From: Narcine bancroftii
Lineage: Eukaryota
Length of the DNA stretch: 64,000 bases
Assembly: GCF_036971445.1 (NCBI RefSeq)
Contig: NC_091480.1
Location: 23,870,001-23,934,000 of the forward strand
Direction of reading: 5' to 3'
This document shows, in pieces, positions 1 to 64,000 of the stretch. The first letter of the stretch is position 1. The number at the start of each line of letters is the position of its first letter. The notes under the pieces were generated by a model, which had not been told where the DNA came from, searched no databases, and was given only the letters and a program-made list of their open reading frames with translations. The position numbers were made by a program, and so were the translations under genes.

Positions 1-226
1 TCAATAACAAACTCAATCATTTAAAGACTCTTAAGCACTTTATTTTTTTCTCTCTGTATTGCACAGTTTGTTCACATTTCTTTATTTGTTCACAGATGTA
101 CATTGTGTATAGTTTGTTTTTTGCACTACCAATAAGTGGTTAATTCTGCTTGCACGATAAAGAATCTCAGAAAGAATGTCATGTATGCACGAAATAAATC
201 AGAAATTTGAATTTGAAATTTGAATC
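1..226 (+). mobile_element. 3' UTR/tail of a Rex1/Babar (or L2-like) LINE
   Basis: Shares ACTCA..ATTTAA.GACTCT and AGAATCTCAG with the Rex/Babar fragment at 24345-24630. Ends with AATAAA and a (TTTGAA)n-like tail. Confidence 0.5.
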
Positions 227-1364
227 TTAGCATGCAAGGAGAGTTAATGTGATGGCAATTGTTTTAATGGAGAAGACGTGTTAGTAGAATCATAACAGAT
301 CTCAAGCTTTCAATGAGTCTTTAAACAGTGGAGTGAAATGTGGTTATCAAGCAGATGCATTGGTTGGAAACATCAGAAATTGCTTGCGTTCCTATTGCAT
401 TGTTATAACAGCTTGAACAAACCAACCACAGAAAACTTCAGGTCTGCAGTGACTCCGCTGACAGTATCTGCCACCCCCAGCTTCTGGAACACAAGGATGT
501 TAGAATTCAGCTCAAAGTTTCATAATCTTGGATATCATGAAGCAATTTATAATTCTGTGAATTATACATGAATTCTTCCATTAGACTACAATTGTTTCTT
601 GAACTAACCCAGTTATAAATATATTAGACGCATATTGGGTCAGGCTTGCCACCACGAAAACACAATTTGTAATGTATCATATTCCACAAAACCAGCTAAA
701 TATGCACGATCTGTGGGAGATGCAGTTTAAAAAGTACAATAAGTGCACAACAACAGCAGATTTACAAAGTAAGAGGTTATGTGGAATTCAAATATAAAAG
801 TTTATTTTTCAGTTCTTTAATCAATCCTCTTTTCTGAGAGCAAAGCAAACCCAAGAACAAAAGTTGATATGAAATAAACATTGGGGGTGAAAGACCTGTT
901 CGAATTGGATGGAGCTTTCTTGACCTTGAGCTTCATCCCAGACGGCTCCTCCACCCCCACAGACTGAGCAACCTTATGTTTTGGACCTTCAGCATAGGTG
1001 GGGGCTCCCCTGCATCAAGACACCCTTTGAAAGGCTTTCTGATAAAGCAAGGCAAGGGAGTTTGGGAGCAAAGGTTAAAGCAAGGATACAGATCTGGGAG
1101 CTTCAACTTATTATCTTATCACTTCAGAAGTCAGAAAAATTGGAATTGTCTCTAAATCAAAGTCACCATCTTACATTTCACATCTTGAGACACCCAATGT
1201 GAAAGGCACCATGTTGGATCCCTTTCTTTATACCTGGAAAACTATATGGATTCCCAGATCCAATCCTCACTTTCTCATCAAAGGACACTATCACCCACAC
1301 CTACTTCCCCAAAATACACTGGACAACATTTTATTCCCCAGAAGGTTTGCTTCCTGAAAAAAAA

Positions 1365-1770
1365 TAGAGATTATGATAGGTAACTTCAAGCTGAACACAA
1401 AGATCATTTTAGATTTGGTGCAACATGTAGGAAGTTGGAGAAACATTAAATGATTTTTTTAAAAGTTTGGCATGTTTAATTGGAGAATGACGCTGACACA
1501 TTGGGTTAGTTGAACTGACCTAAAAACGTTTTGCTGCTGATTTTCATTTGTACTTAGCATCTGATGCCTCTCATGCCAATTCCAACAATAGTTGGCCAGG
1601 ATTGATGGATTCCAGTTACCCTGATACCGCTTTTCCATGGTTGCATCTGGATGAAACGTTTTTTCACCACGTTCGTCACTGTCTGCACCAAGATCAGTAG
1701 GGAAGAAGTCCAAGTGCGAATGCAGAAAATGAATTTTCAATGACATGTTGCACTTTGTGGTTTTCCACAT
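1365..1770 (-). mobile_element. C-terminal relic of a DNA transposase, Chapaev3/CMC-like
   Basis: ORF 1459-1770 has MSLKIHFLHSHLDFFP.DLGA.SDE.GE..FH.D..MEKRYQG.WNPS.LA.YCW, a conserved transposase C-terminal block. Family name is from recall. Confidence 0.6.
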
Positions 1771-2225
1771 GAAGACCAGCCGGAAGGAAAACCAATCACT
1801 GCTTTTTTGGGGAGGAGAGGGGCAAGAGTAGGAAATAGATCATTTGTGGTTCAAACCCCTATAAAAGGAGGCAGGAGAGAAAGATAAAAGAACAACCTAC
1901 TGGTGCGGGAAATTTCAACAAAAGTATGAAGACAAAGGAACTGGGAGAATGGAATGGAGTTCTGACAGGAAGCAGAGCAGGAGATGGCACAGTCAAAATA
2001 ACATTGTGGGCCAATGTGTTGATAATAGATATTGGTCTTTAAGCTATCCCTACAATAGAGATAAAGGAGTCAGAAAAAGAATCAGATATTTACCATGTGA
2101 AAGTAAGAGGCACAGGGAAATAAGCAGTAAAAGTGAAAATAATTTTGGGATCTATACAAGAGTCCAAAACAGTCCCAGAGTTATCAATGACTGGAAAGGT
2201 GTGGGAAAATAGGGCAGATAAATAA

Positions 2226-2490
2226 CGGCGGTATAGTTAGCATTGCGGACAGTGCAACATTGTAACAGCACCAGCAAGTGGGAACGGGGTTCAAATCCTG
2301 AGTAGTCTATGAGAAATTTGTATGTTCTCCCCATGTCTATGTGGGTTTCCTCCGTGTGCTCCAAGTTCCTCCCACCCTTCAAATTGTACCAGGGTTTGTA
2401 GGTCAATTGGATGTAATCGGATAGCACAGGCTCATGGGCCGAAAGCATCTGTTACCGTATTGTGTCTCTAAATTTAAATTTAATTTAACA
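2226..2490 (+). mobile_element. tRNA-derived V-SINE (HE1-like)
   Basis: B-box-like GGGGTTCAAATCC, V domain (TTTGTATGTTCTCCCCATGTCTATGTGGGTTTCCTCCG...TTCCTCCCAC), CR1-like tail ATGGGCCGAAAG...TCTCTAAA and (ATTTAA)n. Confidence 0.85.
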
Positions 2491-2710
2491 TTGCTTGGTG
2501 GTTGCAAGTTACCATATAAAGCCTTTCAGTGGACTTACCTGGAGAATATGTTAGATGCAAGGACACATTCACTGTGGGGACAGGGATGATGTGGCAGTGG
2601 AAATTCACTGGCAGGGATTCATTTCAAAGTAGAAGGGCCTGCAGATGATACTAGCAAATGAAGGTTGGACAAAGGGATGCACGTAAATGGTGAAGATGAA
2701 ATGGTTAATA

Positions 2711-2970
2711 AGACCATTAGACAGAGGAGCAGAAATAGGCTATTCATCCCATCGAATGTGCCCCACCATTTAACCATGAGCTGATCCACTCAACCCCACT
2801 GCCTGGCCTTTGCCCCATCATCCTTCACACCCTAGCTAATCAAGAACCTCTGGCTTAAATACACCCAATGACCCCCTCCTTCACAACCACCTTTAGCAAC
2901 AAACTCCATAGATTTTCCACCCTCTGGCTGAAGAAATTCCTTTACCTCTCTCTTCTAGGTGAATCCTGTA
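2711..2970 (-). mobile_element. CR1 LINE 3' fragment
   Basis: Similar to the 3' end of the CR1 at 16094-16400 (GGAGCAGAAATAGGC...CCCTCTGGCTGAAGAAATTCC). Confidence 0.75.
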
Positions 2971-3309
2971 GTTGTAACAGGAAATTGTCAAAGTGGCACA
3001 GGGCTATGGAGGCATCATGGTTGCAAATGTGAAGGGATTGCAAAGGGGAGAAAGACAAAAGTAAGAATAATGAGAGACAAGTTCTGTGGGACAAGAACTG
3101 ACTGAATCAATTGGCCTGGGGTGTTCCATTTGAGAGGACGTAGAAATGTGGGGTCTGAGACCGGAGGATGTGAAGAGAAGACCTGAGGGAGTGAATGCCT
3201 GGAAACCATCACTTGTGGGCTCATGGTAACAAGGAGAATTGCATTCATCATCTGAAAGGTGAAGGCCAGTTCACTAAGCCATCATAGGTAAGCAAATCAA
3301 ATGACAGTG

Positions 3310-3811
3310 TTGGAGCTGTCCTTACCGAGCCAGTGAGAGGTGGGGAGACCTTTAGACCGGACAGCCAGTGTAACTGCTCTCCATATGGTGGCATTCTCCC
3401 TCTCGACCTGGCCGTTACCACGTGGGTTATAGCTCGTGGTCCTGCTTGAAGCGATACCACATTCCAGAAGGTACTGTTGCAGCTCCGCGCTCATGAATGA
3501 GGACCCCCTGTCACTGTGGATGGAATTGGGGTATCCGAAAATGGCGAAAATACTGTGAAGGGCCTGTATCACTGAGGTGGCAGTGGTGTCTGGGCAGGGC
3601 ACAGCAAACGGGAAGTGGGAGTACTCGTTGATGGCCGTAAGGATGTAGGTATTACGGTTGGTCGACGGTAGGGGCCCCTTAAAGTCTACGCTAAGACGCT
3701 CGAAGTGGCGGGTGGCTTTGATAACGTGGGAGTTATCTGGATGGAAGAAGTGGGGCTTGCATTCAGCGCACACCGAACAGGCTCGGGTCATGGAGCGGAT
3801 CTTCTCGACTG
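3310..3811 (-). pseudogene. Gypsy/Ty3 integrase fragment
   Basis: ORF 3297-3830 has C..C zinc-binding cysteines (CSVCAEC) and the D,D,E motifs SVDFKGPL, IHSDRGSSF and NGQVEREN. Confidence 0.9.
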
Positions 3812-4049
3812 AAGCCTTGGTTTGGATCAAGTCTTTGGTTCTTTCGACGAGCTCTACAATTTTATTAGCAAAAGACAGGAGCTCTTCACAGGTGGCCGAC
3901 CAGTCCGGAATGATCTGACCTGGCTAGGGACACAACCCTTTAAGGCCCAGACAATAGGCGTGGCTTAGCTCTCAGCCAATCGCTGTAAGCACAGTCTAGA
4001 TACAGCAGCTATATACACTATGTATTGGTGATAGATCTGTACTATCACA
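3812..4049 (-). mobile_element. Gypsy LTR directly abutting the integrase fragment
   Basis: Minus strand starts TGTGATAG at 4049, then ATTGG (CCAAT box), a TTAAAG TATA-like element and AATAAA. The ...CTCTACA terminus lies in the opposite orientation at 3851-3858. Confidence 0.65.
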
Positions 4050-4924
4050 GATGTTAAAACAGCCTCTGTTCAAACTGCAGGTAATTGCAATCAGAAATGA
4101 TGCTCAGTGCTCATTTTTCTGGACTTCAGCAACTGTTGTCAAAAGGAAAGGGTTCAATGTCTATGCTAACATTCCTGCAAGGAATAAATATACGGTAAAC
4201 TGGCTTTTGATTAAATCAACACTAAATCTATTTAAAATTATCTACTTTGAGGGGAATAAACACACATTTTCTGCATGTACAAAGCGAGGCAATCATTCCA
4301 AGCTGAGACACAAAATAACCAGGCCAAAATGATAAGTGTCTCTTTTCTCATTGCTCCCTGCACGCTGATCAACAAAGCAACACCATGTCAGGCATTCAAA
4401 CACAAATAGATAATCAGAGATTCATAAAGATTAATATTGAGCTACAGGTAATAAAAACTGTTTAACACACCTCTATCAGAAAAAAAAGGCGTGTTAATGA
4501 ATGACTCCAGGCAATGAACTCACTGAGAGATTTTCAACAATATCATGAACTAAGAAAGCAACACAACCAAGCCACAAGGTGAAATTGTGCTTTTGCAATT
4601 GCTCCAATTTAGTCAACAAACTGACCCTTCCCTCCCTGCCACAAAAAACTATGCTAATGTCCATTTAATACTAAATGCACCCATGTGACAACCAATCAGA
4701 AGTCTCTTCCACTTGGCTGCTTAACTAATAAGCTTCAATGAATGGATTGAACATGAACTTGTACTGGCAAACACACCAGTCTACAATGTGAATAAATGTT
4801 TGATATTACCATAGAGGGTAATTCAGAAATTCAGAAGGTATTTAATAAAAATTGAGCAACTTTTTCTCAATATCCACGGCTCACCATTCCCGTCCTGCTC
4901 TCCACAGGTTGCTTATGCAATTGT

Positions 4925-6070
4925 TACCGATAGAGTGGAAGGTCATCTCAAGCTGCAAAGAGATTTCAATATGCTGGTGAAATAAGCTGAAAAATGGCAG
5001 ATGGAGTTTGGGGTGATTTGAGGGACATAAAGATCGCGGAGAACAAGCCTATAAGAACGTAAGATATAGGAAGGAGCAGGAGTTGGCCATCTGGCCCGTC
5101 GAGCCTGCTCTATCATTCAATGTGATCATGGCTGGCTGATCTCCTCCTACCTATCTTTTCCCCATATCCCTTAATTCCCTTACTATGTAGAAACCTATCC
5201 AACCTTGTCTTAAATATATTTACTGAAGGTGGCCTCCACTCCTTCAATGAGCAGCGAATTCTACCGATTAACCACCCTCTGGGCAGAAATGTAGGTCACC
5301 CTTCAATCCTGAGATATGAATAATATCTCCTCTGAAGAGGATATTTACAAGAATGTGGTCAGAGCCCACCTCACTGACAAAAGGCAAAGGAGGAAAAACC
5401 CAACACCCAACCCCAACCAACCAATTTTCCCCTGCAGCCGCTGCAACCGTGTCTGCCTGTCCCGCATCGGACTTGTCAGCCACAAACGAGCCTGCAGCTG
5501 ACGTGGACATTTACCCCCTCCATAAATCTTCGTCCGCGAAGCCAAGCCAAAGAAAAGAATCATGAGAAGAGACTCAACAATGCAGAACTGTTTTCCCTAG
5601 AATGAAGGAGGTCAAGAGGAAATATAATACACGTACATATAATCTTGAGAGGTCTAGATCTGGTAAACTGTAAGAAACTTTTCCCAATATTAAAAGATAG
5701 ATATAATTAGATGACAATGATTTAAAGCAAGGGGAAAGAGATTTAAGGGTGATGCGGGTGTTATGAGGAAAAAAAGCTGAGTCCACAGCCAAATTAGCCA
5801 TAATTTGATTAATGGCTCCACAGGCCAGTTGACTTACATGAGGACCTTCTTCACCCAGAGAGTAGTCAGCACCTGGAAGGCTCTGCTTGAGAGAGAATGC
5901 AAAGCTGGTTTGCTGACAGGATTTAAGAACTGTCTAGATGAGCACTTGAATTGCTTTGATGGTTGTGGACCAAATGCTGGGTGATGGGGTTATTGCAGAA
6001 GACTTTCCATTGGTTAGTGTGAATGAGTTTGTCCCAATGTCCGGTTTCCATGCTGCACTATTTCATATTC
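4925..6070. mobile_element. Nested CR1 fragments (+ RT piece 4925-5030, - 3' end 5050-5330, + 3' end 5560-6070) around an RTE tail
   Basis: Translates to LQRDF..LVK*AEKWQMEF and FFTQRVV..W..L. The minus-strand tail begins ATAAGAACGTAAGATATAGG on +. Confidence 0.7.
5360..5559 (+). mobile_element. RTE LINE, 5'-truncated 3' end
   Basis: Encodes RAHLTDKRQRRKNPTPNPNQPIFPCSRCNRVCLSRIGLVSHKRACS* plus the GCCAAGCCAAAGAAA tail. Near identical to the other RTE copies in the window. Confidence 0.9.
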
Positions 6071-7748
6071 TTAGAATAGCAGGAAACAGTTCGTAACTCT
6101 GATTGTAATGTTCCTTTTATGGCCCAGTAGAAACATGATTGCTGACATTTAAACCAGGATTTTAATAGGGTTGACAACAGCCATTTTGAATCTTTGTTCT
6201 CTTACCAAGAGAAATCTGATGGAATGCTTCCTTTTGGAGGAGAGAGATCCTTTGGATGTATGGTTAATAACTACAATCTGTTAAAAAAATATTTGGCAAA
6301 ATGAAAGAATTATCAATTTTAAAAAAAGGTGAATGGCTGGAAGAAAGGCAGACGATGAAGGTCTGCACAGACATCAAAATGAAGGCACAGAGGAAGGAGA
6401 GGTGGTTCAGAACTGCTGGCATGCTAATGAAGGCAAGAATCAGCAAACAAAATGTGCCCATGAAGTGAAGTCACTGGGACAAAATAAATGTTTGAGAATC
6501 TGAGCAAAATAACCATCCTTGACCCTTCTTCTGCCATGACCCACATCCCTCCAGAACTACAGCCTTAAAGAATCTAATGCACGGTCACATCATGAGACAT
6601 GAATATATGTTAACAATGCTGCATGCAGATCATGACCCCAGTGATACCATTACTCAGTGTGTGACAGGTAGGCTGAATAGTCCCTAACAAGACCAGCAAA
6701 GTCTAATTAAGTGTTATGTCCAGGATGATCCTGGAGAGCCCACCACATCCTCTTCTCTTTAAGATATCCTTCAGGTTGTTAGAAACCTCTTGAGATATGC
6801 AACTCAATATTCCCACTTGTGTTTCATTTCAAGCAGTCGGATTTAAACTATTTATAGAGAAACTGCAGTTGAGGATTTCATAGACCAGTTGCACATTGGA
6901 TTCGTCCAGCAAGTCATCTTTGGGGATTTTAAAAGCACAGAAGTTAGTTTTAGGTGTGTTGGAATAACATATTTGTGCATGACCATGAGCAACTCTGCAA
7001 GAAGCTGAAACAACAGATTCATCTCCTTGGTCTGCCTTTATCTTTGCTTTCCAGATCTCTTCTCAACTTCTTTTGCCCTCCAGCCTTTTGAATTTACCTT
7101 CTTTGGAACTGCAAAGCTTCCTGTTACTGAAGTGCCACATTGCTGGCATTAAGGTGATGGTTAATTGACCACAGTTAATTGCTTGTGGTCATTTAAAAAA
7201 AAATTAAGTTAATGGAAAATGCATTAGACTACCTTCAAAACCTCTCATTCAATTCCAATGAAACTAATTATGTCAAAACAATTTGTGTTCTTACAAGGGC
7301 TTGAATTTAACATAGAGCCACTTTGAGAAATTGTTACCCTCCTCCTCCTCAGATTCCTTCCCAAATGTTTCCACATGTTTAAGGTGTTCATAAACCTGTT
7401 TTGAGATTGTTCCAAAATATTTGCTTTCAAAATATGAAAATTGTAACTTCAGTGGGAGGCCTGAAGTCTATTTTCTCCATCTACCAAAATCTTTGGGAAC
7501 ATTTGACAGTCTTTTTTTTCAAACTTTATTTAAAAGATAGTAAAAAGAACATAACATACAGTATAAAAATAATCAAGATTTTTTTTTACATTAACACCCA
7601 TCCTACCCTCTCATCCCTACAGCCAACTCCCTTAAGGGGAGCAAAAAAATAAATAAATATATAGATTATTTATATATATATATACATAAAAAAAATAATA
7701 TATTATAGATGTTAATAACATTTCAAAGTATATCGAAATGCATGTATT

Positions 7749-10700
7749 TCAAATACGGAGACCACTTACTAACAAAAGAAGAATAATTATCATGTAAATT
7801 ATAAGTATTTTTTCCATAACAATACATACTTTCAATTCATTGTGCCAATGTGATATATTAATCTCAGTGTCATCTTTCCAAGTACTAGCAACACATTTAC
7901 GCGCTACTGATAACACCAAATCTACAAAAGCAATTTTAATTTTGTACAATCCCATTCCCCATAACGAATACAAATTTCCCAACAAAAAATCATTGGATCT
8001 AAATGTAATATAAAATTATATAATTTTTCCAAAACTACTTCAATTCCTTCCCAAAATTATTGAACTTTAACACATGTCCAAACGGCATGTAGAAAAGTTC
8101 CAATACATGAGCCACATCTAAAACAAGAATCCGAATTACTAAACCCATATTTTTTTTAGCTTTACCGGGGTCAAATATAATTGGTGCAAAAAAATTATAA
8201 TTAACCATTCCATATCTTACATTAATCAATTTAATTACATTGTCCTGACACATATTCGCCCAATCATCTTTGGGAAAAATAAATACTAAATCACTCTCCC
8301 ATTTAAGTTTAGATTTCTCCCAGTCTCAATGATCTCTCTATCATAATTATCTTTTATCAAAGCTCTAAGTTGATAATACGCAAACAAAGAATTTATAGGT
8401 ATATCAAATCTTTCTCTCAATTGATCAAAACAATCTTGTATTGTCTTTATACCTTTAGAATCCCAAATCTTTATAGGATTATTAAACATTGAGAAAGGAA
8501 TAGGCTGATTATTATACAATGGAGTTAAAATTGATAATTTATCTTTTAACATTAACACCCTTTTTTTTAAAATCCAAATCTTTAACAAATTTTTCAATAT
8601 TGGCATATCATATTGCTGTAACAAAATCAAATTCCAACAAAATATAAATTAATGTATCTCAACCCTAGAAATACACGCCATCTCCACTTTAGCCCAGCTA
8701 GGAAGCTGATCTAAATCCATCAATCTACTAACAAACTTCAACTGGACCGCTTCATAATAGGTTTGAAAATGTGGTAATTGTAGTCCGCCCAATATATGCA
8801 AGTCTATGCAATGCCACTGGAGATAATTTACCTTTCCGTAAAAACTCTCGCACTGCTTTATTCAAATCTTGAAAAAAGCCCTTAGAAAGTAAACAAGGTA
8901 TTGACTGAAATAAATATTGAATTCGAGAAAAAATATTTATTTTAATACAATTAACCCGAACAATCAAAGTTAATGGAAGATCTTTCCACTTAATGAAATC
9001 TGCTTTAATCCATCTTAACATAGGTATATAAATTAATTGATATAATGATTGATAATTAGTACCATAAACACACCTAAATATTTAATTTTACTTGACCACC
9101 TTAATTTTGTAATAGTTTTAAATTCAGAATAATCTCCCACTCCAACTGGTAAAATTTCACTTTTATTCCAATTAATTTATATCCCAATAATTCTCCAAAT
9201 TTCAGCAAACACTTTTGTAATTTTTTTCAAAGACCGTTCCGGTTCCATCAACACATCATCCACAAATAAGTTAATTTTATATTCTTCATTCTTAACCCTC
9301 ATCCCTCTAATTTCTTCATTTTGTCTAATAGCCTGAGCTAATGGTTCAATAGCCAACACAAATAAAGCTGGTGACAATGGGCAGCCCTGTCGAGTTCAAC
9401 GAGTCTATTTAAATGGTAAATAAATCTGTTCATTTGTCACCACCCTAGCAATCGGGTTAGTATATAAAGCCTTAACCCAACCAATAAAAAAAGGGCTGAA
9501 TTTAAATTTCTCCAACACTTTAAATAAAAAATCCCACTCAACTCTATCAAAAGCTTTTTCTGCATCTAATGCAACCACCATAGGATGGTTAGGTTGCTTT
9601 CGATACACGTTGACCAAAGTAATTAATTGAAATATATTCCCTGATGCATTTCTATTCTTAAAAAAATCTGTTTGATCAATATGTACCAATTTGGGTAAAT
9701 ATTTAGCAAGTCTAATAGCTAATACTTTTGCTATAATTTTATAATCTACATTTAATAAAGAAATAGATCTATTTTTATTGGATCTCTATTTTTTTTTGGA
9801 ATGACAGTTATTAAAGCACTTGAACGTGATTCTGGTAACTTCTGATCTTCAGTAACTTGATTCAACACTTCTCCAAATACATTTGAGAAATCATCATAAA
9901 AAAAGTTTATAAAATTCCATAGGGAATCCATCATCCCCTGGGGACTTTCCATTAGGCATTTCCTGAATACCTTCCTTAATTTCAAAATTTGTAAATGGGG
10001 ATTCCAATTCCTGAACATCATTTCCATCTAATATTGGTAACTTTAATTTAGATAAGTAAGAATCAATAGGACCATTATCCTGTTTCCACTCAGAAGAATA
10101 TAATTTTAGATAAAATGAATAAAACTGGTCATTAATTTCCTGAGGTTTATAAGTATCTTTTGAATTTTTCTTAACAGCATTAAAAGTCCGAGATATCTAT
10201 TCTGCTTTCAATTGTCAAGTACCTTATGAGCTCTTTCCCCCAACTCATAATAATGTTGTTTAGATCAATTAATTAAGCGCTCAAACTGATAAGTTTGTTA
10301 AGTACTAAAACATAATTTTAACCTCACTAATGTGACTTTTTAAATCTTCTGTTACTCCTTTCTGAAAATCTTTCTCTAACTCAGCAATTTTACTTTCTAA
10401 CTCTAAACTTTCTGCCATATATTGTTTCCTAACTTTCGTAGAATAACTAATATTCTGCCCCCTCAAATAAGCTTTTAAAGCATCCCATATTACAAAATGA
10501 CTATCCACAGAATTAACATTCTTGGTCAAAAATAAAGAGATATTCTCTTTAACAAAAGTAACAAACTCTGTTTTTTTTCAATAACATTGCATTAAACCTC
10601 CATCTAAATGACGGACGTACTACCTCCAAAACTTCACAAGAAAAAAATAATAATGAATGATCTGATATAACTCTACTTTTATATTCAGCTCTTAATATTC

Positions 10701-11332
10701 TACCTTGTAAATGTGCTGATACCAAAAATAAATCAATTCTAGAAAATGAATCATGTCGTGAAGAATAAAAAGAAAAATCTTTCTAGGTAGGATTAACTTT
10801 TCTCCAAATATCCACCAAATTTAAATCTTTCATTAACACATTAATTTTTTTTTGCCATCTTTGATTTCCTTATATTTTTTGGATTTCTGTCCAATAAAGG
10901 GTCCAAAACACAATTAAAATCACCACCAACTAACACATTTTCATTAGCTTGAGTTAACAGTAAAAAAGCTTCTGAAATAAACCACTCATCATCTATATTT
11001 GGACCATAAAGTTTCAGCAAAGTCCAAGATTCAGCAAAAATTTTACAGTTCACTCTTAATTCTCTGCCAGCATACCCCTCCGAAGATTCCAATTCAAATG
11101 GTAAATTTTTATGAATCAAAATTGCTACTCCTCTTGGCTTAGAATTAAAAGAAGAAAAAACATGACCAACCCAATCTCTTTTCAATTTCAATTGTTATTT
11201 TTCAGTCAAATGTGTTTCTTGTAAAAAAGCAATATCAATTTTCATTCTTTTAATATAAGCCAATATTCTCTTTCTCTTAATTGGATTATTTAATCCCTGA
11301 ACATTAAAAGTTGCAAAATTCCATTTAGACAT
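7749..11332 (-). pseudogene. L1 ORF2 (APE endonuclease-RT-Cys-rich), frameshifted
   Basis: Starts M..WNFATFNVQGLNNPIKRK, then FLQETH, GGDFNCVLDP, LDAEKAFDRVEW, QGCPLSPALF, LFVDDVL and the C-terminal CFRC...H..WTC. Split over many ORF-track pieces. Confidence 0.92.
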
Positions 11333-11639
11333 CTTTTTTAACTACTAATATATTTACACACTATAAAATAATGCTCCCCTCTATAATTCTTCCAAAAAAT
11401 TAACCCTAAAAAAAACCCAGAAAAATACAAAAAAAAACATGCAAAGGTTGTAATACCCTAAAAATCTGGGTGTGGTAAACCCAATAGCGGCAGATAACTA
11501 TCAAAGTTTTCAGTGTCATCCACCTCCCCCAGCCAGATACATATTTATTATTTAATTACGATAAAATAGACCATATATTCAGCCCAATGATTCCAAGCCC
11601 AACGACTACTCCGAATCTTCAACATCAAGAAGACTTTGT

Positions 11640-13150
11640 GTCAACTCTTCTTTCTTTCCATTCTTTCCATACTTTCCATACCCATGTCCTTTTCCATTTC
11701 CCCTCCTCTTAGGATACAATGGAGGAGAACATCCATTTATTTGCAGTTCCGGCAAAGAATTAGCAAAAACCAAAGCATCGTGATCATTCTCAAAGAATTG
11801 AGATTGAAAATTTCCATTAAAAAACCTTCAAAATTGCAGGATAACGAAAAGCAAACATAGCCTTTTCGCCACAAAACATCTTAGGCCGTAATAAATTCTT
11901 GTCGTCTTCTAATAACCTCTTGGCTCAAATCGGCATAAAAGAACATTCTGTTATTTTGAACCATTAATGGAGACTGATTCAGCCGTGCTTTCTGTACTGC
12001 CATACGTAGAATCATTTCTCTATCTTGATATTTTAAACAACGAACCAAAACTGCTCTCGGTGTTTGTCCTGGAAGTGATTTTCTTCTCAGAGCTCTGGGA
12101 GCCTGGTCCAATTCCAAGCCTTCAGGAAAAAGCCATTTACCCAGCACTTCTGGGATCCAATACTTAAAATTTTTTATAGGATCGGCACCTTCAATGTCCT
12201 CTGGAAGACCAACTATTTTCACATTATTCCTTCGGCTTTGATTTTCCAATGAATGAATCTTCTTCAATAAATCTCTTTTTTGAATCTCCCAAACTACAAA
12301 AGAACCTTCCACTTGTTCCATTTTTTCTCTATTACGTTCTACCTGATTCTGACACTCAGAAAAGGCTGTTTCAATTTTCTTAAAATTATCTTCCTCAGTA
12401 TCAAATGATTTTATACATCCATTAATATCACTCTTAACTACAGTCATTTCCTGTTTCACAGTTGACATTTCATCACACAGGGTATTCATTTTTATTTTCA
12501 TCTCCATAAATCCTTGATTCACCTGAGTTGATATTGTTCTGACATATTATGCATTTGACAAGCAATCCCTTCCAAAACAGTAAACATTGAATCCATTCCA
12601 GATTCCATCTCCACTTTTTGAGGTCTTTAACTACAGGCTCCTTCTCCTGGACAAGTTCCAATAAGGTAAGTTCCTCTTCTTCCTCAGTCATTGTAGATCC
12701 TTTAGCTGAACGGCTGCGGGTCTGGACATCCGATGCCGGAACCCCGACCTCTTTGGGACGCCAGCGCGCGGGCTCCCCCACAGTCCATACTTTGTCCAGC
12801 AATTCTCAGACCCAGGATGCCCCACACAAGCTAGGCAAATCCGCCGGACATGCAGGAGCGTCCTCCTATGCTACACTGCATGCCCCCGGGCCACCCATTG
12901 AGGTTTCAGGTTCACGGGCACCTTTGTCAGCCGTGCCGCCTGTGCGCACAGCTTCACGTGAACACGTGTCAGCAACGGCTGATACCATCTTGCGGAGGCA
13001 GGATCGGCTCTGGGGTCAAACTCAAATGGGCTAGAGCCCTCTGATGCTTGGAGACTCCCAACGACGATTCTGTGGATTCAGCTATGCAGGTAGGCCTCAT
13101 TTCTTCTGTACTATCGTATGGTGATTTTTTTCTGAAGTTGAGGTTTAAAT
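11640..13150 (-). pseudogene. L1 ORF1 (coiled coil + RRM/CTD), frameshifted
   Basis: ORF 11881-12522 has a heptad region, then LENQSRRNNVKIVGLPEDIEG, PRAVLVRCL.YQDRE and FFYADLS.EV.RRR. Probable ATG near 13150. End coordinates are approximate. Confidence 0.85.
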
Positions 13151-13288
13151 GTTTTCACATTAGATGCCATCATAAATCACTGTCATTTAAACAACTGTAA
13201 ATATTATTTTAACCACTTTTATGCTTTTTAAAAGCCCGGGTATTTAGTAATCCAGCTGGGGAAAGGTGGAATACACGTCTTTCTTCTA

Positions 13289-13299
13289 CGCCATCTTGC
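13289..13299 (-). promoter_or_regulatory. YY1-type motif at the L1 5' end
   Basis: Minus strand reads GCAAGATGGCG about 10 nt inside the 5' end, the same motif and position as the YY1 site of mammalian L1 internal promoters. Confidence 0.6.
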
Positions 13300-13539
13300 C
13301 ACGCGCCCAACATCTGACAGTTTAATGTAATGCTCACACCCACTCCATAATGAAGTTTCTTCCTCAATTACAGTTTTGATAATCCTTGCAAAGTTCTTAG
13401 AAAATTCCCTGGCATGACTCAATCTTCATCTCTTGCACCAGAACTAAACTGGTGCACATTAATGAGCACTGATTGTTTAGGTTATCCACAGATGTGGCTG
13501 GGCTACTCTGTACAATCCTATGAAAACGGACAAGTTAAA

Positions 13540-14190
13540 CCCGCAACCACTTGGGACCCCAAACAGTCCTTGCAAGTGAAGGCACATTTCACTTGTGAAT
13601 CTTTAGGAGTCATTTACTTACTACATCTGCTTCTTTCAATGCAGCCTCCTCTACATCTGGGAGAGTGCACAATCACTTCATTAAGCACCTTTACATTGTC
13701 TACTTCAACAGCAAGGAACACCTGGTAGCTCACCCCCTACTACAACATTGACATATCAGTCCATAGCCTCTTGCACTGCCAAGATGAAGCAACCATTATA
13801 TTGGAGAAACAATACCTTCTATTTTGTCTCAGAAGTCTTCAACCCGATGGCATTAATATTGACCTCAAATTTTCATTAACCCTTCCCATCCCCTGGTCTC
13901 TCCTTCTCACACATCCCTCTGTCTCCCTTCCTCTAGCTCCTTCGGCCATTCCCTTCCATCTCCAACTGCCTCCTCCTCCTATCACCTCCCAGATCCTTTT
14001 CCTGCTTTCCCACCGTTATCCAGCCTGTACTCCACCACCTTTCCCTCCTCCCACTTTCTTATTTAAGGCTTCTCCTGATTGTTTTTTTGGCACACCTGAA
14101 GATGAGCTCAGGCCTGAAATATTGGCTGCTTTTCATTTTCTATGGATATTGTGTGACCTGCTGAGGTTCTTGAACACTTTCTGGTGCTGT
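13540..14190 (+). mobile_element. Penelope-like element 3' part (GIY-YIG remnant + pLTR)
   Basis: Translates to PKQSLQVKAHFTCESLGVIY and LEKQYLLFCLRSLQPDGINID, followed by a pyrimidine tract and CTGAAGA...GAAA then GACCTGCTGAG terminal motifs. Confidence 0.8.
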
Positions 14191-15009
14191 AATATTAAAC
14201 CCATGAGCTTTAGTCAGTTTACTTTCTTACCGAGACACATGATTTACACACAATTTTCTCCAAATTCATTCACAACTAACCAGAGGTATTTACTAAAAAC
14301 ATTTTTTTTAAGAAGTTCCCGTGCCTCTTTTCTTCTCCCAGCTCTGCACTCCAAATTTGCACAGTTCATTATCTCTGGTCTGTCAGGGGTAACTTTGGTT
14401 TTTTGTCCAGTAACTATCTGGAACATCAATGGATTAACTACACCAAAACAAAATGGAGTGGCACCTAATGGTTTCGCATCATTTTCCTGGATGCTCCACA
14501 ATTATGCCTTGCAATGCAATTTAATCTGCTAATTGAACTGTGAGACTGTCAATCAAAAGTATTAGCTCATCTACTTTTGTGCATGAATTGGATTAAAGAC
14601 TACACATTATAGTCTTATTAGACCAAAGCACCGAGGATACAAGCAACTCTGGTATTAGCAAGCATGTGTAATCTTGTAACTGTCAGTAGGATGGCCTCTG
14701 TTTCACGACATTCTATTACGACTTACATCAAACCAATTACAATCAGCTTTGCTCTCATTTTCCATAACACAGAAAGTCTGAATACAAGTCACTTCTGTCT
14801 AGAAGGCTCTTCAATTCTTGATGACAGTACACGAATTGATGCTTAATGCGTTCGGAAACCTGACAAGAGCATGCTATCACAGAAGGTGTGCGCACATTTA
14901 CTCAGGCTAAATATGTCATCACAGCAAGTATCAGAAATATTTAATGTTTAGCTGAATTATAATGAATACAAATTCAACACTGACAAATATAACTCCATTG
15001 ATCATGACT

Positions 15010-15400
15010 TGGCTCAGAGTTGGAAGCCCTACTTGAACAAAAAGTCATTGAAGCTGATGTTCCAGGATGATGTCGGAGGACCGCTCTGCCGTTGAAAGCT
15101 TTGCCTTTGTGAAACAATGTTAAAATAGCTCAAAATCTGCTCTTTTCAGGAGATTTAAAATGCTCCATTCATTAATTTGAAAGTCAGTGGAGTCATCTGC
15201 AGAACACTGACCAGGTCACACAATGCTGAACCCTGAAATCAATCATTTTAAAACTGAAGATCTAGCCATGATCACACTGCTTGGTGCAAGAGTTGAATAT
15301 GCAAAATAGGTTCATAGCTCCTGATTTAGAAAATACATGCTTGGCCTCAAGATGCATTGGGATATCCTGATGTCACAAAAATGCAAGTGATTCTTTCTTA
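15010..15400 (+). mobile_element. Ancient Deu-domain SINE (SacSINE1/AmnSINE1-like)
   Basis: Degenerate colinear match to the recalled Deu consensus: TGTTAAA...TCTGCTCTTTTCAGG...TAAAA, TCACACTGCT, TTGGGATATCCTGA...AAATGCAAG...TTCTTTC. Confidence 0.5.
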
Positions 15401-15764
15401 CTTTTGAAATGCAACCAGATGTGTATGTTTTCTTATAGTGATTGATTTTGTTGAACATATTGACAGCATCAGCTTTGATGGAGTCAACACGAGGTAAACT
15501 TGTGCACTGACACAGGGCGAGTGACATGCTCAGTAAAGCGTGGTGATTTGATTTCTTCTGGACAATGTCAGCGGAAAATGGCACAACGACCCGCATGTTA
15601 GATACCTCCTTCACTAATATAGCTTTTAACCAACAGCGAGATCATAAAAAAAATAACCTTATTCAGCAGAGAATGTAGATGCCAGATTATTCTCTGGGCT
15701 TAATCTCCAAACACAATCAGGAAATTATTTGCTTTTAAATGGGCAGAAGATACACAGGTTTGAA

Positions 15765-15880
15765 AACACAAACATCCAGATTCGAGGGCAAAGTCTATCC
15801 TGTTGAAATCAGATTCTTAAATGGATCTTTCACTGGCAAGGATGATGCTCTTGCCCTGTTATTTCATTTAAAAAACTACA
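15765..15880 (+). mobile_element. Rex1/Babar LINE end of ORF; its 3' UTR hosts the minisatellite and resumes at about 19790-19930
   Basis: Translates to TSRFEGKVYPVEIRFLNG (compare RxRFxxSFYPxxIRLLN). A tail-like GATAGCATTCAGAACAAA...CATTGTATCTCG...GTGTCAAT follows the array. Confidence 0.5.
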
Positions 15881-16093
15881 CTTTTCTCTATAACCTGCAC
15901 TAGGTCTTTGCACTTTTCTCTATATCCTGCACTAAGTGTTTGCACTTTTCTCTATACCCTGCACTAGGTCTTTGCACTTTTCTCTATACCCTGCACTAGG
16001 TCTTTGCACTTTTCTCTATACCCTGCACTAGATCTTTGCACTTTTCTCTATACCCTGCACTAGGTCTTTGCACTTTTCTCTATACCCTGCATT
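15879..16093. repeat. 32-bp minisatellite, left part (about 7 units)
   Basis: Unit CACTTTTCTCTATACCCTGCACTAGGTCTTTG with period 32 (15911, 15943, ...). Confidence 0.97.
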
Positions 16094-19000
16094 AGGAACA
16101 TAGGAACATAGGAAGTAGGAACAGAAGTAGGCCAAAAAAGGCCCATCAAGCCTGCTCCGCCATTCAATACGATCATGGCTGATCTAATTTATGACCTAAC
16201 TCCACCTACCTGCCTTGTCCCCATATCCCCTAATTCCTCTATCATGTAAAAGTTTATCTAAATGAATTTTAAATATGTTTAATGAGGCAGCCTCAACCAC
16301 GTCCCTGGTTAGAGAATTCCAAACATTCACTACTCTCTGGGAAAAACTATTTTTTCTCATCTCTGTCCTAAATCTACTCCCCCGAATCTTGAGACTGTGT
16401 CCTCTCATTTTAGTTTCCCCGGCCAGCTCTAAAAACCTTCCTACATCTATCCTATCCATACCCTTCATAATCCTATATGTTTCTATAAGATCTCCTCTCA
16501 TTTTTCTGAACTCGAGCAAATACAATCCCAGATGATTTAATCTTTCATCATAAGTCAACCCCTTCATCCCAGGGATCAACCTTGCAAACCTTCTCTGACC
16601 GTCTCCAAAGCCAGTATATCCTTCCTCAAATATGGAGACCAGAACTGGACATAGTACTCCAGGTGCGGTCTCACCGTACCTTATACAGTTGCAACATGAC
16701 CTCCCTACTCCTGAATTCAATTCCTCTAGCGATGAAGGCCAACATTCCATTTGCCTTCTTAATAACCTGCTGCACCTGCAACCCAACTTTTTGCGATTCA
16801 TGCACAAGCACTCCCAAGTCCCTCTGCACAACACCATGCTGTAGTGTTTCACCCTTTAAATAATATTCAGCTCTTTTATTTTTCTTGCCAAAGTGGATAA
16901 CCTCACACTAACATTGTACTCCATCTGCCAGACCTTTGCCCACTCATCCAGCTTAACTATATTCCTCTGCAGACTCTCCACATCCTCATTACAATTTGCT
17001 CTTCCACTCAATTTGGTGTCATCCGCAAACTTGGATACACCACATTTTGTCCCCTCCTCCAAGTCATCAATGTAAATGATGAACAGTTGTGGGCCTAGCA
17101 CTGACCCCTGCGGCACTCCACTTACCACTCTCTGCCAACCTGAAAAACTCCCATTTATCCCGACTCTCTGCCTCCTGTCAGACAACCAATTTTCAATCCA
17201 GGCCAATATACTTCCCCGGACTCCACTTTCCTCTAACTTACTGATAAGTCTCTTGTGCGGCACCTTATCAAACGCTTTCTGGAAATCCAAATATACAACA
17301 TCAACCTGTTCCCCTCTATCCACCGCACCCATTATATCCTCAAATAATCCTAACAAGTTTGTCAAACAAGATCTTCCCTTTCTAAAACCATGCTGCGTCT
17401 GCCTGATTGAACCCTTACGTTCCAAAAGTTTCACTATTTCATCTTTAATGACCTTTAATGACGGCTTCAAGCATTTTTCCAACTACAGACGTCAAGCTAA
17501 TTGGCCGATAATTTCCAGTCTTCTGCCTACATCCCTTCTTAAAAAGTGGCGTGACATTTGCTGTCTTCCATTCTGCCGGGACCTGCCCAGAATCCAAGGA
17601 ATTTTGGTATATGACCACCAATGCATCAACTATAACTTCTGCCATTTCCTTCAGAACCCTTGGATGCATATCATCAGGACCAGGTGATTTGTCTGGCTTT
17701 AGTCCCATTAGTTTCTCCATCACTACTTCCTTTGTAACAACTATTTTATCAAGGCCCTCCCAAACATTCGCATCCTTAACTCCGCACTTGGGCATGCTGG
17801 ACGTGTCTTCCACCGTGAAGACTGACACAAAATATTTGTTTAATGCCTCGGCCATTTCCTCATTTTTTGCTACCAGTTTTCCTTTCTCATCCTCCAAGGG
17901 TCCTATGTTAACTCTGGCCACCCTCTTCCGTTTTATATATTTATAAAATTTTTTGCTTTCTGTTTTTATATTTTGTGCCAATTTACTTTCATAATCCTTT
18001 TTCCCATTTCTTATTACCCACTTTGTAACCCCTTGTTGTCTCTTAAAGTTTTCCCAATCTTCCAGTTTCCCACTGCTCTTTGCAGCTTTGTACACCTGCG
18101 CCTTCAATTTTATACTCTCCTTTATTTTCTTTGTTAACCACGGTTGATTTTTCCCTCTCTTGCTGCCCTTTTTCCTGACCGGAATATATTTTTGTTGAGC
18201 ATTACAAAATATTTCTTTGAAAATCTTCCACTGTTCCTCAACTGTTTCATCAATTAGCCTGTGCTCCCAGTCCAATCTGCCCAATTCCTCCCTCATCCTA
18301 TGGTAGTCACCCCTGTTTAAGCATAATATATTAGTTTTAGATCTAACTATTTCCCCTTCCATCTGAATGAGAAATTCAATCATACTATGATCGCTATTTC
18401 CCAGATGGTCTCTGTCTATTACATCATTTACTCTACCTATCTCATTGCACAACACTAGATCCAGGAGAGCATTTTCTCTTGTGGGTTCCTTAACATGTTG
18501 CTCAAGAAAGCTATCGTGGATGCATTCTATGAAGTCCTCTTCTAGACTCCCACGACCAACTTGATTTTCCCAGTCTATATGGAAGTTAAAGTCCCCCATG
18601 ACTACTGCTGTATCATTATTACATGCCTTACTTATCTCTCTATTTATTTCCTGTGCCTCTAAACTATTGTTATTTGGTGGGCGATAGATAACACCCACCA
18701 ATAATTTTTTCCCTTTGTTATTCTTTATCTCCACCCAAATGGACTCAACATTATGTTCTTTAGATCTTATATCATTCCTCACTACTGCCTGGAGCTCATC
18801 TTTGATTAAGAGTGCAACTCCACCTCCCTTACCATCCTGTCTATCTCTTTGCACCACCTGATACCCTTGAAAGTTTAATTCCCATTTAGGGTCACCTTGT
18901 AGCCATGTTTCCGCGATGGCTACCCAATCATTGGCATCGGTACTGATTTGCGCCTCAAGTTCACTAATCTTACTTCTAATACTGCGGGCATTCAGATAAA

Positions 19001-19097
19001 GTGCCCTTATGCTCTTTGTCTTTTTAATATCTAGTGACTTCTGTAACCTTTTCTTTTGATTTTTCTGCCCACTATTTTTCTTTGTAATTTTCTTATC
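16094..19097 (-). mobile_element. CR1 LINE, 5'-truncated, near-complete ORF2 (APE endonuclease + RT)
   Basis: LYLNARSI, ETWL, GVIYRPP, MGDFN, SDH, NYRPISLTS, YLDFQKAFDKVPH, GVPQGSVLGP and FADDTKL, with a (TTCCTATG)n tail. Frameshifts from a 10-bp duplication CTTTAATGAC (17443-17462) and a small deletion near 16905. Confidence 0.95.
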
Positions 19098-19795
19098 TAG
19101 GTCTTTGTACTTTTCTCTATACCCTGCACTAGGTTTTTGTACTTTTCTCTATACCCTGCACAAGGTCTTTGCACTTTTCTCTATACCCTGCAATAGGTCT
19201 TTGCACTTTTCTCTATATCCTGCACTAGGTGTTTGCACTTTTCTCTATATCCTGCACTAGGTGTTTGCACTTTTCTCTATATCCTGCACTAGGTGTTTGC
19301 ACTTTTCTCTATATCCTGCACTAGGTCTTTGCACTTTTCTCTATACCCTGCACTAGGTCTTTGCATTTTTCTCTATATGCTGCACTAGGTCTTTGCACTT
19401 TTCTCTATATCCTGCACTAGGTCTTTGCACTTTTCTCTATATCCTGCACTAGATCTTTGCACTTTTCTCTATATCCTGCACTAGATCTTTGCACTTTTCT
19501 CTATATCCTGCACTAGATCTTTGCACTTTTCTCTATATGCATTAGGTCATTTCACTTTTCTCTATATCCTGCACTAGGTGTTTGCACTTTTCTCTAAATC
19601 CTGCACTAGGTGTTTGCACTTTTCTCTATATCCTGCACTAGGTGTTTGCACTTTTCTCTATATCCTGCACTAGGTCTTTGCATTTTTCTCTATATCCTGC
19701 ACTAGGTCTTTGCACTTTTCTCTATATCCTGCACTAGGTGTTTGCACTTTTCTCTATATCCTGCACTAGGTCTTTGTACTTTTCTCCTGCACTAT
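19098..19795. repeat. 32-bp minisatellite, right part (about 22 units)
   Basis: Same unit as 15879-16093, with variant blocks (GGTGTTTG, GATCTTTG). Confidence 0.97.
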
Positions 19796-20884
19796 TAGAC
19801 TTGCTGTGACACTTCTCCCTGCACTGGTTATTCATTCATTTATTTGCACTACATCCTGTACATGTTGACTTGGCTTGATAGCATTCAGAACAAATCTCAT
19901 TGTATCTCGTTATAAGTGTCAATTCAATCATTTCTGTTTCTCATGCCAAATTCCCAATCCAGCTTCACTTAGAACTCTTACTAACAAAATGAAGTGTAAT
20001 GTGACATCTTAACAAATAGATGTTAAAGGTCTGTTCACAAAATCTACCCTGCCTTCCTCTTCTATCCTTACTGTTCTAAAAATAATACTCATCTGCTCTG
20101 CAGGTCAGACAGCACCCATTAGCATTGGAGTTCAATGACCCTTCTATTAAAAATTGATGATTGCAAGTCCACCTTCCTGCCAAGGGACTTCACCATTTCT
20201 GTGATCTCATTAAAAAACTCAATCGTCAGTCAGAAACAATAATCTTTTCCAATTCCATGCTTCTTTCAATTATTAATCTGCATTTTCAAGTACCTATTAA
20301 TTTTGTCCAAGATCAATGTATCTTGAGAGTTTCTGCTTGCACAGTTGTTATACTGTCTGGTCTAGAGATACTGAATTAATTCCCTTCTTCTTTAATTATG
20401 TGGGAAGGGTAACATTTCCAATCCCCCATTTTATTTTGCCACGATTCCTTCATCCAGGGAGAAATCTTAGCTGATAAAGGCATTTAAAAGCATTTTCAAA
20501 ACAATCACAACTTGTTAGCTGGCATTATGAAAGTAAGATGAAGTTCTCCATTCACAAATGGTCACAAAAGTTTGTCAGTGATATTTTGGGTGTGCTATTT
20601 TCTCACTGAGTTACTTAGGTGCTTTGTCCATACTGGACAAGAAGGCTTGAGTCAGTAAGACCTGTCCATACATCTAGATGAGGCAAGTATGAGCAAGGAG
20701 AGTTAATGGGAGGCAATTCTCTTCAGAAGGTTCTGTTAAAAATCAATTTCCTACACCCTCTAAACAATGCAAAGGACTGCATTTAGGATGTGAATGTTAT
20801 TGCAAATCCAATCTGCAAAGAACTTGATATATCACCAATAATAACATTAAAAATAGGTTGAAAGTAAGAGTAGAAGGAGTTAAA

Positions 20885-21480
20885 AGATTAACTTCTCATA
20901 GAGGATAACGAGTCATTTGAATGAATCGTCAAAGGAAGTGGTAAAGGCAGGTACAGTACATGTAAATGTTTGAAGGACATTTAGATAGGAGATATATAGA
21001 TAGGAAAGTTTTTAGAACAGTGGCTCTCAACCTTTTTCTTTCCACTCGCATACCACTTTAAGTATTCCCTATGCCATAGCTGCTCTGTGGTTAGTCAGGG
21101 ATTGCTTAAGGTGGTATGTGGGTGGAAAGAAAAAGTTTGAAAACTACTGTTTTAATCGTACCTAACTGACTCGTTATGTGCACGGTTTCTTAACTCCAAA
21201 GGAAATGAGCCAATGAGAATTTTTCTCAAGCAAAATATTTCAGTAACAATTGGGTCTAGAGCAGTGATTCTCAACCTTCCCTTCCCAATCAAATACCACT
21301 TTAAACAATCCCTTACTTAACGATGGTGTAGGGATCACTTAAAGTGGTATGTGAGTGGAAATAAAAAGGTTGAGAACCACAGTTTTAGAGGGATATGGGT
21401 GAAATATAGGCAAATAGGATGTTGAGATAGACAAAGTGGGTCCGATTATGTGCTATAAACATCTATTAGTATGATTCTAA
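20885..21480 (+). mobile_element. Old CR1 3' fragment interrupted by a hAT MITE
   Basis: GAAGTGGTAAAGGCAGGTACA...ACATTTAGATAGG before the MITE, GAGGGATATGGG...GGCAAATAGG after it. Confidence 0.6.
21018..21382. mobile_element. Non-autonomous hAT (Charlie-like) composite MITE
   Basis: TIR CAGTGG.TCTCAACC / GGTTGAGAACCACAG. 8-bp TSD TTTTAGAA / TTTTAGAG. Two inverted ~125-bp sub-units around a spacer. Confidence 0.88.
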
Positions 21481-22489
21481 ACAAGATTTGCGAGAATTAA
21501 ATATGAAATTAAAATATAGGATGAACCATTTTTAATTTGAAACTGAACTATTTATTTCTAACTACGTCACAGGCCTACTATGTAAATTCATCTCCATTTC
21601 TTAAACCCAATGCACGAGTAAGCATTTGTTTTCTGCCGAATATCTTGTAACACTGCAGATGCACAAACGTTTACATAAGGACCTCCCTATTACACATTTG
21701 AGTTTGCCATAGATCTCACGCTGGATTTAATGAGTCAGTCACTCAAAATAGTTATATTATTTTGTATGAAAACAGAATCCGAGCGTATAATAATTATGAT
21801 CCTTACTGGATATGCGTGTCTTTTCAACGAATTGCTTAATTTGTCTGAAAACAGACCAAGCAAACATATATGGAAATATGATATTAATTATTAAGTTGCC
21901 TTATTTTACAGTAGATGAACATATCAAACAACTATCACATTCAGATTCACTTCATTCAGTTGGTACAGACTTCTATATAATAATGCAAAAGTAATAAAAA
22001 TGCTCCCATGTTTCCCCCAACTCCTCATTGCCGTGTTTAATTTGAGTAAACAGATTCCACCTCTGAGTGCATTCCCATATCTTAATTTAAGTGTCATTGT
22101 TCCATCTCTCAAAATCTAACAGTCTGGTCAGTATCTGGTTTCAAAACCACATTTCTGACCATTTGCTTCTTGCCTTATATTGCTCATCTTTCTATTAAAA
22201 AAGAAAACAGGGTTCAACGAGCAACTTGAAATAAAAAGTCATTTCACGACTATAAACAAGCAAGACAATTCATTTACAATCCAAGCTACAGGCTGTTACT
22301 CTATGCATTACTTTTTGAAAAATAACTGCTTTTACAATCACAACATCAAAATGTTACTTTATTTTCAAATCTCTTCTGTGGAAAATGGTCAAAAACTGAA
22401 ATGTGCCGCACTCATTGAGAACATTAGTCCCGGTACATTGCGGCTGTTCAAATGCACTAAAGTGGTCTTTATTTTAGAAATCAGATCAA

Positions 22490-22705
22490 GACAAATGTTC
22501 ACCGAGAGGGTAGTTCTCACCTGGAATGAGCTACCAGAGGAAGCTATCAAAGTGGGTACAATTACAATGTTCATTGGGCAGATAATAGGAAGGATTTAAA
22601 AGGAAATGGGACAACAGAAGGCAAATAGGAAGAGCCCAGTATTTTAAAATGGTTAGCATGGATGTGTTGGGCTGAAGGGCCTATTCTGTACTCCCTGACT
22701 ATAAG
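22490..22705 (+). mobile_element. CR1 3' fragment
   Basis: FTERVVLTWNELPEEAIKVGTITMF, then the GCATGGATGTGTTGGGCTGAAGGGCCT tail. Confidence 0.8.
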
Positions 22706-22974
22706 TCTGGTGCCAGATATCTAATTATTGGACTTGGTGATGTTTCCCTTGGTTTTCAACTGGCATGGTGCACTGAATGCCAGTTATCGATGACCTGCAT
22801 CAGTGGGAAGCAAACAGGGTCCAAACCATTTCCAGCAGTTTGATTCAGCCCTTTTGAGTATTGTCACTCCCTTTTTTTTTGGTGTGATTCAGGAATGGAT
22901 GGAAAATTCATGCATGCATCATTAATTTTGAAATTGAGTTTTGTTTCAAACAAACAAAATAGATTGTACTGAAA

Positions 22975-23370
22975 GTAATGTCAGTCCACGTCCTCGTGTA
23001 TTACCTAACTGGATCAACACCCAGTATTCCATATGGGCATTCTCCAACCAGACGTACACTTCTCCAGCTCTTGATAAACCCCTCCCCTGAGTCTTCCCTT
23101 TCCCCGTGTCCCTTCCTTCAGCTCTCCACCCCTTTTTCCTTCCCATTCAGAGGACTAGCCCTCCTCCTATCTCCTCAGCTTTTTTTCTCTTCTACCCTCC
23201 CACCTCCAACCTCTTAGCTGTTAACCTGCAGTCCTCCCCCTGCCCCTTCCGTTCCTCTCCTTCAGCCCGCCTTTTATATTCAGGCACCTCAGGACCAATG
23301 CGTTGCTTACCCTTTTGCTTCCAATAGGCGCTGTGTGACCTGCTGAGTTTCTCCAGCAATTTTGTGTATT
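22975..23370 (+). mobile_element. Penelope-like 3' fragment
   Basis: ACCCAGTATTCCATATGGGCATTCTCCAACC, a pyrimidine tract and GTGACCTGCTGAGTTTCTCCAGCA, shared with 13540-14190 and 55330-56545. Confidence 0.7.
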
Positions 23371-24344
23371 GCACATGCCTTTCCAAAGGGCTTAAGGGAC
23401 TGCATTTGAATAACGGATCCGATCATCGAGTTGAAGGTGTCTTCGCTATGCACAGTTGCAAGCTTATATCTGAATGCATCTACACACAAGTATCCTCCAG
23501 ATTAAAATTATTCCTCTTGAATAACGTGAGTCAAAGTACAAAAAGCTTTGACAAAATATTTTTTTTCCCATATGTGGCTTTTCATGAGTGAAATTATTAG
23601 TGTCATGTCTCAGCAGGTACACGGCATTTCTCTTAAAATAGATGCAGCTAAAACTAATGAAAACAATTCATATTAAGCCAAACTTTATTTTAACTTGACA
23701 TTATTTTTAAAAATCTATTTGGAATTAATACTTGCTGATGTAATATTTTCAAATTTACTTGTGTGAAAAGTGTCAGTCAGTGTAGAAAGCCACTTTCTAC
23801 AAATGTTTCCAGTTCTTTAATTGCCACCAGCTCAAAGCAGAATACACCTTCAGAACTCCTGAAGTGCTCTGAGATTGTGAAAGGAGGCAGGTGAATGCAC
23901 GTTTCTTCCTCTTCATTATCTGTCATTGACTTTGGGCTTTCTCACGGACAAACCCTCTTCAGCTGGTGACATGGCATAATTTAATGAACCGGATTTTTAC
24001 AGGATTATCATTGCCAATAGCCTGCATAGAAGTACAAGGCACTCTGATTTATATTTAAATGGATTTTAAAGTGTGAACAATAAGCGATTTATTACTTGTA
24101 CCAGAGGTCTGAGAAGTTGGTTCAATATGTATTTATAATAATTTGCAAGATAACTATAAATAATCAGTGTCCTTAGTAGGGAGGGAAATCTGGAAGTAAA
24201 AACACCAGTTATAACCAATAAAAAATCAATTAGAATTGTTTTCTCTCCAACTGAACCTCTCCAAGGGCATATCCTGTAAACAGCCCTGTAGCCATCTTAA
24301 GCTCTGGAAAGGAATTTTAAAAAAATATATTGTTACTATCAAGG

Positions 24345-24630
24345 ACATACTCTATCTCATCAGGAAAGAGGTACAGGTGCTGCAGGTCTGGGATCTCCAG
24401 GTTCAGGAATAGTTGCTCCCCCTCAACTGTCAAACTCCTGAACAACAGGTTCATTCCGAAACTCATTTAAGGACTCTCATTTATGACTGAATATTTATTT
24501 TTCTGCTTTTGTTTAAATTTCCTTCTGTATACATTTCTTTCTTTTGCAGACGCTTCTTCCTTCTTGAGTACAGTTTAGAGTCACGGGTAGTTAAAAGTTT
24601 TGCCTGGCAGGAGGAAAGAGAATCTCAGAT
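24345..24630 (+). mobile_element. Rex1/Babar LINE 3' end
   Basis: Translates to SGKRYR...SRFRNS..PSTVKLLN, a typical Rex/Babar C-terminus. The 3' UTR matches 1-226. Confidence 0.7.
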
Positions 24631-24855
24631 CTTTTCTATTGTGTTTCCCCTCCTATATCCACTGATGACCTCTTGCCTGTGGGCTGGTTCCCCCCCCCCC
24701 CCGCCCTCCCAACACCATTTTATTCAGATGCCTGGTTACATTTCGTTCATCCCTTGATGAAAGGCTCAGGCCTGAAACATTGGTGATGCAGTATGTCTTT
24801 ATCTCTTCTGGACACTATTAGACCTGATGAGTTCCTCCAGCATTTTTTGTCCACT
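24631..24855 (+). mobile_element. Penelope-like pLTR fragment
   Basis: CCTTGATGAAAGGCTCAGGCCTGAAACATTGG...GACCTGATGAGTTCCTCCAGCA. Confidence 0.7.
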
Positions 24856-25807
24856 TCAGTCTGTTTTTTCTTTTAACTGCATAACAAGTAAAACAACCTC
24901 TCTCCCTGACAAAATAAAAGCAGCTTTTATAAATGTGGTTTCATTTTATCACCTTTTAATTATTCTTGGATATTTTAAAATAATATCAACAGAATCAAGT
25001 TGAATCATTTTTGTCTCTTATCTCTCATTCTCATCTTAATAAAAAAATTGGTCAAACAACCACATAGATAAAGGCAAGCAATCAATCCAAAAAATGTATC
25101 ATTGGGTTTTATGCCTCATATTGTGGCTGTCTCGAAAGATCCATTCCACGTCATTTGTTCTCTTCCTCTCACTCAGATCTTTTCTCCCTTAAGGGAAAGG
25201 AGAGAAATTCCATCTCTATCATTGAATATTCAAATGTAAATAATTAAGTAAACCTAGAATTTAAATAAAAAGCTGGCATCAATGGTCATGACCTTGGAAG
25301 GAGCAGAGTTTTGTAAAACCCCTTGCATTTCATTACAGGGAAATAACTTTAGCCACCTTTAGATTTGGGCTAAATGTAGGGGACTCACTGGTAAGCCTTC
25401 TGAAATGAGCATATCATTCAGGCCACCAGCAACTATGCAGGCTGCAAAAGAAATCACAGAAACAAATCTAAATACTTCAAAATTGTAACCTTGTCTCAAG
25501 TTACCTTCTAGTTTTGTTGCACAAACTCTCCGTCTCACACTTGGAGGAGATGGAGGGAGGCGTCGGGGGTGAGAGGGATGGTTTTAAACAATGGGTGGGA
25601 CGGGGAGAACAGCGTAAATGGTCATGAAAAAGAGACTCAGAAGTGGGAAGATTGAGGGCAAAGGATTGAACAAGGAATTGAGGGCCAGGGATTTAAAGAA
25701 ACATTGATGTCTGGATGGGGAATAAGGAAGCTACTCCAATAAAGCATTCTAGCCATTTATGTGCAAGTGCCTGTGTTGACAAGCACTAATGCGAGCATCC
25801 ACCTCTA

Positions 25808-26470
25808 TGTATGGTTAGCGTGGCAGCTAGAGTAACGATGTTACAGCACCAAGATTCAATTGTAATAAAACAGTGTCATAATACATGAAATTGTTCTTGC
25901 CTGCTGGAGGTCAGACAGATTCGTTCTTGGCAGAAATTGCCTGAAGCGCTTCTTACAGTCGGAAAAGAGAAGCAAAGGAGAGACCCTCCTCCTGAGTGTC
26001 CATAGATTCACCTCCAGCGCTTCTGCAGCCTCTGCAACTACGTAGAGTCCAGTCCAAGCCATTGGTAACCCGAGCTCCAGATCTGAACCACCCCTCAGCG
26101 TCTTTGGCACCCCCTCACATCCCGGTTGCAATACCTGGTATCCCTTCAGCCTGCTTTGAGCCAGTCTCCAGGAGTCCACAGCTTGGCGCAAGTCTCCCGA
26201 CAGCAGTCTCCAGCAACCCCCCCCAGCCTCCGTGGGTTTCTCGCCTTGAATCGCCAGCAACTTGCTGGATGCGTGGTTCTTTCAGCCACAGAAGCCCCCT
26301 CACAGTAAGGACCTTGTATAGTCTCTCTAGGTTGACATGGATCTCCGGTTTCGTCCCACCCTTCAAAACGCAACGGGGATTGTCAGGCAATTGGGTGTAA
26401 TTGTGCGTCGTGGGCTTGTGGGCTAGGGATAGGGTTAATAAAAATTAAAAGTTTTAAATTAAATTTAAAA
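25808..26470 (+). mobile_element. V-SINE split by an antisense insertion
   Basis: tRNA-like head at 25808-25855 (GGTTAGCG...TTACAGCACC). Body and tail at 26315-26470 (CTCCGGTTTCGTCCCACCCTTCAAA...GGGCTTGTGGGC...TTTAAATT). Confidence 0.65.
25853..26315 (-). mobile_element. Unclassified GC-rich non-coding retroposon-like repeat
   Basis: Reverse complement aligns with 42650-43082 (GAGCTCGGGTT, GGACACTC, TTTGCTTCTCTTT, TGTCTG..CAGCAGGCAA...CATGTAT...TACAAT). Confidence 0.7.
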
Positions 26471-26989
26471 CATATTTGTTAGCATCCACACAGCAGGACC
26501 TCATCTCCTGTTACTTTGGAATTCATCCGTTAGCACAGAGATCAAGGCCTTACTCAGGACATACAGAAGAAGTTAACCACAGACAACTTGTACTCATTTC
26601 TTTGAATTCAGGATTGGGAACATCACGACCATTACGGCCAACCCCAACAGCAAGAGACCTGAACATTGTGCTGCAGTCATAGCCCGGGAAGACAGTCACT
26701 TTGGTGTTGATGGTGCTGTCCTGAGTGTCTCCCAAGGAGCAAGGCAATCAGCATGTCTTCACTCTGAAAGGAAAGACTGCGAGAAGAACATAATCTTTAT
26801 GCTATGTGAACTCCAGCATCATGAATGCCATCTCAGCATTTTCCTGTCCCGTTTAGGCCAACATCTCATAATCTTTTGGCTCATTCTCACTTGGTCATCA
26901 GTGAAAATGCCCCAAACAGGAAACTATGAAATCGAACAAGGAGATCTACTCTAAAATTGCAAAAGTAAACTGATTCAGTATTTCAGAGG

Positions 26990-28010
26990 ATGACAAACAA
27001 ATCCTCCTTTGTGGCCTCAATTTCAGGGGGGCACAAGATGCAATCCCACGGTAAGAATGTTCCTCAACTACTTTCTCCTTGTGGCCAAAGAGCTACTCCT
27101 CAAACCACGGTGTGGATTTCATCCATCAAGAGGCACAATAGATATGATCTTCAACAGGTGACAACTCCAAGAGAAATGAAGCACCGTGCACAATATGTTA
27201 TTTTTGGCATCATTAAATTGTTGGAATCTCAGTCGAAAGGGGCTGTGAACCATCCTTCCCAAATGAGGCAGCAGGTGAGATTGGTCTCCATTATGTACAT
27301 AATTGCATGAAACCGTGATATTAACCAATTCATCTCCAGCAAACCCAATCTCAGCACATTATCAGGGTCACAAATGACAATTATTCCAATAATTTTCACT
27401 ATTTTTCTTGCCACAATATTGCAAGTCCAATAAACTTCTTGTTGAAGAGGAGATGAATAGGACAAATAGGAAACTATTTCAAAGCAAGGTCCCTCAAACT
27501 TGGAGTTGCCATGCACAGGCAAATCTTGCATTTGTATATTCTGAAGTTCTGATCCCAGTCATCATCCACTCTTTCAATGAAGCTTCTGAAAGAATCAACT
27601 TTACAATTAATAGCCTCAAAATATCTTCCAATCTGTCTCAGATGGACTCTGCAACAATAAAAAGGATGACAATGGCACTCTAGAATACATGAACTGCTTC
27701 CCACTTCACGGAAACCACCTCTCGACGAAGGTAGAAATTCACCACAACCTCCAATGCGTATGACAACCTTTGGCCACCTGAAGAGAGGAATGCTTGAAGA
27801 CCTCAGAATGAGTGTAAAATTCATGGTTTAGTGGTCAGAAGTAGTTCTCACTTTCTTGTAATCTTCAGCAATGTGTACTTTCCACAGTTACACCTCAAAG
27901 CATTGGAGAGATACCAGCATATATTTTTCCTGCAAAATTCTCCAAATTCTCTGGCAGGAAAATCAAACGAATGTCAGCCCACTCTCCCAGGTTAACACCC
28001 TCTGCCCAAG
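26990..28010 (+). mobile_element. Ancient, highly decayed RTE LINE RT region
   Basis: Fragmented translation: SRKGL.TILPK, IFTIFLATIL, GNHLSTK.EIHH.LQC, FGHLKR, HLKALERYQ...CKILQILWQE.QTNVS.L. Confidence 0.7.
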
Positions 28011-28238
28011 TTCCCTACTTACTTCAGTTGGCTTCAGTGATTTTATTTACATGCATGACCCTAAAACATTCTGTTGTAAGCTCCACCGCAGCAAGTAGAG
28101 GAGCAAGTGGAGAGACCAAAAGATTCATAGATATTCTTATGACTTCTTGAAAAGTGAAACATGCCCACTAATTGCGGAAATCCCAGGTTCTTGATGCTCA
28201 AGAGGAGGAGGAGGAGAATTCAAAAAAGACTCAGACAC

Positions 28239-28948
28239 TGTTATATGTGGATTGTGGAGGAATATGTGGCCTCCCTGTCAGGAACATTGTGGATTGCGTA
28301 GGATCACATGACCTCCCTGTCTGATACTCAGTTGGAGGTCGCATCACCTGCCAATTAAGGTTGGACTCCAGCCAACCATTAGTGCACACCTTTCTTTTGG
28401 CTCATTTCAATGATTCAGCATTATCACTGGCCGGACGCCCAGCTTGGAATGGTATAACCATCGACGCATGTCACATTTCTCTCTTTATCTATCTCTTCGT
28501 TCAAGTCCCAGATATCGCTCCACGCCAGGCTGCTTCTGTGGACATTGCTGGAGGAGTTATGGGTAAACTGTGCACTACACTTAGTTGAGCCATAGTACTG
28601 TAATAGATCAGTGTTTGCAGAGAACCGTACCCCTGTTAATACATGGAATCAGGAGCGTGTTTGAAAGTCCCTATCTCTGAAGTGTGTACACGTGCAGCAG
28701 AGTGTGGTAGGGTAATTAGCCACCAGTATCAAAGTCCTTCTGCCTGATGTGCCTGTTTACACCATTATAGTTTTTGTCTCATACCTTATAGAAGATAGGC
28801 AACCACTGGTTTCGGAGTCCAACATGGGTCCAACTTGGGTCTGATGTGAATGTCTATTTAGCTAATAAAGTAGTAGGTTAATTAAGTATCCTTTGACATC
28901 TTCCCTTGTTTGTTTCCCATGTGTTCAATAAAGTTACCTTTGATAGCA
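28239..28948 (+). mobile_element. Candidate solo LTR
   Basis: TGTTAT...ATAGCA termini with ACAC on both sides (4-bp TSD candidate), TATA-like TATAA near 28453, AATAAA at 28864 and 28927. The right boundary is uncertain. Confidence 0.4.
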
Positions 28949-29189
28949 ACACTTGTATCTAGACTTGTCTCTCTGCGAACCCACCAAACCTGAGACTTTC
29001 CCAAATGCACCATCTCCCAAAACAGCCACTCACTCATCCAATGAGCTGTTCTTATCCTATCTGTGGCAGATTCCACCAGACCCACATCAGCTGTATCATT
29101 CATCTCAGAACCAAGTCAAGTCATTCTCCATGACCACGTAAGAGTATGATTGCCTAAAAGTAAGCCTTCTAATTTTCCAACAGTTAGAG

Positions 29190-29416
29190 CAGGGGTTCCC
29201 AACCTTTTTGCTCCTCTGTACCCCTTGGGTATTTTTTATAGGTTCCCATGCACCCCTAAAAATTAAGGATTAAATAAAACACAACATTGTGTAATCTGGC
29301 TGCAGATGACAACACCATGTATCGTTTAGTACTGGTTATTCTCTCAGACCCAGTGTGCCCCCTGAAAAGTGCAAATGTACCGCTGGGGGTACATGTACCC
29401 AGGTTGGGAACCTCAG
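29190..29416. mobile_element. hAT (Charlie-like) MITE
   Basis: TIR CAGGGGTTCCCAACCT / AGGTTGGGAACCTCAG. 8-bp TSD AGTTAGAG / CGTTAGAG. Confidence 0.85.
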
Positions 29417-29831
29417 CGTTAGAGGCTGTTTTATTGTTATCAATAGACATCATAACATGTATATTATACAATTCAAATAGGAAACTGTTCCGCCGACTTT
29501 GATCAACTTCATAATTTTCACAACATGCTCACAACAGTTTCCAACCAACCTTGGGTGTTAAAGCACATGCCTCTGACTTTGAAATTTGTCATCTCCAACA
29601 GTGCACATTACAACATTTGACTATCTCAAGGACAAGATGGCAAAATGCAGAAGGAAAACTTAATTGGAGTGAAATGCATTTCATAAACTGAAATAAGTCC
29701 CTTGCATAACAAAAAGAAAAAATTCTGTAGGCATGAGCTGAATGGAACAAATAAAAGAGATGAAATAGAGATGGACCTGTGGAGGAACATGATATTTCAA
29801 GCATACTGTGGGGAAATAATATCACACTATT

Positions 29832-30447
29832 AGCATATACAGAGCCGTTGTCATACCCACACTCCTGTTCGGCTCCGAATCATTACCGGCATCACCTACG
29901 GCTCCTAGAACGCTTCCACCAGCGTTGTCTCCGCTCCATCCTCAACATTCATTGGAGCGACTTCATCCCCAACATCGAAGTGCTCGAGATGGCAGAGGCC
30001 GGCAGCATCGAATCCACGCTGCTGAAGATCCAATTGCGCTGGGTGGGTCACGTCTCCAGAGTGGAGGACCATCGCCTTCCCAAGATCGTGTTAGATGGCG
30101 AGCTCTCCACTGGCCACCGTGACAGAGGTGCACCAAAGAAGAGGTACAAGAAATCTCTTGGTGCCTGCCCCATTGACCACCGCCAGTGGGCTGATCTCGC
30201 CTCCAACCGTGCATCTTGGTGCCTCACAGTTCGGCGAGCAGCAACCTCCTTTGAAGAAGACCGCAGAGCCCACCTCACTGACAAAAGACAAAGGAGGAAA
30301 AACCCAACACCCAACCCCAACCCACCAATTTTCCCCTGCAACCATGTCTGCCTGTCCCGCATCGGACTTGTCAGCCACAAACGAGCCTGCAGCTGACGTG
30401 AACATTTACCCCTCCATAAATCTTCCTCCGCGAAGCCAAGCCAAAGA
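29832..30447 (+). mobile_element. RTE LINE 3' fragment with small internal deletions
   Basis: RHHLRLLERFHQRCLRSILNIHW...SHKRACS*. Lacks the DCLK and RCN codons present in the other copies. Confidence 0.92.
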
Positions 30448-33400
30448 TCCATTAGAGTTGACCAGTCATGTCAAGCGAAGTACAAAATCCTAAATCTTTT
30501 TATTTTTCCTACTTAATGGATTAATTTATTATGTGCTGTTCGTGGCTGCAGCATATTTTTAAAAAAATCAATATTGCATTGGTTTTTAATGTATAATTTC
30601 TTAATATTACATATTAATATGCTGCAGTTTGACAACAAGCAAAGCCAAATTCAAGGTGAGCTTGCTATTCTGTTCAATGAAAATACAATTTAAGCTTAAA
30701 ATATTCCCAGAAACGTGTGTGCCTGAATGATTTAACAATTTGCTGAAAATAGTTACTTCTAGATTATGTTGCTGTTAAATATTTAGAATATTGATGCAGT
30801 ATGAAGATACTTCAAAAGATTTAACAATCGCTCATGGCCTTATTGCAAGAAGTTGAAATGTCAAGAAACAATGAAAGAGAGCAGAACATAACATTGAGGA
30901 AGTCTGCATTTACTCTCAATAGTGTAATATACCATGCTGGTTGTAATGAATGTGCAGCCTCGACATTCACTCACAGTGCAAACTATGCAGAGAAGCAGAA
31001 TAAGAGCCTCCTGATGTTTTTCAGATGAGACAAACAACATCTGGATCCATGATCTGGCACTAACCTTGCAATTAGAGTCAGGCACAACATCTAACACCAT
31101 CAAATGTGGAATCAGGTTCAGGCCTCAAGCTTGGATTTTCAGTTTAGAGATCGAAATAAAACTAGTGCAATCCTGTACCTCACCTCAGTCTTTCCAAGGG
31201 GTCGTAATGGAAGAAATTCCAGTATTTTGTTGGCAATTAACAGTTAAGCATTTTCCCCTGATGACTTCCCGTTGGTGCAGGTCACACCAGAGGGCAATCA
31301 TTGATTCTGCTTTCACAGTTATCCCACTGGAACACCATCCCCAATTGTGGACAAATACCCATTTGGTGGGGTGGAATGGTCATATTCAGTTATGTGGCAT
31401 GTGTAATAACCAATCTACCCATTTACCATCATATGACATTTTTCAGAGAACAGTTTCAGCTTCACAGATCCAAAAACGTTGACTTCTTCGTTCTGGTCCT
31501 CTCTTCACACCTTGAATTCTCGCTTGCTGGTTTTGCTGGATATTTATTGGATATATGTGGCACCCGGGTGCTGCTCAGAGCATTCCAAGAAACTGCCTCT
31601 TTAGGGAAGTAGGCAAATTTGATATCATTCACTATCCCAGTTTTCACCAACCACACGTTACACCTTTAAAAAGTTGAAAACACAACTACGAAGTTAATGC
31701 CTCCCATTGAATTGCAATTGATTTCATTGGCTTTAAAAGCACTTCGAAACCAAGAATATAATGACAATATCTTTGCTCAGAGAAGATTTTAGCCAGTCAA
31801 AAGTCTGCTTGTATAATGCCGACTTTGCAAATAATAACCACTTAGCCCGTTTCTGGTGTGCATGACACAAAAGCTCTCCAGACAATCCATAATAGATGGG
31901 CTTCACATTTGAAAATGACAAGTACAATGTCAGACATAATCAATCGATCACTGTATAATTATTATTGCAAATGATCCATAACCTCAATGTAATCCTTAAG
32001 GGGAATTTAATGAAGCAGAAAGCACATCAATACTAATACCTTGTTTGTGTATTTCCTTTATTAACCTTCTTTATTGCAAAGTCTATTACATTTCTTCTAC
32101 TTTATCCTATTTTGCTTTGCTTAAAATTCAGTTTCTAGAATAGAAAAACAATATTTCTATTTAAGTTATTATTTTCCTTCAGCAAAAAATAAGTCCCACT
32201 ACAAAACCTCATCTTCCAACTCTTTACATCAATCATTTCTCGAATGTTATCTAAAAAGCAGCCCTCTGCAAGCATTGGGAGACGATTGTTGATTTTTCTT
32301 TCCTTAAAGAGGTTTTCCTCTTCGCATTGGTCCAGTGAAGTGAATGGAATATGCCAGATGTCAGGTAGCTTTGTATTTTATCCAGTCTTGGTGAACTGGG
32401 AAGCTTTTATTTAAAATCAGAATGTACAATAGGATCACACTGGATACCTGTGTTGCTCAGTTTGCGCTAGCATGCCCTTAAAGAGTAAAATGACAATGCA
32501 GAAGAGAAAAGATGTAGGACTATGATTTTCCTGGTGCCCAAAGAAGGTTAAATAGCTGGCGTGCCACCAGCCAGACTGTTTTGTTCTTGGGTCCCCACTT
32601 GGAAATTCAATAGCCCCTATAGTCTGATGCATCAGGTTCTCTTGCCTTGGTCTTGGGAAAAGCTTACCTTTGAATGCTATGTCACTAATAGGCATTCATG
32701 GAAAGTCTAGCAAGGCCGGAGCCATTCTGAAGTTAGATCAGGAGTTAAAGTGAGAGAAGCCAAAGGAGCCAGAAGGCTTGAGGACTGGTGGGTCCATTGC
32801 AAGCGATCAGCAGAGGGTCATGAAGTAAGCCGATGTGGCAGGTGGATGGAAGGCTAGAAATTGAAAGGCAGGGAATTCAATCTGACAGATTGATCAGAGT
32901 CTGAAGAAGGGATCTAGGATAATGTCAGTACTGTGGGATTGTGGACTCCTGAAGGAGAGTAGGTAGTGGGACCCACTACCAACTCAACCAGTCGTGATCC
33001 AGTTATCAGCCTGGGATCTGTTCAGAGGGATCTCCTTTAAATTATGCAGCCCAGTATCCTGCTTCTTCGTAGATTGCCAGGTATTATACAGGTACTCCAC
33101 TCTGCTTGGACGTGAAGTCCAGCTGGATGTTGTCATTGGATGCCACTACACACATTAATGAATTGTTGCATGGGAGAACCAGAGACAAATCAAAATATCA
33201 CAGGCATCAAATTTCATACCTCAATTTTCACTCTCTATTGCCGAACACATATCAAAGAATCATTGCACAACTCAATTGTTACGGAAGCATTGAAAATGCT
33301 AAAGTGCAAAGGATTCATGCAATTTAAAGTTGATATTCAAATTCTTGCAGCCGTACTATATAAAGTTCTTTCTTTTTGACAGAGCAAATGGCTATTCATT

Positions 33401-33672
33401 TGATAAGAGTATAACATGTCTGCAACAAAGGGAAGTTCAGGTAATCAACAAACAACCCCTGATTCTAATATAAAGGTTCAACAGTCAATCACATATAACA
33501 CATGGATCATTAAACTTCCAATAAACTTCCTTAAAAATTACAAATTGTTGTTGGCCCAGAACATGCAAAAAAAATACCTTAGATGATTTATAAATACCTT
33601 ACAAGTCTGAGTTAACTGATAGAGAACACAGAGAGGATACAATAGAATCTTTGTTTTCTTAAAAAGGAAGTA

Positions 33673-33886
33673 GAGTGACACCCTTGTTAACTGGAATTCA
33701 AGCAACCGGCTGCCTCAACCAATGGGCAAAAAAAAGGAAATAGGTAAAAAATATGCAAGTTTAAAATTGGTGTGCCTTGCCCTTAGTTTGCCAAACCACG
33801 CAACCACTTAATCTCAAGCAACTAGGAGATACACTTATCCGGCATCTATCAATCCCCAAAGTTGGCAGATACCAGGGTTTTTACTG
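33673..33886. mobile_element. Tc1/mariner (Tigger-like) MITE
   Basis: TA|GAGTGACACCCTTG ... CCAGGGTTTTTACTG|TA: degenerate CAGTAAAACCC TIRs with a TA TSD. Confidence 0.65.
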
Positions 33887-33943
33887 TAATATTAATGAGA
33901 ACATTAATACATATTATTATTAATACATAATAATATAAACAAT

Positions 33944-35055
33944 AAAGACTTCAACAATGAAGACGCTGTTTACATCCGGTACCGCACGGATGGCAGTCTC
34001 TTCAATCTGAGGCGCCTGCAAGCTCACACCAAGACACAAGAGAAACTTGTCCGTGAACTACTCTTTGCAGACGATGCCGCTTTAGTTGCCCATTCAGAGC
34101 CAGCTCTTCAGCGCTTGACGTCCTGTTTTGAGGAAACTGCCAAAATGTTTGGCCTGGAAGTCAGCCTGAAGAAAACTGAGGTCCTCCATCAGCCAGCTCC
34201 CCACCATGACTACCAGCCCCCCACATCTCCATCGGGCACACAAAACTCAAAACGGTCAACCAGTTTACCTATCTCGGCTGCACCATTTCATCAGATGCAA
34301 GGATCGACAACGAGATAGACAACAGACTCGCCAAGGCAAATAGCGCCTTTGGAAGACTACACAAAAGAGTCTGGAAAAACAACCAACTGAAAAACCTCAC
34401 AAAGATAAGCGTATACAGAGCCGTTGTCATACCCACACTCCTGTTCGGCTCCGAATCATGGGTCCTCTACCGGCATCACCTACGGCTCCTAGAACGCTTC
34501 CACCAGTGTTGTCTCCGCTCCATCCTCAACATTCATTGGAGCGCTTTCATCCCTAACGTCAAAGTACTTGAGATGGCAGAAGTCGACAGCATCGAGTCCA
34601 CGCTGCTGAAGATCCAGCTGCGCTGGGTGGGTCACGTCTCCAGAATGGAGGACCATCGCTTCCCAAGATCATGTTATATGGCGAGCTCTCCACTGGCCAC
34701 TGTGACAGAGGTGCACCAAAGAAAAGGTACAAGGACTGCCTAAAGAAATCTCTTGGTGGCTGCCACATTGACCACCGCCAGTGGGCTGATATCGCCTCAA
34801 ACCGTGCATCTTGGCGCCTCACAGTTTGGCGGGCAGCAACCTCCTTTGAAGAAGACCGCAGAGCCCACCTCACTGGCAAAAGGCAAAGGAGGAAAAACCC
34901 AACACCCAACCCCAACTAACCAATTTTCCCCTGCAACCGCTGCAACCGTGTCTCCCTGTCCCGCATCAGACTTGTCAGCCACAAACGAGCCTGCAGCTGA
35001 CGTGGACAATTTACCCCCTCCATAAACCTTCGTCCGCGAAGCCAAGCCAAAGAGA
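33944..35055 (+). mobile_element. RTE LINE, 5'-truncated
   Basis: RT C-terminal half (LFADDAAL), nearly identical to 39481-40890, with frameshifts and a complete 3' tail. Confidence 0.95.
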
Positions 35056-38000
35056 GAATGAGAACATACCATTGTAGATGGCTGAATATCATTGTTTACA
35101 TGCTGCTATGACTTAAGACAATCTACACTCACATGAAAGAGTAGAAGTGCACCAAATAATGACTTGGTATCAGTCTATATGGTAATTTAGATTCAAGAAG
35201 TGGGTTTAAAATAATTTTTGAAGAGCAAACAATAGAAACTCAACATTTAAACTTGGAATTGAACATCTTGGTGCAACAAACAATATGTGCCCTTCCCCCT
35301 CTGTTCCCGGAAATCCCAGAGGTAGAGGGTATGATCCCTGCTCTGAGACATCATTATCTCAGCCCATGTCCTCTGCTCTTTGGGCCAGAGAGAGACCATC
35401 CACCAACGCAGTGGGAGGTGCAGGGTAGCCTCATGGGTAAAAAGTGCAAGTGCCCCCATTTTCCTGCTCAGCACTTCACTGAAAATTAGTCATTCGATTA
35501 AAGATGACAAATCATGCAAATCCTCACTGAGGTCCTAATGAGGTCATTAAACCATTTGTGGCACTGAACCCATGAATGAGTATCAGTCACAGGTTCTTGG
35601 TGTTAGCTGCAGGTTTCTACCTCCTGTCAACAAGTAATGTGATCTCACTGTGTGGCTTTATCACATCCAGGGAGAAATGGAGGGGCAGCCTTGATGCAAT
35701 GCCCTCCTTTGCAAGAACTCATTTTAGATGAAATTTGCAGAATGTCTTTCAAAATCCTGAGTTTGAAACAAGTCGCAAAGTCAGAAAGTTTGAAAACTGT
35801 GGGACTGGGCTCATTGAGTGGTTGGTGCCACAGTTGGAAGAGAGCTGCTGAAGAACAGAGAGAAGGAATGAAGCCCAGTTGAATAAGACTATATATAACC
35901 TGGATGCTCGGGGAGTGACCACAAGTACATGCTACTTGGTGGAACAATGTGCACTAAATTCTCAGGCAGTGGTCCAAAACGAGCTGTGCACAAGGAACAT
36001 TTGGTGCACTTGGCATGGAAACTGCATTACAAAGGTAAGTGTGGTGTGTGGCCAGAGCGGCACACTTGAATTTCTAGCAAAACTGGACCTGGAAATTTCT
36101 TGAAAAACATCATTATTGTCAGCCATAGAGTGTTGAAAGGAACAGCTCCCTGGCTCCAAATTCCCCACCTCATCGATTTGATTTGAAAAATATATTGCTG
36201 AGAAGTATATGGTTAGGGATCAACTTCACATTCCTTGCATATAGATTTTCAGGCAAGAATCATACAGCACCTCAATCATATAAAGTCCCTTCATTACTGG
36301 TCTGAAATCCAATTTTTGCAGCACTGTGACTTTTTTTATTTCACACATCAAACCACCATCATGTTACATACCATCCATGTATTGGTGAATCAGAACTCAG
36401 TTTATGTCTTGGTTTTATGCCTGCTCAGAACTCATTTATACTGCTCCAACATATTCTTTGCAGGAGTCCCAAATCACCCCGTGGATTTCACTTCAGTTGA
36501 CAAAGCTTTGAAGCTCCGACCCAATTGAATAGGCTGTCCATTAGCTGTCCTCTTCAGTTTTAAGTAGATCATCAATTTGAAAAAGTACGATATCCATCCA
36601 ACTGGCATTGTTATTCATTATTTATGACTTTTGCCTACTATTTATCAGTGTTAAGCAGTCAACTGTCTCAGATGAGAAAAAAAAGTCTTCATAACAAATT
36701 TGGCCAGCTCTTATTTTACACGAGGTCAAATATCTCCTGAATGCATAAATTATTGACATGTCACTTTAATTGTTTCGAGTTTAACTATTCCATTTCAAAA
36801 CCAAAGCCTGTAAATCCCCATTTGCCCTGAATTTTAAAGAGCAGTTCAGTCATGTTCAGAAGTTCTGACACAATGTTATCTGTTTCTTATCTTCTACGGT
36901 TAATTTGCACTTGTCAAAACATAAAATTTTCTTCCCAGGAAACATTATCTCAATCCAATTCAGTTGGTAATCCTGAGACCAAATGCTTTTGTCAAAACAA
37001 CACGAGTTTTGCATTCTGGTGAAATGTGCAAGATCCAATTTGTTCAGGGTGTTTTGTACCTTTTCAAAATAAGGTAAAATGAATCCCACCTTGTTTTATG
37101 CGTTTACCATTATGCTAAACATAGCAATGAGGAAGTAGCAGTGAAAGTGAAATTGGAGTTAAATCAGAGACAATTTTTCTAAAAAGTTGCTTTTGAGTTT
37201 CAGGATTTCCTCCAAGTATCCGATGTTTTGACACCTTGCAACTTCACTTATATTCTTTAACATTAAGCTGACCATTCCATCCTGATTTGCTTTTATTATA
37301 CACGGCATTATTTTGAAGGCGGTACTTATATTCTGAAAAAGAAATCTTAATGCTACGAACTTTACAAATCAAGATGCATGATGCCAGTTTTAAGATCAAG
37401 CTAGTTTTAACATTTTTCCAGATTTTTTAAATTTTACATTTTCTAACTCAAGACTTACAACATTGGAATGGATTGAGCTCTGATGTGGGTCATTCGAGAC
37501 CTGCCACCCAGAGACATCTGATATTGTCCATCCGCGAGCTGTGCCTGACAAGCTGTAGTATGGAAGTACAGAATATATTCAAGGTCAAGGTCAAGTACTT
37601 GATCATCCAACCTCTTGCTCTACTGTTGGATTTATCGACGAGAACATTGATTGGACTGGGCTAAAAGGCCTAACATAATTTACATAATGGCTCCTCAGCT
37701 CAACATCATCCATGCACAATGTACATTCTCATTCATTGACAAAAGTTTGGGTTAAGTTTATTAAATGTTTCCCTAATTTCCAACTTCATTTCTTTAATTT
37801 ATATTATCATTATAAATGCTCAAGCCTTTTTTCCATTTGTATTTGTTAACTATTCAAGTTAATTTAAGCTGCTTGTAAATATCTGATTTCAGACAGATTC
37901 AAAATCAAAGTGCTTTATTTAATAAACTATATATACATATTTATACACATACAGGTTACACACTAATTTATTTTCTCCAAAACAACCACTGACTTTCACT

Positions 38001-38111
38001 GAGTCATAGATATTCAATGAGTTTCAGTTGGGCATGCGTGCGCGCACACACACATATGTGTATACATATACTTACACACACACACTATATATATACACAC
38101 ACATATAAATA

Positions 38112-38284
38112 TAGCCCACCTCACTGACAAAATGCAAAGGAGGAAAAACCCAACACCCAACCCCAACCAACCAATTTTCCCCTGCAGCCGCTGCAACCGT
38201 GTCTGCCTGTCCTGCATCGGACTTGTCAGCCACAAACGAGCCTGCAGCTGACGTGGACTTTTACCCCCTCCATAAATCTTCGTC
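38112..38284 (+). mobile_element. RTE LINE 3' tip in a (CA)/(TA) microsatellite, running into an assembly gap
   Basis: AGCCCACCTCACTGACAAAA...CATAAATCTTCGTC. Confidence 0.9.
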
Positions 38285-38516
38285 NNNNNNNNNNNNNNNN
38301 NNNNNNNNNNNNNNNNNNNNNNNNNNNNNNNNNNNNNNNNNNNNNNNNNNNNNNNNNNNNNNNNNNNNNNNNNNNNNNNNNNNNNNNNNNNNNNNNNNNN
38401 NNNNNNNNNNNNNNNNNNNNNNNNNNNNNNNNNNNNNNNNNNNNNNNNNNNNNNNNNNNNNNNNNNNNNNNNNNNNNNNNNNNNNNNNNNNNNNNNNNNN
38501 NNNNNNNNNNNNNNNN
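38285..38516. other. Assembly gap (N run)
   Basis: N bases. Confidence 1.
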
Positions 38517-38522
38517 ATAGAT

Positions 38523-39410
38523 TGTGGGGTTTTAGTGTAGGGCACAAAACGATACAAACACTTCAAAACAGATCTCATTTTAAAATGCAAGAGTTATGCA
38601 TAAGGAGGTGCCTACAATTCTGCAAAGACAATAGACTCCTGTGCTGGAGATTTGGTGAAATTGGAAGGGTCCATCTCAGGAAACTGATAAGATCTCTCAT
38701 GAATTGATTTTGGGAGTCAGCAAGATGTTTCGGTGGAGTATGCAGTTTTAGGAAGGTCATGTGGGTTTGCAAGCAGAGAAAGTCAAACAGGGAGGGAGAG
38801 AGCTAGTTTTCTGCAGTGGCTTTGCAAAGCTTGTTTGAAATCCCATTTTGAAGACGGGTTGTGAGTTCTGAGTTCAGCCTGTTTACAAGAGGAGATGGCT
38901 GGCTGTATAATGTTTTGCCTGAGATAAGGGAAACAGAAAAGGAGCTCTGTGGTGACCTGAAAGAAAGAAGTTATCATCCGGAAAACCCTGATGAGGCAAG
39001 TTTCTTCGGCAAGACACTGAAGTAGCTGATCGGAAGAAATCAGTTTGGATGTGTCCAACGAGCAACAAATCTCTCTCTGAAAACTGACAAGAAACTTCCT
39101 CAGCTGTAACCATTTATCTTTCAAGCACCAAGCCTGGTGAAGATTCACAAATGTTAGATTCTGTGCACAGTATAACAATTGCCTGATACCAGTGAGCTTG
39201 GAGGAGTGAGATTGGACTGGAAATTAAGGAACTTTTCTGAACTTACACACCCATTACATACACATACGCTTAGAATTAGGAGGGGGTTAAATTAGGTTAA
39301 TAGAAATAAGTTAAAATTTGATCCTGTTTTTACTTTTAAAGAAAATTGAAAGTAACTTTTGTTTAACTAACCATTTGTCTTGGTGAATTTCTATTGCTGC
39401 TGGGTTTGTC
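38523..39410 (+). mobile_element. Probable LTR (Gypsy-type), 3' end clipped
   Basis: Begins TGTGGG, is non-coding, and has an AT-rich U5-like end CCATTTGTCTTGGTGAATTTCTATTGCTGCTGGGTTT that resembles recalled batoid LTRs. Lies between TA microsatellites. Confidence 0.45.
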
Positions 39411-39412
39411 AC

Positions 39413-39480
<68 letters not shown>

Positions 39481-39488
<8 letters not shown>

Positions 39489-40889
39489 TTCTTTGGCTTG
39501 GCTTCGCGGACGAAGATTTATGGAGGGGGTAAAAAGTCCACGTCAGCTGCAGGCTCGTTTGTGGCTGACCAGTCCGATGCGGGACAGGCAGACACGATTG
39601 CAGCGGTTGCAAGGGAAAATTGGTTGGTTGGGGTTGGGTGTTGGGTTTTTCCTCCTTTGCCTTTTGTCAGTGAGGTGGGCTCTGCGGTCTTCTTCAAAGG
39701 AGGCTGCTGCCCGCCAAACTGTGAGGCGCCAAGATGCACGGTTTGAGGCGTTATCAGCCCACTGGCGGTGGTCAATGTGGCAGGCACCAAGAGATTTCTT
39801 TAGGCAGTCCTTGTACCTTTTCTTTGGTGCACCTCTGTCACGGTGGCCAGTGGAGAGCTCGCCATATAATACGATCTTGGGAAGGCGATGGTCCTCCATT
39901 CTGGAGACGTGACCCATCCAGCGCAGCTGGATCTTCAGCAGCGTGGACTCGATGCTGTCGACCTCTGCCATCTCGAGTACCTCGACGTTAGGGGTGTGAG
40001 CGCTCCAATGGATGTTGAGGATGGAGCGGAGACAACGCTGGTGGAAGCGTTCTAGGAGCCGTAGGTGGTGCCGGTAGAGGACCCATGATTCGGAGCCGAA
40101 CAGGAGTGTGGGTATGACAACGGCTCTGTATACGCTTATCTTTGTGAGGTTTTTCAGTTGGTTGTTTTTCCAGACTCTTTTGTGTAGTCTTCCAAAGGCG
40201 CTATTTGCCTTGGCGAGTCTGTTGTCTATCTCATTGTCGATCCTTGCATCTGATGAAATGGTGCAGCCGAGATAGGTAAACTGGTTGACCGTTTTGAGTT
40301 TTGTGTGCCCGATGGAGATGTGGGGGGGCTGGTAGTCATGGTGGGGAGCTGGCTGATGGAGGACCTCAGTTTTCTTCAGGCTGACTTCCAGGCCAAACAT
40401 TTTGGCAGTTTCCGCAAAGCAGGACGTCAAGCGCTGAAGAGCTGGCTCTGAATGGGCAACTAAAGCGGCATCATCTGCAAAGAGTAGTTCACGGACAAGT
40501 TTCTCTTGTGTCTTGGTGTGAGCTTGCAGGCGCCTCAGATTGAAGAGACTGCCATCCGTGCGGTACCGGATGTAAACAGCGTCTTCATTGTTGGGGTCTT
40601 TCATGGCTTGGTTCAGCATCATGCTGAAGAAGATTGAAAAGAGGGTTGGTGCGAGAACACAGCCTTGCTTCACGCCATTGTTAATGGAGAAGGGTTCAGA
40701 GAGCTCATTGCTGTATCTGACCCGACCTTGTTGGTTTTCGTGCAGTTGGATAATCATGTTGAGGAACTTTGGGGGACATCCGATGCGCTCTAGTATTTGC
40801 CAAAGCCCTTTCCTGCTCACGGTGTCGAAGGCTTTGGTGAGGTCAACAAAGGTGATGTAGAGTCCTTTGTTTTGTTCTCTGCACTTTTC

Positions 40890-40890
<1 letters not shown>
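39481..40890 (-). mobile_element. Young RTE LINE, 5'-truncated, uninterrupted RT reading frame
   Basis: ORF 39543-40931: FVDLTKAFDTV, GVKQGCVLAPTLF, LFADDAAL, YLG and a C-terminal C..C...H...C. Flanked by (TA)n on both sides. Confidence 0.97.
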
Positions 40891-40924
<34 letters not shown>

Positions 40925-41839
40925 CACACACACACTATGAGAGAGAGAGAGAGTACTTCCTTCTTCCACCTCTCCCAATGACTTGGTGTCATCAGCATTG
41001 AGAGAGGTAGTCATGCATTGTGAATTGATCCCTCGCATTGTGGAACTGTCCACATGTTGCTGACGGAAGAGGCCTGAAAATAGGACATGGAAAATTAACT
41101 CGTCCTCCACTATTTATCAGGACTACCATCCACAACTGCCCAGGGCTCCAATGCAAACACTTCATCCCTTCCTAAGGTTGCACACTAATTTCTTTACTGC
41201 AAGAGACCACTTAATTTTACTGACTCATAGATATTCAAAGTGTTTCAGTTGTGCCTCTATGTAGAGTGGTCCACAGAGGAAATCAAATCTGGCAAAGGAA
41301 ATTTAATAAAGATCACTGTCAAACCATAAGCCAACATATTTTGTTGCATTCCTATGATCCAATGGTATTTGGCAATGTAATGACAACAACACAACTTGTC
41401 TCTATTTAGGAGGTTGCATGACCTGTCGACACTGTGGAAGAAATAATAAAGTAGCAGTTACTGGATAAATGGTGCAAGGGATCCACAAGTCATAACCTGG
41501 CCATTGTTCTTCTTATGCACAGAGTCGTCCATCACGAGGCCGTCACAGACAGGACCATGCACAGCTGAGCTTGTTGAAAGCTAACTTGGATGGAGCAAAG
41601 GATGAAGAGCCAGAAGGTTGCATACTTAAAGAAATCAGGAAGATTTGCTTAAAGTGAGAGTCACTACAAGAGGATGACTAGGACACAGTTGATTGTCAAG
41701 TAGAAGCCCTAATAAAACAAGAGAAGTCCTGGCAGTCAGGACATGAATGGCAAAGATAGAAAACAGATGTCAAACATACATGCACATGCACACAACACCG
41801 CAGAAGATGGAATCATGAAGTAGAAGATAAGTAATCATT

Positions 41840-42144
41840 TAAATTTAATTGTTAAATTTTTTTTAATTTAAATTTAGACATTAAATTTTAAATTCAAATT
41901 TTTACATTTTAAAATTAGACAGAAACAGGCCATTTTGGCCCACGAGTCCATCTTGCCTAATTTACACCCCTTTAACATACTTTCCGGGTACATTTTGAAC
42001 AGTGGGAGGAAACTAGAGCTACTGGAGAAGACCCACATAGACATGGGAAGAACGTACAAACTCCTTACAGACAGCACGGGATTCGAACCCCATCCTGGCC
42101 CTGATCGCTGATGTTGTAAAGGCACTACACCAACCATGCTGCCC
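41840..42144 (-). mobile_element. V-SINE (HE1-like)
   Basis: Perfect B box GGGTTCGAATCCC (42078-42090, -), V domain, CR1-like tail and (ATTTAA)n. Confidence 0.85.
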
Positions 42145-42509
42145 TAAATGACATAATAACTTCTATGAGTAGTCACTGCTAGGCAGAAAATGAGACAGGA
42201 GAGAAAGGACACCTGCCAAACGAAGAATGGGGCATAAACCAACGTTGTGGGCTGCTGGAATGAACACTTCCAAAATGGTAAACAGTTTTGCATAAAGAGA
42301 TCTCAAGGCCAAGATGACCAACAGATCAATTGAACGTCAAACTGGTTAAAAAATTGGCAGAACTGCTGGAGCTGTTGTAATGGCTGTGCTGTCATTAGTA
42401 CGGACCTGGGAGAGCAGGGACACAGCTCTGCTCTGAATGTCAGAGATTCCACATAGGCTTTAAAGCCATCTGTTAAAGGAACTGACAGTGCTTGTAAGTA
42501 AATTCCTGC

Positions 42510-43082
42510 AACCACAAAGTCCGCACCCACGAGGGTGACGCTTGTGCTTGGCAGCGGCCACAAGGAGTTGCATACTCTGGGGGAGCAGCAGACCATGCAG
42601 GGCACCAGAAATAGGGAGAACTACCCCCTCCCCCATTAAGAAGGAGAAGCAGAGGCAGCTGACCAGTGAGGGGCTCAGCGGCTGAATGACATTAAAAGGA
42701 AAGTGACCACAGCAACAGACCAGTGAAGGGATCAGCAGCTAAGGGACGCACACAGGCTGCAGGCAACTTGCAGTCAGAGGACCGACTTGGGCTTGCGCAG
42801 GGTGCTGGACACTTGCGTATGGGAACCAGAAATTTGAGAGGGTACTGAAGGCTTCCTTATCAAGTCAGAGGTATGGATTGAGAGCTCGGGTTGCAGCTGC
42901 ACTGGCTGTGGGAGCAATGGAGGCAAATCCACGGACACTCGGTGACTCTCTTTTGCTTCTCTTTCTCTCATACTGTATGGGACACCGAGTGGCACTAATG
43001 GCAACTCTTTGTCTGCCTCACAGCAGGCAAAATTAAAGTGTGTCATGTATCAACTTACGTTACAATAAAAGGAACTTTGAAC
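42510..43082 (+). mobile_element. Unclassified GC-rich non-coding retroposon-like repeat
   Basis: Homologous to 25853-26315 (-). Ends ACAATAAAAGGAACTTTGAAC, like Rex/L2 tails. Confidence 0.65.
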
Positions 43083-43789
43083 ATAGTTTTTTTATTTACA
43101 TTAGAAAAATACATTTATTACATTTTTTCAAAAGGTGAACAACAGCGTGGGGGTCCTATAAAAGACAGAATGTTCCAAATAATATGAACACAATAAGATA
43201 TACCAGGGAATGATGTTTACTTGAGAAGTACTGCCTACAAGAATGGATGTTCTGTTCATCACTCTATCTAATTGGCTCTTCTTGCAGAAACCCACAGACA
43301 TCACAGTGCAATTGGACTGCAATTTTAAAATGGATTTTCTTCCGCTCGCATTAAAAAAAATTCTTGATTTAATTCATAAGGCAACATCACAATTTCATTC
43401 ACAGTTGAAAATATATTAGTCACAAGGAGCTTTTATAAGAGCATCTACACCATTACATCCAAGTAAACCAATTTTAAATTAATTGGAAATTATATTAGAA
43501 ATAATATCAAGGCATTTTACAGTTTCATCATGTACAGAATTTGCTTTGGAAATTATTATGTTAAAGGCTCTGCCCATTGCTGCCCAAAACACAACTTAAT
43601 TTTACTTTTTTTGCAAAACCATTATGAGCAGCAATTCAACAGGGTGAATAATTCAGTCGAGGGTAGGGGTGCCCAAATATTGATGTCCCATTCAAAGATC
43701 ACTTGAAGCAGCTCCTCACCCAGAAGTGGGAGTGACAAAACAGGAGGCTCCAAAGCTCCATCAAATAAAGACCCAAGGCATGACATTGA

Positions 43790-44880
43790 GGGTTATAGAG
43801 TTCTACAGCACAGAAGCAGGCCCTTTGGTCTATTTTGTTCATGCTAACCAAACTAGGCCCATTTACCTGCATTGCTCCAATATCCCTCCGTCTTTCTCAT
43901 CCATGTACTGATCTAATTGCCTTTGGAATTACACAATTGTCCCTTCTTTCACCACTTCTCATGGCAGATCACTCCCAACAACTCCCTCCCTCTGCTTCAA
44001 GAAGGTGCTCCTTGAGTCTCTTTCAATTCTTGTTCCTTTCACCTGAAATCTTTGGCTTCTACTTTTAGATTCCTGTACCCCTGGGAAAAAGGTTATCCTT
44101 GTACCTCATAATTTTCTGAGCCTCTATCAAGTTTCCCTCTTACCCAGTCTTTCCGGTGTCTCCTTTTCATTGGAGCCCACCAGTCCCAGTAACATCCTTG
44201 TGAATCTTTTCTTCACTCTATCCAGCATTATAATATCTTTCTATGGCTAGATGATGAGAACTGCATCCAATGTTCCATGTGCAGTCTCACGCACACCTGG
44301 AACAGCTGTAGCTTGATATCACTGCTCCTGTACTCAGTGCTCTGTCTGATAAAAGCAAATGAACCAAGCTCCTTCATTTTATCTACCTGTGTTACCACTT
44401 TAATGGAATATGTATCTATATCCCCACATCTCCTTGTTCTACAACATTCCTCAGTGCCCTACCATTCACCATGAAAGTCCTGCCTTAGATTAACCTACAG
44501 AAGTGCAATATCTCATATTGTCGGAGTTAAATTCCATCTAATGTTCCTTGGTCCACTTTCCCAGTTCATCTGGATCTTGCTGATACCTTTAATACTGCCC
44601 ATTGTAGTACCAATTTTGGTGTCACCCACAGACTTACTAACCATACCAATGCATTGCCAACCAAGCCATTAATATAGATGAATAATCACTGTGGACCCAG
44701 AACTGATGCCAAAAGTACACCACTGCCCACAGGTCTACAATCTAAGTAGCAACCCATCAAGTACCACACTTGATCGCTCACCATCAAAACTAATCCAGTT
44801 GCAGTGCACCCTGCAATCCCATGTCTACCGCCCTGCCCATGTCAATCTTCTTGATCACCTCCACACAAAAAAAAATCACA
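43790..44880 (-). mobile_element. Old CR1 LINE fragment
   Basis: Tail ATAGAGTTCTACAGCACAGAAGCAGGCCCTTTGG and RT pieces (CAATTTTGGTGTCA = DTKIG on -; EVIKKIDMGRAVD). Confidence 0.8.
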
Positions 44881-45109
44881 ATTAAATTCGAGACACACCT
44901 GGCAATCTTACCATTGAAAAGGGCAGAGATTGCAGAGGAAGTGTTGGACTGGGCAGGTGAGTGGAAGGATTGCGTAAGTAACATTTGCAGGAAGGCTGAG
45001 AGAGAGGAAGCAAGATGACGAGACTTGCTAAAATGGGACTGAAATGGCAACGTTCAGGAACAATGGAAAATATCTACCTGGAACATGCTCAAATTTCTTC
45101 AGCAGCAGG

Positions 45110-45345
45110 CCCAGTTGGAATAGGCCGTTTTAATTCGACACCAGAGCAATCAACATTATAAATTCTGCCCTGGTGCTTTTGCTGGCCTCCTCTTTCCAGT
45201 AGACCTTTCCATCTGTCAATAAGTGGCAGCCCAGTTGGAATAGGCCGTTTTAATTCGACACCAGAGCAATCAACATTATAAATTCTGCCCTGGTGCTTTT
45301 GCTGGTCTCCTCTTTCCAGTAGACCTTTCCATCTGTCAATAAGTG
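45110..45345. repeat. Tandem duplication with 120-bp period (2 copies)
   Basis: 45121-45180 is identical to 45241-45300. One substitution in the rest of the core (GCTGGCC/GCTGGTC). Confidence 0.97.
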
Positions 45346-46499
45346 AACGCTGTACATGACTTCCATTCATTTCTCAGTGTCATGCCTTGTTGGAATCAGT
45401 GCGTGACAGGAATAAGGTGACTGGCAACAATTCTACTCCTTCTCCTGTTCCAATTTGAAAATTGCTTCCAAATCTTTTCTGACCTGGGAAATGCTATACT
45501 TTGTGGTAAAGAGCAGATTCCAGGCATAGTTTCACTAAATTAAAGAGAAATGGAGGAAGCTTCATCTTTGCACACCACCACCCAACCTCACAGCTTTGTG
45601 ATTTTTTTGAGACTTACATTAGAAATAAGTGCAAGTTTCTCACCCCTCACAGATATATGCACACACACACATTTTAAACCTACATTAACTCGTGCTCTTA
45701 AGAGATATAGTCATACCTGTCTTAATAAGGGCATTCAACAATAGCATGCTCACAGCCAAAAATGTTTAACCGAGGCGACGAAATTGTGTGACCATCACCC
45801 ATACAACTTGACTGTGAACCTGCTGCGTGAAGAATTGCAGGTTGTGGCAATGAATCAGAAATCTACCACTACTACAATTCAATCTGAGAAGAGAGTCGTT
45901 AACCAGGATCCTAAATTGAATAACTGACAAGGCCAGCCTTTCCAGGAGATGTTCGCAATGACTGATATTCCCAAAAGTCATATGGAGATCTCAAAATGTG
46001 TTAGGACATCAAATGCTGGAGATCACAACCAAAAATTCATCCTTTACCCCAAGCAATAACTTTTCATTCAAAGCAGCTGCAGGAATATCTAATTTTACCT
46101 CCATTTGATGGATGCGGAAAAAATCAATAACATTGCTGACAGCTAGAATTGCGCCACATTGAGTTTATGGCTTTCACTTCCTGTGCATTGGAAATGAAAA
46201 AAATAAATGCTAAAACAGAGATTTAAAAAAGTTCACTCTTATCACTGGTTTATATCAACATTTACTGCACTTTTCAAACTGCTGCAGTGTCAAGAAATTC
46301 CACCTAGCATTGCATTAACAGATGCTGTGCACTAAAATTGACAGATGCAAATTTCACTTCTCGAGTTGACTTTACATCAGTCTTATTTTATTTTCCTAAA
46401 ATCATCTTGAGTAAAGTTGTTTCAATTGTCTAAAATAAAGGAACACGAGAACAAACAAACTGCAATAGCCTTTACAGATTCTTAACCTTACTCCACCAG

Positions 46500-47300
46500 T
46501 CATAGACTATAACAGCAGTGGAACAGGTTCATCAGCCGATCGAGTCCACACTGAACTATTTTTCGGCCTCAAACCATGTACCTGTACCCAGATCATAGTC
46601 TTCCATACGTCTCCCATCCATGTACCTTTCCAGATTGCTCTGCATATTTTGAAAATTTAGACATACAGCACTGCAACAGGCCAATTCAGCCCTAAAAATC
46701 CCCACCGCCCAATTTACACCCTATTTACCTACACCCCAGGACATTTTTGAAGGGTGGGAGGAAACTGGACTCCCCGGAGAAAACTCACACAGACACAGGG
46801 AGAACGTGCAAACTCCTTACATACAGTATGGGATTCAAACCCAGATTGTTGGCGCTGTAAAGGGTTTGTACATCCACTGCACCAACCGCGTTGCACGGTG
46901 CATGTTGAAATTGAAACTGGCAGCTCATTCCACACTCTCACTATTCTCCCGAATATTTACCTTAAGCATTTCACTTTCCTTAACACACGTCCTCCCATTC
47001 TGGTCTTGCCTATCCTCAATGGAAATCCTGATGATGGCCCTCATAATTTAGTAGTATACCTCTATCAAATCTTCCCTCATTCTCTAATGCTCCAGGGAAT
47101 AAAGCTCTAATCTATTCAACCTTTCCCAATAACTCAGTTCCTCAAGTTCCTTGTTAATTTTCGTGGCACTCTTTCAATCTTATTTACATCTTTGCTGACC
47201 AAAACTGCACACAATGCTCCAAATTTGAGCCTAATATTGTCCTGATTAATTTCAACATCTCAACGAGATGTAAAATATCTTTTTACGACCCTGCCTACCA
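46500..47300 (-). mobile_element. CR1 3' fragment with a nested V-SINE
   Basis: CR1 tail at 46500-46645. Resumes at 46900 (CAGCTCATTCCACACTCTCA = RVWNELP on -). Confidence 0.75.
46646..46895 (-). mobile_element. V-SINE (HE1-like)
   Basis: GGGTGGGAGGAAACTGGA...CACACAGACACAGGGAGAACGTGCAAACTCCTTAC...GGGATTCAAACCC. Confidence 0.85.
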
Positions 47301-47369
47301 GTGTTGTCTGACATAATCTGACATGTTTCTGTTTTCATTACAGATTTCAAGCAGTGACAGTATTTTGCT

Positions 47370-47594
47370 TGTGGTACTCCGATGGAGACACATTTGAATG
47401 TGCTGCGTATATGATTGGATGTACTAGGATATACCCCTTCCTGATTGTGCTACGGGCCCCGGAATAAAGGTGACTGTGCCACAGCCCCCTCCTCAGTTTA
47501 GGGCAGTCGACCAATGTGGGCAGACATCCATCCTGTAGTCAATAAAAGCCTATCTCTACAACTTCTCATCTTTGAAGCTATTGATGGTGGATCA
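47370..47594 (+). mobile_element. Solo LTR with perfect 5-bp TSD
   Basis: TTGCT|TGTGGTAC ... GGTGGATCA|TTGCT. Internal ATTGG, a TATA-like ATAAAG and AATAAA about 40 nt before the end. Confidence 0.8.
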
Positions 47595-47843
47595 TTGCTC
47601 AAAGTATCATTGTAGAGTTGGTGATTCGAACTGCTTGTATTCGTTTGCAGTCAGGTACAAGTATTTCCAGATTGCATTCCATTCGTGTGCAGTATTACAT
47701 AATTTTCTTTCTGTGAGAGACATGCGTGGTGTGGCCAGAGCCCTTTCTGATAGTTACAATGGCAAGTGTTAAGTAGGAAGGAAGCAATTCCAGTTCAGTA
47801 AATATTTAAAATGAGGTTAAGTAAGCTTACCATGTATCTAGGA

Positions 47844-48219
47844 CAGCAGTTATCAACCTTTTTCTTTCCACTCACGTACCTCTTTAAGTAATCCCTATGC
47901 CACAAGTGCTCTGTGTTGAGTAAGGGATTGCTTAAGGTGGCATGTGGGTGGAAAGAAAAAATTTGAAAACCACTGTTTTAATTGTACCTAATTGACTCAT
48001 ATGGCCATGTTTTCATAACGCCAAAGGAAATGGCCCAATAACAATTTTTCTCCAGGCAAAATATTTCAGTAACATTTGGGTCTAGAGCAGTGATTCTCAG
48101 CCTTCCCTTCCCACTCACATATCACCTTAAGCAATCCCTTATTAATCACAGAGCCCCGATGGCAAAGGGATTACTTAAAGTGGTATGTCAGTGGGGAAAA
48201 AAAAGGTTGAGAACCACTG
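47844..48219. mobile_element. Composite hAT MITE, copy 2
   Basis: Colinear with 21018-21382, including the spacer. Confidence 0.88.
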
Positions 48220-48789
48220 ATTTCTGGGAACTCCATCAGCATTAATGCCTCACAAGATTTGCGTTACACACTTTTAAAAACAAAACCAATTTCAGGCAAT
48301 ATCTAGCATATAGATTCATTTTGCTTTTATACTAGATTAATTCAGTCATCGGTACACCCCCCCCCCTCCAAGAAATGAAAACAGCAAGGTTGTATGAACA
48401 ACAACATACTCAAAACACTTTATTTTTGTGAATACTAAATGAGTTTTCCCCTCAGTAAAGGGATTTCATTCTGAAAAATGACATCAATTAAAAAAAGAAC
48501 AAAACTAAATATAATGCAATATTTTGCTATTGACACAACATAGTAACATAATGTGAAAATAAAAATAATCATATTTCAACAGAGATTATCAACTTCCTTT
48601 CATTAAAAGGAGCTCAATTTAAACAGTCACTTGAGAAGTTGCAATGCTAATGCAAATAGCAGTTGGACGATGTCACACAATAATAGGGTTGCCTGGCAGA
48701 AAGAGATGGATGACAAGTAAGCTTCCTCAATGCTGCTGTTCTTCAGAAGGTTTCTGATGTACAATGGATATGCAATTTTTCCAATGTAT

Positions 48790-48980
48790 TTTTAAAATTT
48801 AGATATATAGCATGGAGCCTTTGCCACTCAAATACTCCAATTAACCTAAACCACTGTGCAGTTTGAAAGGTGGGAAGAAATCGTTGCACCCAGAGGAAAC
48901 ACATGCAGACACAGGGACAATCTACAAACTCTTACAGACACCGCCAATTAAAACCCGGGTCACTGCCACTGTAATAAAAT
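48790..48980 (-). mobile_element. V-SINE, degraded
   Basis: GGTGGGAAGAAATCG...GAGGAAACACATGCAGACACAGGGACAATCTACAAACTCTTACAGAC. Confidence 0.75.
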
Positions 48981-49259
48981 TGTGTAGAAAGACATTTGTG
49001 TGTTTGTAACATTTCCTTGAGTGCTTCATTTTACTTGCTTGTCTACCTCAGAAAATTTAAACACCAAAATGCACATCAGGTCAGGGAGCATCTGTAGCTT
49101 GAAATATGATCTTCACTGAAACCGCAACTGAAGCTTATTAATAGACCAATCTGCTGTGCATTTTCATAAATTTCAACCTTAAAATAAGATGTCCAAATTA
49201 AAGAAAAGAAACCAAATTTACTCACTTACATCATTGATGCCCAGACATCCAATTTTGAT

Positions 49260-49396
49260 NNNNNNNNNNNNNNNNNNNNNNNNNNNNNNNNNNNNNNNNN
49301 NNNNNNNNNNNNNNNNNNNNNNNNNNNNNNNNNNNNNNNNNNNNNNNNNNNNNNNNNNNNNNNNNNNNNNNNNNNNNNNNNNNNNNNNNNNNNNNN
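49260..49396. other. Assembly gap (N run)
   Basis: N bases. Confidence 1.
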
Positions 49397-49726
49397 ACCA
49401 CTTTAAGCATTCCCTATGCCACAGGTGCTCAGCGATGGAGTAAGGGATTAGTAAGGTGGAAAGAAAAAGTTTGAAAACCACTGTTTTAATTGTACCTAAT
49501 TGACTCGTTATGTACACACTTTCAGAATTCTAAAGGAAATGGGCCAATGACAATTCTTCTCAAGTGAAATATTTCAGTAACAATTGGGTCTAGAGCAGTG
49601 ATTCTCAGCCTTCCCTTTCCACCCACATACCACCTTAAGCAATCCCTTACTAATCACAGAGCATCGATGGCCTAGGGCTGACTTAAAGTGGCACGTGAGT
49701 GAAAAGAAAAAGATTTAGAACCACTG
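49397..49726. mobile_element. Composite hAT MITE, copy 3 (left end in the gap)
   Basis: Colinear with 21018-21382. Ends AGAACCACTG. Confidence 0.85.
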
Positions 49727-49739
49727 GGCAGAATTATAT

Positions 49740-50015
49740 TGTGTCTGGTTTAAGTTTAGAAAAAAATAGATATACCATTAAAGACTCCAATTCTAATTTG
49801 CTAAAGACGTGGAGCTCTTTTATGGACCATGATCACAACCTGAAGTTTTAGAGTTGATATAAGCTTTGATGCCATGGCGTCTATTTTCAGGTTGTCGTCA
49901 CTTGATACGGGGGTGTTTTTTTTTCTTTTTCTTGTAATTTGTATTTCAATATATAATTGTATTGTCTAACTTTTGTATTATTGCAAACTTCAATAAAATA
50001 TCTTAAAAAGAAAAT
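49740..50015 (+). mobile_element. L1 3' tip
   Basis: LSLEKIRYTIK......KTWSSF-like ORF2 end, a T-rich UTR, AATAAA and an A-rich tail. Confidence 0.55.
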
Positions 50016-50749
50016 AAGATGTCCCAATGTAAATGAATCCTACAACTCAAATGCTCCATCGCTGTGCTTTCTTGAAACAAAAAAAAACAATATTTATTGT
50101 ATTTTCTTGTCAATAATTTATCATGATTAAAGTCTATTGTTGGAAAATAAGATGTGAATACAGGAGACACTCTGGATTAATCTGAAATTGTAGGTGCTTT
50201 ACAAATAGAATTGGAATTTCTGAAAGTTACAAAGTTATCATAATTTCTACTTACAGCTGCAATGATTTGGTTTGTCATTAATATTTAACATTTAACCATC
50301 TCCCCATTCATATATTAAGGGGCTGGATTATCTTTCACATACCAGCTTCGAAGATGAACATATTTGATTTTTCTCTCTTTTGGAGGAAGTGCAAGTGGTT
50401 TCAGCATTTTCTATTCAATCTTTTTTACATTCTCAACACTTGCATTTAAAAGAAAACCTGCAGTCAACATCGCTGTGTTCAAGGTTATACCTCTACTGCA
50501 TAAGAACCCAACCAGGACAACACCTACCAATCTCAACATTCCAATTTAGGAACAAGCAAGGTGAAAGTGACGCCTTTCTTATTCACACTGGCCACTTCTG
50601 ATGAAACTACTTGTGCCAAAAAACAGAAGCAAAATGGAAAATAGCAATGCTGCAACATGTTGTTGAGTTGAGGGTCAATTAGCACAATTAATTGATCAGA
50701 TCATGGACTAAAATAATATTTCAATGCAAGAAAACAAGCCAGAAAGTAG

Positions 50750-50860
50750 AAACACAATATTGGAAAAAAAAATCAGCAGGTCAAACAGTTTACTTCATAA
50801 AGCAAAGATAAAGATACATAAGCAATGTTTCAGGCTTGAGCCCTTCACCAAGGTAAGTCA
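50750..50860 (-). mobile_element. Penelope-like pLTR fragment
   Basis: CAGCAGGTCAAACAG...AAGATAAAGATACATAA...GTTTCAGGCTTGAGCCCTTCA, shared with 62880-63270. Confidence 0.7.
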
Positions 50861-51044
50861 GGAAGTATTCAGGACAAAATATAACCAGGAAGATGTTACC
50901 ATTTCATGGTAATATAGCATCATAACATTTCATTGGTTTCTTTATGATCTCTGATTGCTTTATAATTGAAGTATAGAGTCGATGATATAAAGCACATATT
51001 GTTGAAGGCATGATTACCATTTCAATCACTTACACTTTTCAATT

Positions 51045-52369
51045 TTTCTCTTTGGCTTGGCTTCGCGGACGAAGATTTATGGAGGGGGTAAAAAGTCCAC
51101 GTCAGCTGCAGGCTCGTTTGTGGCTGACAAGTCCGATGCGGGACAGGCAGACACGGTTGCAGCGGTTGCAGGGAAAAATTGGTTGGTTGGGGTTGGGTGT
51201 TGGGTTTTTCCTCCTTTGCCTTTTGTCAGTGAGGTGGGCTCTGCGGTCTTCTTCAAAGGAGGTTGCTGCCCGCCAAACTGTGAGGCACCAAGATGCACGG
51301 TTTGAGGCGTTATCAGCCCACTGGCGGTGGTCAATGTGGCAGGCACCAAGAGATTTCTTTACACAAGAGAAACTTGTCCGTGAACTACTCTTTGCAGACG
51401 ATGCCGCTTTAGTTGCCCATTCAGAGCCAGCTCTTCAGCGCTTGACGTCCTGCTTTGCGGAAACTGCCAAAATGTTTGGCCTGGAAGTCAGCCTGAAGAA
51501 AACTGAGGTCCTCCATCAGCCAGCTCCCCACCATGACTACCAGCCCCCCCACATCTCCATCGGGCACACAAAACTCAAAACGGTCAACCAGTTTACCTAT
51601 CTCGGCTGCACCATTTCATCAGATGCAAGGATCGACAATGAGATAGACAACAGACTCGCCAAGGCAAATAGCGCCTTTGGAAGACTACACAAAAGAGTCT
51701 GGAAAAACAACCAACTAAAAAACCTCACAAAGATAAGCGTATACAGAGCCGTTGTCATACCCACACTCCTGTTCGGCTCTGAATCATGGGTCCTCTACCG
51801 GCACCACCTACGGCTCCTAGAACGCTTCCACCAGCGTTGTCTCCGCTCCATCCTCAACATCCATTGGAGCGCTTTCATCCCTAACGTCGAAGTACTCAAG
51901 ATGGCAGAGGTCGACAGCATCGAGTCCACGCTGCTGAAGATCCAGCTGCGCTGGATGGGTCACGTCTCCAGAATGGAGGACCATCGCCTTCCCAAGATCG
52001 TGTTAGATGGCGAGCTCTCCACTGGCCACCGTGACAGAGGTGCACCAAAGAAAAGGTACAAGGACTGCCTAAAGAAATCTCTTGGTGCCTGCCACATTGA
52101 CCACCGCCAGTGGGCTGATAACGCCTCAAACCGTGCATCTTGGCGCCTCACAGTTTGGCGGGCAGCAACCTCCTTTGAAGAAGACCGCAGAGCCAACCTC
52201 ACTGACAAAAGGCAAAGGAGGAAAAACCCAACACCCAACCCCAACCAACCAATTTTCCCCTGCAACCGCTGCAACCGTGTCTGCCTGTCCCGCATCGGAC
52301 TTGTCAGCCACAAACGAGCCTGCAGCTGACGTGGACTTTTTACCCCCTCCATAAATCTTCGTCCACGAA
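51045..52369. mobile_element. RTE insertion with two outward-facing 3' ends (- arm 51045-51360, + arm 51361-52369)
   Basis: The left arm is the reverse complement of the RTE 3' ~315 nt; the right arm is RT through the 3' end. TTTCAATT flanks both sides (51037-51044, 52370-52377). Confidence 0.92.
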
Positions 52370-52439
52370 TTTCAATTACTATCAAGTTAAAGCCTTTTTG
52401 TCTGGTAAAATAGGTTCCAGTTAACATTACTTAGGCTAA

Positions 52440-53345
52440 GCTGGAATTATCGATTTGTAATAGTAATGTAAATAAATTTATTTCTGTCATGTATAATTTA
52501 CTTTAAAGGAAAGTCCCAAAATATGGGTGCATACATTGAAATTAAGATGAGAAGTGGATCTAAATATACAAATAAATGAGAAAGATTCGATGGAACTATG
52601 TAAGAATAATATGACAAAAATTATAAATGTTAGATGTAGCTTAGTTAAATATAACTTTTTGCATCAGTTATATTTGACTCTACAAAAACTAAATCATACT
52701 TATGTTTTCAGTGTGGACGTGAGATTGGAAACTTTTCTTGCATTCTACTTGGCAGTGTCCTAAAGTCAGATATGTTTGGTTGGAAGTCGGTAATTTTTTT
52801 TGGAACGGATTACGGGGGTCAACATTAAGGTTACTCAATAAGAGCTAAATTAAAATTAATTATGTCTTAAATTGAATTTGTAGAAATTGCATTAGGCAGC
52901 CTCTAGGAAATATATAGCAAGAACATGGAAGTCAGATATAGATTTAGATATGGAAAGATGGCATGCAGAACTTCGTAGCTGTATACCATTAGAGAAGATT
53001 ATTTAGAGTTTACAAAATAAATACCATTTGTTTTGGAAGATATGGCTTCCATATTTACAAAATGTGGGTTTGTACATTTGAAGACCTCACTTCTTGGTAT
53101 CCTCCAATGTTAAATCTTATGATACAAATTGTTTATTCCCTTGGCATTCTCCGGTCCTTCTTTCTTCAATCTTTTTTTCTTACTTTTCCTTTTCTTTCTA
53201 GGAGATTTTGGGGGAGGGGAGGGAGGTGGTGGTGGGGGGGGGGGAACAGTTTGTTTTATATACCATGTGTATAACTTACTGAAATAATTTTTGAATTTAA
53301 TGAAATGTAATTAATATTGTGGTTCAAAATTTATAAATAAAATCA
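52440..53345 (+). mobile_element. L1 3' fragment (decayed)
   Basis: LCKNNMTKIINVR..LVKYNFLHQLYLT, CFQCG.EIG.FLH.TWQCPKV and W..ELRSCIPLEKI, similar to 7749-8250. Ends AATAAA. Confidence 0.85.
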
Positions 53346-54187
53346 CTTACACTCTTATTTTATAGAGCTAATATCCAAAATGGAAGATGGCATATGCATG
53401 TTCATTCCACGTGGAAAATTCATCTCCAATTACAATGACAAAAATTTCAAAACATCTTCCTGCATAACATTTTGCCACTCCAAAGCTTTAAAGGAAGGAG
53501 CTGAGAACATTATAGATAGATACCTTAACTACAATCTTGCAATTTTTTTTCTCTATTTTGAGTTGTTCCTTTGGATTGTATTATACATCTCACTTTACTA
53601 TTTATGAAAGGAAATCAGTTATTTTCAAACCCGCAGTTGAGAAATCACTCGAGTCTATAATTAAGAGTAGAGTGGACATTTTGTAAAATGTTCAGTTGGA
53701 GAGACCGAAAGCAATCTCTTCACAGGCATCTTTATTCACAGTCACTGTATCTTTGATGCTCTTTTACAGAACTATATATTGACATTTGCTGATTATGAAA
53801 ACTTAAGGAGTATTGTACAGTATTTCATTCAACCCCAGAAGAGCTGTCTGCAGGATTTCATGAGAACTTTGTGGGATTCTCCACTGAGACACTGGCGAGG
53901 ATCTCCTTGGGGTTTCCTTGCAGTCCTTGTACCTTTTCACAGAGCTTGTGATTGAAATAATGGCTGCAAAGTTCCACTGGAACACCAAAGTTTCACTTGG
54001 AAACTCGAAGAAGTGGGATCAAGATACCTTTGCAAGTCCTTGGAAGTGCTAGTTGCAGATTATTACTGTGGAATACCAAAGAACAATGCATTTCATGGTC
54101 TATAGTTGTAAGGTTTAATAAGGCCATTTCAGATAGCCCAAAAGGTGAGACGTAAAGGCGGAGAAACTCCGCCAAACTGCATAATCG

Positions 54188-54814
54188 CCTACTTTTCTGA
54201 ATGTGCTGAGTTGGTCTCTAAGCTGGATATTCCAACCCCTCTGCGAGGGATAATCTCTGCTGCGTAGCCCTCCGCCGATCAATCTGAATGTACAGCTGCG
54301 CTAGGCGGCTGTTTCGGGGTGGACTGATGATGCTATCAGTCCATGACCCATCTCCCCACTCACCCCTCTCCCTCCAAGTCAGGGGCAATGGGGCAGTCAG
54401 GGCAGCTGGGGCTGGCAAGACAGCGAGGACCATTGGGGGCTGGCGAGGCAGAAAGGACCGTCGGGGCAGTGGGGGTTATCAGGGGGCGGCCAGTGCAGGC
54501 TGGGACAGCTATACTGGGCTGTTTTGGCCTTCGGAGCCACTCTCTGTGGCTCAAAACGTAGCAGCGCAATGGCTATCTTCCCTACCCATAATCCCCAACA
54601 CTGCTGGAACTGTTCTGGTAACCAAAGAGCAGTTTCAGCTCCCTGGGGGATTATGGGTAGGGAAGACGGCCATTGTTCTGCTACATATTTCTGCTGGGTG
54701 GTTCTATGGCACAAGTTGCCCCACCTCTGTTTGATCCGGAGGGCACTACAAGGTGCCTCTGGATATGAATGGGATGCTGGAGCAGCCTTTTAGGGTTGCT
54801 GTCTGAAAAGTAGG
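54188..54814. mobile_element. Candidate GC-rich non-autonomous DNA transposon (Harbinger-like?)
   Basis: Terminal inverted CCTACTTTTC.GA / TCTGAAAAGTAGG and an internal long hairpin. No clear TSD. Confidence 0.45.
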
Positions 54815-55329
54815 TTCCCATTTTTCCATCCACTCTGTAACCAGTCTCAAGACGGAGGCCCGACATGAAATGGCCGATAGAAACCACAAGGAGGACCACA
54901 TTGATGTTTCAGTGATGACCCCCACAATGTTCTGGTTACAAGATTTTGAAACCTCGCAACATGCCGTTCACAATTTTCTTTCCATGAAAATGCTGGTTTC
55001 AAGGCTTCAGAGGGAAGATCCAGTAAATTCTAAGGGAAATACAGGGAACAAGAGGTTACAGGATTTCACTAAGGATCAGCAGAAAATACAGGTAGCCAAG
55101 ATTCTTAGGGTCATGATGCTTATGGGGTTTCATCGTGCAGCTCCAGGTTTATGAACTTTCACTAAGATGATGGCATGCTGGATGCGAGGTTTAAGGGAAT
55201 CCCAGGAACACATTAGATACAATGTTTCACTGTGAAACCAAGGAAATTCTAGGTTTAATTCAAAAACCCCATGTAACTTCTAATTCCAAGGTTTATTTCA
55301 AGGAAACTCCAATAAAGACAGGATTCCCC

Positions 55330-56545
55330 TTGCCCTTACCTACCACCCCACCAGGCTTTACATCCAACATATTATCCCCCCATAATTTGGTCACCTACAA
55401 AATGATTCTCTGTACTCACCTCTCCACCTTCCACATGTCGACTCTCATGTTGACTCATCCCTTCCCACTAATTGCCCCTGCAGTAGCTACCCTTGTGACC
55501 GCAGGAAGTGCCTCTCTTGCACCCACATCTCTGCCCTCACCACCATTCAGGGCCCCAGTCTTTCCAAGTAAAGCAACACTTCACTTGTGAATCTGCAGGA
55601 GACATCTCCTGCATCTGATGCTAATGTTGTGGTCTTTTCGACATCAGAGAGACTGGACGTCTACTGGGAGATGGCTTTGTTTTGAGCATCTTTGCTCTGT
55701 CCGCAGCAATGATGGTGGACGCCTACTGGGAGATCGCTTTGTTTTGAGCATCTTCGCTCTGTCCGCAGCAATGATGGTGGACGCCTACTGGGAGATCGCT
55801 TTGTTTTGAGCATCTTCGCTCTGTCCGCAGCAATGACGGTGGACGCCTACTGGGAGATCGCTTTGTTTTGAGCATCTTCGCTCTGTCCGCAGCAATGATG
55901 GTGGACGCCTACTGGGAGATCGCTTTGTTTTGAGCATCTTCGCTCTGTCCGCAGCAATGATGGTGGACGCCTACTGGGAGATCGCTTTGTTTTGAGCATC
56001 TTCGCTCTGTCCGCAGCAATGATGGTGGACGTCTACTGGGAGATCGCTTTGTTTTGAGCATCTTTGCTCTGTCCGCAGCAATGATGGGGATCTTTTGTGG
56101 CCGCCCCTTTTGATTCTGTGCCCCACTCCTACACCAACATGTCTGTCCAAGGCCTTGTGCACTGCCATGCCAAGGCCACCTGCAAATTGGACGAGCACCT
56201 GATATTCCATCTAGATACTCGACAACCGGATGGCATTAACATTGAATTTTGTTTCTATTAGGCCACTCCCCAGTCTTTCCCTCTTTCTCCTCTCTTTTAA
56301 CTCTCCACCCCCTTCCCTCTCCATTCAGAATTATTACTTCTCAGATTTCTTTCTTTTGTGTCCTCCCTTCTCCATCCACCTATGACATGTTTCCTGTGGA
56401 CCTGTGCTCCTCTCCCTGCCCCTCTCTCCACCATTTTATTTGCTTTTTGCTCGAGGGTCAGGACCAAAATGTTGATTTGGATGCTTTATCTTTGCAATAT
56501 AAAAAACACTGCATGACCTGTTGAGTTTCTCCAGCATTTTTTGCA
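55330..56545 (+). mobile_element. Penelope-like element 3' part with internal tandem expansion
   Basis: C..RKCLSC.H, HFTCES, ETGRLLGDRF.EHL.SVR, KLDEHLIFHLDTRQPDGINIEF, and terminal GACCTGTTGAGTTTCTCCAGCA. Confidence 0.85.
55655..56088. repeat. 62-bp minisatellite, 7 near-identical units
   Basis: Unit GGACGCCTACTGGGAGATCGCTTTGTTTTGAGCATCTTCGCTCTGTCCGCAGCAATGATGGT. Confidence 0.97.
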
Positions 56546-57169
56546 TGAACCTCCAACAAGAGTTGGTTATAGTGTTTTCACAGGAGAACTCGGGAAATGC
56601 TGGTTAGAAGGATTCCCAGTTCACGGTGGATTGAGGGTTACACTGACGAAGCCTGGCCAGTCCCTATTGAAATCATGGTAAATAATTGAAAGAGTTCCTC
56701 TTCGCCAAAAGTGAGAAAATATTCTCCCATCACTTTATCCTTTGTTGTTCATTTTCTATTGCTCTTTAAAACTGCAACTCTTGGAAGGTCAAGTAAATGT
56801 TTTAGCAAAAATTAATTCCACTGTTCTCATGTCATTTAGAATAGCTCTTCCCTGTGAAGAAGTCTATGAGTCACCAAGGTCTCCTGCGAAATATGCTGAC
56901 AAGAGCTTTGCAGGTTTTGTATTTCTTTTACCTCGAAAAAAGTGAATGTGCGGTTGGTTTGCCTTCGAAATCTATTTCTCAGTATCAATCAACAAAAGAA
57001 GCTTTTTCAGCTCTTGTTTGAAGTCAGATCATTTTAGTTTGGTCTGCATTTTCACATTCCCACTCATTTCAAAGTCAAAAGGTCTGTATCAGAAAAGTTG
57101 AACACAGCCATGATTCTGATCCCAAAGGATCCAATGGTCTATCCTGGATATCAAGCATTTCTGCTGTGA

Positions 57170-58362
57170 TGAAGGTTATATGGACAGACATATACCATAG
57201 AAACAAGCTGTTCTGCCCAATTTGTTCATGCTGACCAAGTTTCCGACATGAACTAGCCCCATTTGCCTGCAAATGTCTTTCCCAAGTTATAATTACATCC
57301 GCCTCTAACACATACTTTACCAGCTGGTACCATATACCCAGCACTCTCTGTGGAAAAGGTTCCCTCTCAGGCCCCCTTTTAATCATTCCCCGGCTCATTG
57401 TGAACCTATGCCCTCTAGTTTTAGACTCCCTACTTTGGGAAAACTCACCATTCACCTTTCTACACTGCTCAGTATTTTCTGAATTTCTGTAAGCTGCCTT
57501 TTAGCTTCCTACACATCAGGAAAAAAACTCTGCCTATCCAATCCTTCCTCACAATCCAAGCCTTCTAGTTCAGGAACATTCTTGCTAATCATTTTAATCT
57601 TTTACAGCTTCATGACATCTTTCTCGTAGCTGGGAGTACTGTGTACAGTGCTGGTCACCAAGTACAATCTCACCAATGTCTTATACAGTTGTATCAAATC
57701 TTGCCAACTGATGTACTTAATGACCAGACCAATGAAGGCAAGTGTGGCAAATGCCTTTTGCAACACCATGCCTGTGTTGTCACCATCAGGGATCGATGTG
57801 CCTGGTCTCTTTGCTCTGCAACAATTTCCATGTCCTGCCATTTACTGTGGAAGCCCTGATCTGGTTTAACTTATTAAAATACAATTTACACTTGTCCTAG
57901 TTAAATTCCACCCCCCTTTCCTTGACTCACTTCCCAAGTTGATCCAGATCCGGTTATTGAACATTACAGCACAGTACAAACCCTTTGGGCCACAGTTTTG
58001 TGCTGACGTGTACAAACCTTCCCAACAAGCTACATCTTCCCCACCTCACATTCATAACTCTCTATCGTTCTTCCATGTATGTGCCTGTCTAAGACTCTTT
58101 CAAATGCCCTGATAGTACCAGCCTCCACCAACACCCCGGCAATCCATTCCAGACACCCACTACTCTGTGTAAAAAAAACTTATCCCTGATGTTTCCCCTA
58201 AACTTCCCATCCTCACCTTGAATGTATGTCCTCTGGCATTTGTTAATCTCACACTGGGGAAAAAAGTGTTGACTGTTCACCCTATCTATGGGTCTCATAA
58301 TCTTGTAGACCTCCATTAAATCACCTCTCATCCTACGAAGAGAAATGCCTAGCTCTGTTAAT
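57170..58362 (-). mobile_element. Two adjacent CR1 3' fragments (57170-57955, 57960-58362)
   Basis: KTRGHRF...FPQRVLGIW, QLYKTLVR and MRGDLMEVYKIMR.IDRV...FFLHRVVGVWNGLP. Confidence 0.85.
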
Positions 58363-58528
58363 TGTTATGCTTGTTCTTTCAAGAAACACTAAACCAACTT
58401 TATTTTCCTTGAGCTGCTTCAACCGACTTCTAGCAACAACACCTATCATATGTCTCTTCCGGTTTCCACCCAACCACACACATTGCATGCTGGAAAATAT
58501 AGTTCTTATTTACACACATAATAACACA
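58363..58528 (-). repeat. 3' LTR (about 165 bp) preceded by a polypurine tract
   Basis: TG(TG)TTAT...ATAACA termini, PPT at 58529-58539, AATAAA at 58399-58404 (-), ZNF143-like ACTATATTTTCCAGCATGC and ETS-like CCGGAAG. Confidence 0.8.
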
Positions 58529-58611
58529 TCTTTCCCCTTAAAATAAATAAAAAAAACACAATACTATGTCTACATAGCAAAAGTATCTCCATTCCAGGGT
58601 TGGTCTCTTTC

Positions 58612-59340
58612 CATCAGATGACTTCTGGCTTCACAAATTCATTCAAGTTTGTTCAGGGCATCTGCAAGATTCAGCTGAAGTTCAGAAATCCATAAAGAGG
58701 TGTTTTGTTTGCTCTTCCTTTACCTGTTTCTCAGCAAGTTCATGAAGAGTCACCAGTTGATTTTGCTGCTTCAGTTCTTCAACATTACGATAGGTCACCA
58801 GATGCTGAGAAATAATTTCAGAGGAGCTGCTTATGTCAGCAGAACTAATGTAATCTTCACGTAAAATATGATTTCCTCGCATATCTTCTCGTTCCCTCAA
58901 AAGTACCCTGCTGTTAAGGCGCTTGCATTTCGCATCTCTGATTCTCCCTGTTGAGTAATAAAGCATGCTTATTTGCTTCATTAGAGCATTTCTGTAAATG
59001 GTGAATTTCCTTCATGGCACCTTCTAATTTAGCTGAGAGATTTCCCACAGATTTTTGCATTCGTTCATATTCTTCACACTGGCACTTCAGAAGCAAAGCT
59101 TTCATCTCCACTTCATTCACAATTTCATCCAAATAGTTTTCTCTCTCTTATTTTCCTGTTTTGCCAATAGCAATTGATCTTGAGCTTCAACATATCCATT
59201 AGACAACTCTGTGAGCTTCACAATCTTGGTCACAGTTGTTGCAATGGGAGACATAGGTGCCACTCCCGCTTCTGATAGTGTGGTGGCTCCTTTAAGCTTT
59301 GTAGTTGAAAGAAAATTGTTTTTTTATTTTCTAATTTCTC
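58612..59340 (-). pseudogene. TPR: Processed TPR (nuclear basket protein) fragment, about human residues 350-605
   Basis: LS.TK.KGA..LSE....[99 protein letters not shown]. No introns; frameshifts and a stop. Confidence 0.92.
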
Positions 59341-59751
59341 ACCATGAAGACACTCTTCAAGTTGTTTTCTTCAGAGTTCAGATCCTTGTATTGATAAATT
59401 CTTATCCTCTAATGCAGCCATTCTTTCTTTTAGATGCAGCTGAAGTCACTCATCAGAGTCTCTAAATGTCGCAAATATTCTTCTGCACTGCCAGGCCGTT
59501 CTTCAGCCTTTGTCAGAGCTACAATTCACTAGGCAAGTTCAGCGTCTACTTCTGGTAATGTTTCTGCTCGCTTCATCGTTTGCTGAAGTTCCAGATGTTC
59601 CTGTAACTCTATTTTTGTCTTCTGGCTGGCGTAAGAAGGCATCCTTATTTTCCAACTCATTTTCCAGTTTGTCATTCATGTCATGTAATGAGGTTGATTC
59701 TCTCTGTACATTAAGGTATCTCTTCTCCAGTGTAGTCAACCTTCCTCCCAT
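59341..59751 (-). pseudogene. PPFIA2: Processed liprin-alpha (PPFIA2/4-like) coiled-coil fragment; paralogue uncertain
   Basis: [82 protein letters not shown]. No introns; internal deletions. Confidence 0.9.
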
Positions 59752-60897
59752 GAGTGTTGTGTGCTTATCTTCAGTCTGTGAAGCCACTATGAAAACTCTT
59801 TTCACCAGGCCGAGCTCTTCACATGCACACAGACTTAATATTGGCTGAACTCTCCTTTCTACAATCAGCAGCTGTGGCTTTAGATGCTGTCCTTTGTGCT
59901 TGAAGGTCATCATACAGCCTCCTTTTACTGGAACTTTCTCTCCAGTCTAGCCTGTCACTTTTAATCTCACAGGATAAATCTTGTTCTTTATAGTGAGGGT
60001 CTTGTAATCATCCATAATAACAGATTCACTTGGGCTCCAGTGCTCATCTTCAGTGGAATTACTTATTCATTCAGCCACTGGACGATCCATTCCATTTTTA
60101 CCGCAGCAGTCTGTAGTGAATCCATTTTTTTGTCCACTGTGTGCACCTTTCTCTTCATATCCCCTGTTTTGCAGCACTTTGCAAAATGATTCTTCTTTCC
60201 ACATTTATAGCAGGACTTTCCTTAGGTAGGCACATCTTTGGAATATGTCCACCTCTGCACCTACTGCATTTGTTGTCTGAGCTTACTACTTTGCTTTGTT
60301 GTTGTTTTGGGAAACTCCTGGTGCCCTGCTTAACTGTTTTCATTGCATGCACTGTTGTGTCTATCCTGTGCAGCTCCTTCGCTTGTTCTCATGTGGTCTC
60401 TGCTGCCCTACACATATTCACAGCCTTTTCCAGAGTAAAATCTTTTACACACAACAGTCTTTCTCTAAATCTATTATCTGGGATTCTGCAAACTCTTCTG
60501 TCTTTAATGAATGAATTTTTGAAATCTCCAAATTCACAGGAATTACTCAGTGTGTGAAGCTCGGTTAAGTATTGTTCAAACCTCACATCTGGATTCTGGT
60601 CACAAGAGAAAAACTTGAATCTCTCAAATGTGATGTTTTCACTTGGAGCAAAATACTCCTCAAATTTTGTCATCAGAGTGTGCATTGTTAAAGCTGTCTC
60701 ATCAATTGAAAACTGTTATAGATGTCCAAGGCATCTTTACCTATCACATGTAGAAACATAGACACTTTCCGTTTTCCATCAGTCTCTCCCATTCCACCAG
60801 CCTCTAACTAAATGTTGAATCGCTGTTTGAAACATTTCCAGTTGTCAGCTAGATTGTCGATAAACTGCATCGGTGTGGGAGGACTCAACTTATCCAG
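59752..60897 (-). pseudogene. Gypsy gag + aspartic protease, decayed
   Basis: (L/M)DKLSPP..NLADNWK.FKQRF, KFEEYFAP..NITFERFKFF...Q, LKDR.VC.I.D...RERLL...FTLEKAV..CRAAE, two zinc knuckles (CSRC...H...C; KNHFAKCC), a degraded DTGAQVN and QPILSL.AC..LGLVKRV. Confidence 0.88.
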
Positions 60898-60940
60898 GCT
60901 TACAAACTATTATCTTCTCTTACTCTCTCAGACACTATGT

Positions 60941-61262
60941 GAAAAAAAATTACCCCTGACGTCTCCTCTGAACTTTCCTCCCTTCACTTTGTACTGATGT
61001 CCTCAGGTGTTTGCTTCTCTAGTCCAGGGGAAAAGGTGCTGGCTGTCTACCTTATCCATGCCTCATAATTTTGTACACCTCTATTAAGTCATCTCTCATC
61101 CTTCTTTGCTTGCAAAGAGATAATCCCGAGCTCTGCTAACCTTGCCTCATAAGACATATTTTCCAATCCAGGCAATATCCTGGTAAATCTCCTCTGCATC
61201 CTCTCCAAAGGTTCCACATCCTTCCTGTAATGAGGTGAACTGAACTGAACACAATATTCAGA
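60941..61262 (-). mobile_element. CR1 fragment
   Basis: EYCVQFSSPHYRKDVEPLERMQRRFTRILPGLENMSYEARL.ELG. Confidence 0.88.
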
Positions 61263-62179
61263 GTTATTATCCAAGATTATTGTTATCACCGCCTTCACCA
61301 GAGGAAATTTTGGTGTCATGCACAAACTAACCAACCATGCCAACTACATTCTTATCAGAACCTCCTCCTTGCTGCTACAACTACCAGTGGTGAAACATTA
61401 CATTGGTTAAATTGGACAGAGCTGGAAAATGTGTGCTGGGAACACAATTAACATTTAAAATGCCCTCACATAGGTCAAACACAAAATCCCATTGCAACAC
61501 AACCTTATTGCACCACAATCTTGCCCAAATTGGTAAGCGAACCACACCTGCCTGCGCCAGCACATGTTGATGAAAGCTGGAGTGCAACTTGAAAAGTGCT
61601 GCGCTCATCAAGGCTGGTGAAGACCGAGCATAAAGCAGCGAAGAAGATGTATCCATTCAGAAAGAGAACATGCATCTCTAAATTGAAAGGTAGACACGAG
61701 TCAAAGGCAATCAATAAGTACCTCCCTATCCTTGCAGATCCATATGTCAATGCTGCCTGGTGGTCTCTGCTAAGATAGAAGAAGATTTCAGCTCTCCTTC
61801 TGTGCAGTGCATTTATAACCAGTTTCTACTCTGTGGCTTCAGTTGTGAAGCATTTTAGCAGAGACCAGTTTATTGAAATTAAGTATTCCAATACTTAATG
61901 GGATGGGATAGTTGGTCTGCAGGTGAAGAGAGCTAGTCAGACATTGTCTGCACTAGATTCCATCCTACAGTCCTGTGTAACATCCCATTTCATTGGCAAT
62001 TGAGACCCACCAGAGGCGGTGACGGAGCAACATTGCAGGAGGCACAGCCCTCTGCATCTTCCACAACAACTCCCCCTCCTCTGCCCATCTTCTGTACTTC
62101 CACAACCCCCTCCCCCCCCCCCCCCACCCCCCAAAGGGCCATGTAAAGGTCTTTCTGATATCAATCAACATCTTCCCTC

Positions 62180-62600
62180 AGCTGGTGAATCAGTGCTTTT
62201 CCATTTTGAAGTCAATTTTGAGTTTGAACTCAGGCAAATAGGAGATCAGGTGATACACTGGGTAGAGTTTTCATGGTCCATCACCAAGGGCGACTTGGTG
62301 GCAAAACAGACTGAACTGGCTGAATTCTTAAGGACAGAGCTTCAGACTGCATATGCTATAATTTGTGAGTGAATCAACACAAGGGACTTGTGACCTCAGT
62401 CTCACCAATCTCCCTTATGCTTCCACATCGCCCATAACGACTTAGTGGAGGTGATCAATGCTCTTCTGAAAACAAGGTCCAATCTTTACACAAGGATATC
62501 TTCCATTATGTTGTGAGACACTAATATAGTGTAAAATTGGAGAGAGTCCAAACAGATGTTGCAGTTTTCAACAGTGGGCTGACAGCAGATCCTGATCAAT
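62180..62600 (+). mobile_element. Ancient CR1/L2-group endonuclease remnant
   Basis: Degenerate GTCCATCACCAAG.G...TGACCTCAGTCTCACCAATCT (VHHQ.W...DL.LTN-like). Confidence 0.45.
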
Positions 62601-62879
62601 GCACTGTCTTCTCATTCTCCTTATACCGCACTCCTGAAAGTACAGTCACCAATGGATCCAAGTCTGGGAGTAATCATATTTTACTGAAGCTTCAAGTCAA
62701 AGCTTACAAAGCTTCTGCAAAAAAGCATCTACCCTGATATGGTGCAGAAGTCCAACTCCAGTCTTATTTCAACCAGAGCTCAAAATGCATTTGTGATCAG
62801 TTCTAACTCAATCCTGTGAAAGAATTATCCCTTCAGGTGGGGAAAGTAGAGAGATAATGCTGCTTGATTTGCATGGAGA

Positions 62880-63270
62880 TGGCTAAAAACACCCACAATG
62901 CTGGAGAAACTCAGCAGGTCAAACTGTGTACTTTAGAGTGTAAAGATAAAGATACATAACCAATGTTTCAGGCTTGAGCCCTTCATCAAGGTATGAACAG
63001 AATGTAGGCAGGTGCCCAAACAAAATGGATGGGGGGGGGAGGGGCAGAGGAAGCAGTACAGGCCCACAGGCAGGAGGTAACTGGTGGATGAAGGAGGGAG
63101 GGCACACCAGCAAGAAGAGGTAGCTTTGTGAATGGAGAGGGAAGGGGTAGAGAGTTGGAGGGGATGGGAAGAGTGGGGGAATGGGGAGCAGGCTAGCAGA
63201 AACTGGAGAAGTCCATCTTAATGCCATCTGGTTGGAGAGCGCCTGGACGGGAAATTAAGTGTTGCTCCTT
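62880..63270 (-). mobile_element. Penelope-like 3' fragment/pLTR
   Basis: TGCTGGAGAAACTCAGCAGGTC...GTTTCAGGCTTGAGCCCTTCATCAAGG, a purine tract and TTAATGCCATCTGGTTGGAGA (LQPDGI on -). Confidence 0.8.
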
Positions 63271-64000
63271 GTAAGGCTGTGGAATTTCATGGTTGAACTT
63301 CACAGACCTTTGGAATGAGAGGTCTAGAGATTGGGTGCAAGGAGGGCAGGAGTGCTGTGACCTTAGTCTTGCAGCACAGTTGAAATATATGGTGTGCCCT
63401 TGTTCCTGATCCTTCTAGTCTCTTACCTACTTAGTGTTTAGGCGGTTACAAGCTCAGGTACAACACTCTCAGTGAGGGATAAGAGACCAGCTGAAAATCA
63501 TTTTGAGCCAGTGTTTAATTGTGTAAAGACCAAGAATGTTATTTATTCCTTTGCTCATTTGTCAGAAATGAATGAACATAAAAAAAACCTGTTGAGAAAA
63601 CAAAACAGTTGGCACATCAAGGAGCACAGCATGATGAAAATTGGTATGCAAAATTATAAGAGCATAGCTACACATTCTGATCTGGAAAATACAAGGAAAT
63701 AAAGTGTTCCCCATCTGGACACAATGAATTAGACTGCCCAGTTACATGTCAGCTACAAAGTGGGACTGCGTTTTTTTTCTGCTCTGTCCCACTTCAGAAT
63801 CATAGGCCAGGTTCTGAACGATTATGGCTGCTTTGCAAAGGGCACTTATGCTAGAACAGAAAATGCAGTATAATTAGAGCAGTTCAAATACAAGAGCAAA
63901 TAGAACCACATCTTGCAGCAGGTATTTGTTGCAGTTAATCAAAGTTCAATTAATAAAAGCCCATAAACACTTGGTGCGGCTGACAAGAAAGGATCTCAGA

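Follow-up and report, generated by a model that had tools for sequence, protein, structure and literature searches.

The window, that is, the whole stretch of 64,000 nucleotides of Narcine bancroftii DNA that was analysed, carried on its minus strand a degenerate LTR element of the Gypsy type in which spliced pieces of two host genes, PPFIA2 and TPR, stood in the place of RT, RNase H and integrase. Read in the direction of the element, the locus comprised the following features:

60935..61259, minus strand: CR1-like LINE fragment (flank, outside the element), adjoining the element at the expected position of the 5' LTR
60927..60938, minus strand: remnant of the PBS region, the PBS not being intact; family matches start at 60936
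60104..60897, minus strand: Gypsy gag with zinc knuckle, with stops and frameshifts; tblastn match to P0280 residues 1 to ~270
59752..60103, minus strand: degenerate aspartic protease region; P0280 residues 281-367 (Asp_protease_2), 48-62%
59744..59751, minus strand: junction J1, from pol to PPFIA2; 8-nt family microhomology ATGGAAGA, with 2 changes in the window copy
59341..59751, minus strand: coiled coil of PPFIA2 (liprin-alpha-2), spliced from 5 exons and covering P0002 residues 311-490
59335..59340, minus strand: junction J2, from PPFIA2 to TPR; 6-nt family microhomology AAGGAA
58609..59340, minus strand: coiled coil of TPR, a nuclear basket protein, spliced from 6 exons; approximately residues 352-607 of P0001
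58609..58614, minus strand: junction J3, from TPR to the element 3' UTR; 6-nt microhomology GTGGAA
58540..58608, minus strand: 3' untranslated stretch of the element, ~69 bp, common to pol-bearing copies
58529..58539, minus strand: polypurine tract (PPT), at the same position as in two-LTR copies
58363..58528, minus strand: 3' LTR, TG...CA, 166 bp, matching both ends of two-LTR copies
58140..58362, minus strand: CR1-like LINE, the insertion target of the element (flank), from sequence comparison

Gag and protease of the window copy (60897-59749, minus strand) corresponded to P0280 residues 1-394 at 48-71% identity in several frames, and gag gave a weak Retrotrans_gag match in Pfam (E = 0.012). 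Past residue 394 of P0280 nothing aligned, the window copy being without RT, RNase H and integrase. Most of the layout proposed in an earlier sequence-only reading was thereby recovered: Gypsy gag and protease run into liprin-alpha and then TPR coiled coils (matches to P0280, LIP-1 and PF25785), nothing of the remaining pol domains follows, and the announced ~70 bp, PPT and LTR lie after TPR (69 bp, 58539-58529 and 58528-58363, respectively). The PBS-like site of that reading did not hold up, as only a remnant is left at ~60938-60927 and the upstream LINE aligns right through those letters. This LINE is 74% identical to the one on the other side of the element, with an alignment that reaches ~60932; from their translation, we take both pieces to be of the CR1-like class. 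The 3' LTR was the sole LTR of the window copy, which has no 5' LTR, and measured 166 bp vs. ~190 bp in the best-kept copies of the family. A few bases just ahead of J3 were deleted, and many stops and frameshifts were present in the window copy; the best-kept family copies show stops and frameshifts too.

Elsewhere in the window, young LINE copies occurred at 39503-40511, 51361-52369 and 33944-35058 (RT frames of 447-463 aa), the first two forming arms of 1009 nt that are 98% complementary and 10.8 kb apart. Two 32-bp tandem arrays (15768-16208 and 18965-19882), a 62-bp minisatellite (55592-56149) and three copies of a ~375-bp MITE-like element with inverted ends of 65-97 nt (21008-21387, 47834-48203 and 49397-49726) were also observed. 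No host exons were found near the element, and Pfam searches with 37 of the 64 long stop-free frames returned transposon domains only.

Identity and splicing of the cargo

Protein searches gave TPR and PPFIA2 as best matches, as the sequence-only reading had expected (TPR and PPFIA). The liprin piece matched Pfam LIP-1 (E = 5.6e-20) and, at 75-79%, residues 311-488 of the liprin-alpha-2 of N. bancroftii (P0002), which was the top of 3272 protein matches; the PPFIA2 exons of the genome itself translate to an exact stretch of P0002. The TPR piece matched Pfam PF25785 (E = 4.4e-11), and its single match among 195 candidates was the TPR of the whale shark (P0001, residues 358-604); going by human TPR, the captured stretch would presumably include the pore-anchoring region. 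PPFIA and TPR are unrelated multi-exon genes, and the host copies are located on other contigs than the window, at C23:91.398-91.409 Mb (PPFIA2) and C11:85.666-85.672 Mb (TPR). Compared with these host genes, the window cargo consisted of 5 PPFIA2 and 6 TPR exons, in order and at 81-93%, with no intron sequence in either piece. It retained three PPFIA2 and five TPR exon-exon joins; the fourth PPFIA2 join falls inside a deletion, the PPFIA2 piece having a 99-nt deletion common in the family and 109 nt net missing. The cargo is thus intron-less over all 11 exons, as had been claimed, and each piece covers several exons when aligned to its own locus.

Junctions and microhomology

To read the junctions, the host exon was aligned with 14 copies of the cargo type and 9 of the pol type. 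In family copies the words shared by both sides were of 8 nt at J1, 6 nt at J2 and 6 nt at J3, whereas for a random PPFIA2 x TPR joint the chance of at least 6 shared nt is 0.0037 and that of at least 8 nt is 0.0006. The J2 word AAGGAA straddles a PPFIA2 exon-exon join and therefore exists only in spliced RNA; the J3 word GTGGAA is placed directly after the pol stop codon. LTR elements can take up mRNA through template switching in the course of reverse transcription. Pol was replaced, not interrupted, by flush-joined internal coding pieces, and neither poly(A) nor a duplication around the cargo was present at the junctions read. The latter two, or junctions without support, had been named in the sequence-only reading as evidence against itself; the junctions recur. 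A LINE-made processed pseudogene was considered and is refuted by the lack of an mRNA 3' end, poly(A) or TSD around the cargo.

The reading frame is kept at J1 and J2, where gag meets TPR in TPR-only copies, at the L121/L138 junction and across two shared deletions of 99 and 84 nt; composition alone puts words of 6-8 nt common to cargo coding sequences in phase in 61-65% of cases. The TPR-only and golgin-like captures described below leave gag at one common motif.

Copy number and structure of the family

The count by junction that the sequence-only reading had proposed showed that the chimera is not a one-off: a 22-mer over the PPFIA2/TPR junction (up to 2 mismatches) occurred at 105 genome places, with 0 for the reversed control, and the family includes copies with two LTRs and TSDs. 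This 22-mer recovered 32 of 46 fetched junction-bearing copies, from which a rough total of ~150 J2-bearing copies may be estimated, the sample being biased to well-kept ones. The cargo search of the genome yielded 55 matches from the 40 scored of 339 candidates. Whole cargo copies were of ~2.8-3.0 kb, and two direct LTRs with TG...CA ends were found in 26 cargo copies. A 5-bp TSD (4 or 5 of 5 letters) was displayed by 13 of 39 two-LTR copies vs. 30 of 1482 swapped flanks, and by 8 of the 26 cargo copies with two LTRs; the other 26 of the 39 were without a clear TSD. Two cargo copies with identical scores, C1:73220203 and C1:73234609, lie 14 kb apart and probably reflect local duplication rather than transposition.

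The family copies carry the PBS TGGTGTCAGAAGTG after the 5' LTR and a PPT ahead of the 3' LTR in two-LTR copies. Complementarity between the PBS and a tRNA gene (L180), at the 3' end of the latter, extended over 14 nt in most copies and over 18 nt in L106; this tRNA gene was called by Rfam in one of four loci (E = 3e-9) and by ARAGORN in none of the four, and the tRNA was read, from the alignment, as a putative Leu(CAA).

Pol-bearing copies, in which the same LTR-gag-protease frame encloses RT, RNase H and integrase, were common, the pol-type form of J1 being present at 129 genome places. One pol-type copy (L026, 4.35 kb) was covered end to end by P0280, a single-ORF Gag-PR-RT-RH-INT protein of 1301 aa with relatives in fish that go by the name K02A2.6-like; the order of domains was gag-PR-RT-RH-INT, with no env. 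The LTRs, PBS, PPT, TSDs and domain order found in the family are those of a Ty3/Gypsy LTR retrotransposon, the cargo line being a non-autonomous derivative. The pol-bearing relatives are of the same age as the cargo copies, with a median LTR-LTR distance of 0.164 (9 pol-type copies) vs. 0.166 (25 cargo copies). In a tree built from the gag of 60 copies (one further copy was omitted for short coverage), cargo and pol copies were intermingled; the tree was star-like, the end branches having a median of 0.1 and good support being reached by 2 of the 57 inner branches. The similar LTR distances and the mixed star-like tree fit a single old burst driven by pol-bearing copies, which may have acted as helpers of the cargo line. 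Samples for the ratio of cargo to pol disagreed: 5 PPFIA2-cargo to 18 pol copies were obtained with a gag motif (30 loci), and 18 TPR-ending to 7 pol copies with a 3' UTR motif that derives from cargo copies (30 loci). Dispersed copies and pol relatives taken together support the non-autonomous element, captured by template switching and mobilised in trans, of the sequence-only reading.

Some copies departed from these two structures. L099 and L101 derive from the cargo line by deletion and, with two LTRs, measure 0.9 kb, a TRIM-like size, L101 retaining just a few TPR letters at J3. In L047 and L247 pol runs into cargo part-way, these being pol x cargo recombinants or nested insertions.

Single-cargo elements and recombinants

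Elements with only one of the two genes were also present in the genome. TPR-only elements (L071, L074/L130 and L076) leave gag at its end, continue with a longer TPR piece and then return to the 3' UTR; they hold TPR sequence flanking the double-cargo piece on both sides, and their 3' junction is 4 nt from J3, so that no junction is common to them and the double cargo. Queried with TPR sequence past J3, the genome returned 6 exons of the host gene and processed pieces at 3 places (8 of 8 candidates). At L129:4719-5299, processed pieces of TPR lay with their exons in a scrambled order, and no match to the LTR family was nearby. PPFIA2-only elements (L245 and L253) have J1 and continue beyond the position of J2 for ~10 nt of the following exon, after which they return to integrase at AGCAG; this exit junction occurred at 3 genome places, 2 of which had been used to define the pattern. 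Since each kind of single-cargo element holds host sequence absent from the double cargo, neither is derivable from it.

In L138, J1-PPFIA2 was joined to the long TPR piece with the TPR-only 3' junction, which shows that PPFIA2-bearing and TPR-only kinds recombined. The double cargo is thus likely a recombinant of two earlier single captures. The recombination step that would link it to the TPR-only copies is suggested by parsimony rather than proven, as no derived change common to TPR-only and double-cargo copies could be polarised. The 99- and 19-nt deletions occurred in all four combinations of presence and absence (7, 7, 6 and 3 of 23 classifiable copies); this distribution may come from recombination or recurrent deletion and was not counted as proof. 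The sequence-only reading had asked for at least three junctions; all three are present, but their origin in a single event is unlikely given that single-cargo elements exist.

Further cargo in the same family

The family carries pieces of six host genes, namely PPFIA2, TPR, KANK1, CCT6, a vimentin-like and a golgin-like gene. Some copies are PPFIA2-KANK1-TPR, with a KANK1 piece in place of the middle (L235:179-958 in this three-gene variant). Against PDB the piece matched KANK1 (E = 9e-61) better than KANK2 (1e-36), and a search with it yielded 26 matches at 20 dispersed places, along with 6 exons of the host gene on C1 and their duplicate on C259. Host KANK1 exons appeared twice with identical scores (C1:58365966-58387645 and C259:208084-229749), possibly a haplotype duplicate in the assembly.

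In a sister line (L052:1541-3345, L056 and L146-L170) the end of gag is followed by golgin-like, filament and CCT6 pieces. The filament piece is of the type III intermediate filament kind, with vimentin as its top PDB match (E = 8e-13), and the CCT6 piece was recognised at E = 3e-34. This line gave 58 matches from the 40 scored of 111 candidates, and its final 200-300 nt before the 3' junction matched five other places at 83-89%. In golgin-like-only copies (L173-L176), as many as 5 exons of a gene on C5 with a 1425-aa coiled-coil frame were joined by splicing. We presume this gene to be GOLGA4, a name given from sequence only; a look-up of the piece in Atlas gave a best value of only 0.75, and no GRIP domain match for the host gene was obtained on C5. 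A spliced golgin-like piece was also observed at L172:2859-3228, with no element sequence within ~3 kb.

Selection and coding status of the cargo

Changes relative to the host coding sequence were counted in 64 PPFIA2 and 71 TPR copy pieces, at sites with at least 15 copies. Private non-CpG changes comprised 731 nonsynonymous, 214 synonymous and 57 stop changes (omega 1.2), and rare shared non-CpG changes 628, 221 and 44, respectively (omega 1.0), the neutral nonsynonymous to synonymous ratio being 2.78 in both cases. No purifying selection was thus detected among cargo copies (omega ~1.0-1.2). Non-CpG changes at frequencies of 25-80% were 4 nonsynonymous to 3 synonymous; the star-like tree leaves little power for selection on inner branches. 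All 25 of the 25 near-fixed differences between copies and host were synonymous when sites near gaps were omitted, the omitted sites including three TPR codons at which the copies are unlike the host and closer to the whale shark. The most reasonable interpretation of these near-fixed synonymous differences is that the host sequence changed after the capture. At non-CpG sites the copies were at a median of 7.2% from the host (n = 61), and the window copy at 8.0%.

A 19-nt out-of-frame deletion was common to at least 23 copies, and no chimeric PPFIA2 + TPR protein appeared in the best 150 of 467 protein matches. A functional chimeric retrogene was rejected on the basis of the broken frames in the copies examined and an omega close to 1; the cargo is likely a passenger.

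Contigs from sequencing runs

Contigs from runs labelled as organisms B, C and D (three studies) covered 30 of 30 bins of the window stretch. Among the contigs listed, one from X9 spanned J2, one from X10 spanned J1 and at least 2 of 8 from X5 spanned J2, whereas none bridged the entire window copy. The family likely predates the split of the labelled organisms B, C and D. Among those listed, three X11 and two X12 contigs also spanned J2 (one study, RNA status guessed) at depths of 6-18; they were far shallower than host-type TPR contigs, displayed no start or strand and, being weak, could represent read-through or DNA. No RNA source of the window stretch was found among the sequencing runs listed.

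Discussion

In our opinion, and with a probability of about 75%, the window element is a defunct member of a non-autonomous Gypsy family in which spliced PPFIA2 and TPR took the place of RT, RNase H and integrase at short shared words, by template switching, and which spread by means of its pol-bearing relatives. The cargo is spliced and in sense orientation, microhomology was found at every junction read, and dispersed copies have LTRs, PBS, PPT and TSDs. The order of events would be as follows. A pol-type element would have taken up PPFIA2 alone, through J1 and then back into integrase, and a separate element would have taken up a long TPR piece alone; a switch between both element RNAs at AAGGAA could then have produced the double cargo, J3 being made by a further switch or a deletion. 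This product would have been amplified in one short burst and continued recombining, sub-lines losing 99, 84 or 19 nt and one of them gaining KANK1, and all copies examined would have decayed neutrally afterwards. The 5' LTR of the window copy may have been lost in a deletion beside the LINE. With 105 multi-cargo places as compared to 3 and 3 single-cargo ones, passive carriage needs one lucky productive source copy.

The second capture may have been different. TPR could have been taken afresh from cellular mRNA by a PPFIA2-only element, or all three switches could have occurred in one round, the TPR-only elements being independent in either case; we consider this unlikely. A fresh capture would account for the 6-nt word of J3, which is common with pol-type RNA and unlike the 3' junction of TPR-only copies, and TPR mRNA was abundant in one RNA-like run examined. 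It would nevertheless require one family to take the same gene, in overlapping regions, twice. Element RNAs have packaging signals, and by retroviral logic two of them would be expected to share a particle more frequently than one of them with any particular mRNA; L138 is itself a recombination of PPFIA2-bearing with TPR-only RNAs. An origin in one round would moreover leave the PPFIA2-only copies with J1 unexplained. Repeated capture at one place has some basis in the existence of switch hot spots, such as the gag motif common to TPR-only and golgin-like captures and, in the accessible text of PMC5131818, BLASTOPIA.

The success of the multi-cargo lines could also be attributed to what they carry. 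The family would then be a serial shuffler of mRNAs, in which six captured mRNAs were recombined into two- and three-gene chimeras that out-replicated their parents more than 10-fold because the cargo, as an in-frame coiled-coil extension or through an RNA property, was advantageous; this seems improbable to us. For the double cargo in particular, a replication advantage given by an in-frame Gag-protease-liprin-TPR coiled-coil product or by a stop-free RNA is very improbable. It would agree with the greater number of multi-cargo lines with respect to their single-cargo parents, with the presumed inclusion of the pore-anchoring region (going by human TPR) and with J1, J2, the gag/TPR and L121/L138 junctions and the 99- and 84-nt deletions all being in frame. 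However, the phase of shared words is given in 61-65% of cases by composition alone, and the 19-nt deletion of at least 23 copies is out of frame. Nor was purifying selection found among copies; the 25 near-fixed differences from the host, all synonymous, are best read as drift on the host side, and none of the best 150 protein representatives contained both parts. Processed pseudogenes inserted by LINEs into a dead element, an assembly error or a segmental duplication have a negligible probability, as the LINE pieces that flank the window copy and the want of a listed contig bridging all of it are outweighed by internal coding fragments with no poly(A) or end duplications that replace pol rather than interrupt it, by the same junctions on many contigs with differing flanks and TSDs of their own, and by contigs from runs labelled as other organisms that bridge J1 or J2.

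As regards a passive cargo spread by pol-bearing relatives, parents, recombinants and helper coexist in one genome, so that switch order, hot spots and cargo choice become readable. Gene pieces multiplied more than 100-fold with no sign of benefit call for caution in the adaptive reading of in-frame chimeras, and the same caution applies to gene annotation in ray genomes.

Among known systems, the fish K02A2.6-like Gypsy elements (P0275, P0280 and P0283), which we take to be of the Mag clade, have a single ORF of ~1300 aa (Gag-PR-RT-RH-INT) and a tRNA-Leu-type PBS, and their RT is 64-71% identical to that of the ray pol-type copy; unlike the ray cargo family, they are autonomous and carry no host cargo. 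LTR-mediated retroposition via template switching was described by Tan et al. (2016; PMC5131818), whose accessible part presents the Drosophila retrocopy CG4799_CG11924_r (two genes, three switch points, Pao element BATUMI) as well as CG17604_r, a four-gene mouse case, a switch hot spot and secondary retroposition. The sequence-only reading knew of no description of the cargo pair; as a type, such a pair is not new, given that two-gene three-switch (Drosophila) and three-gene (maize Bs1) cases are contained in that part of PMC5131818. As in the Drosophila retrocopies reported there, partial spliced sense mRNA replaced part of an internal ORF in the ray family, with microsimilarity of ~6 nt, two or more parental genes, secondary retroposition and a hot spot. 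The ray cargo has three of the features by which LTR-mediated retrocopies are recognised in the same text, namely partial spliced mRNA, microsimilarity and secondary retroposition. In contrast, the Drosophila retrocopies are young, with 18 sites for nine retrocopies (PMC5131818, accessible part), whereas the ray Gypsy family is old, has at least 105 copies of one chimera and, unlike them as far as that text goes, retains single-cargo intermediates and, in related lines, pieces of six genes.

Maize Bs1 is similar: it, too, is an LTR element that holds exon sequence from several unlinked genes, and its copies have common switch points (accessible parts of PMC5131818 and PMC7264820). It is present in one to five copies per species (PMC5131818, same part) and is discussed as an expressed chimeric gene, whereas the ray family has more than 100 copies, all those examined being broken. 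Among vertebrates, CrocERV29 (KIT-ligand, nine copies) and CrocERV31 (nectin3, six copies) are likewise LTR elements that took up host mRNA, increased in number and occur in more than one species, according to the accessible part of PMC4299795. These are retroviral, with one gene each and cargo ORFs under purifying selection (same part of PMC4299795), in contrast to the ray family, which is Gypsy, multi-gene and devoid of pol in its cargo line, and in which no selection was detected. Transduced ORFs are usually found in one or few copies, as stated in the portion of PMC7264820 at hand. In the literature searched, which excluded subscription journals, Repbase and Dfam, we found no description of a liprin + TPR chimeric retrotransposon or of retrocopies made by elasmobranch Gypsy LTR retrotransposons. 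The supplements of PMC5131818 may list cases of higher copy number. The mechanism is known, and what sets the ray apart is the number of copies, the preserved intermediates and the six cargo genes within one vertebrate family.

Follow-up and report, generated by a model that had tools for sequence, protein, structure and literature searches.

Fusions of host sequence to gag are known from the acutely transforming retroviruses, whose gag-onc genes hold host mRNA in frame with gag within a replication-defective genome. In LTR-mediated retrocopies, as set out in the pertinent passages of Tan et al. 2016 (PMC5131818), partial spliced mRNA takes the place of the internal ORFs of an LTR element on the same strand, the switch points show about 6 bp of microsimilarity, two parental genes can contribute to one element, later rounds proceed as a non-autonomous element, and two fly retrocopies have multiple insertion sites. 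Maize Bs1, as cited in that paper, is an LTR element with pieces of several unlinked host genes that possibly encodes a functional protein. The excerpts on mouse IAP 1-delta-1 in PMC6466679 and PMC7411935 describe a very successful, non-autonomous element with pol supplied in trans, whose novel in-frame Gag fusion arose by internal deletion (gag-pol) and was found by experiment to aid its own RNA in cis. Neither the mechanism of capture nor chimeras of several genes nor Gag fusions that act in cis are new in themselves.

The element described in this study comes from the electric ray Narcine bancroftii. Like the retrocopies in the cited passages of Tan et al. (PMC5131818), it carries pieces of spliced mRNA from two parental genes (PPFIA2, encoding liprin-alpha2, and TPR) on its own strand in place of internal ORFs, joined at identities of 8, 6 and 6–7 bases, and it spread further as a non-autonomous element, to an estimated 200 copies; unlike them, it resides in a cartilaginous fish and its cargo is in frame with gag-protease. 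The partner of its Gag is host mRNA and not, as in IAP 1-delta-1, part of pol, and a cis effect of the fusion would be an indirect conclusion where that of the mouse element was experimental. It resembles Bs1 in the several unlinked genes it has sampled, but every copy that we examined is broken; in contrast to gag-onc genomes, it has neither env nor a transforming cargo, nor any sign of selection for its cargo protein. A literature search of mainly open-access papers, not of repeat databases, turned up neither the ray element nor any capture of two genes that had multiplied to such an extent.

One copy lies in the window (the whole stretch of 64,000 nucleotides that was analysed; Table 1). 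From the paired LTRs of other copies, from its own polypurine tract and gag-CCHC-protease content, from the primer-binding site (PBS) of the family, which we take to resemble a tRNA-Leu type, and from the protease-reverse transcriptase (RT)-RNase H-integrase order of its pol-bearing relatives, it is classed as a non-autonomous Ty3/gypsy-type LTR retrotransposon.

Table 1 Parts of the chimeric element copy in the window (positions counted from the first letter of the window)
Feature	Position	Strand	Basis or remark
Decayed chimeric LTR element	58363..60936	(-)	blastn of other copies; from the PBS-internal edge through the 3' LTR
gag with CCHC zinc knuckle (~60215-60167)	60090..60890 (approximate)	(-)	Stops and frameshifts inside
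Aspartic protease and beginning of protease-RT linker	59752..60089	(-)	PF13650/PF13975 across the matching region in the relatives P0167, P0170 and P0186
Junction 1, pol linker to liprin	59744..59751	(-)	8-base identity; pol-bearing copies compared with host exon
PPFIA2 (liprin-alpha2) piece, spliced	59335..59751	(-)	P0002 residues 311-491; five exons of the host, intronless
Junction 2, liprin to TPR	59335..59340	(-)	6-base identity of both host mRNAs, across a liprin exon-exon boundary
TPR piece, spliced	58609..59340	(-)	~Residues 352-607 (P0122 numbering); six host exons; PF25785 E 4e-11
Junction 3 and 3' untranslated region	58538..58612	(-)	TPR meets parent element right past the integrase stop codon; 6-7-base identity
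Polypurine tract	58529..58537	(-)	
3' LTR, TG...CA	58363..58528	(-)	At both ends of other copies

This copy retains its 3' LTR and polypurine tract, lacks a 5' LTR and is broken throughout its coding parts. The Pfam matches of gag in the window fall short of the curated cut-off (PF00098, E 0.0023; PF03732, E 0.012), and through copy L116 gag is collinear with the natural gag-protease proteins P0162, P0170 and P0180; among 18 candidates, a search for homologues of the gag piece gave none at E ≤ 0.001. The position of the catalytic Asp of the protease is Ser (60044-60042), and the liprin piece has lost 2, 15 and 109 nt. LINE-like fragments, which we presume to be CR1 3' ends, adjoin both ends of the element (60940-61343 and 58089-58362), the right one occupying the expected place of the 5' LTR and primer-binding site. 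No clear target-site duplication was seen in the three copies that passed our filter, the flanks being heavily decayed. Elsewhere in the window lie a tandem array of about eight copies of a 62-bp unit with 97–98% identity (55592-56149) and an inverted repeat whose 300-nt arms are 99% complementary around a 708-nt spacer (51062-52369).

An earlier, sequence-only reading had taken this copy for the remains of a continuous Gag-protease-liprin-TPR frame that was possibly under selection. The open frame it saw running from protease into liprin exists, stop-free over 59539-59946 (-) with the liprin match starting at 59751, but near 59608, where 2 nt are lost, it passes out of the frame of liprin, so that its last ~22 codons are not liprin. 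Its in-frame liprin/TPR join is borne out, the shared bases being in phase with both host genes, with a net shift of +2 following in the window copy. Two losses that it offered as frame-preserving, AEQKL in liprin and PGMK in TPR, do remove whole codons (15 and 12 nt) but are mostly private (1 of 62 and 4 of 50 copies) and hence say little about the source element. Three of the stops fall at Gln/Arg codons as proposed (59531-59526, 59448-59446), whereas a fourth (59373-59371) replaces a Leu codon and is not a C>T change; and the large liprin deletion, described as out of frame, is so at 109 nt in this copy, but the family event is one of 99 nt, in frame, to which a further loss was added here.

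Both cargo pieces derive from mRNA, since five exons of PPFIA2 and six of TPR are joined without introns. The host PPFIA2 exons (G000:C23) translate to P0002, the Narcine bancroftii liprin-alpha-2, and the host TPR gene lies at G000:C11. Pfam (PF25526, E 5.7e-20) and a liprin-alpha2 chain in PDB (8z22, E 1.4e-16) place the liprin piece within the CC2 coiled coil (for which see the description in PMC12151379). We saw no sign of any role of this piece for the element, and we found no solved structure for the TPR piece. Over a three-codon stretch of TPR (~residues 480-483, P0122 numbering) the copies are closer to the shark protein than to the present host gene, so the host changed after the capture.

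The chimera is a transposon family and not a single-locus host gene. A DNA search returned 639 candidates, of which 40 were scored and many span both joins. Our collection holds 95 element loci including that of the window; five were dropped as same-place repeats or a near-identical duplicate (L087, L090, L095, L096 and L113), and 74 of the remaining 90 aligned to liprin and 65 to TPR, with the proviso that copy frequencies are not unbiased because loci were chosen by best score. A 26-base pattern across junction 1 occurs at 85 dispersed places (none in a reversed control) and is present in 32 of the 74 aligned chimeric copies, from which we estimate about 200 chimeric copies. The equivalent pattern for the pol-bearing form occurs at 96 places, an estimated copy number similar to that of the chimera. 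These pol-bearing relatives have the order gag-PR-RT-RH-IN (read in L116 by tblastn with P0186 and P0190) and run on into RT from the same 8 bases at which the chimera turns to liprin; RT, RNase H and integrase are absent from chimeric copies, and in gag-pro the two forms differ at one fixed non-CpG site.

The median divergence of chimeric copies from the host cargo is 10% (72 copies), paired LTRs with a primer-binding site, found by a strict rule at 18 of 98 loci, differ by 16%, and almost no substitutions are common to several copies; together these values indicate one old, star-like burst. The copies have decayed neutrally, and the D-T/S-G motif of the protease is still readable in 12 of 57. 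The window copy and L026 (G000:C24:22.87 Mb) have more substitutions in common than almost any other pair, as well as the 2-nt liprin loss; segmental duplication was rejected for this pair, which has no common flanks. Other close pairs of this kind are L050/L065, L006/L061 and L064/L078. L112 and L113 (G000:C1:73.22 and 73.23 Mb), 14.4 kb apart with identical match statistics, probably arose by tandem duplication not long ago or from a repeat in the assembly. The gag-protease part also has matches of ~85–95% identity in contigs from other organisms (run X1, organism A; run X6, organism C). In X6 the match extends into the linker of pol type, and no piece across junction 1 is listed for either run. 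On these matches, other species may have the parent family too.

That the liprin-TPR protein was instead domesticated as a host gene, here or elsewhere, with the protease freeing it for a cellular role, strikes us as very improbable. Low-depth contigs from runs presumed to be RNA, none of them recorded as such, do span both joins, with three listed pieces at junction 1 (depth 6–26) and two at junction 2 (two runs, one species label). These contigs, however, are unstranded and derive from diverged copies other than that of the window, and intron sequence occurs in one of the runs. In the window copy, moreover, stops and shifts are numerous and the catalytic Asp is missing, and in 73 of the estimated 200 copies the stretch free of stops around junction 1 reaches at most 221 codons, with a median of 68; the length of the frame in the source element is derived from such per-copy counts alone.

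Every join, the three of the main family as well as those of its sister chimeras, falls on an identity of 6–9 bases; the three of the main family bear the mark of template switching that Tan et al. 2016 (PMC5131818) set out. At junction 1 the eight bases encode Met-Glu-Glu in both pol linker and liprin, and at junction 2 the six encode Lys-Glu in both liprin and TPR. Splicing was rejected as the origin of junction 2: although a liprin exon boundary is spanned, the TPR side has no pyrimidine tract and the 6-base identity is enough. Measured between flanking anchors, junction 1 has a net length change of 0 in 44 of 62 copies and is in frame in 48, and junction 2 has a net change of 0 in 39 of 50 and is in frame in 42. 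The captured pieces were thus joined in frame, but the sequence-only reading set the chance of two such joins too low, at 1 in 9. Of 380 exact matches of at least 8 nt between pol and cargo, 184 (48%) keep the phase, as do 278 of 473 (59%) of at least 6 nt and 30 of 47 of at least 8 nt between liprin and TPR, an in-phase share of 0.48–0.64 against a naive 0.33. Because short shared stretches are so often in phase in both partners, two in-frame joins arise by chance with a probability of ~0.28.

The sister chimeras show other outcomes of such joining. In L128 (C17:107.70 Mb) and L129 (C15:196.56 Mb) the end of gag is joined to a longer TPR piece (~residues 291-901) without liprin, and in L127 (G000:C22:72.15 Mb) the liprin-TPR join is at a different place; the 3' join of these three long-TPR loci also differs. 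They may represent an earlier capture that supplied the TPR piece of the main family. A pattern search for further gag-TPR copies returned L129 itself only. L125 (G000:C5:26.15 Mb), in which most of pol precedes the downstream (3') half of the liprin-TPR cargo and the two meet at a 9-base identity within the tail of integrase, is a recombinant of parent and chimera.

At the family level, a once-continuous gag-protease-liprin-TPR frame is supported by the net change of 0 at both joins in most copies and by the lack of any common non-CpG stop or gag-pro break, but the TPR end is broken in most copies. Eight inherited events bear on this frame, and seven are in frame: junctions 1 and 2, the gag-TPR join of L128 and L129, the liprin-TPR join of L127, a loss of 99 nt in liprin, and losses of 48 and 252 nt in TPR that are exact in two of the three long-TPR copies and near-equal in the third. 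The eighth, a loss of 19 nt in TPR (14 of 44 copies), is out of frame. By comparison, 69 of 193 unshared deletions of at least 10 nt are in frame. At least seven in-frame events of eight has p 0.017 (3.6 expected), or 0.033 under a looser null (42 of 94), 0.05 when the out-of-frame L125 join is counted and 0.23 for the main family alone, in a post hoc test of a small sample whose events were picked after being seen and four of which are present in one to three copies. The count does not include a shared +1 break in the longest A run of the cargo, since a change of a single base is never in frame.

Of 54 copies measured, 21 have the 99-nt liprin loss and a further 10 a net change from -91 to -112; neither the 99-nt loss nor the 252-nt TPR loss has more than a little microhomology. 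Carriers of the 99-nt and 19-nt losses are no more related than random copies by a shared-substitution test (p 0.97 and 0.34), so inheritance of these losses is read from their identical breakpoints alone. A pattern for the intermediate of a two-step path to the 99-nt loss had no match, which does not in itself prove that the intermediate is absent. Every non-CpG stop allele stays below 15% of copies, and against all three references no gag-pro indel is found in a large share of chimeric copies, although several recur in 4–11; recurrent indels at low counts (3–6 copies) are mostly frameshifts, which may have been inherited or have arisen repeatedly.

The chances seem to us about even that source elements kept the gag-protease-cargo frame open because near-complete translation favoured the copying of their own RNA. 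We hold it possible, and rather doubtful, that there was no selection on frame at all, and that in-phase short identities between coiled-coil genes produced a short, well-packaged passenger which was moved in trans in one burst. The in-phase share of exact matches and the main-family result above are what chance would give, and a star-like burst allows few rounds for selection; moreover, the TPR tail has a net change of 0 in only 3 of 44 copies, 14 having lost 19 nt and 13 having gained 1 to 3. However, the three inherited long deletions all remove whole codons, as only 36–45% of unshared ones do, and the inherited breaks lie solely in the last tenth of the cargo, both of them ~180 nt ahead of the 3' LTR. 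The in-frame losses take out 16–84 coiled-coil residues, which fits selection on frame and not on content, and on the frame-selection reading the frame mattered and what the cargo encoded did not.

Substitutions give no sign of selection on the amino acids of gag-pro or cargo. Between chimera and host cargo 18 synonymous and 1 non-synonymous differences are fixed, a ratio that might pass for strong constraint but is ruled out as such: each copy carries on average 20.4 synonymous changes, so that evolution of the host genes since the capture accounts for the excess and the element stem comes out near zero. Alleles present in 15–60% of copies (20 non-synonymous to 7 synonymous) match rare ones (2773 to 964; Fisher p 1.0), as expected without selection. 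In pol-bearing copies gag-pro shows 20 to 10 (p 0.2), no significant constraint. With one fixed gag-pro difference, and with even the pol-bearing copies unconstrained, these tests have low power. The selection proposed by the sequence-only reading is thus suggested for the frame, by the inherited events rather than by the evidence then offered, and finds no amino-acid signal.

Under the frame-selection reading, RT would have switched templates at short shared stretches, presumably inside particles, and so exchanged RT, RNase H and integrase for liprin-alpha2 and TPR mRNA pieces, after which pol-bearing relatives would have mobilised the chimera in trans. Since gag and protease share a single frame in the natural relatives P0162 and P0170, every Gag would carry the cargo. 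An out-of-frame capture would instead leave an untranslated tail of 1.3–2 kb, and in the part of PMC2925335 that concerns them, retroviral RNAs with long tails are targets of decay. Translation could then act in cis by sparing the RNA long-tail decay or by having it packaged by its own Gag fusion, and a stop ~180 nt before the LTR would leave a short tail, so that late breaks would be tolerated.

A more specific role for the TPR piece is conceivable and, in our judgement, unlikely. It could have docked the Gag fusion or the released coiled coil at the nuclear basket, or hindered the retention of unspliced RNA by TPR, in either case aiding passage through the pore. By such an account, an LTR element would have captured the basket-binding part of TPR in frame with Gag, been trimmed to it and used it for pore passage or for blunting RNA retention, its pol-less copies matching the parent in number, a sequence of events to which we likewise give little credence. 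The kept piece, ~352–607 in shark numbering, is close to the envelope-binding region of human TPR, amino acids 357–606, which in the available portion of bioRxiv 10.64898/2026.10.08.757499 contains ZBD2 (357–479) and NBD (450–606); in human cells, according to the pertinent part of PMC3258255, TPR retains unspliced gag/pol-CTE RNA. The trimmed form moreover has ~200 copies where three long-TPR copies (~residues 291–901) were found, and no widely shared deletion lies within the ZBD2 part. We assume an offset of about two residues between human and shark numbering. Against a role for this piece, the family-wide frame break near TPR codon 572 (~58710 in the window copy) costs most copies the last part of the NBD, though ZBD2 would remain; no amino-acid constraint is seen; the 3' end of the piece is fixed by microhomology with the untranslated region of the element; and the long-TPR copy L129 lacks 525 nt from the middle of the region.

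In the ray family, exon shuffling by a vertebrate LTR element has left an extensive fossil record, in which sister chimeras mark successive template switches. It makes an open question countable: whether the frame of captured pieces was kept by selection on the element or reflects the phase bias of microhomology. An in-phase share of 0.48–0.64, and not 0.33, is a correction needed for claims drawn from in-frame junctions. If the TPR piece did work for the element, it would be a case of a transposon exploiting the host's gatekeeper of RNA export.

Follow-up and report, generated by a model that had tools for sequence, protein, structure and literature searches.

A dead Ty3/Gypsy-type element carrying liprin-alpha2 and TPR coding segments in Narcine bancroftii: probably an LTR-mediated chimeric retrocopy

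In a 64,000-nt stretch of the Narcine bancroftii genome (RefSeq assembly GCF_036971445.1, contig NC_091480.1, positions 23,870,001 to 23,934,000; hereafter the window), a minus-strand segment of the nuclear-basket protein TPR is found within the remains of an LTR retrotransposon, next to a piece of a second host protein, and its limits fall close to those of the domain that anchors TPR at the nuclear pore. The locus therefore raises the question of whether such a fragment once served the element, tethering its particles to pores or acting as a dominant-negative decoy in the export of its unspliced RNA, as the original prediction had proposed, or whether the overlap with the anchoring domain is incidental. 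We conclude that the latter is probably the case, and that the locus is most likely an LTR-mediated chimeric retrocopy, now dead, whose captured coding sequence decayed free of selection.

By its sequence, the host element is best described as a dead, broken copy of a Ty3/Gypsy-type LTR retrotransposon in which, along the minus strand, gag and protease are followed by the liprin-alpha2 and TPR pieces and then by a polypurine tract and a 3' LTR candidate. Its predicted gag (60130..60901, approximate limits), broken by two stops and two frameshifts, is assigned to Retrotrans_gag (PF03732) by Atlas feature clusters (score 0.94, 23 of 30 matches) and holds a putative CCHC zinc knuckle (60168..60215; Pfam zf-CCHC, E 0.026, under the curated cut-off), with a second Cys-His motif just upstream in another frame. 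The adjoining stretch (59762..60129), with two stops and one frameshift, is predicted by homology to protease relatives to be an aspartyl protease followed by a protease-RT linker; the protease is 59-64% identical to the top three protease-side matches. Three of its relatives, P0014, P0018 and P0049, match Asp_protease_2 or gag-asp_proteas, and P0006, a gag-protease protein that itself matches nothing, shares 140 of 277 residues with gag and protease together. A gag with a CCHC knuckle followed by an aspartyl protease is the arrangement expected of Ty3/Gypsy elements (Metaviridae), and we take the two Cys-His motifs and the short LTR to indicate a resemblance to the Mag group; no named gag-pol relative was present among the 18 candidates of a word-indexed gag search.

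The cargo is flanked by gag-protease upstream and by the polypurine tract and LTR candidate downstream. Past the TPR piece, a tail of 69 nt on the minus strand (58540..58608), ending in a T-rich run and possibly representing the element's own 3' end, leads to a putative polypurine tract, AAGGGGAAAGA (58529..58539, minus strand), directly ahead of the 3' LTR candidate (58364..58528, minus strand). The latter is about 165 nt long and shows the sequence hallmarks of TG...CA ends, a short terminal inverted repeat and an AATAAA at 58404. Neither blastn at word size 7 nor a local alignment scan found a partner for it in the window; this copy lacks RT, RNase H and integrase, and the 64-kb window contains no second copy of the element and no tRNA. 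The place expected for the 5' LTR and its primer-binding site is taken up by LINE debris (60932..61260, minus strand), recognized by its similarity to other LINE sequence (58162-58334, 74%; the RT-bearing LINE at 16446-16659, 65%) and presumably CR1-like, judging from motifs; such debris lies about 30 nt ahead of gag and is also found immediately after the LTR candidate. Two features near the missing end were considered and rejected. A TG...CA stretch at 61281-61453 was dropped as a 5' LTR because its score of 63 is within the range of shuffled sequences (mean 45, maximum 68) and because part of it resembles LINE-like stretches at 44612 and at 17012, and a primer-binding-site look-alike near 60930 is explained equally well by the adjacent LINE debris.

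The captured TPR piece occupies 58609..59340 on the minus strand, within three bases of the 58612-59340 given earlier. Its reading frame matches Pfam PF25785 (TPR; E 5.5e-11), and in a frameshift-aware alignment of TPR residues 352-604 of the whale shark, Rhincodon typus, with window positions 59340-58609, 171 of 238 aligned codons are identical (72%). The alignment is broken by four frameshifts (near 59321, 59142, 58916 and 58705), one stop (58639) and three short deletions. There are no insertions over the 732 nt, and the piece is thus collinear with TPR and intronless over a region that presumably spans several exons in the host gene. Identity is lower to the TPRs of a chimaera (66%), a bird (65%) and a paddlefish (63%); four TPRs were present among the 149 candidates of a homologue search that used the longest open stretch of the piece as query. 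At diagnostic sites the piece sides with whale shark against chimaera by 22:7, against bird by 23:6 and against paddlefish by 33:10, and such sites, together with those of the liprin piece described below, point to elasmobranch donors for both cargos.

Placing the piece on human TPR was done indirectly, by way of whale-shark and bird TPR and the chain in PDB entry 5TO7. The motif SEQQYF occupies position 49 of the human 5TO7 chain, a construct that we take to begin at human residue 2, and position 51 of whale-shark TPR, which has one extra residue relative to bird between ELENAN and MSPT; together these give a numbering offset of 2. With this offset the published L458 falls on Leu and the crosslinked residue 477 on Lys in whale-shark TPR, while the residues there at the published positions M489 and 582 are Leu and Asn; in the window piece the L458 and K477 equivalents are retained and the M489-equivalent site is Cys. 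No further anchors for the human numbering were found. A PDB search with the TPR frame of the window gave no significant match, and one with bird TPR retrieved N-terminal 141-residue structures only. The resulting span, about human residues 351-602 (±2), agrees with the earlier estimate of roughly 350-605. As delimited in the accessible part of a recent preprint (bioRxiv 10.64898/2026.10.08.757499), the NPC-binding domain of TPR covers 357-606 in its historical definition and 450-606 in a narrower one, and the ZC3HC1-binding ZBD2 covers 386-481. The predicted overlap with the pore-anchoring region is therefore borne out: the captured piece holds all of 386-481 and nearly all of 450-606, ending about four residues before 606. 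In contrast to the domains so defined, it is broken, with deletions in both of them, and brings no NLS. Of the 2112 possible 252-residue windows of the 2363-residue protein, 4.7% contain 450-602, 1.7% contain 386-602, and 0.5% have both ends within 6 residues of 357 and 606, the last by a criterion chosen post hoc.

The second cargo, at 59342..59761 on the minus strand, likewise proved to be a coiled coil, as had been proposed. It corresponds to about residues 310-488 of Narcine bancroftii liprin-alpha2 (PPFIA2), matches PF25526 twice (E 2.5e-29 and 5.1e-13), and has Narcine bancroftii liprin-alpha-2 as its best named match among those listed, with 119 of 145 positions identical, including seven ambiguous junction positions. 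Of seven diagnostic sites, six side with Narcine over skate and none the other way. The piece has lost about 36 codons internally and carries two frameshifts and four stops. It derives from spliced mRNA: by hand count, 119 of the 133 liprin-side matches listed in the profile search described below stop at query residue 129-134, as an exon end would explain, and the window continues past this point like the full-length proteins do. Six short matches among those listed start at query residues 71-83 and all end at 130-132, and the match table suggests that these are genomic exon frames. At the internal deletion (59455-59460) two short, similar sequences meet, which is what template slippage would leave.

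Both cargos replace, rather than interrupt, the internal reading frames of the element: the protease-RT linker joins directly to liprin, and the polypurine tract comes 69 nt past TPR. The protease-liprin join (junction 1) is in frame and lies inside a stop-free frame at 59539-59946, and the liprin-TPR join (junction 2) is in frame as well. At the site of junction 1, the protease-RT boundary of four of six relatives reads (F/L)M(E/K)EY, where liprin has DMEER; at junction 2, HDKERL of liprin meets EKELEN of TPR. These shared residues suggest microhomology at both putative switch points, as judged from amino acids. The relative P0018 extends beyond the linker but matches the window only up to 59749. 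Hallmarks of L1-type retrotransposition are absent, with no poly(A) after TPR and no mRNA 3' end, both cargos being internal coding pieces. Two in-frame joins would be expected once in nine cases at random; since shared codons at a switch point would give an in-frame join without selection, however, the frame counts for little as a sign of function. The proposed non-random retention of coiled coils draws on two cargos in one copy. A purine-rich composition as the reason for coiled-coil cargo is not supported, the A+G fraction being 0.58-0.61 in the cargo vs. 0.59-0.60 in gag and protease.

Protein databases yielded no fused relative among the matches listed. An unfiltered profile search with the protease-liprin join against 1.84 billion representatives gave 395 matches, and among the 150 listed (17 protease-side and 133 liprin-side) none scored higher over both sides. 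Word-indexed searches retrieved only ordinary TPRs among longer proteins (four matches), only liprin-family proteins in the 120 listed of 4282 matches to liprin, and no match to gag; such word-indexed searches are weak negatives, and protein sets cannot show dead or unannotated DNA copies.

The pattern of decay is that of DNA free of protein-level constraint. Gag and protease have accumulated four stops and three frameshifts in about 1140 nt, and the two cargos together five stops and six frameshifts in about 1150 nt; the five cargo stops compare with 3.8-4.4 expected under neutrality, distributed as one in TPR vs. about three expected and four in liprin vs. about one expected. The first stop comes some 30 codons into gag, and no open frame in this copy extends as far as the TPR segment. 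Within the latter, changes affect 35 of 154 invariant sites and 19 of 84 variable ones, a contrast of low power given that true orthologues show odds ratios of only 1.4-2.0, none significant. The mean BLOSUM score of its substitutions (-0.31) lies within the neutral expectation (-0.29 to -0.34), and its changes are harsher than those between orthologues (-0.41, n=29, vs. +0.64, n=59; p=0.004, leaving out sites within three codons of breaks). Nor is the anchoring stretch kept any better, with 18 of 86 invariant sites changed vs. 17 of 68 elsewhere and 10 of 63 in ZBD2. Invariant sites have changed somewhat more often in TPR than in liprin (35/154 vs. 15/110, p=0.08), the neutral divergence estimate for the TPR piece is 0.12-0.13, and CpG depletion is about 3-5-fold throughout, in gag and protease as in the two cargos. 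Neither an open frame nor purifying selection on the cargo is thus seen in this copy, whose TPR piece appears, from its neutral spectrum, to have decayed like unselected DNA; alongside this decay, the parent element may have gone through a short functional phase.

An origin as a chimeric retrocopy is favored because the cargo replaces pol, is followed by the polypurine tract and LTR candidate and has no poly(A) at its end, and because the junctions fall on shared codons, the donors are spliced and elasmobranch, the decay is neutral, and the overall structure is that described for such retrocopies. From this anatomy we infer the following course of events. Spliced liprin-alpha2 and TPR mRNAs would have been co-packaged in a Ty3/Gypsy-type particle in the elasmobranch germline, and reverse transcriptase would have switched templates at short shared sequences during minus-strand synthesis, passing from the element to TPR, to liprin and back to the element in one round or two, so that the liprin and TPR segments took the place of RT, RNase H and integrase. 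The chimeric product would then have integrated as a non-autonomous element and subsequently lost its 5' LTR, while the cargo decayed, presumably without selection on the protein.

In the accessible text of Tan et al. 2016 (PMC5131818), LTR-mediated chimeric retrocopies are described across animals as partial mRNAs in place of internal reading frames, multi-gene chimeras included, with microsimilarity at 25 of 29 Drosophila retrocopy junctions; 14 of 21 older retrocopies show decay, and older ones are also described as having lost one of their LTRs. Examples given there are the Drosophila CG4799_CG11924_r in BATUMI and the four-gene 'Super' retrocopy of mouse. The Narcine locus resembles these in its spliced partial mRNAs replacing reading frames, its several parents, the residues shared at junctions 1 and 2 and its lack of L1 hallmarks, and the older ones in its loss-of-function changes and the apparent loss of one LTR. 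Unlike them, as far as that text extends, it belongs to an elasmobranch host outside the species set, is older and more decayed, and retains gag and protease ahead of the cargo. None of TPR, PPFIA, liprin or Megator occurs in the nine of its ten supplementary files that were covered (all but file 1). Maize Bs1, as the same accessible text presents it, is also a non-autonomous LTR element with several host-gene pieces replacing pol, but is multi-copy with shared switch points and cited as protein-coding, whereas here there is one dead copy with no sign of constraint. No earlier report of a liprin- or TPR-carrying element was found in the literature searched, subscription papers being mostly beyond reach.

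Three features do speak against an accident, namely the two in-frame joins, the two coiled-coil cargos and TPR limits that lie close to 357-606 and take in the anchoring stretch (4.7% of random windows), and for their sake we keep a small share of probability for a non-autonomous LTR family, once mobile in elasmobranchs, in which the Gag-protease frame ran into the liprin and TPR coiled coils and which kept them, as protein or as piRNAs, for nuclear-basket docking or TPR antagonism; we consider this improbable. Its protein version, which we regard as very improbable, holds that an active parent made a Gag-protease-liprin-TPR protein or released the cargo, and that docking at the basket or competition for NUP153 or ZC3HC1 eased export or entry of the element's RNA or particles. 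In its favor are the in-frame state of junctions 1 and 2, the presence of ZBD2 and almost the whole NPC-binding domain with the L458 and K477 equivalents retained, the binding of short TPR segments to the nuclear envelope in HeLa cells, as described in the accessible portion of bioRxiv 10.64898/2026.10.08.757499, and the rise of CTE-dependent export upon TPR depletion. The last result, from the available text of Rajanala and Nandicoori (PMC3258255), shows that TPR restricts such export and upholds the role in retention of unspliced RNA on which the original prediction drew. Against these stand the neutral substitution spectrum, the deletions in ZBD2 and the NPC-binding domain, the Cys at the M489-equivalent site, the loss of 36 codons, together with a frameshift, in the liprin segment that precedes TPR in this copy, and the failure to find any fused protein in four protein searches (150 and 120 matches listed, four TPR matches, none for gag). 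The published pore-binding segments, moreover, all carried an added SV40 NLS (same preprint, accessible portion), whereas the NLS of TPR lies in its C-terminal region (PMC3258255, available text), which the captured piece does not include. In that same available text, TprN, an N-terminal fragment without an NLS, was mostly cytosolic and restored retention, the opposite of a dominant-negative decoy, although its authors caution about overexpression effects of N-terminal fragments. The proposed tether or decoy thus finds no backing here, with no open frame, a neutral spectrum, no intact fusion found and the NLS not captured.

Antagonism could also have acted through RNA, the captured TPR sequence giving rise to piRNAs or siRNAs that lower host TPR mRNA and relax retention of unspliced RNA; needing no reading frame, such a mechanism would make the overlap with the anchoring domain irrelevant. 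It agrees with the absence of constraint on the protein and with the direction in which TPR knockdown acts, and has a precedent, in the accessible text of PMC13534243, in Drosophila telomeric retrotransposons that repeatedly captured fragments of nxf2, piwi and aub, with piRNAs against the host gene. The likeness extends to carrying a fragment from a host gene able to act against retroelement RNA, but those elements, as that text has them, are non-LTR and active, made repeated captures of 140-235 nt from one pathway, and come with piRNA evidence. Here there is one copy within the 64-kb window, liprin-alpha2 offers no such rationale, and the TPR divergence of 0.12-0.13 nears the 79-82% identity at which targeting vanished in Drosophila (same source and extent); we regard this as the most improbable of the readings considered. 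Finally, the cargo might have arrived by another route, as processed pseudogenes that LINEs made and inserted into an LTR copy already in place, or through later DNA rearrangement joining separate retrocopies. LINE debris on both sides of the element, the richness of the window in LINEs, the missing 5' LTR and the somewhat greater divergence of TPR than of liprin would all suit this; the absence of poly(A) or a 3' UTR, the sense orientation of two internal coding segments, the replacement rather than interruption of pol and the joins on shared codons would not, and we hold it to be quite improbable. The chimeric retrocopy accordingly remains the preferred reading, and the locus a cartilaginous-fish example of an LTR element shuffling exons of two genes, for which the evidence points to accident. 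Should the cargo prove multi-copy and constrained, a retroelement would be linked directly to the checkpoint that the nuclear basket imposes on unspliced RNA; a once-functional family would mean that a module for nuclear-basket anchoring had passed from host to retroelement.

The rest of the window holds several further elements. An integrase core fragment at 3297-3923 (minus strand; rve, E 3e-17) is unrelated and belongs to a different LTR element, and a low-GC region at 8000-12550 (minus strand), which holds remnants of endonuclease and RT as well as an ORF1-like frame, is probably a decayed L1-type element. The same 32-nt minisatellite at 15879-16096 and 19097-19786 lies to either side of a LINE (16196-19148) that is nearly full and has both endonuclease and RT, as would be seen had this LINE inserted into the array or carried it along. 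RT-bearing LINE copies at 29764-30396, 33908-35058, 39485-40934 and 50986-52369 are young, most pairs being 92-99% alike and some inverted, and the last contains a short inverted 5' piece; from their motifs we take them to be of RTE type. A run of N at about 38280-38520, an assembly gap, adjoins a LINE end. Around 55654-56087, where the sequence, which we take to resemble a Penelope-like GIY-YIG element, gave no match in a Pfam scan, there are seven tandem copies of a 62-nt unit, 98% alike. At 45109-45345 lies an exact tandem duplication of 120 nt (99%), which is either biological or an assembly artefact.
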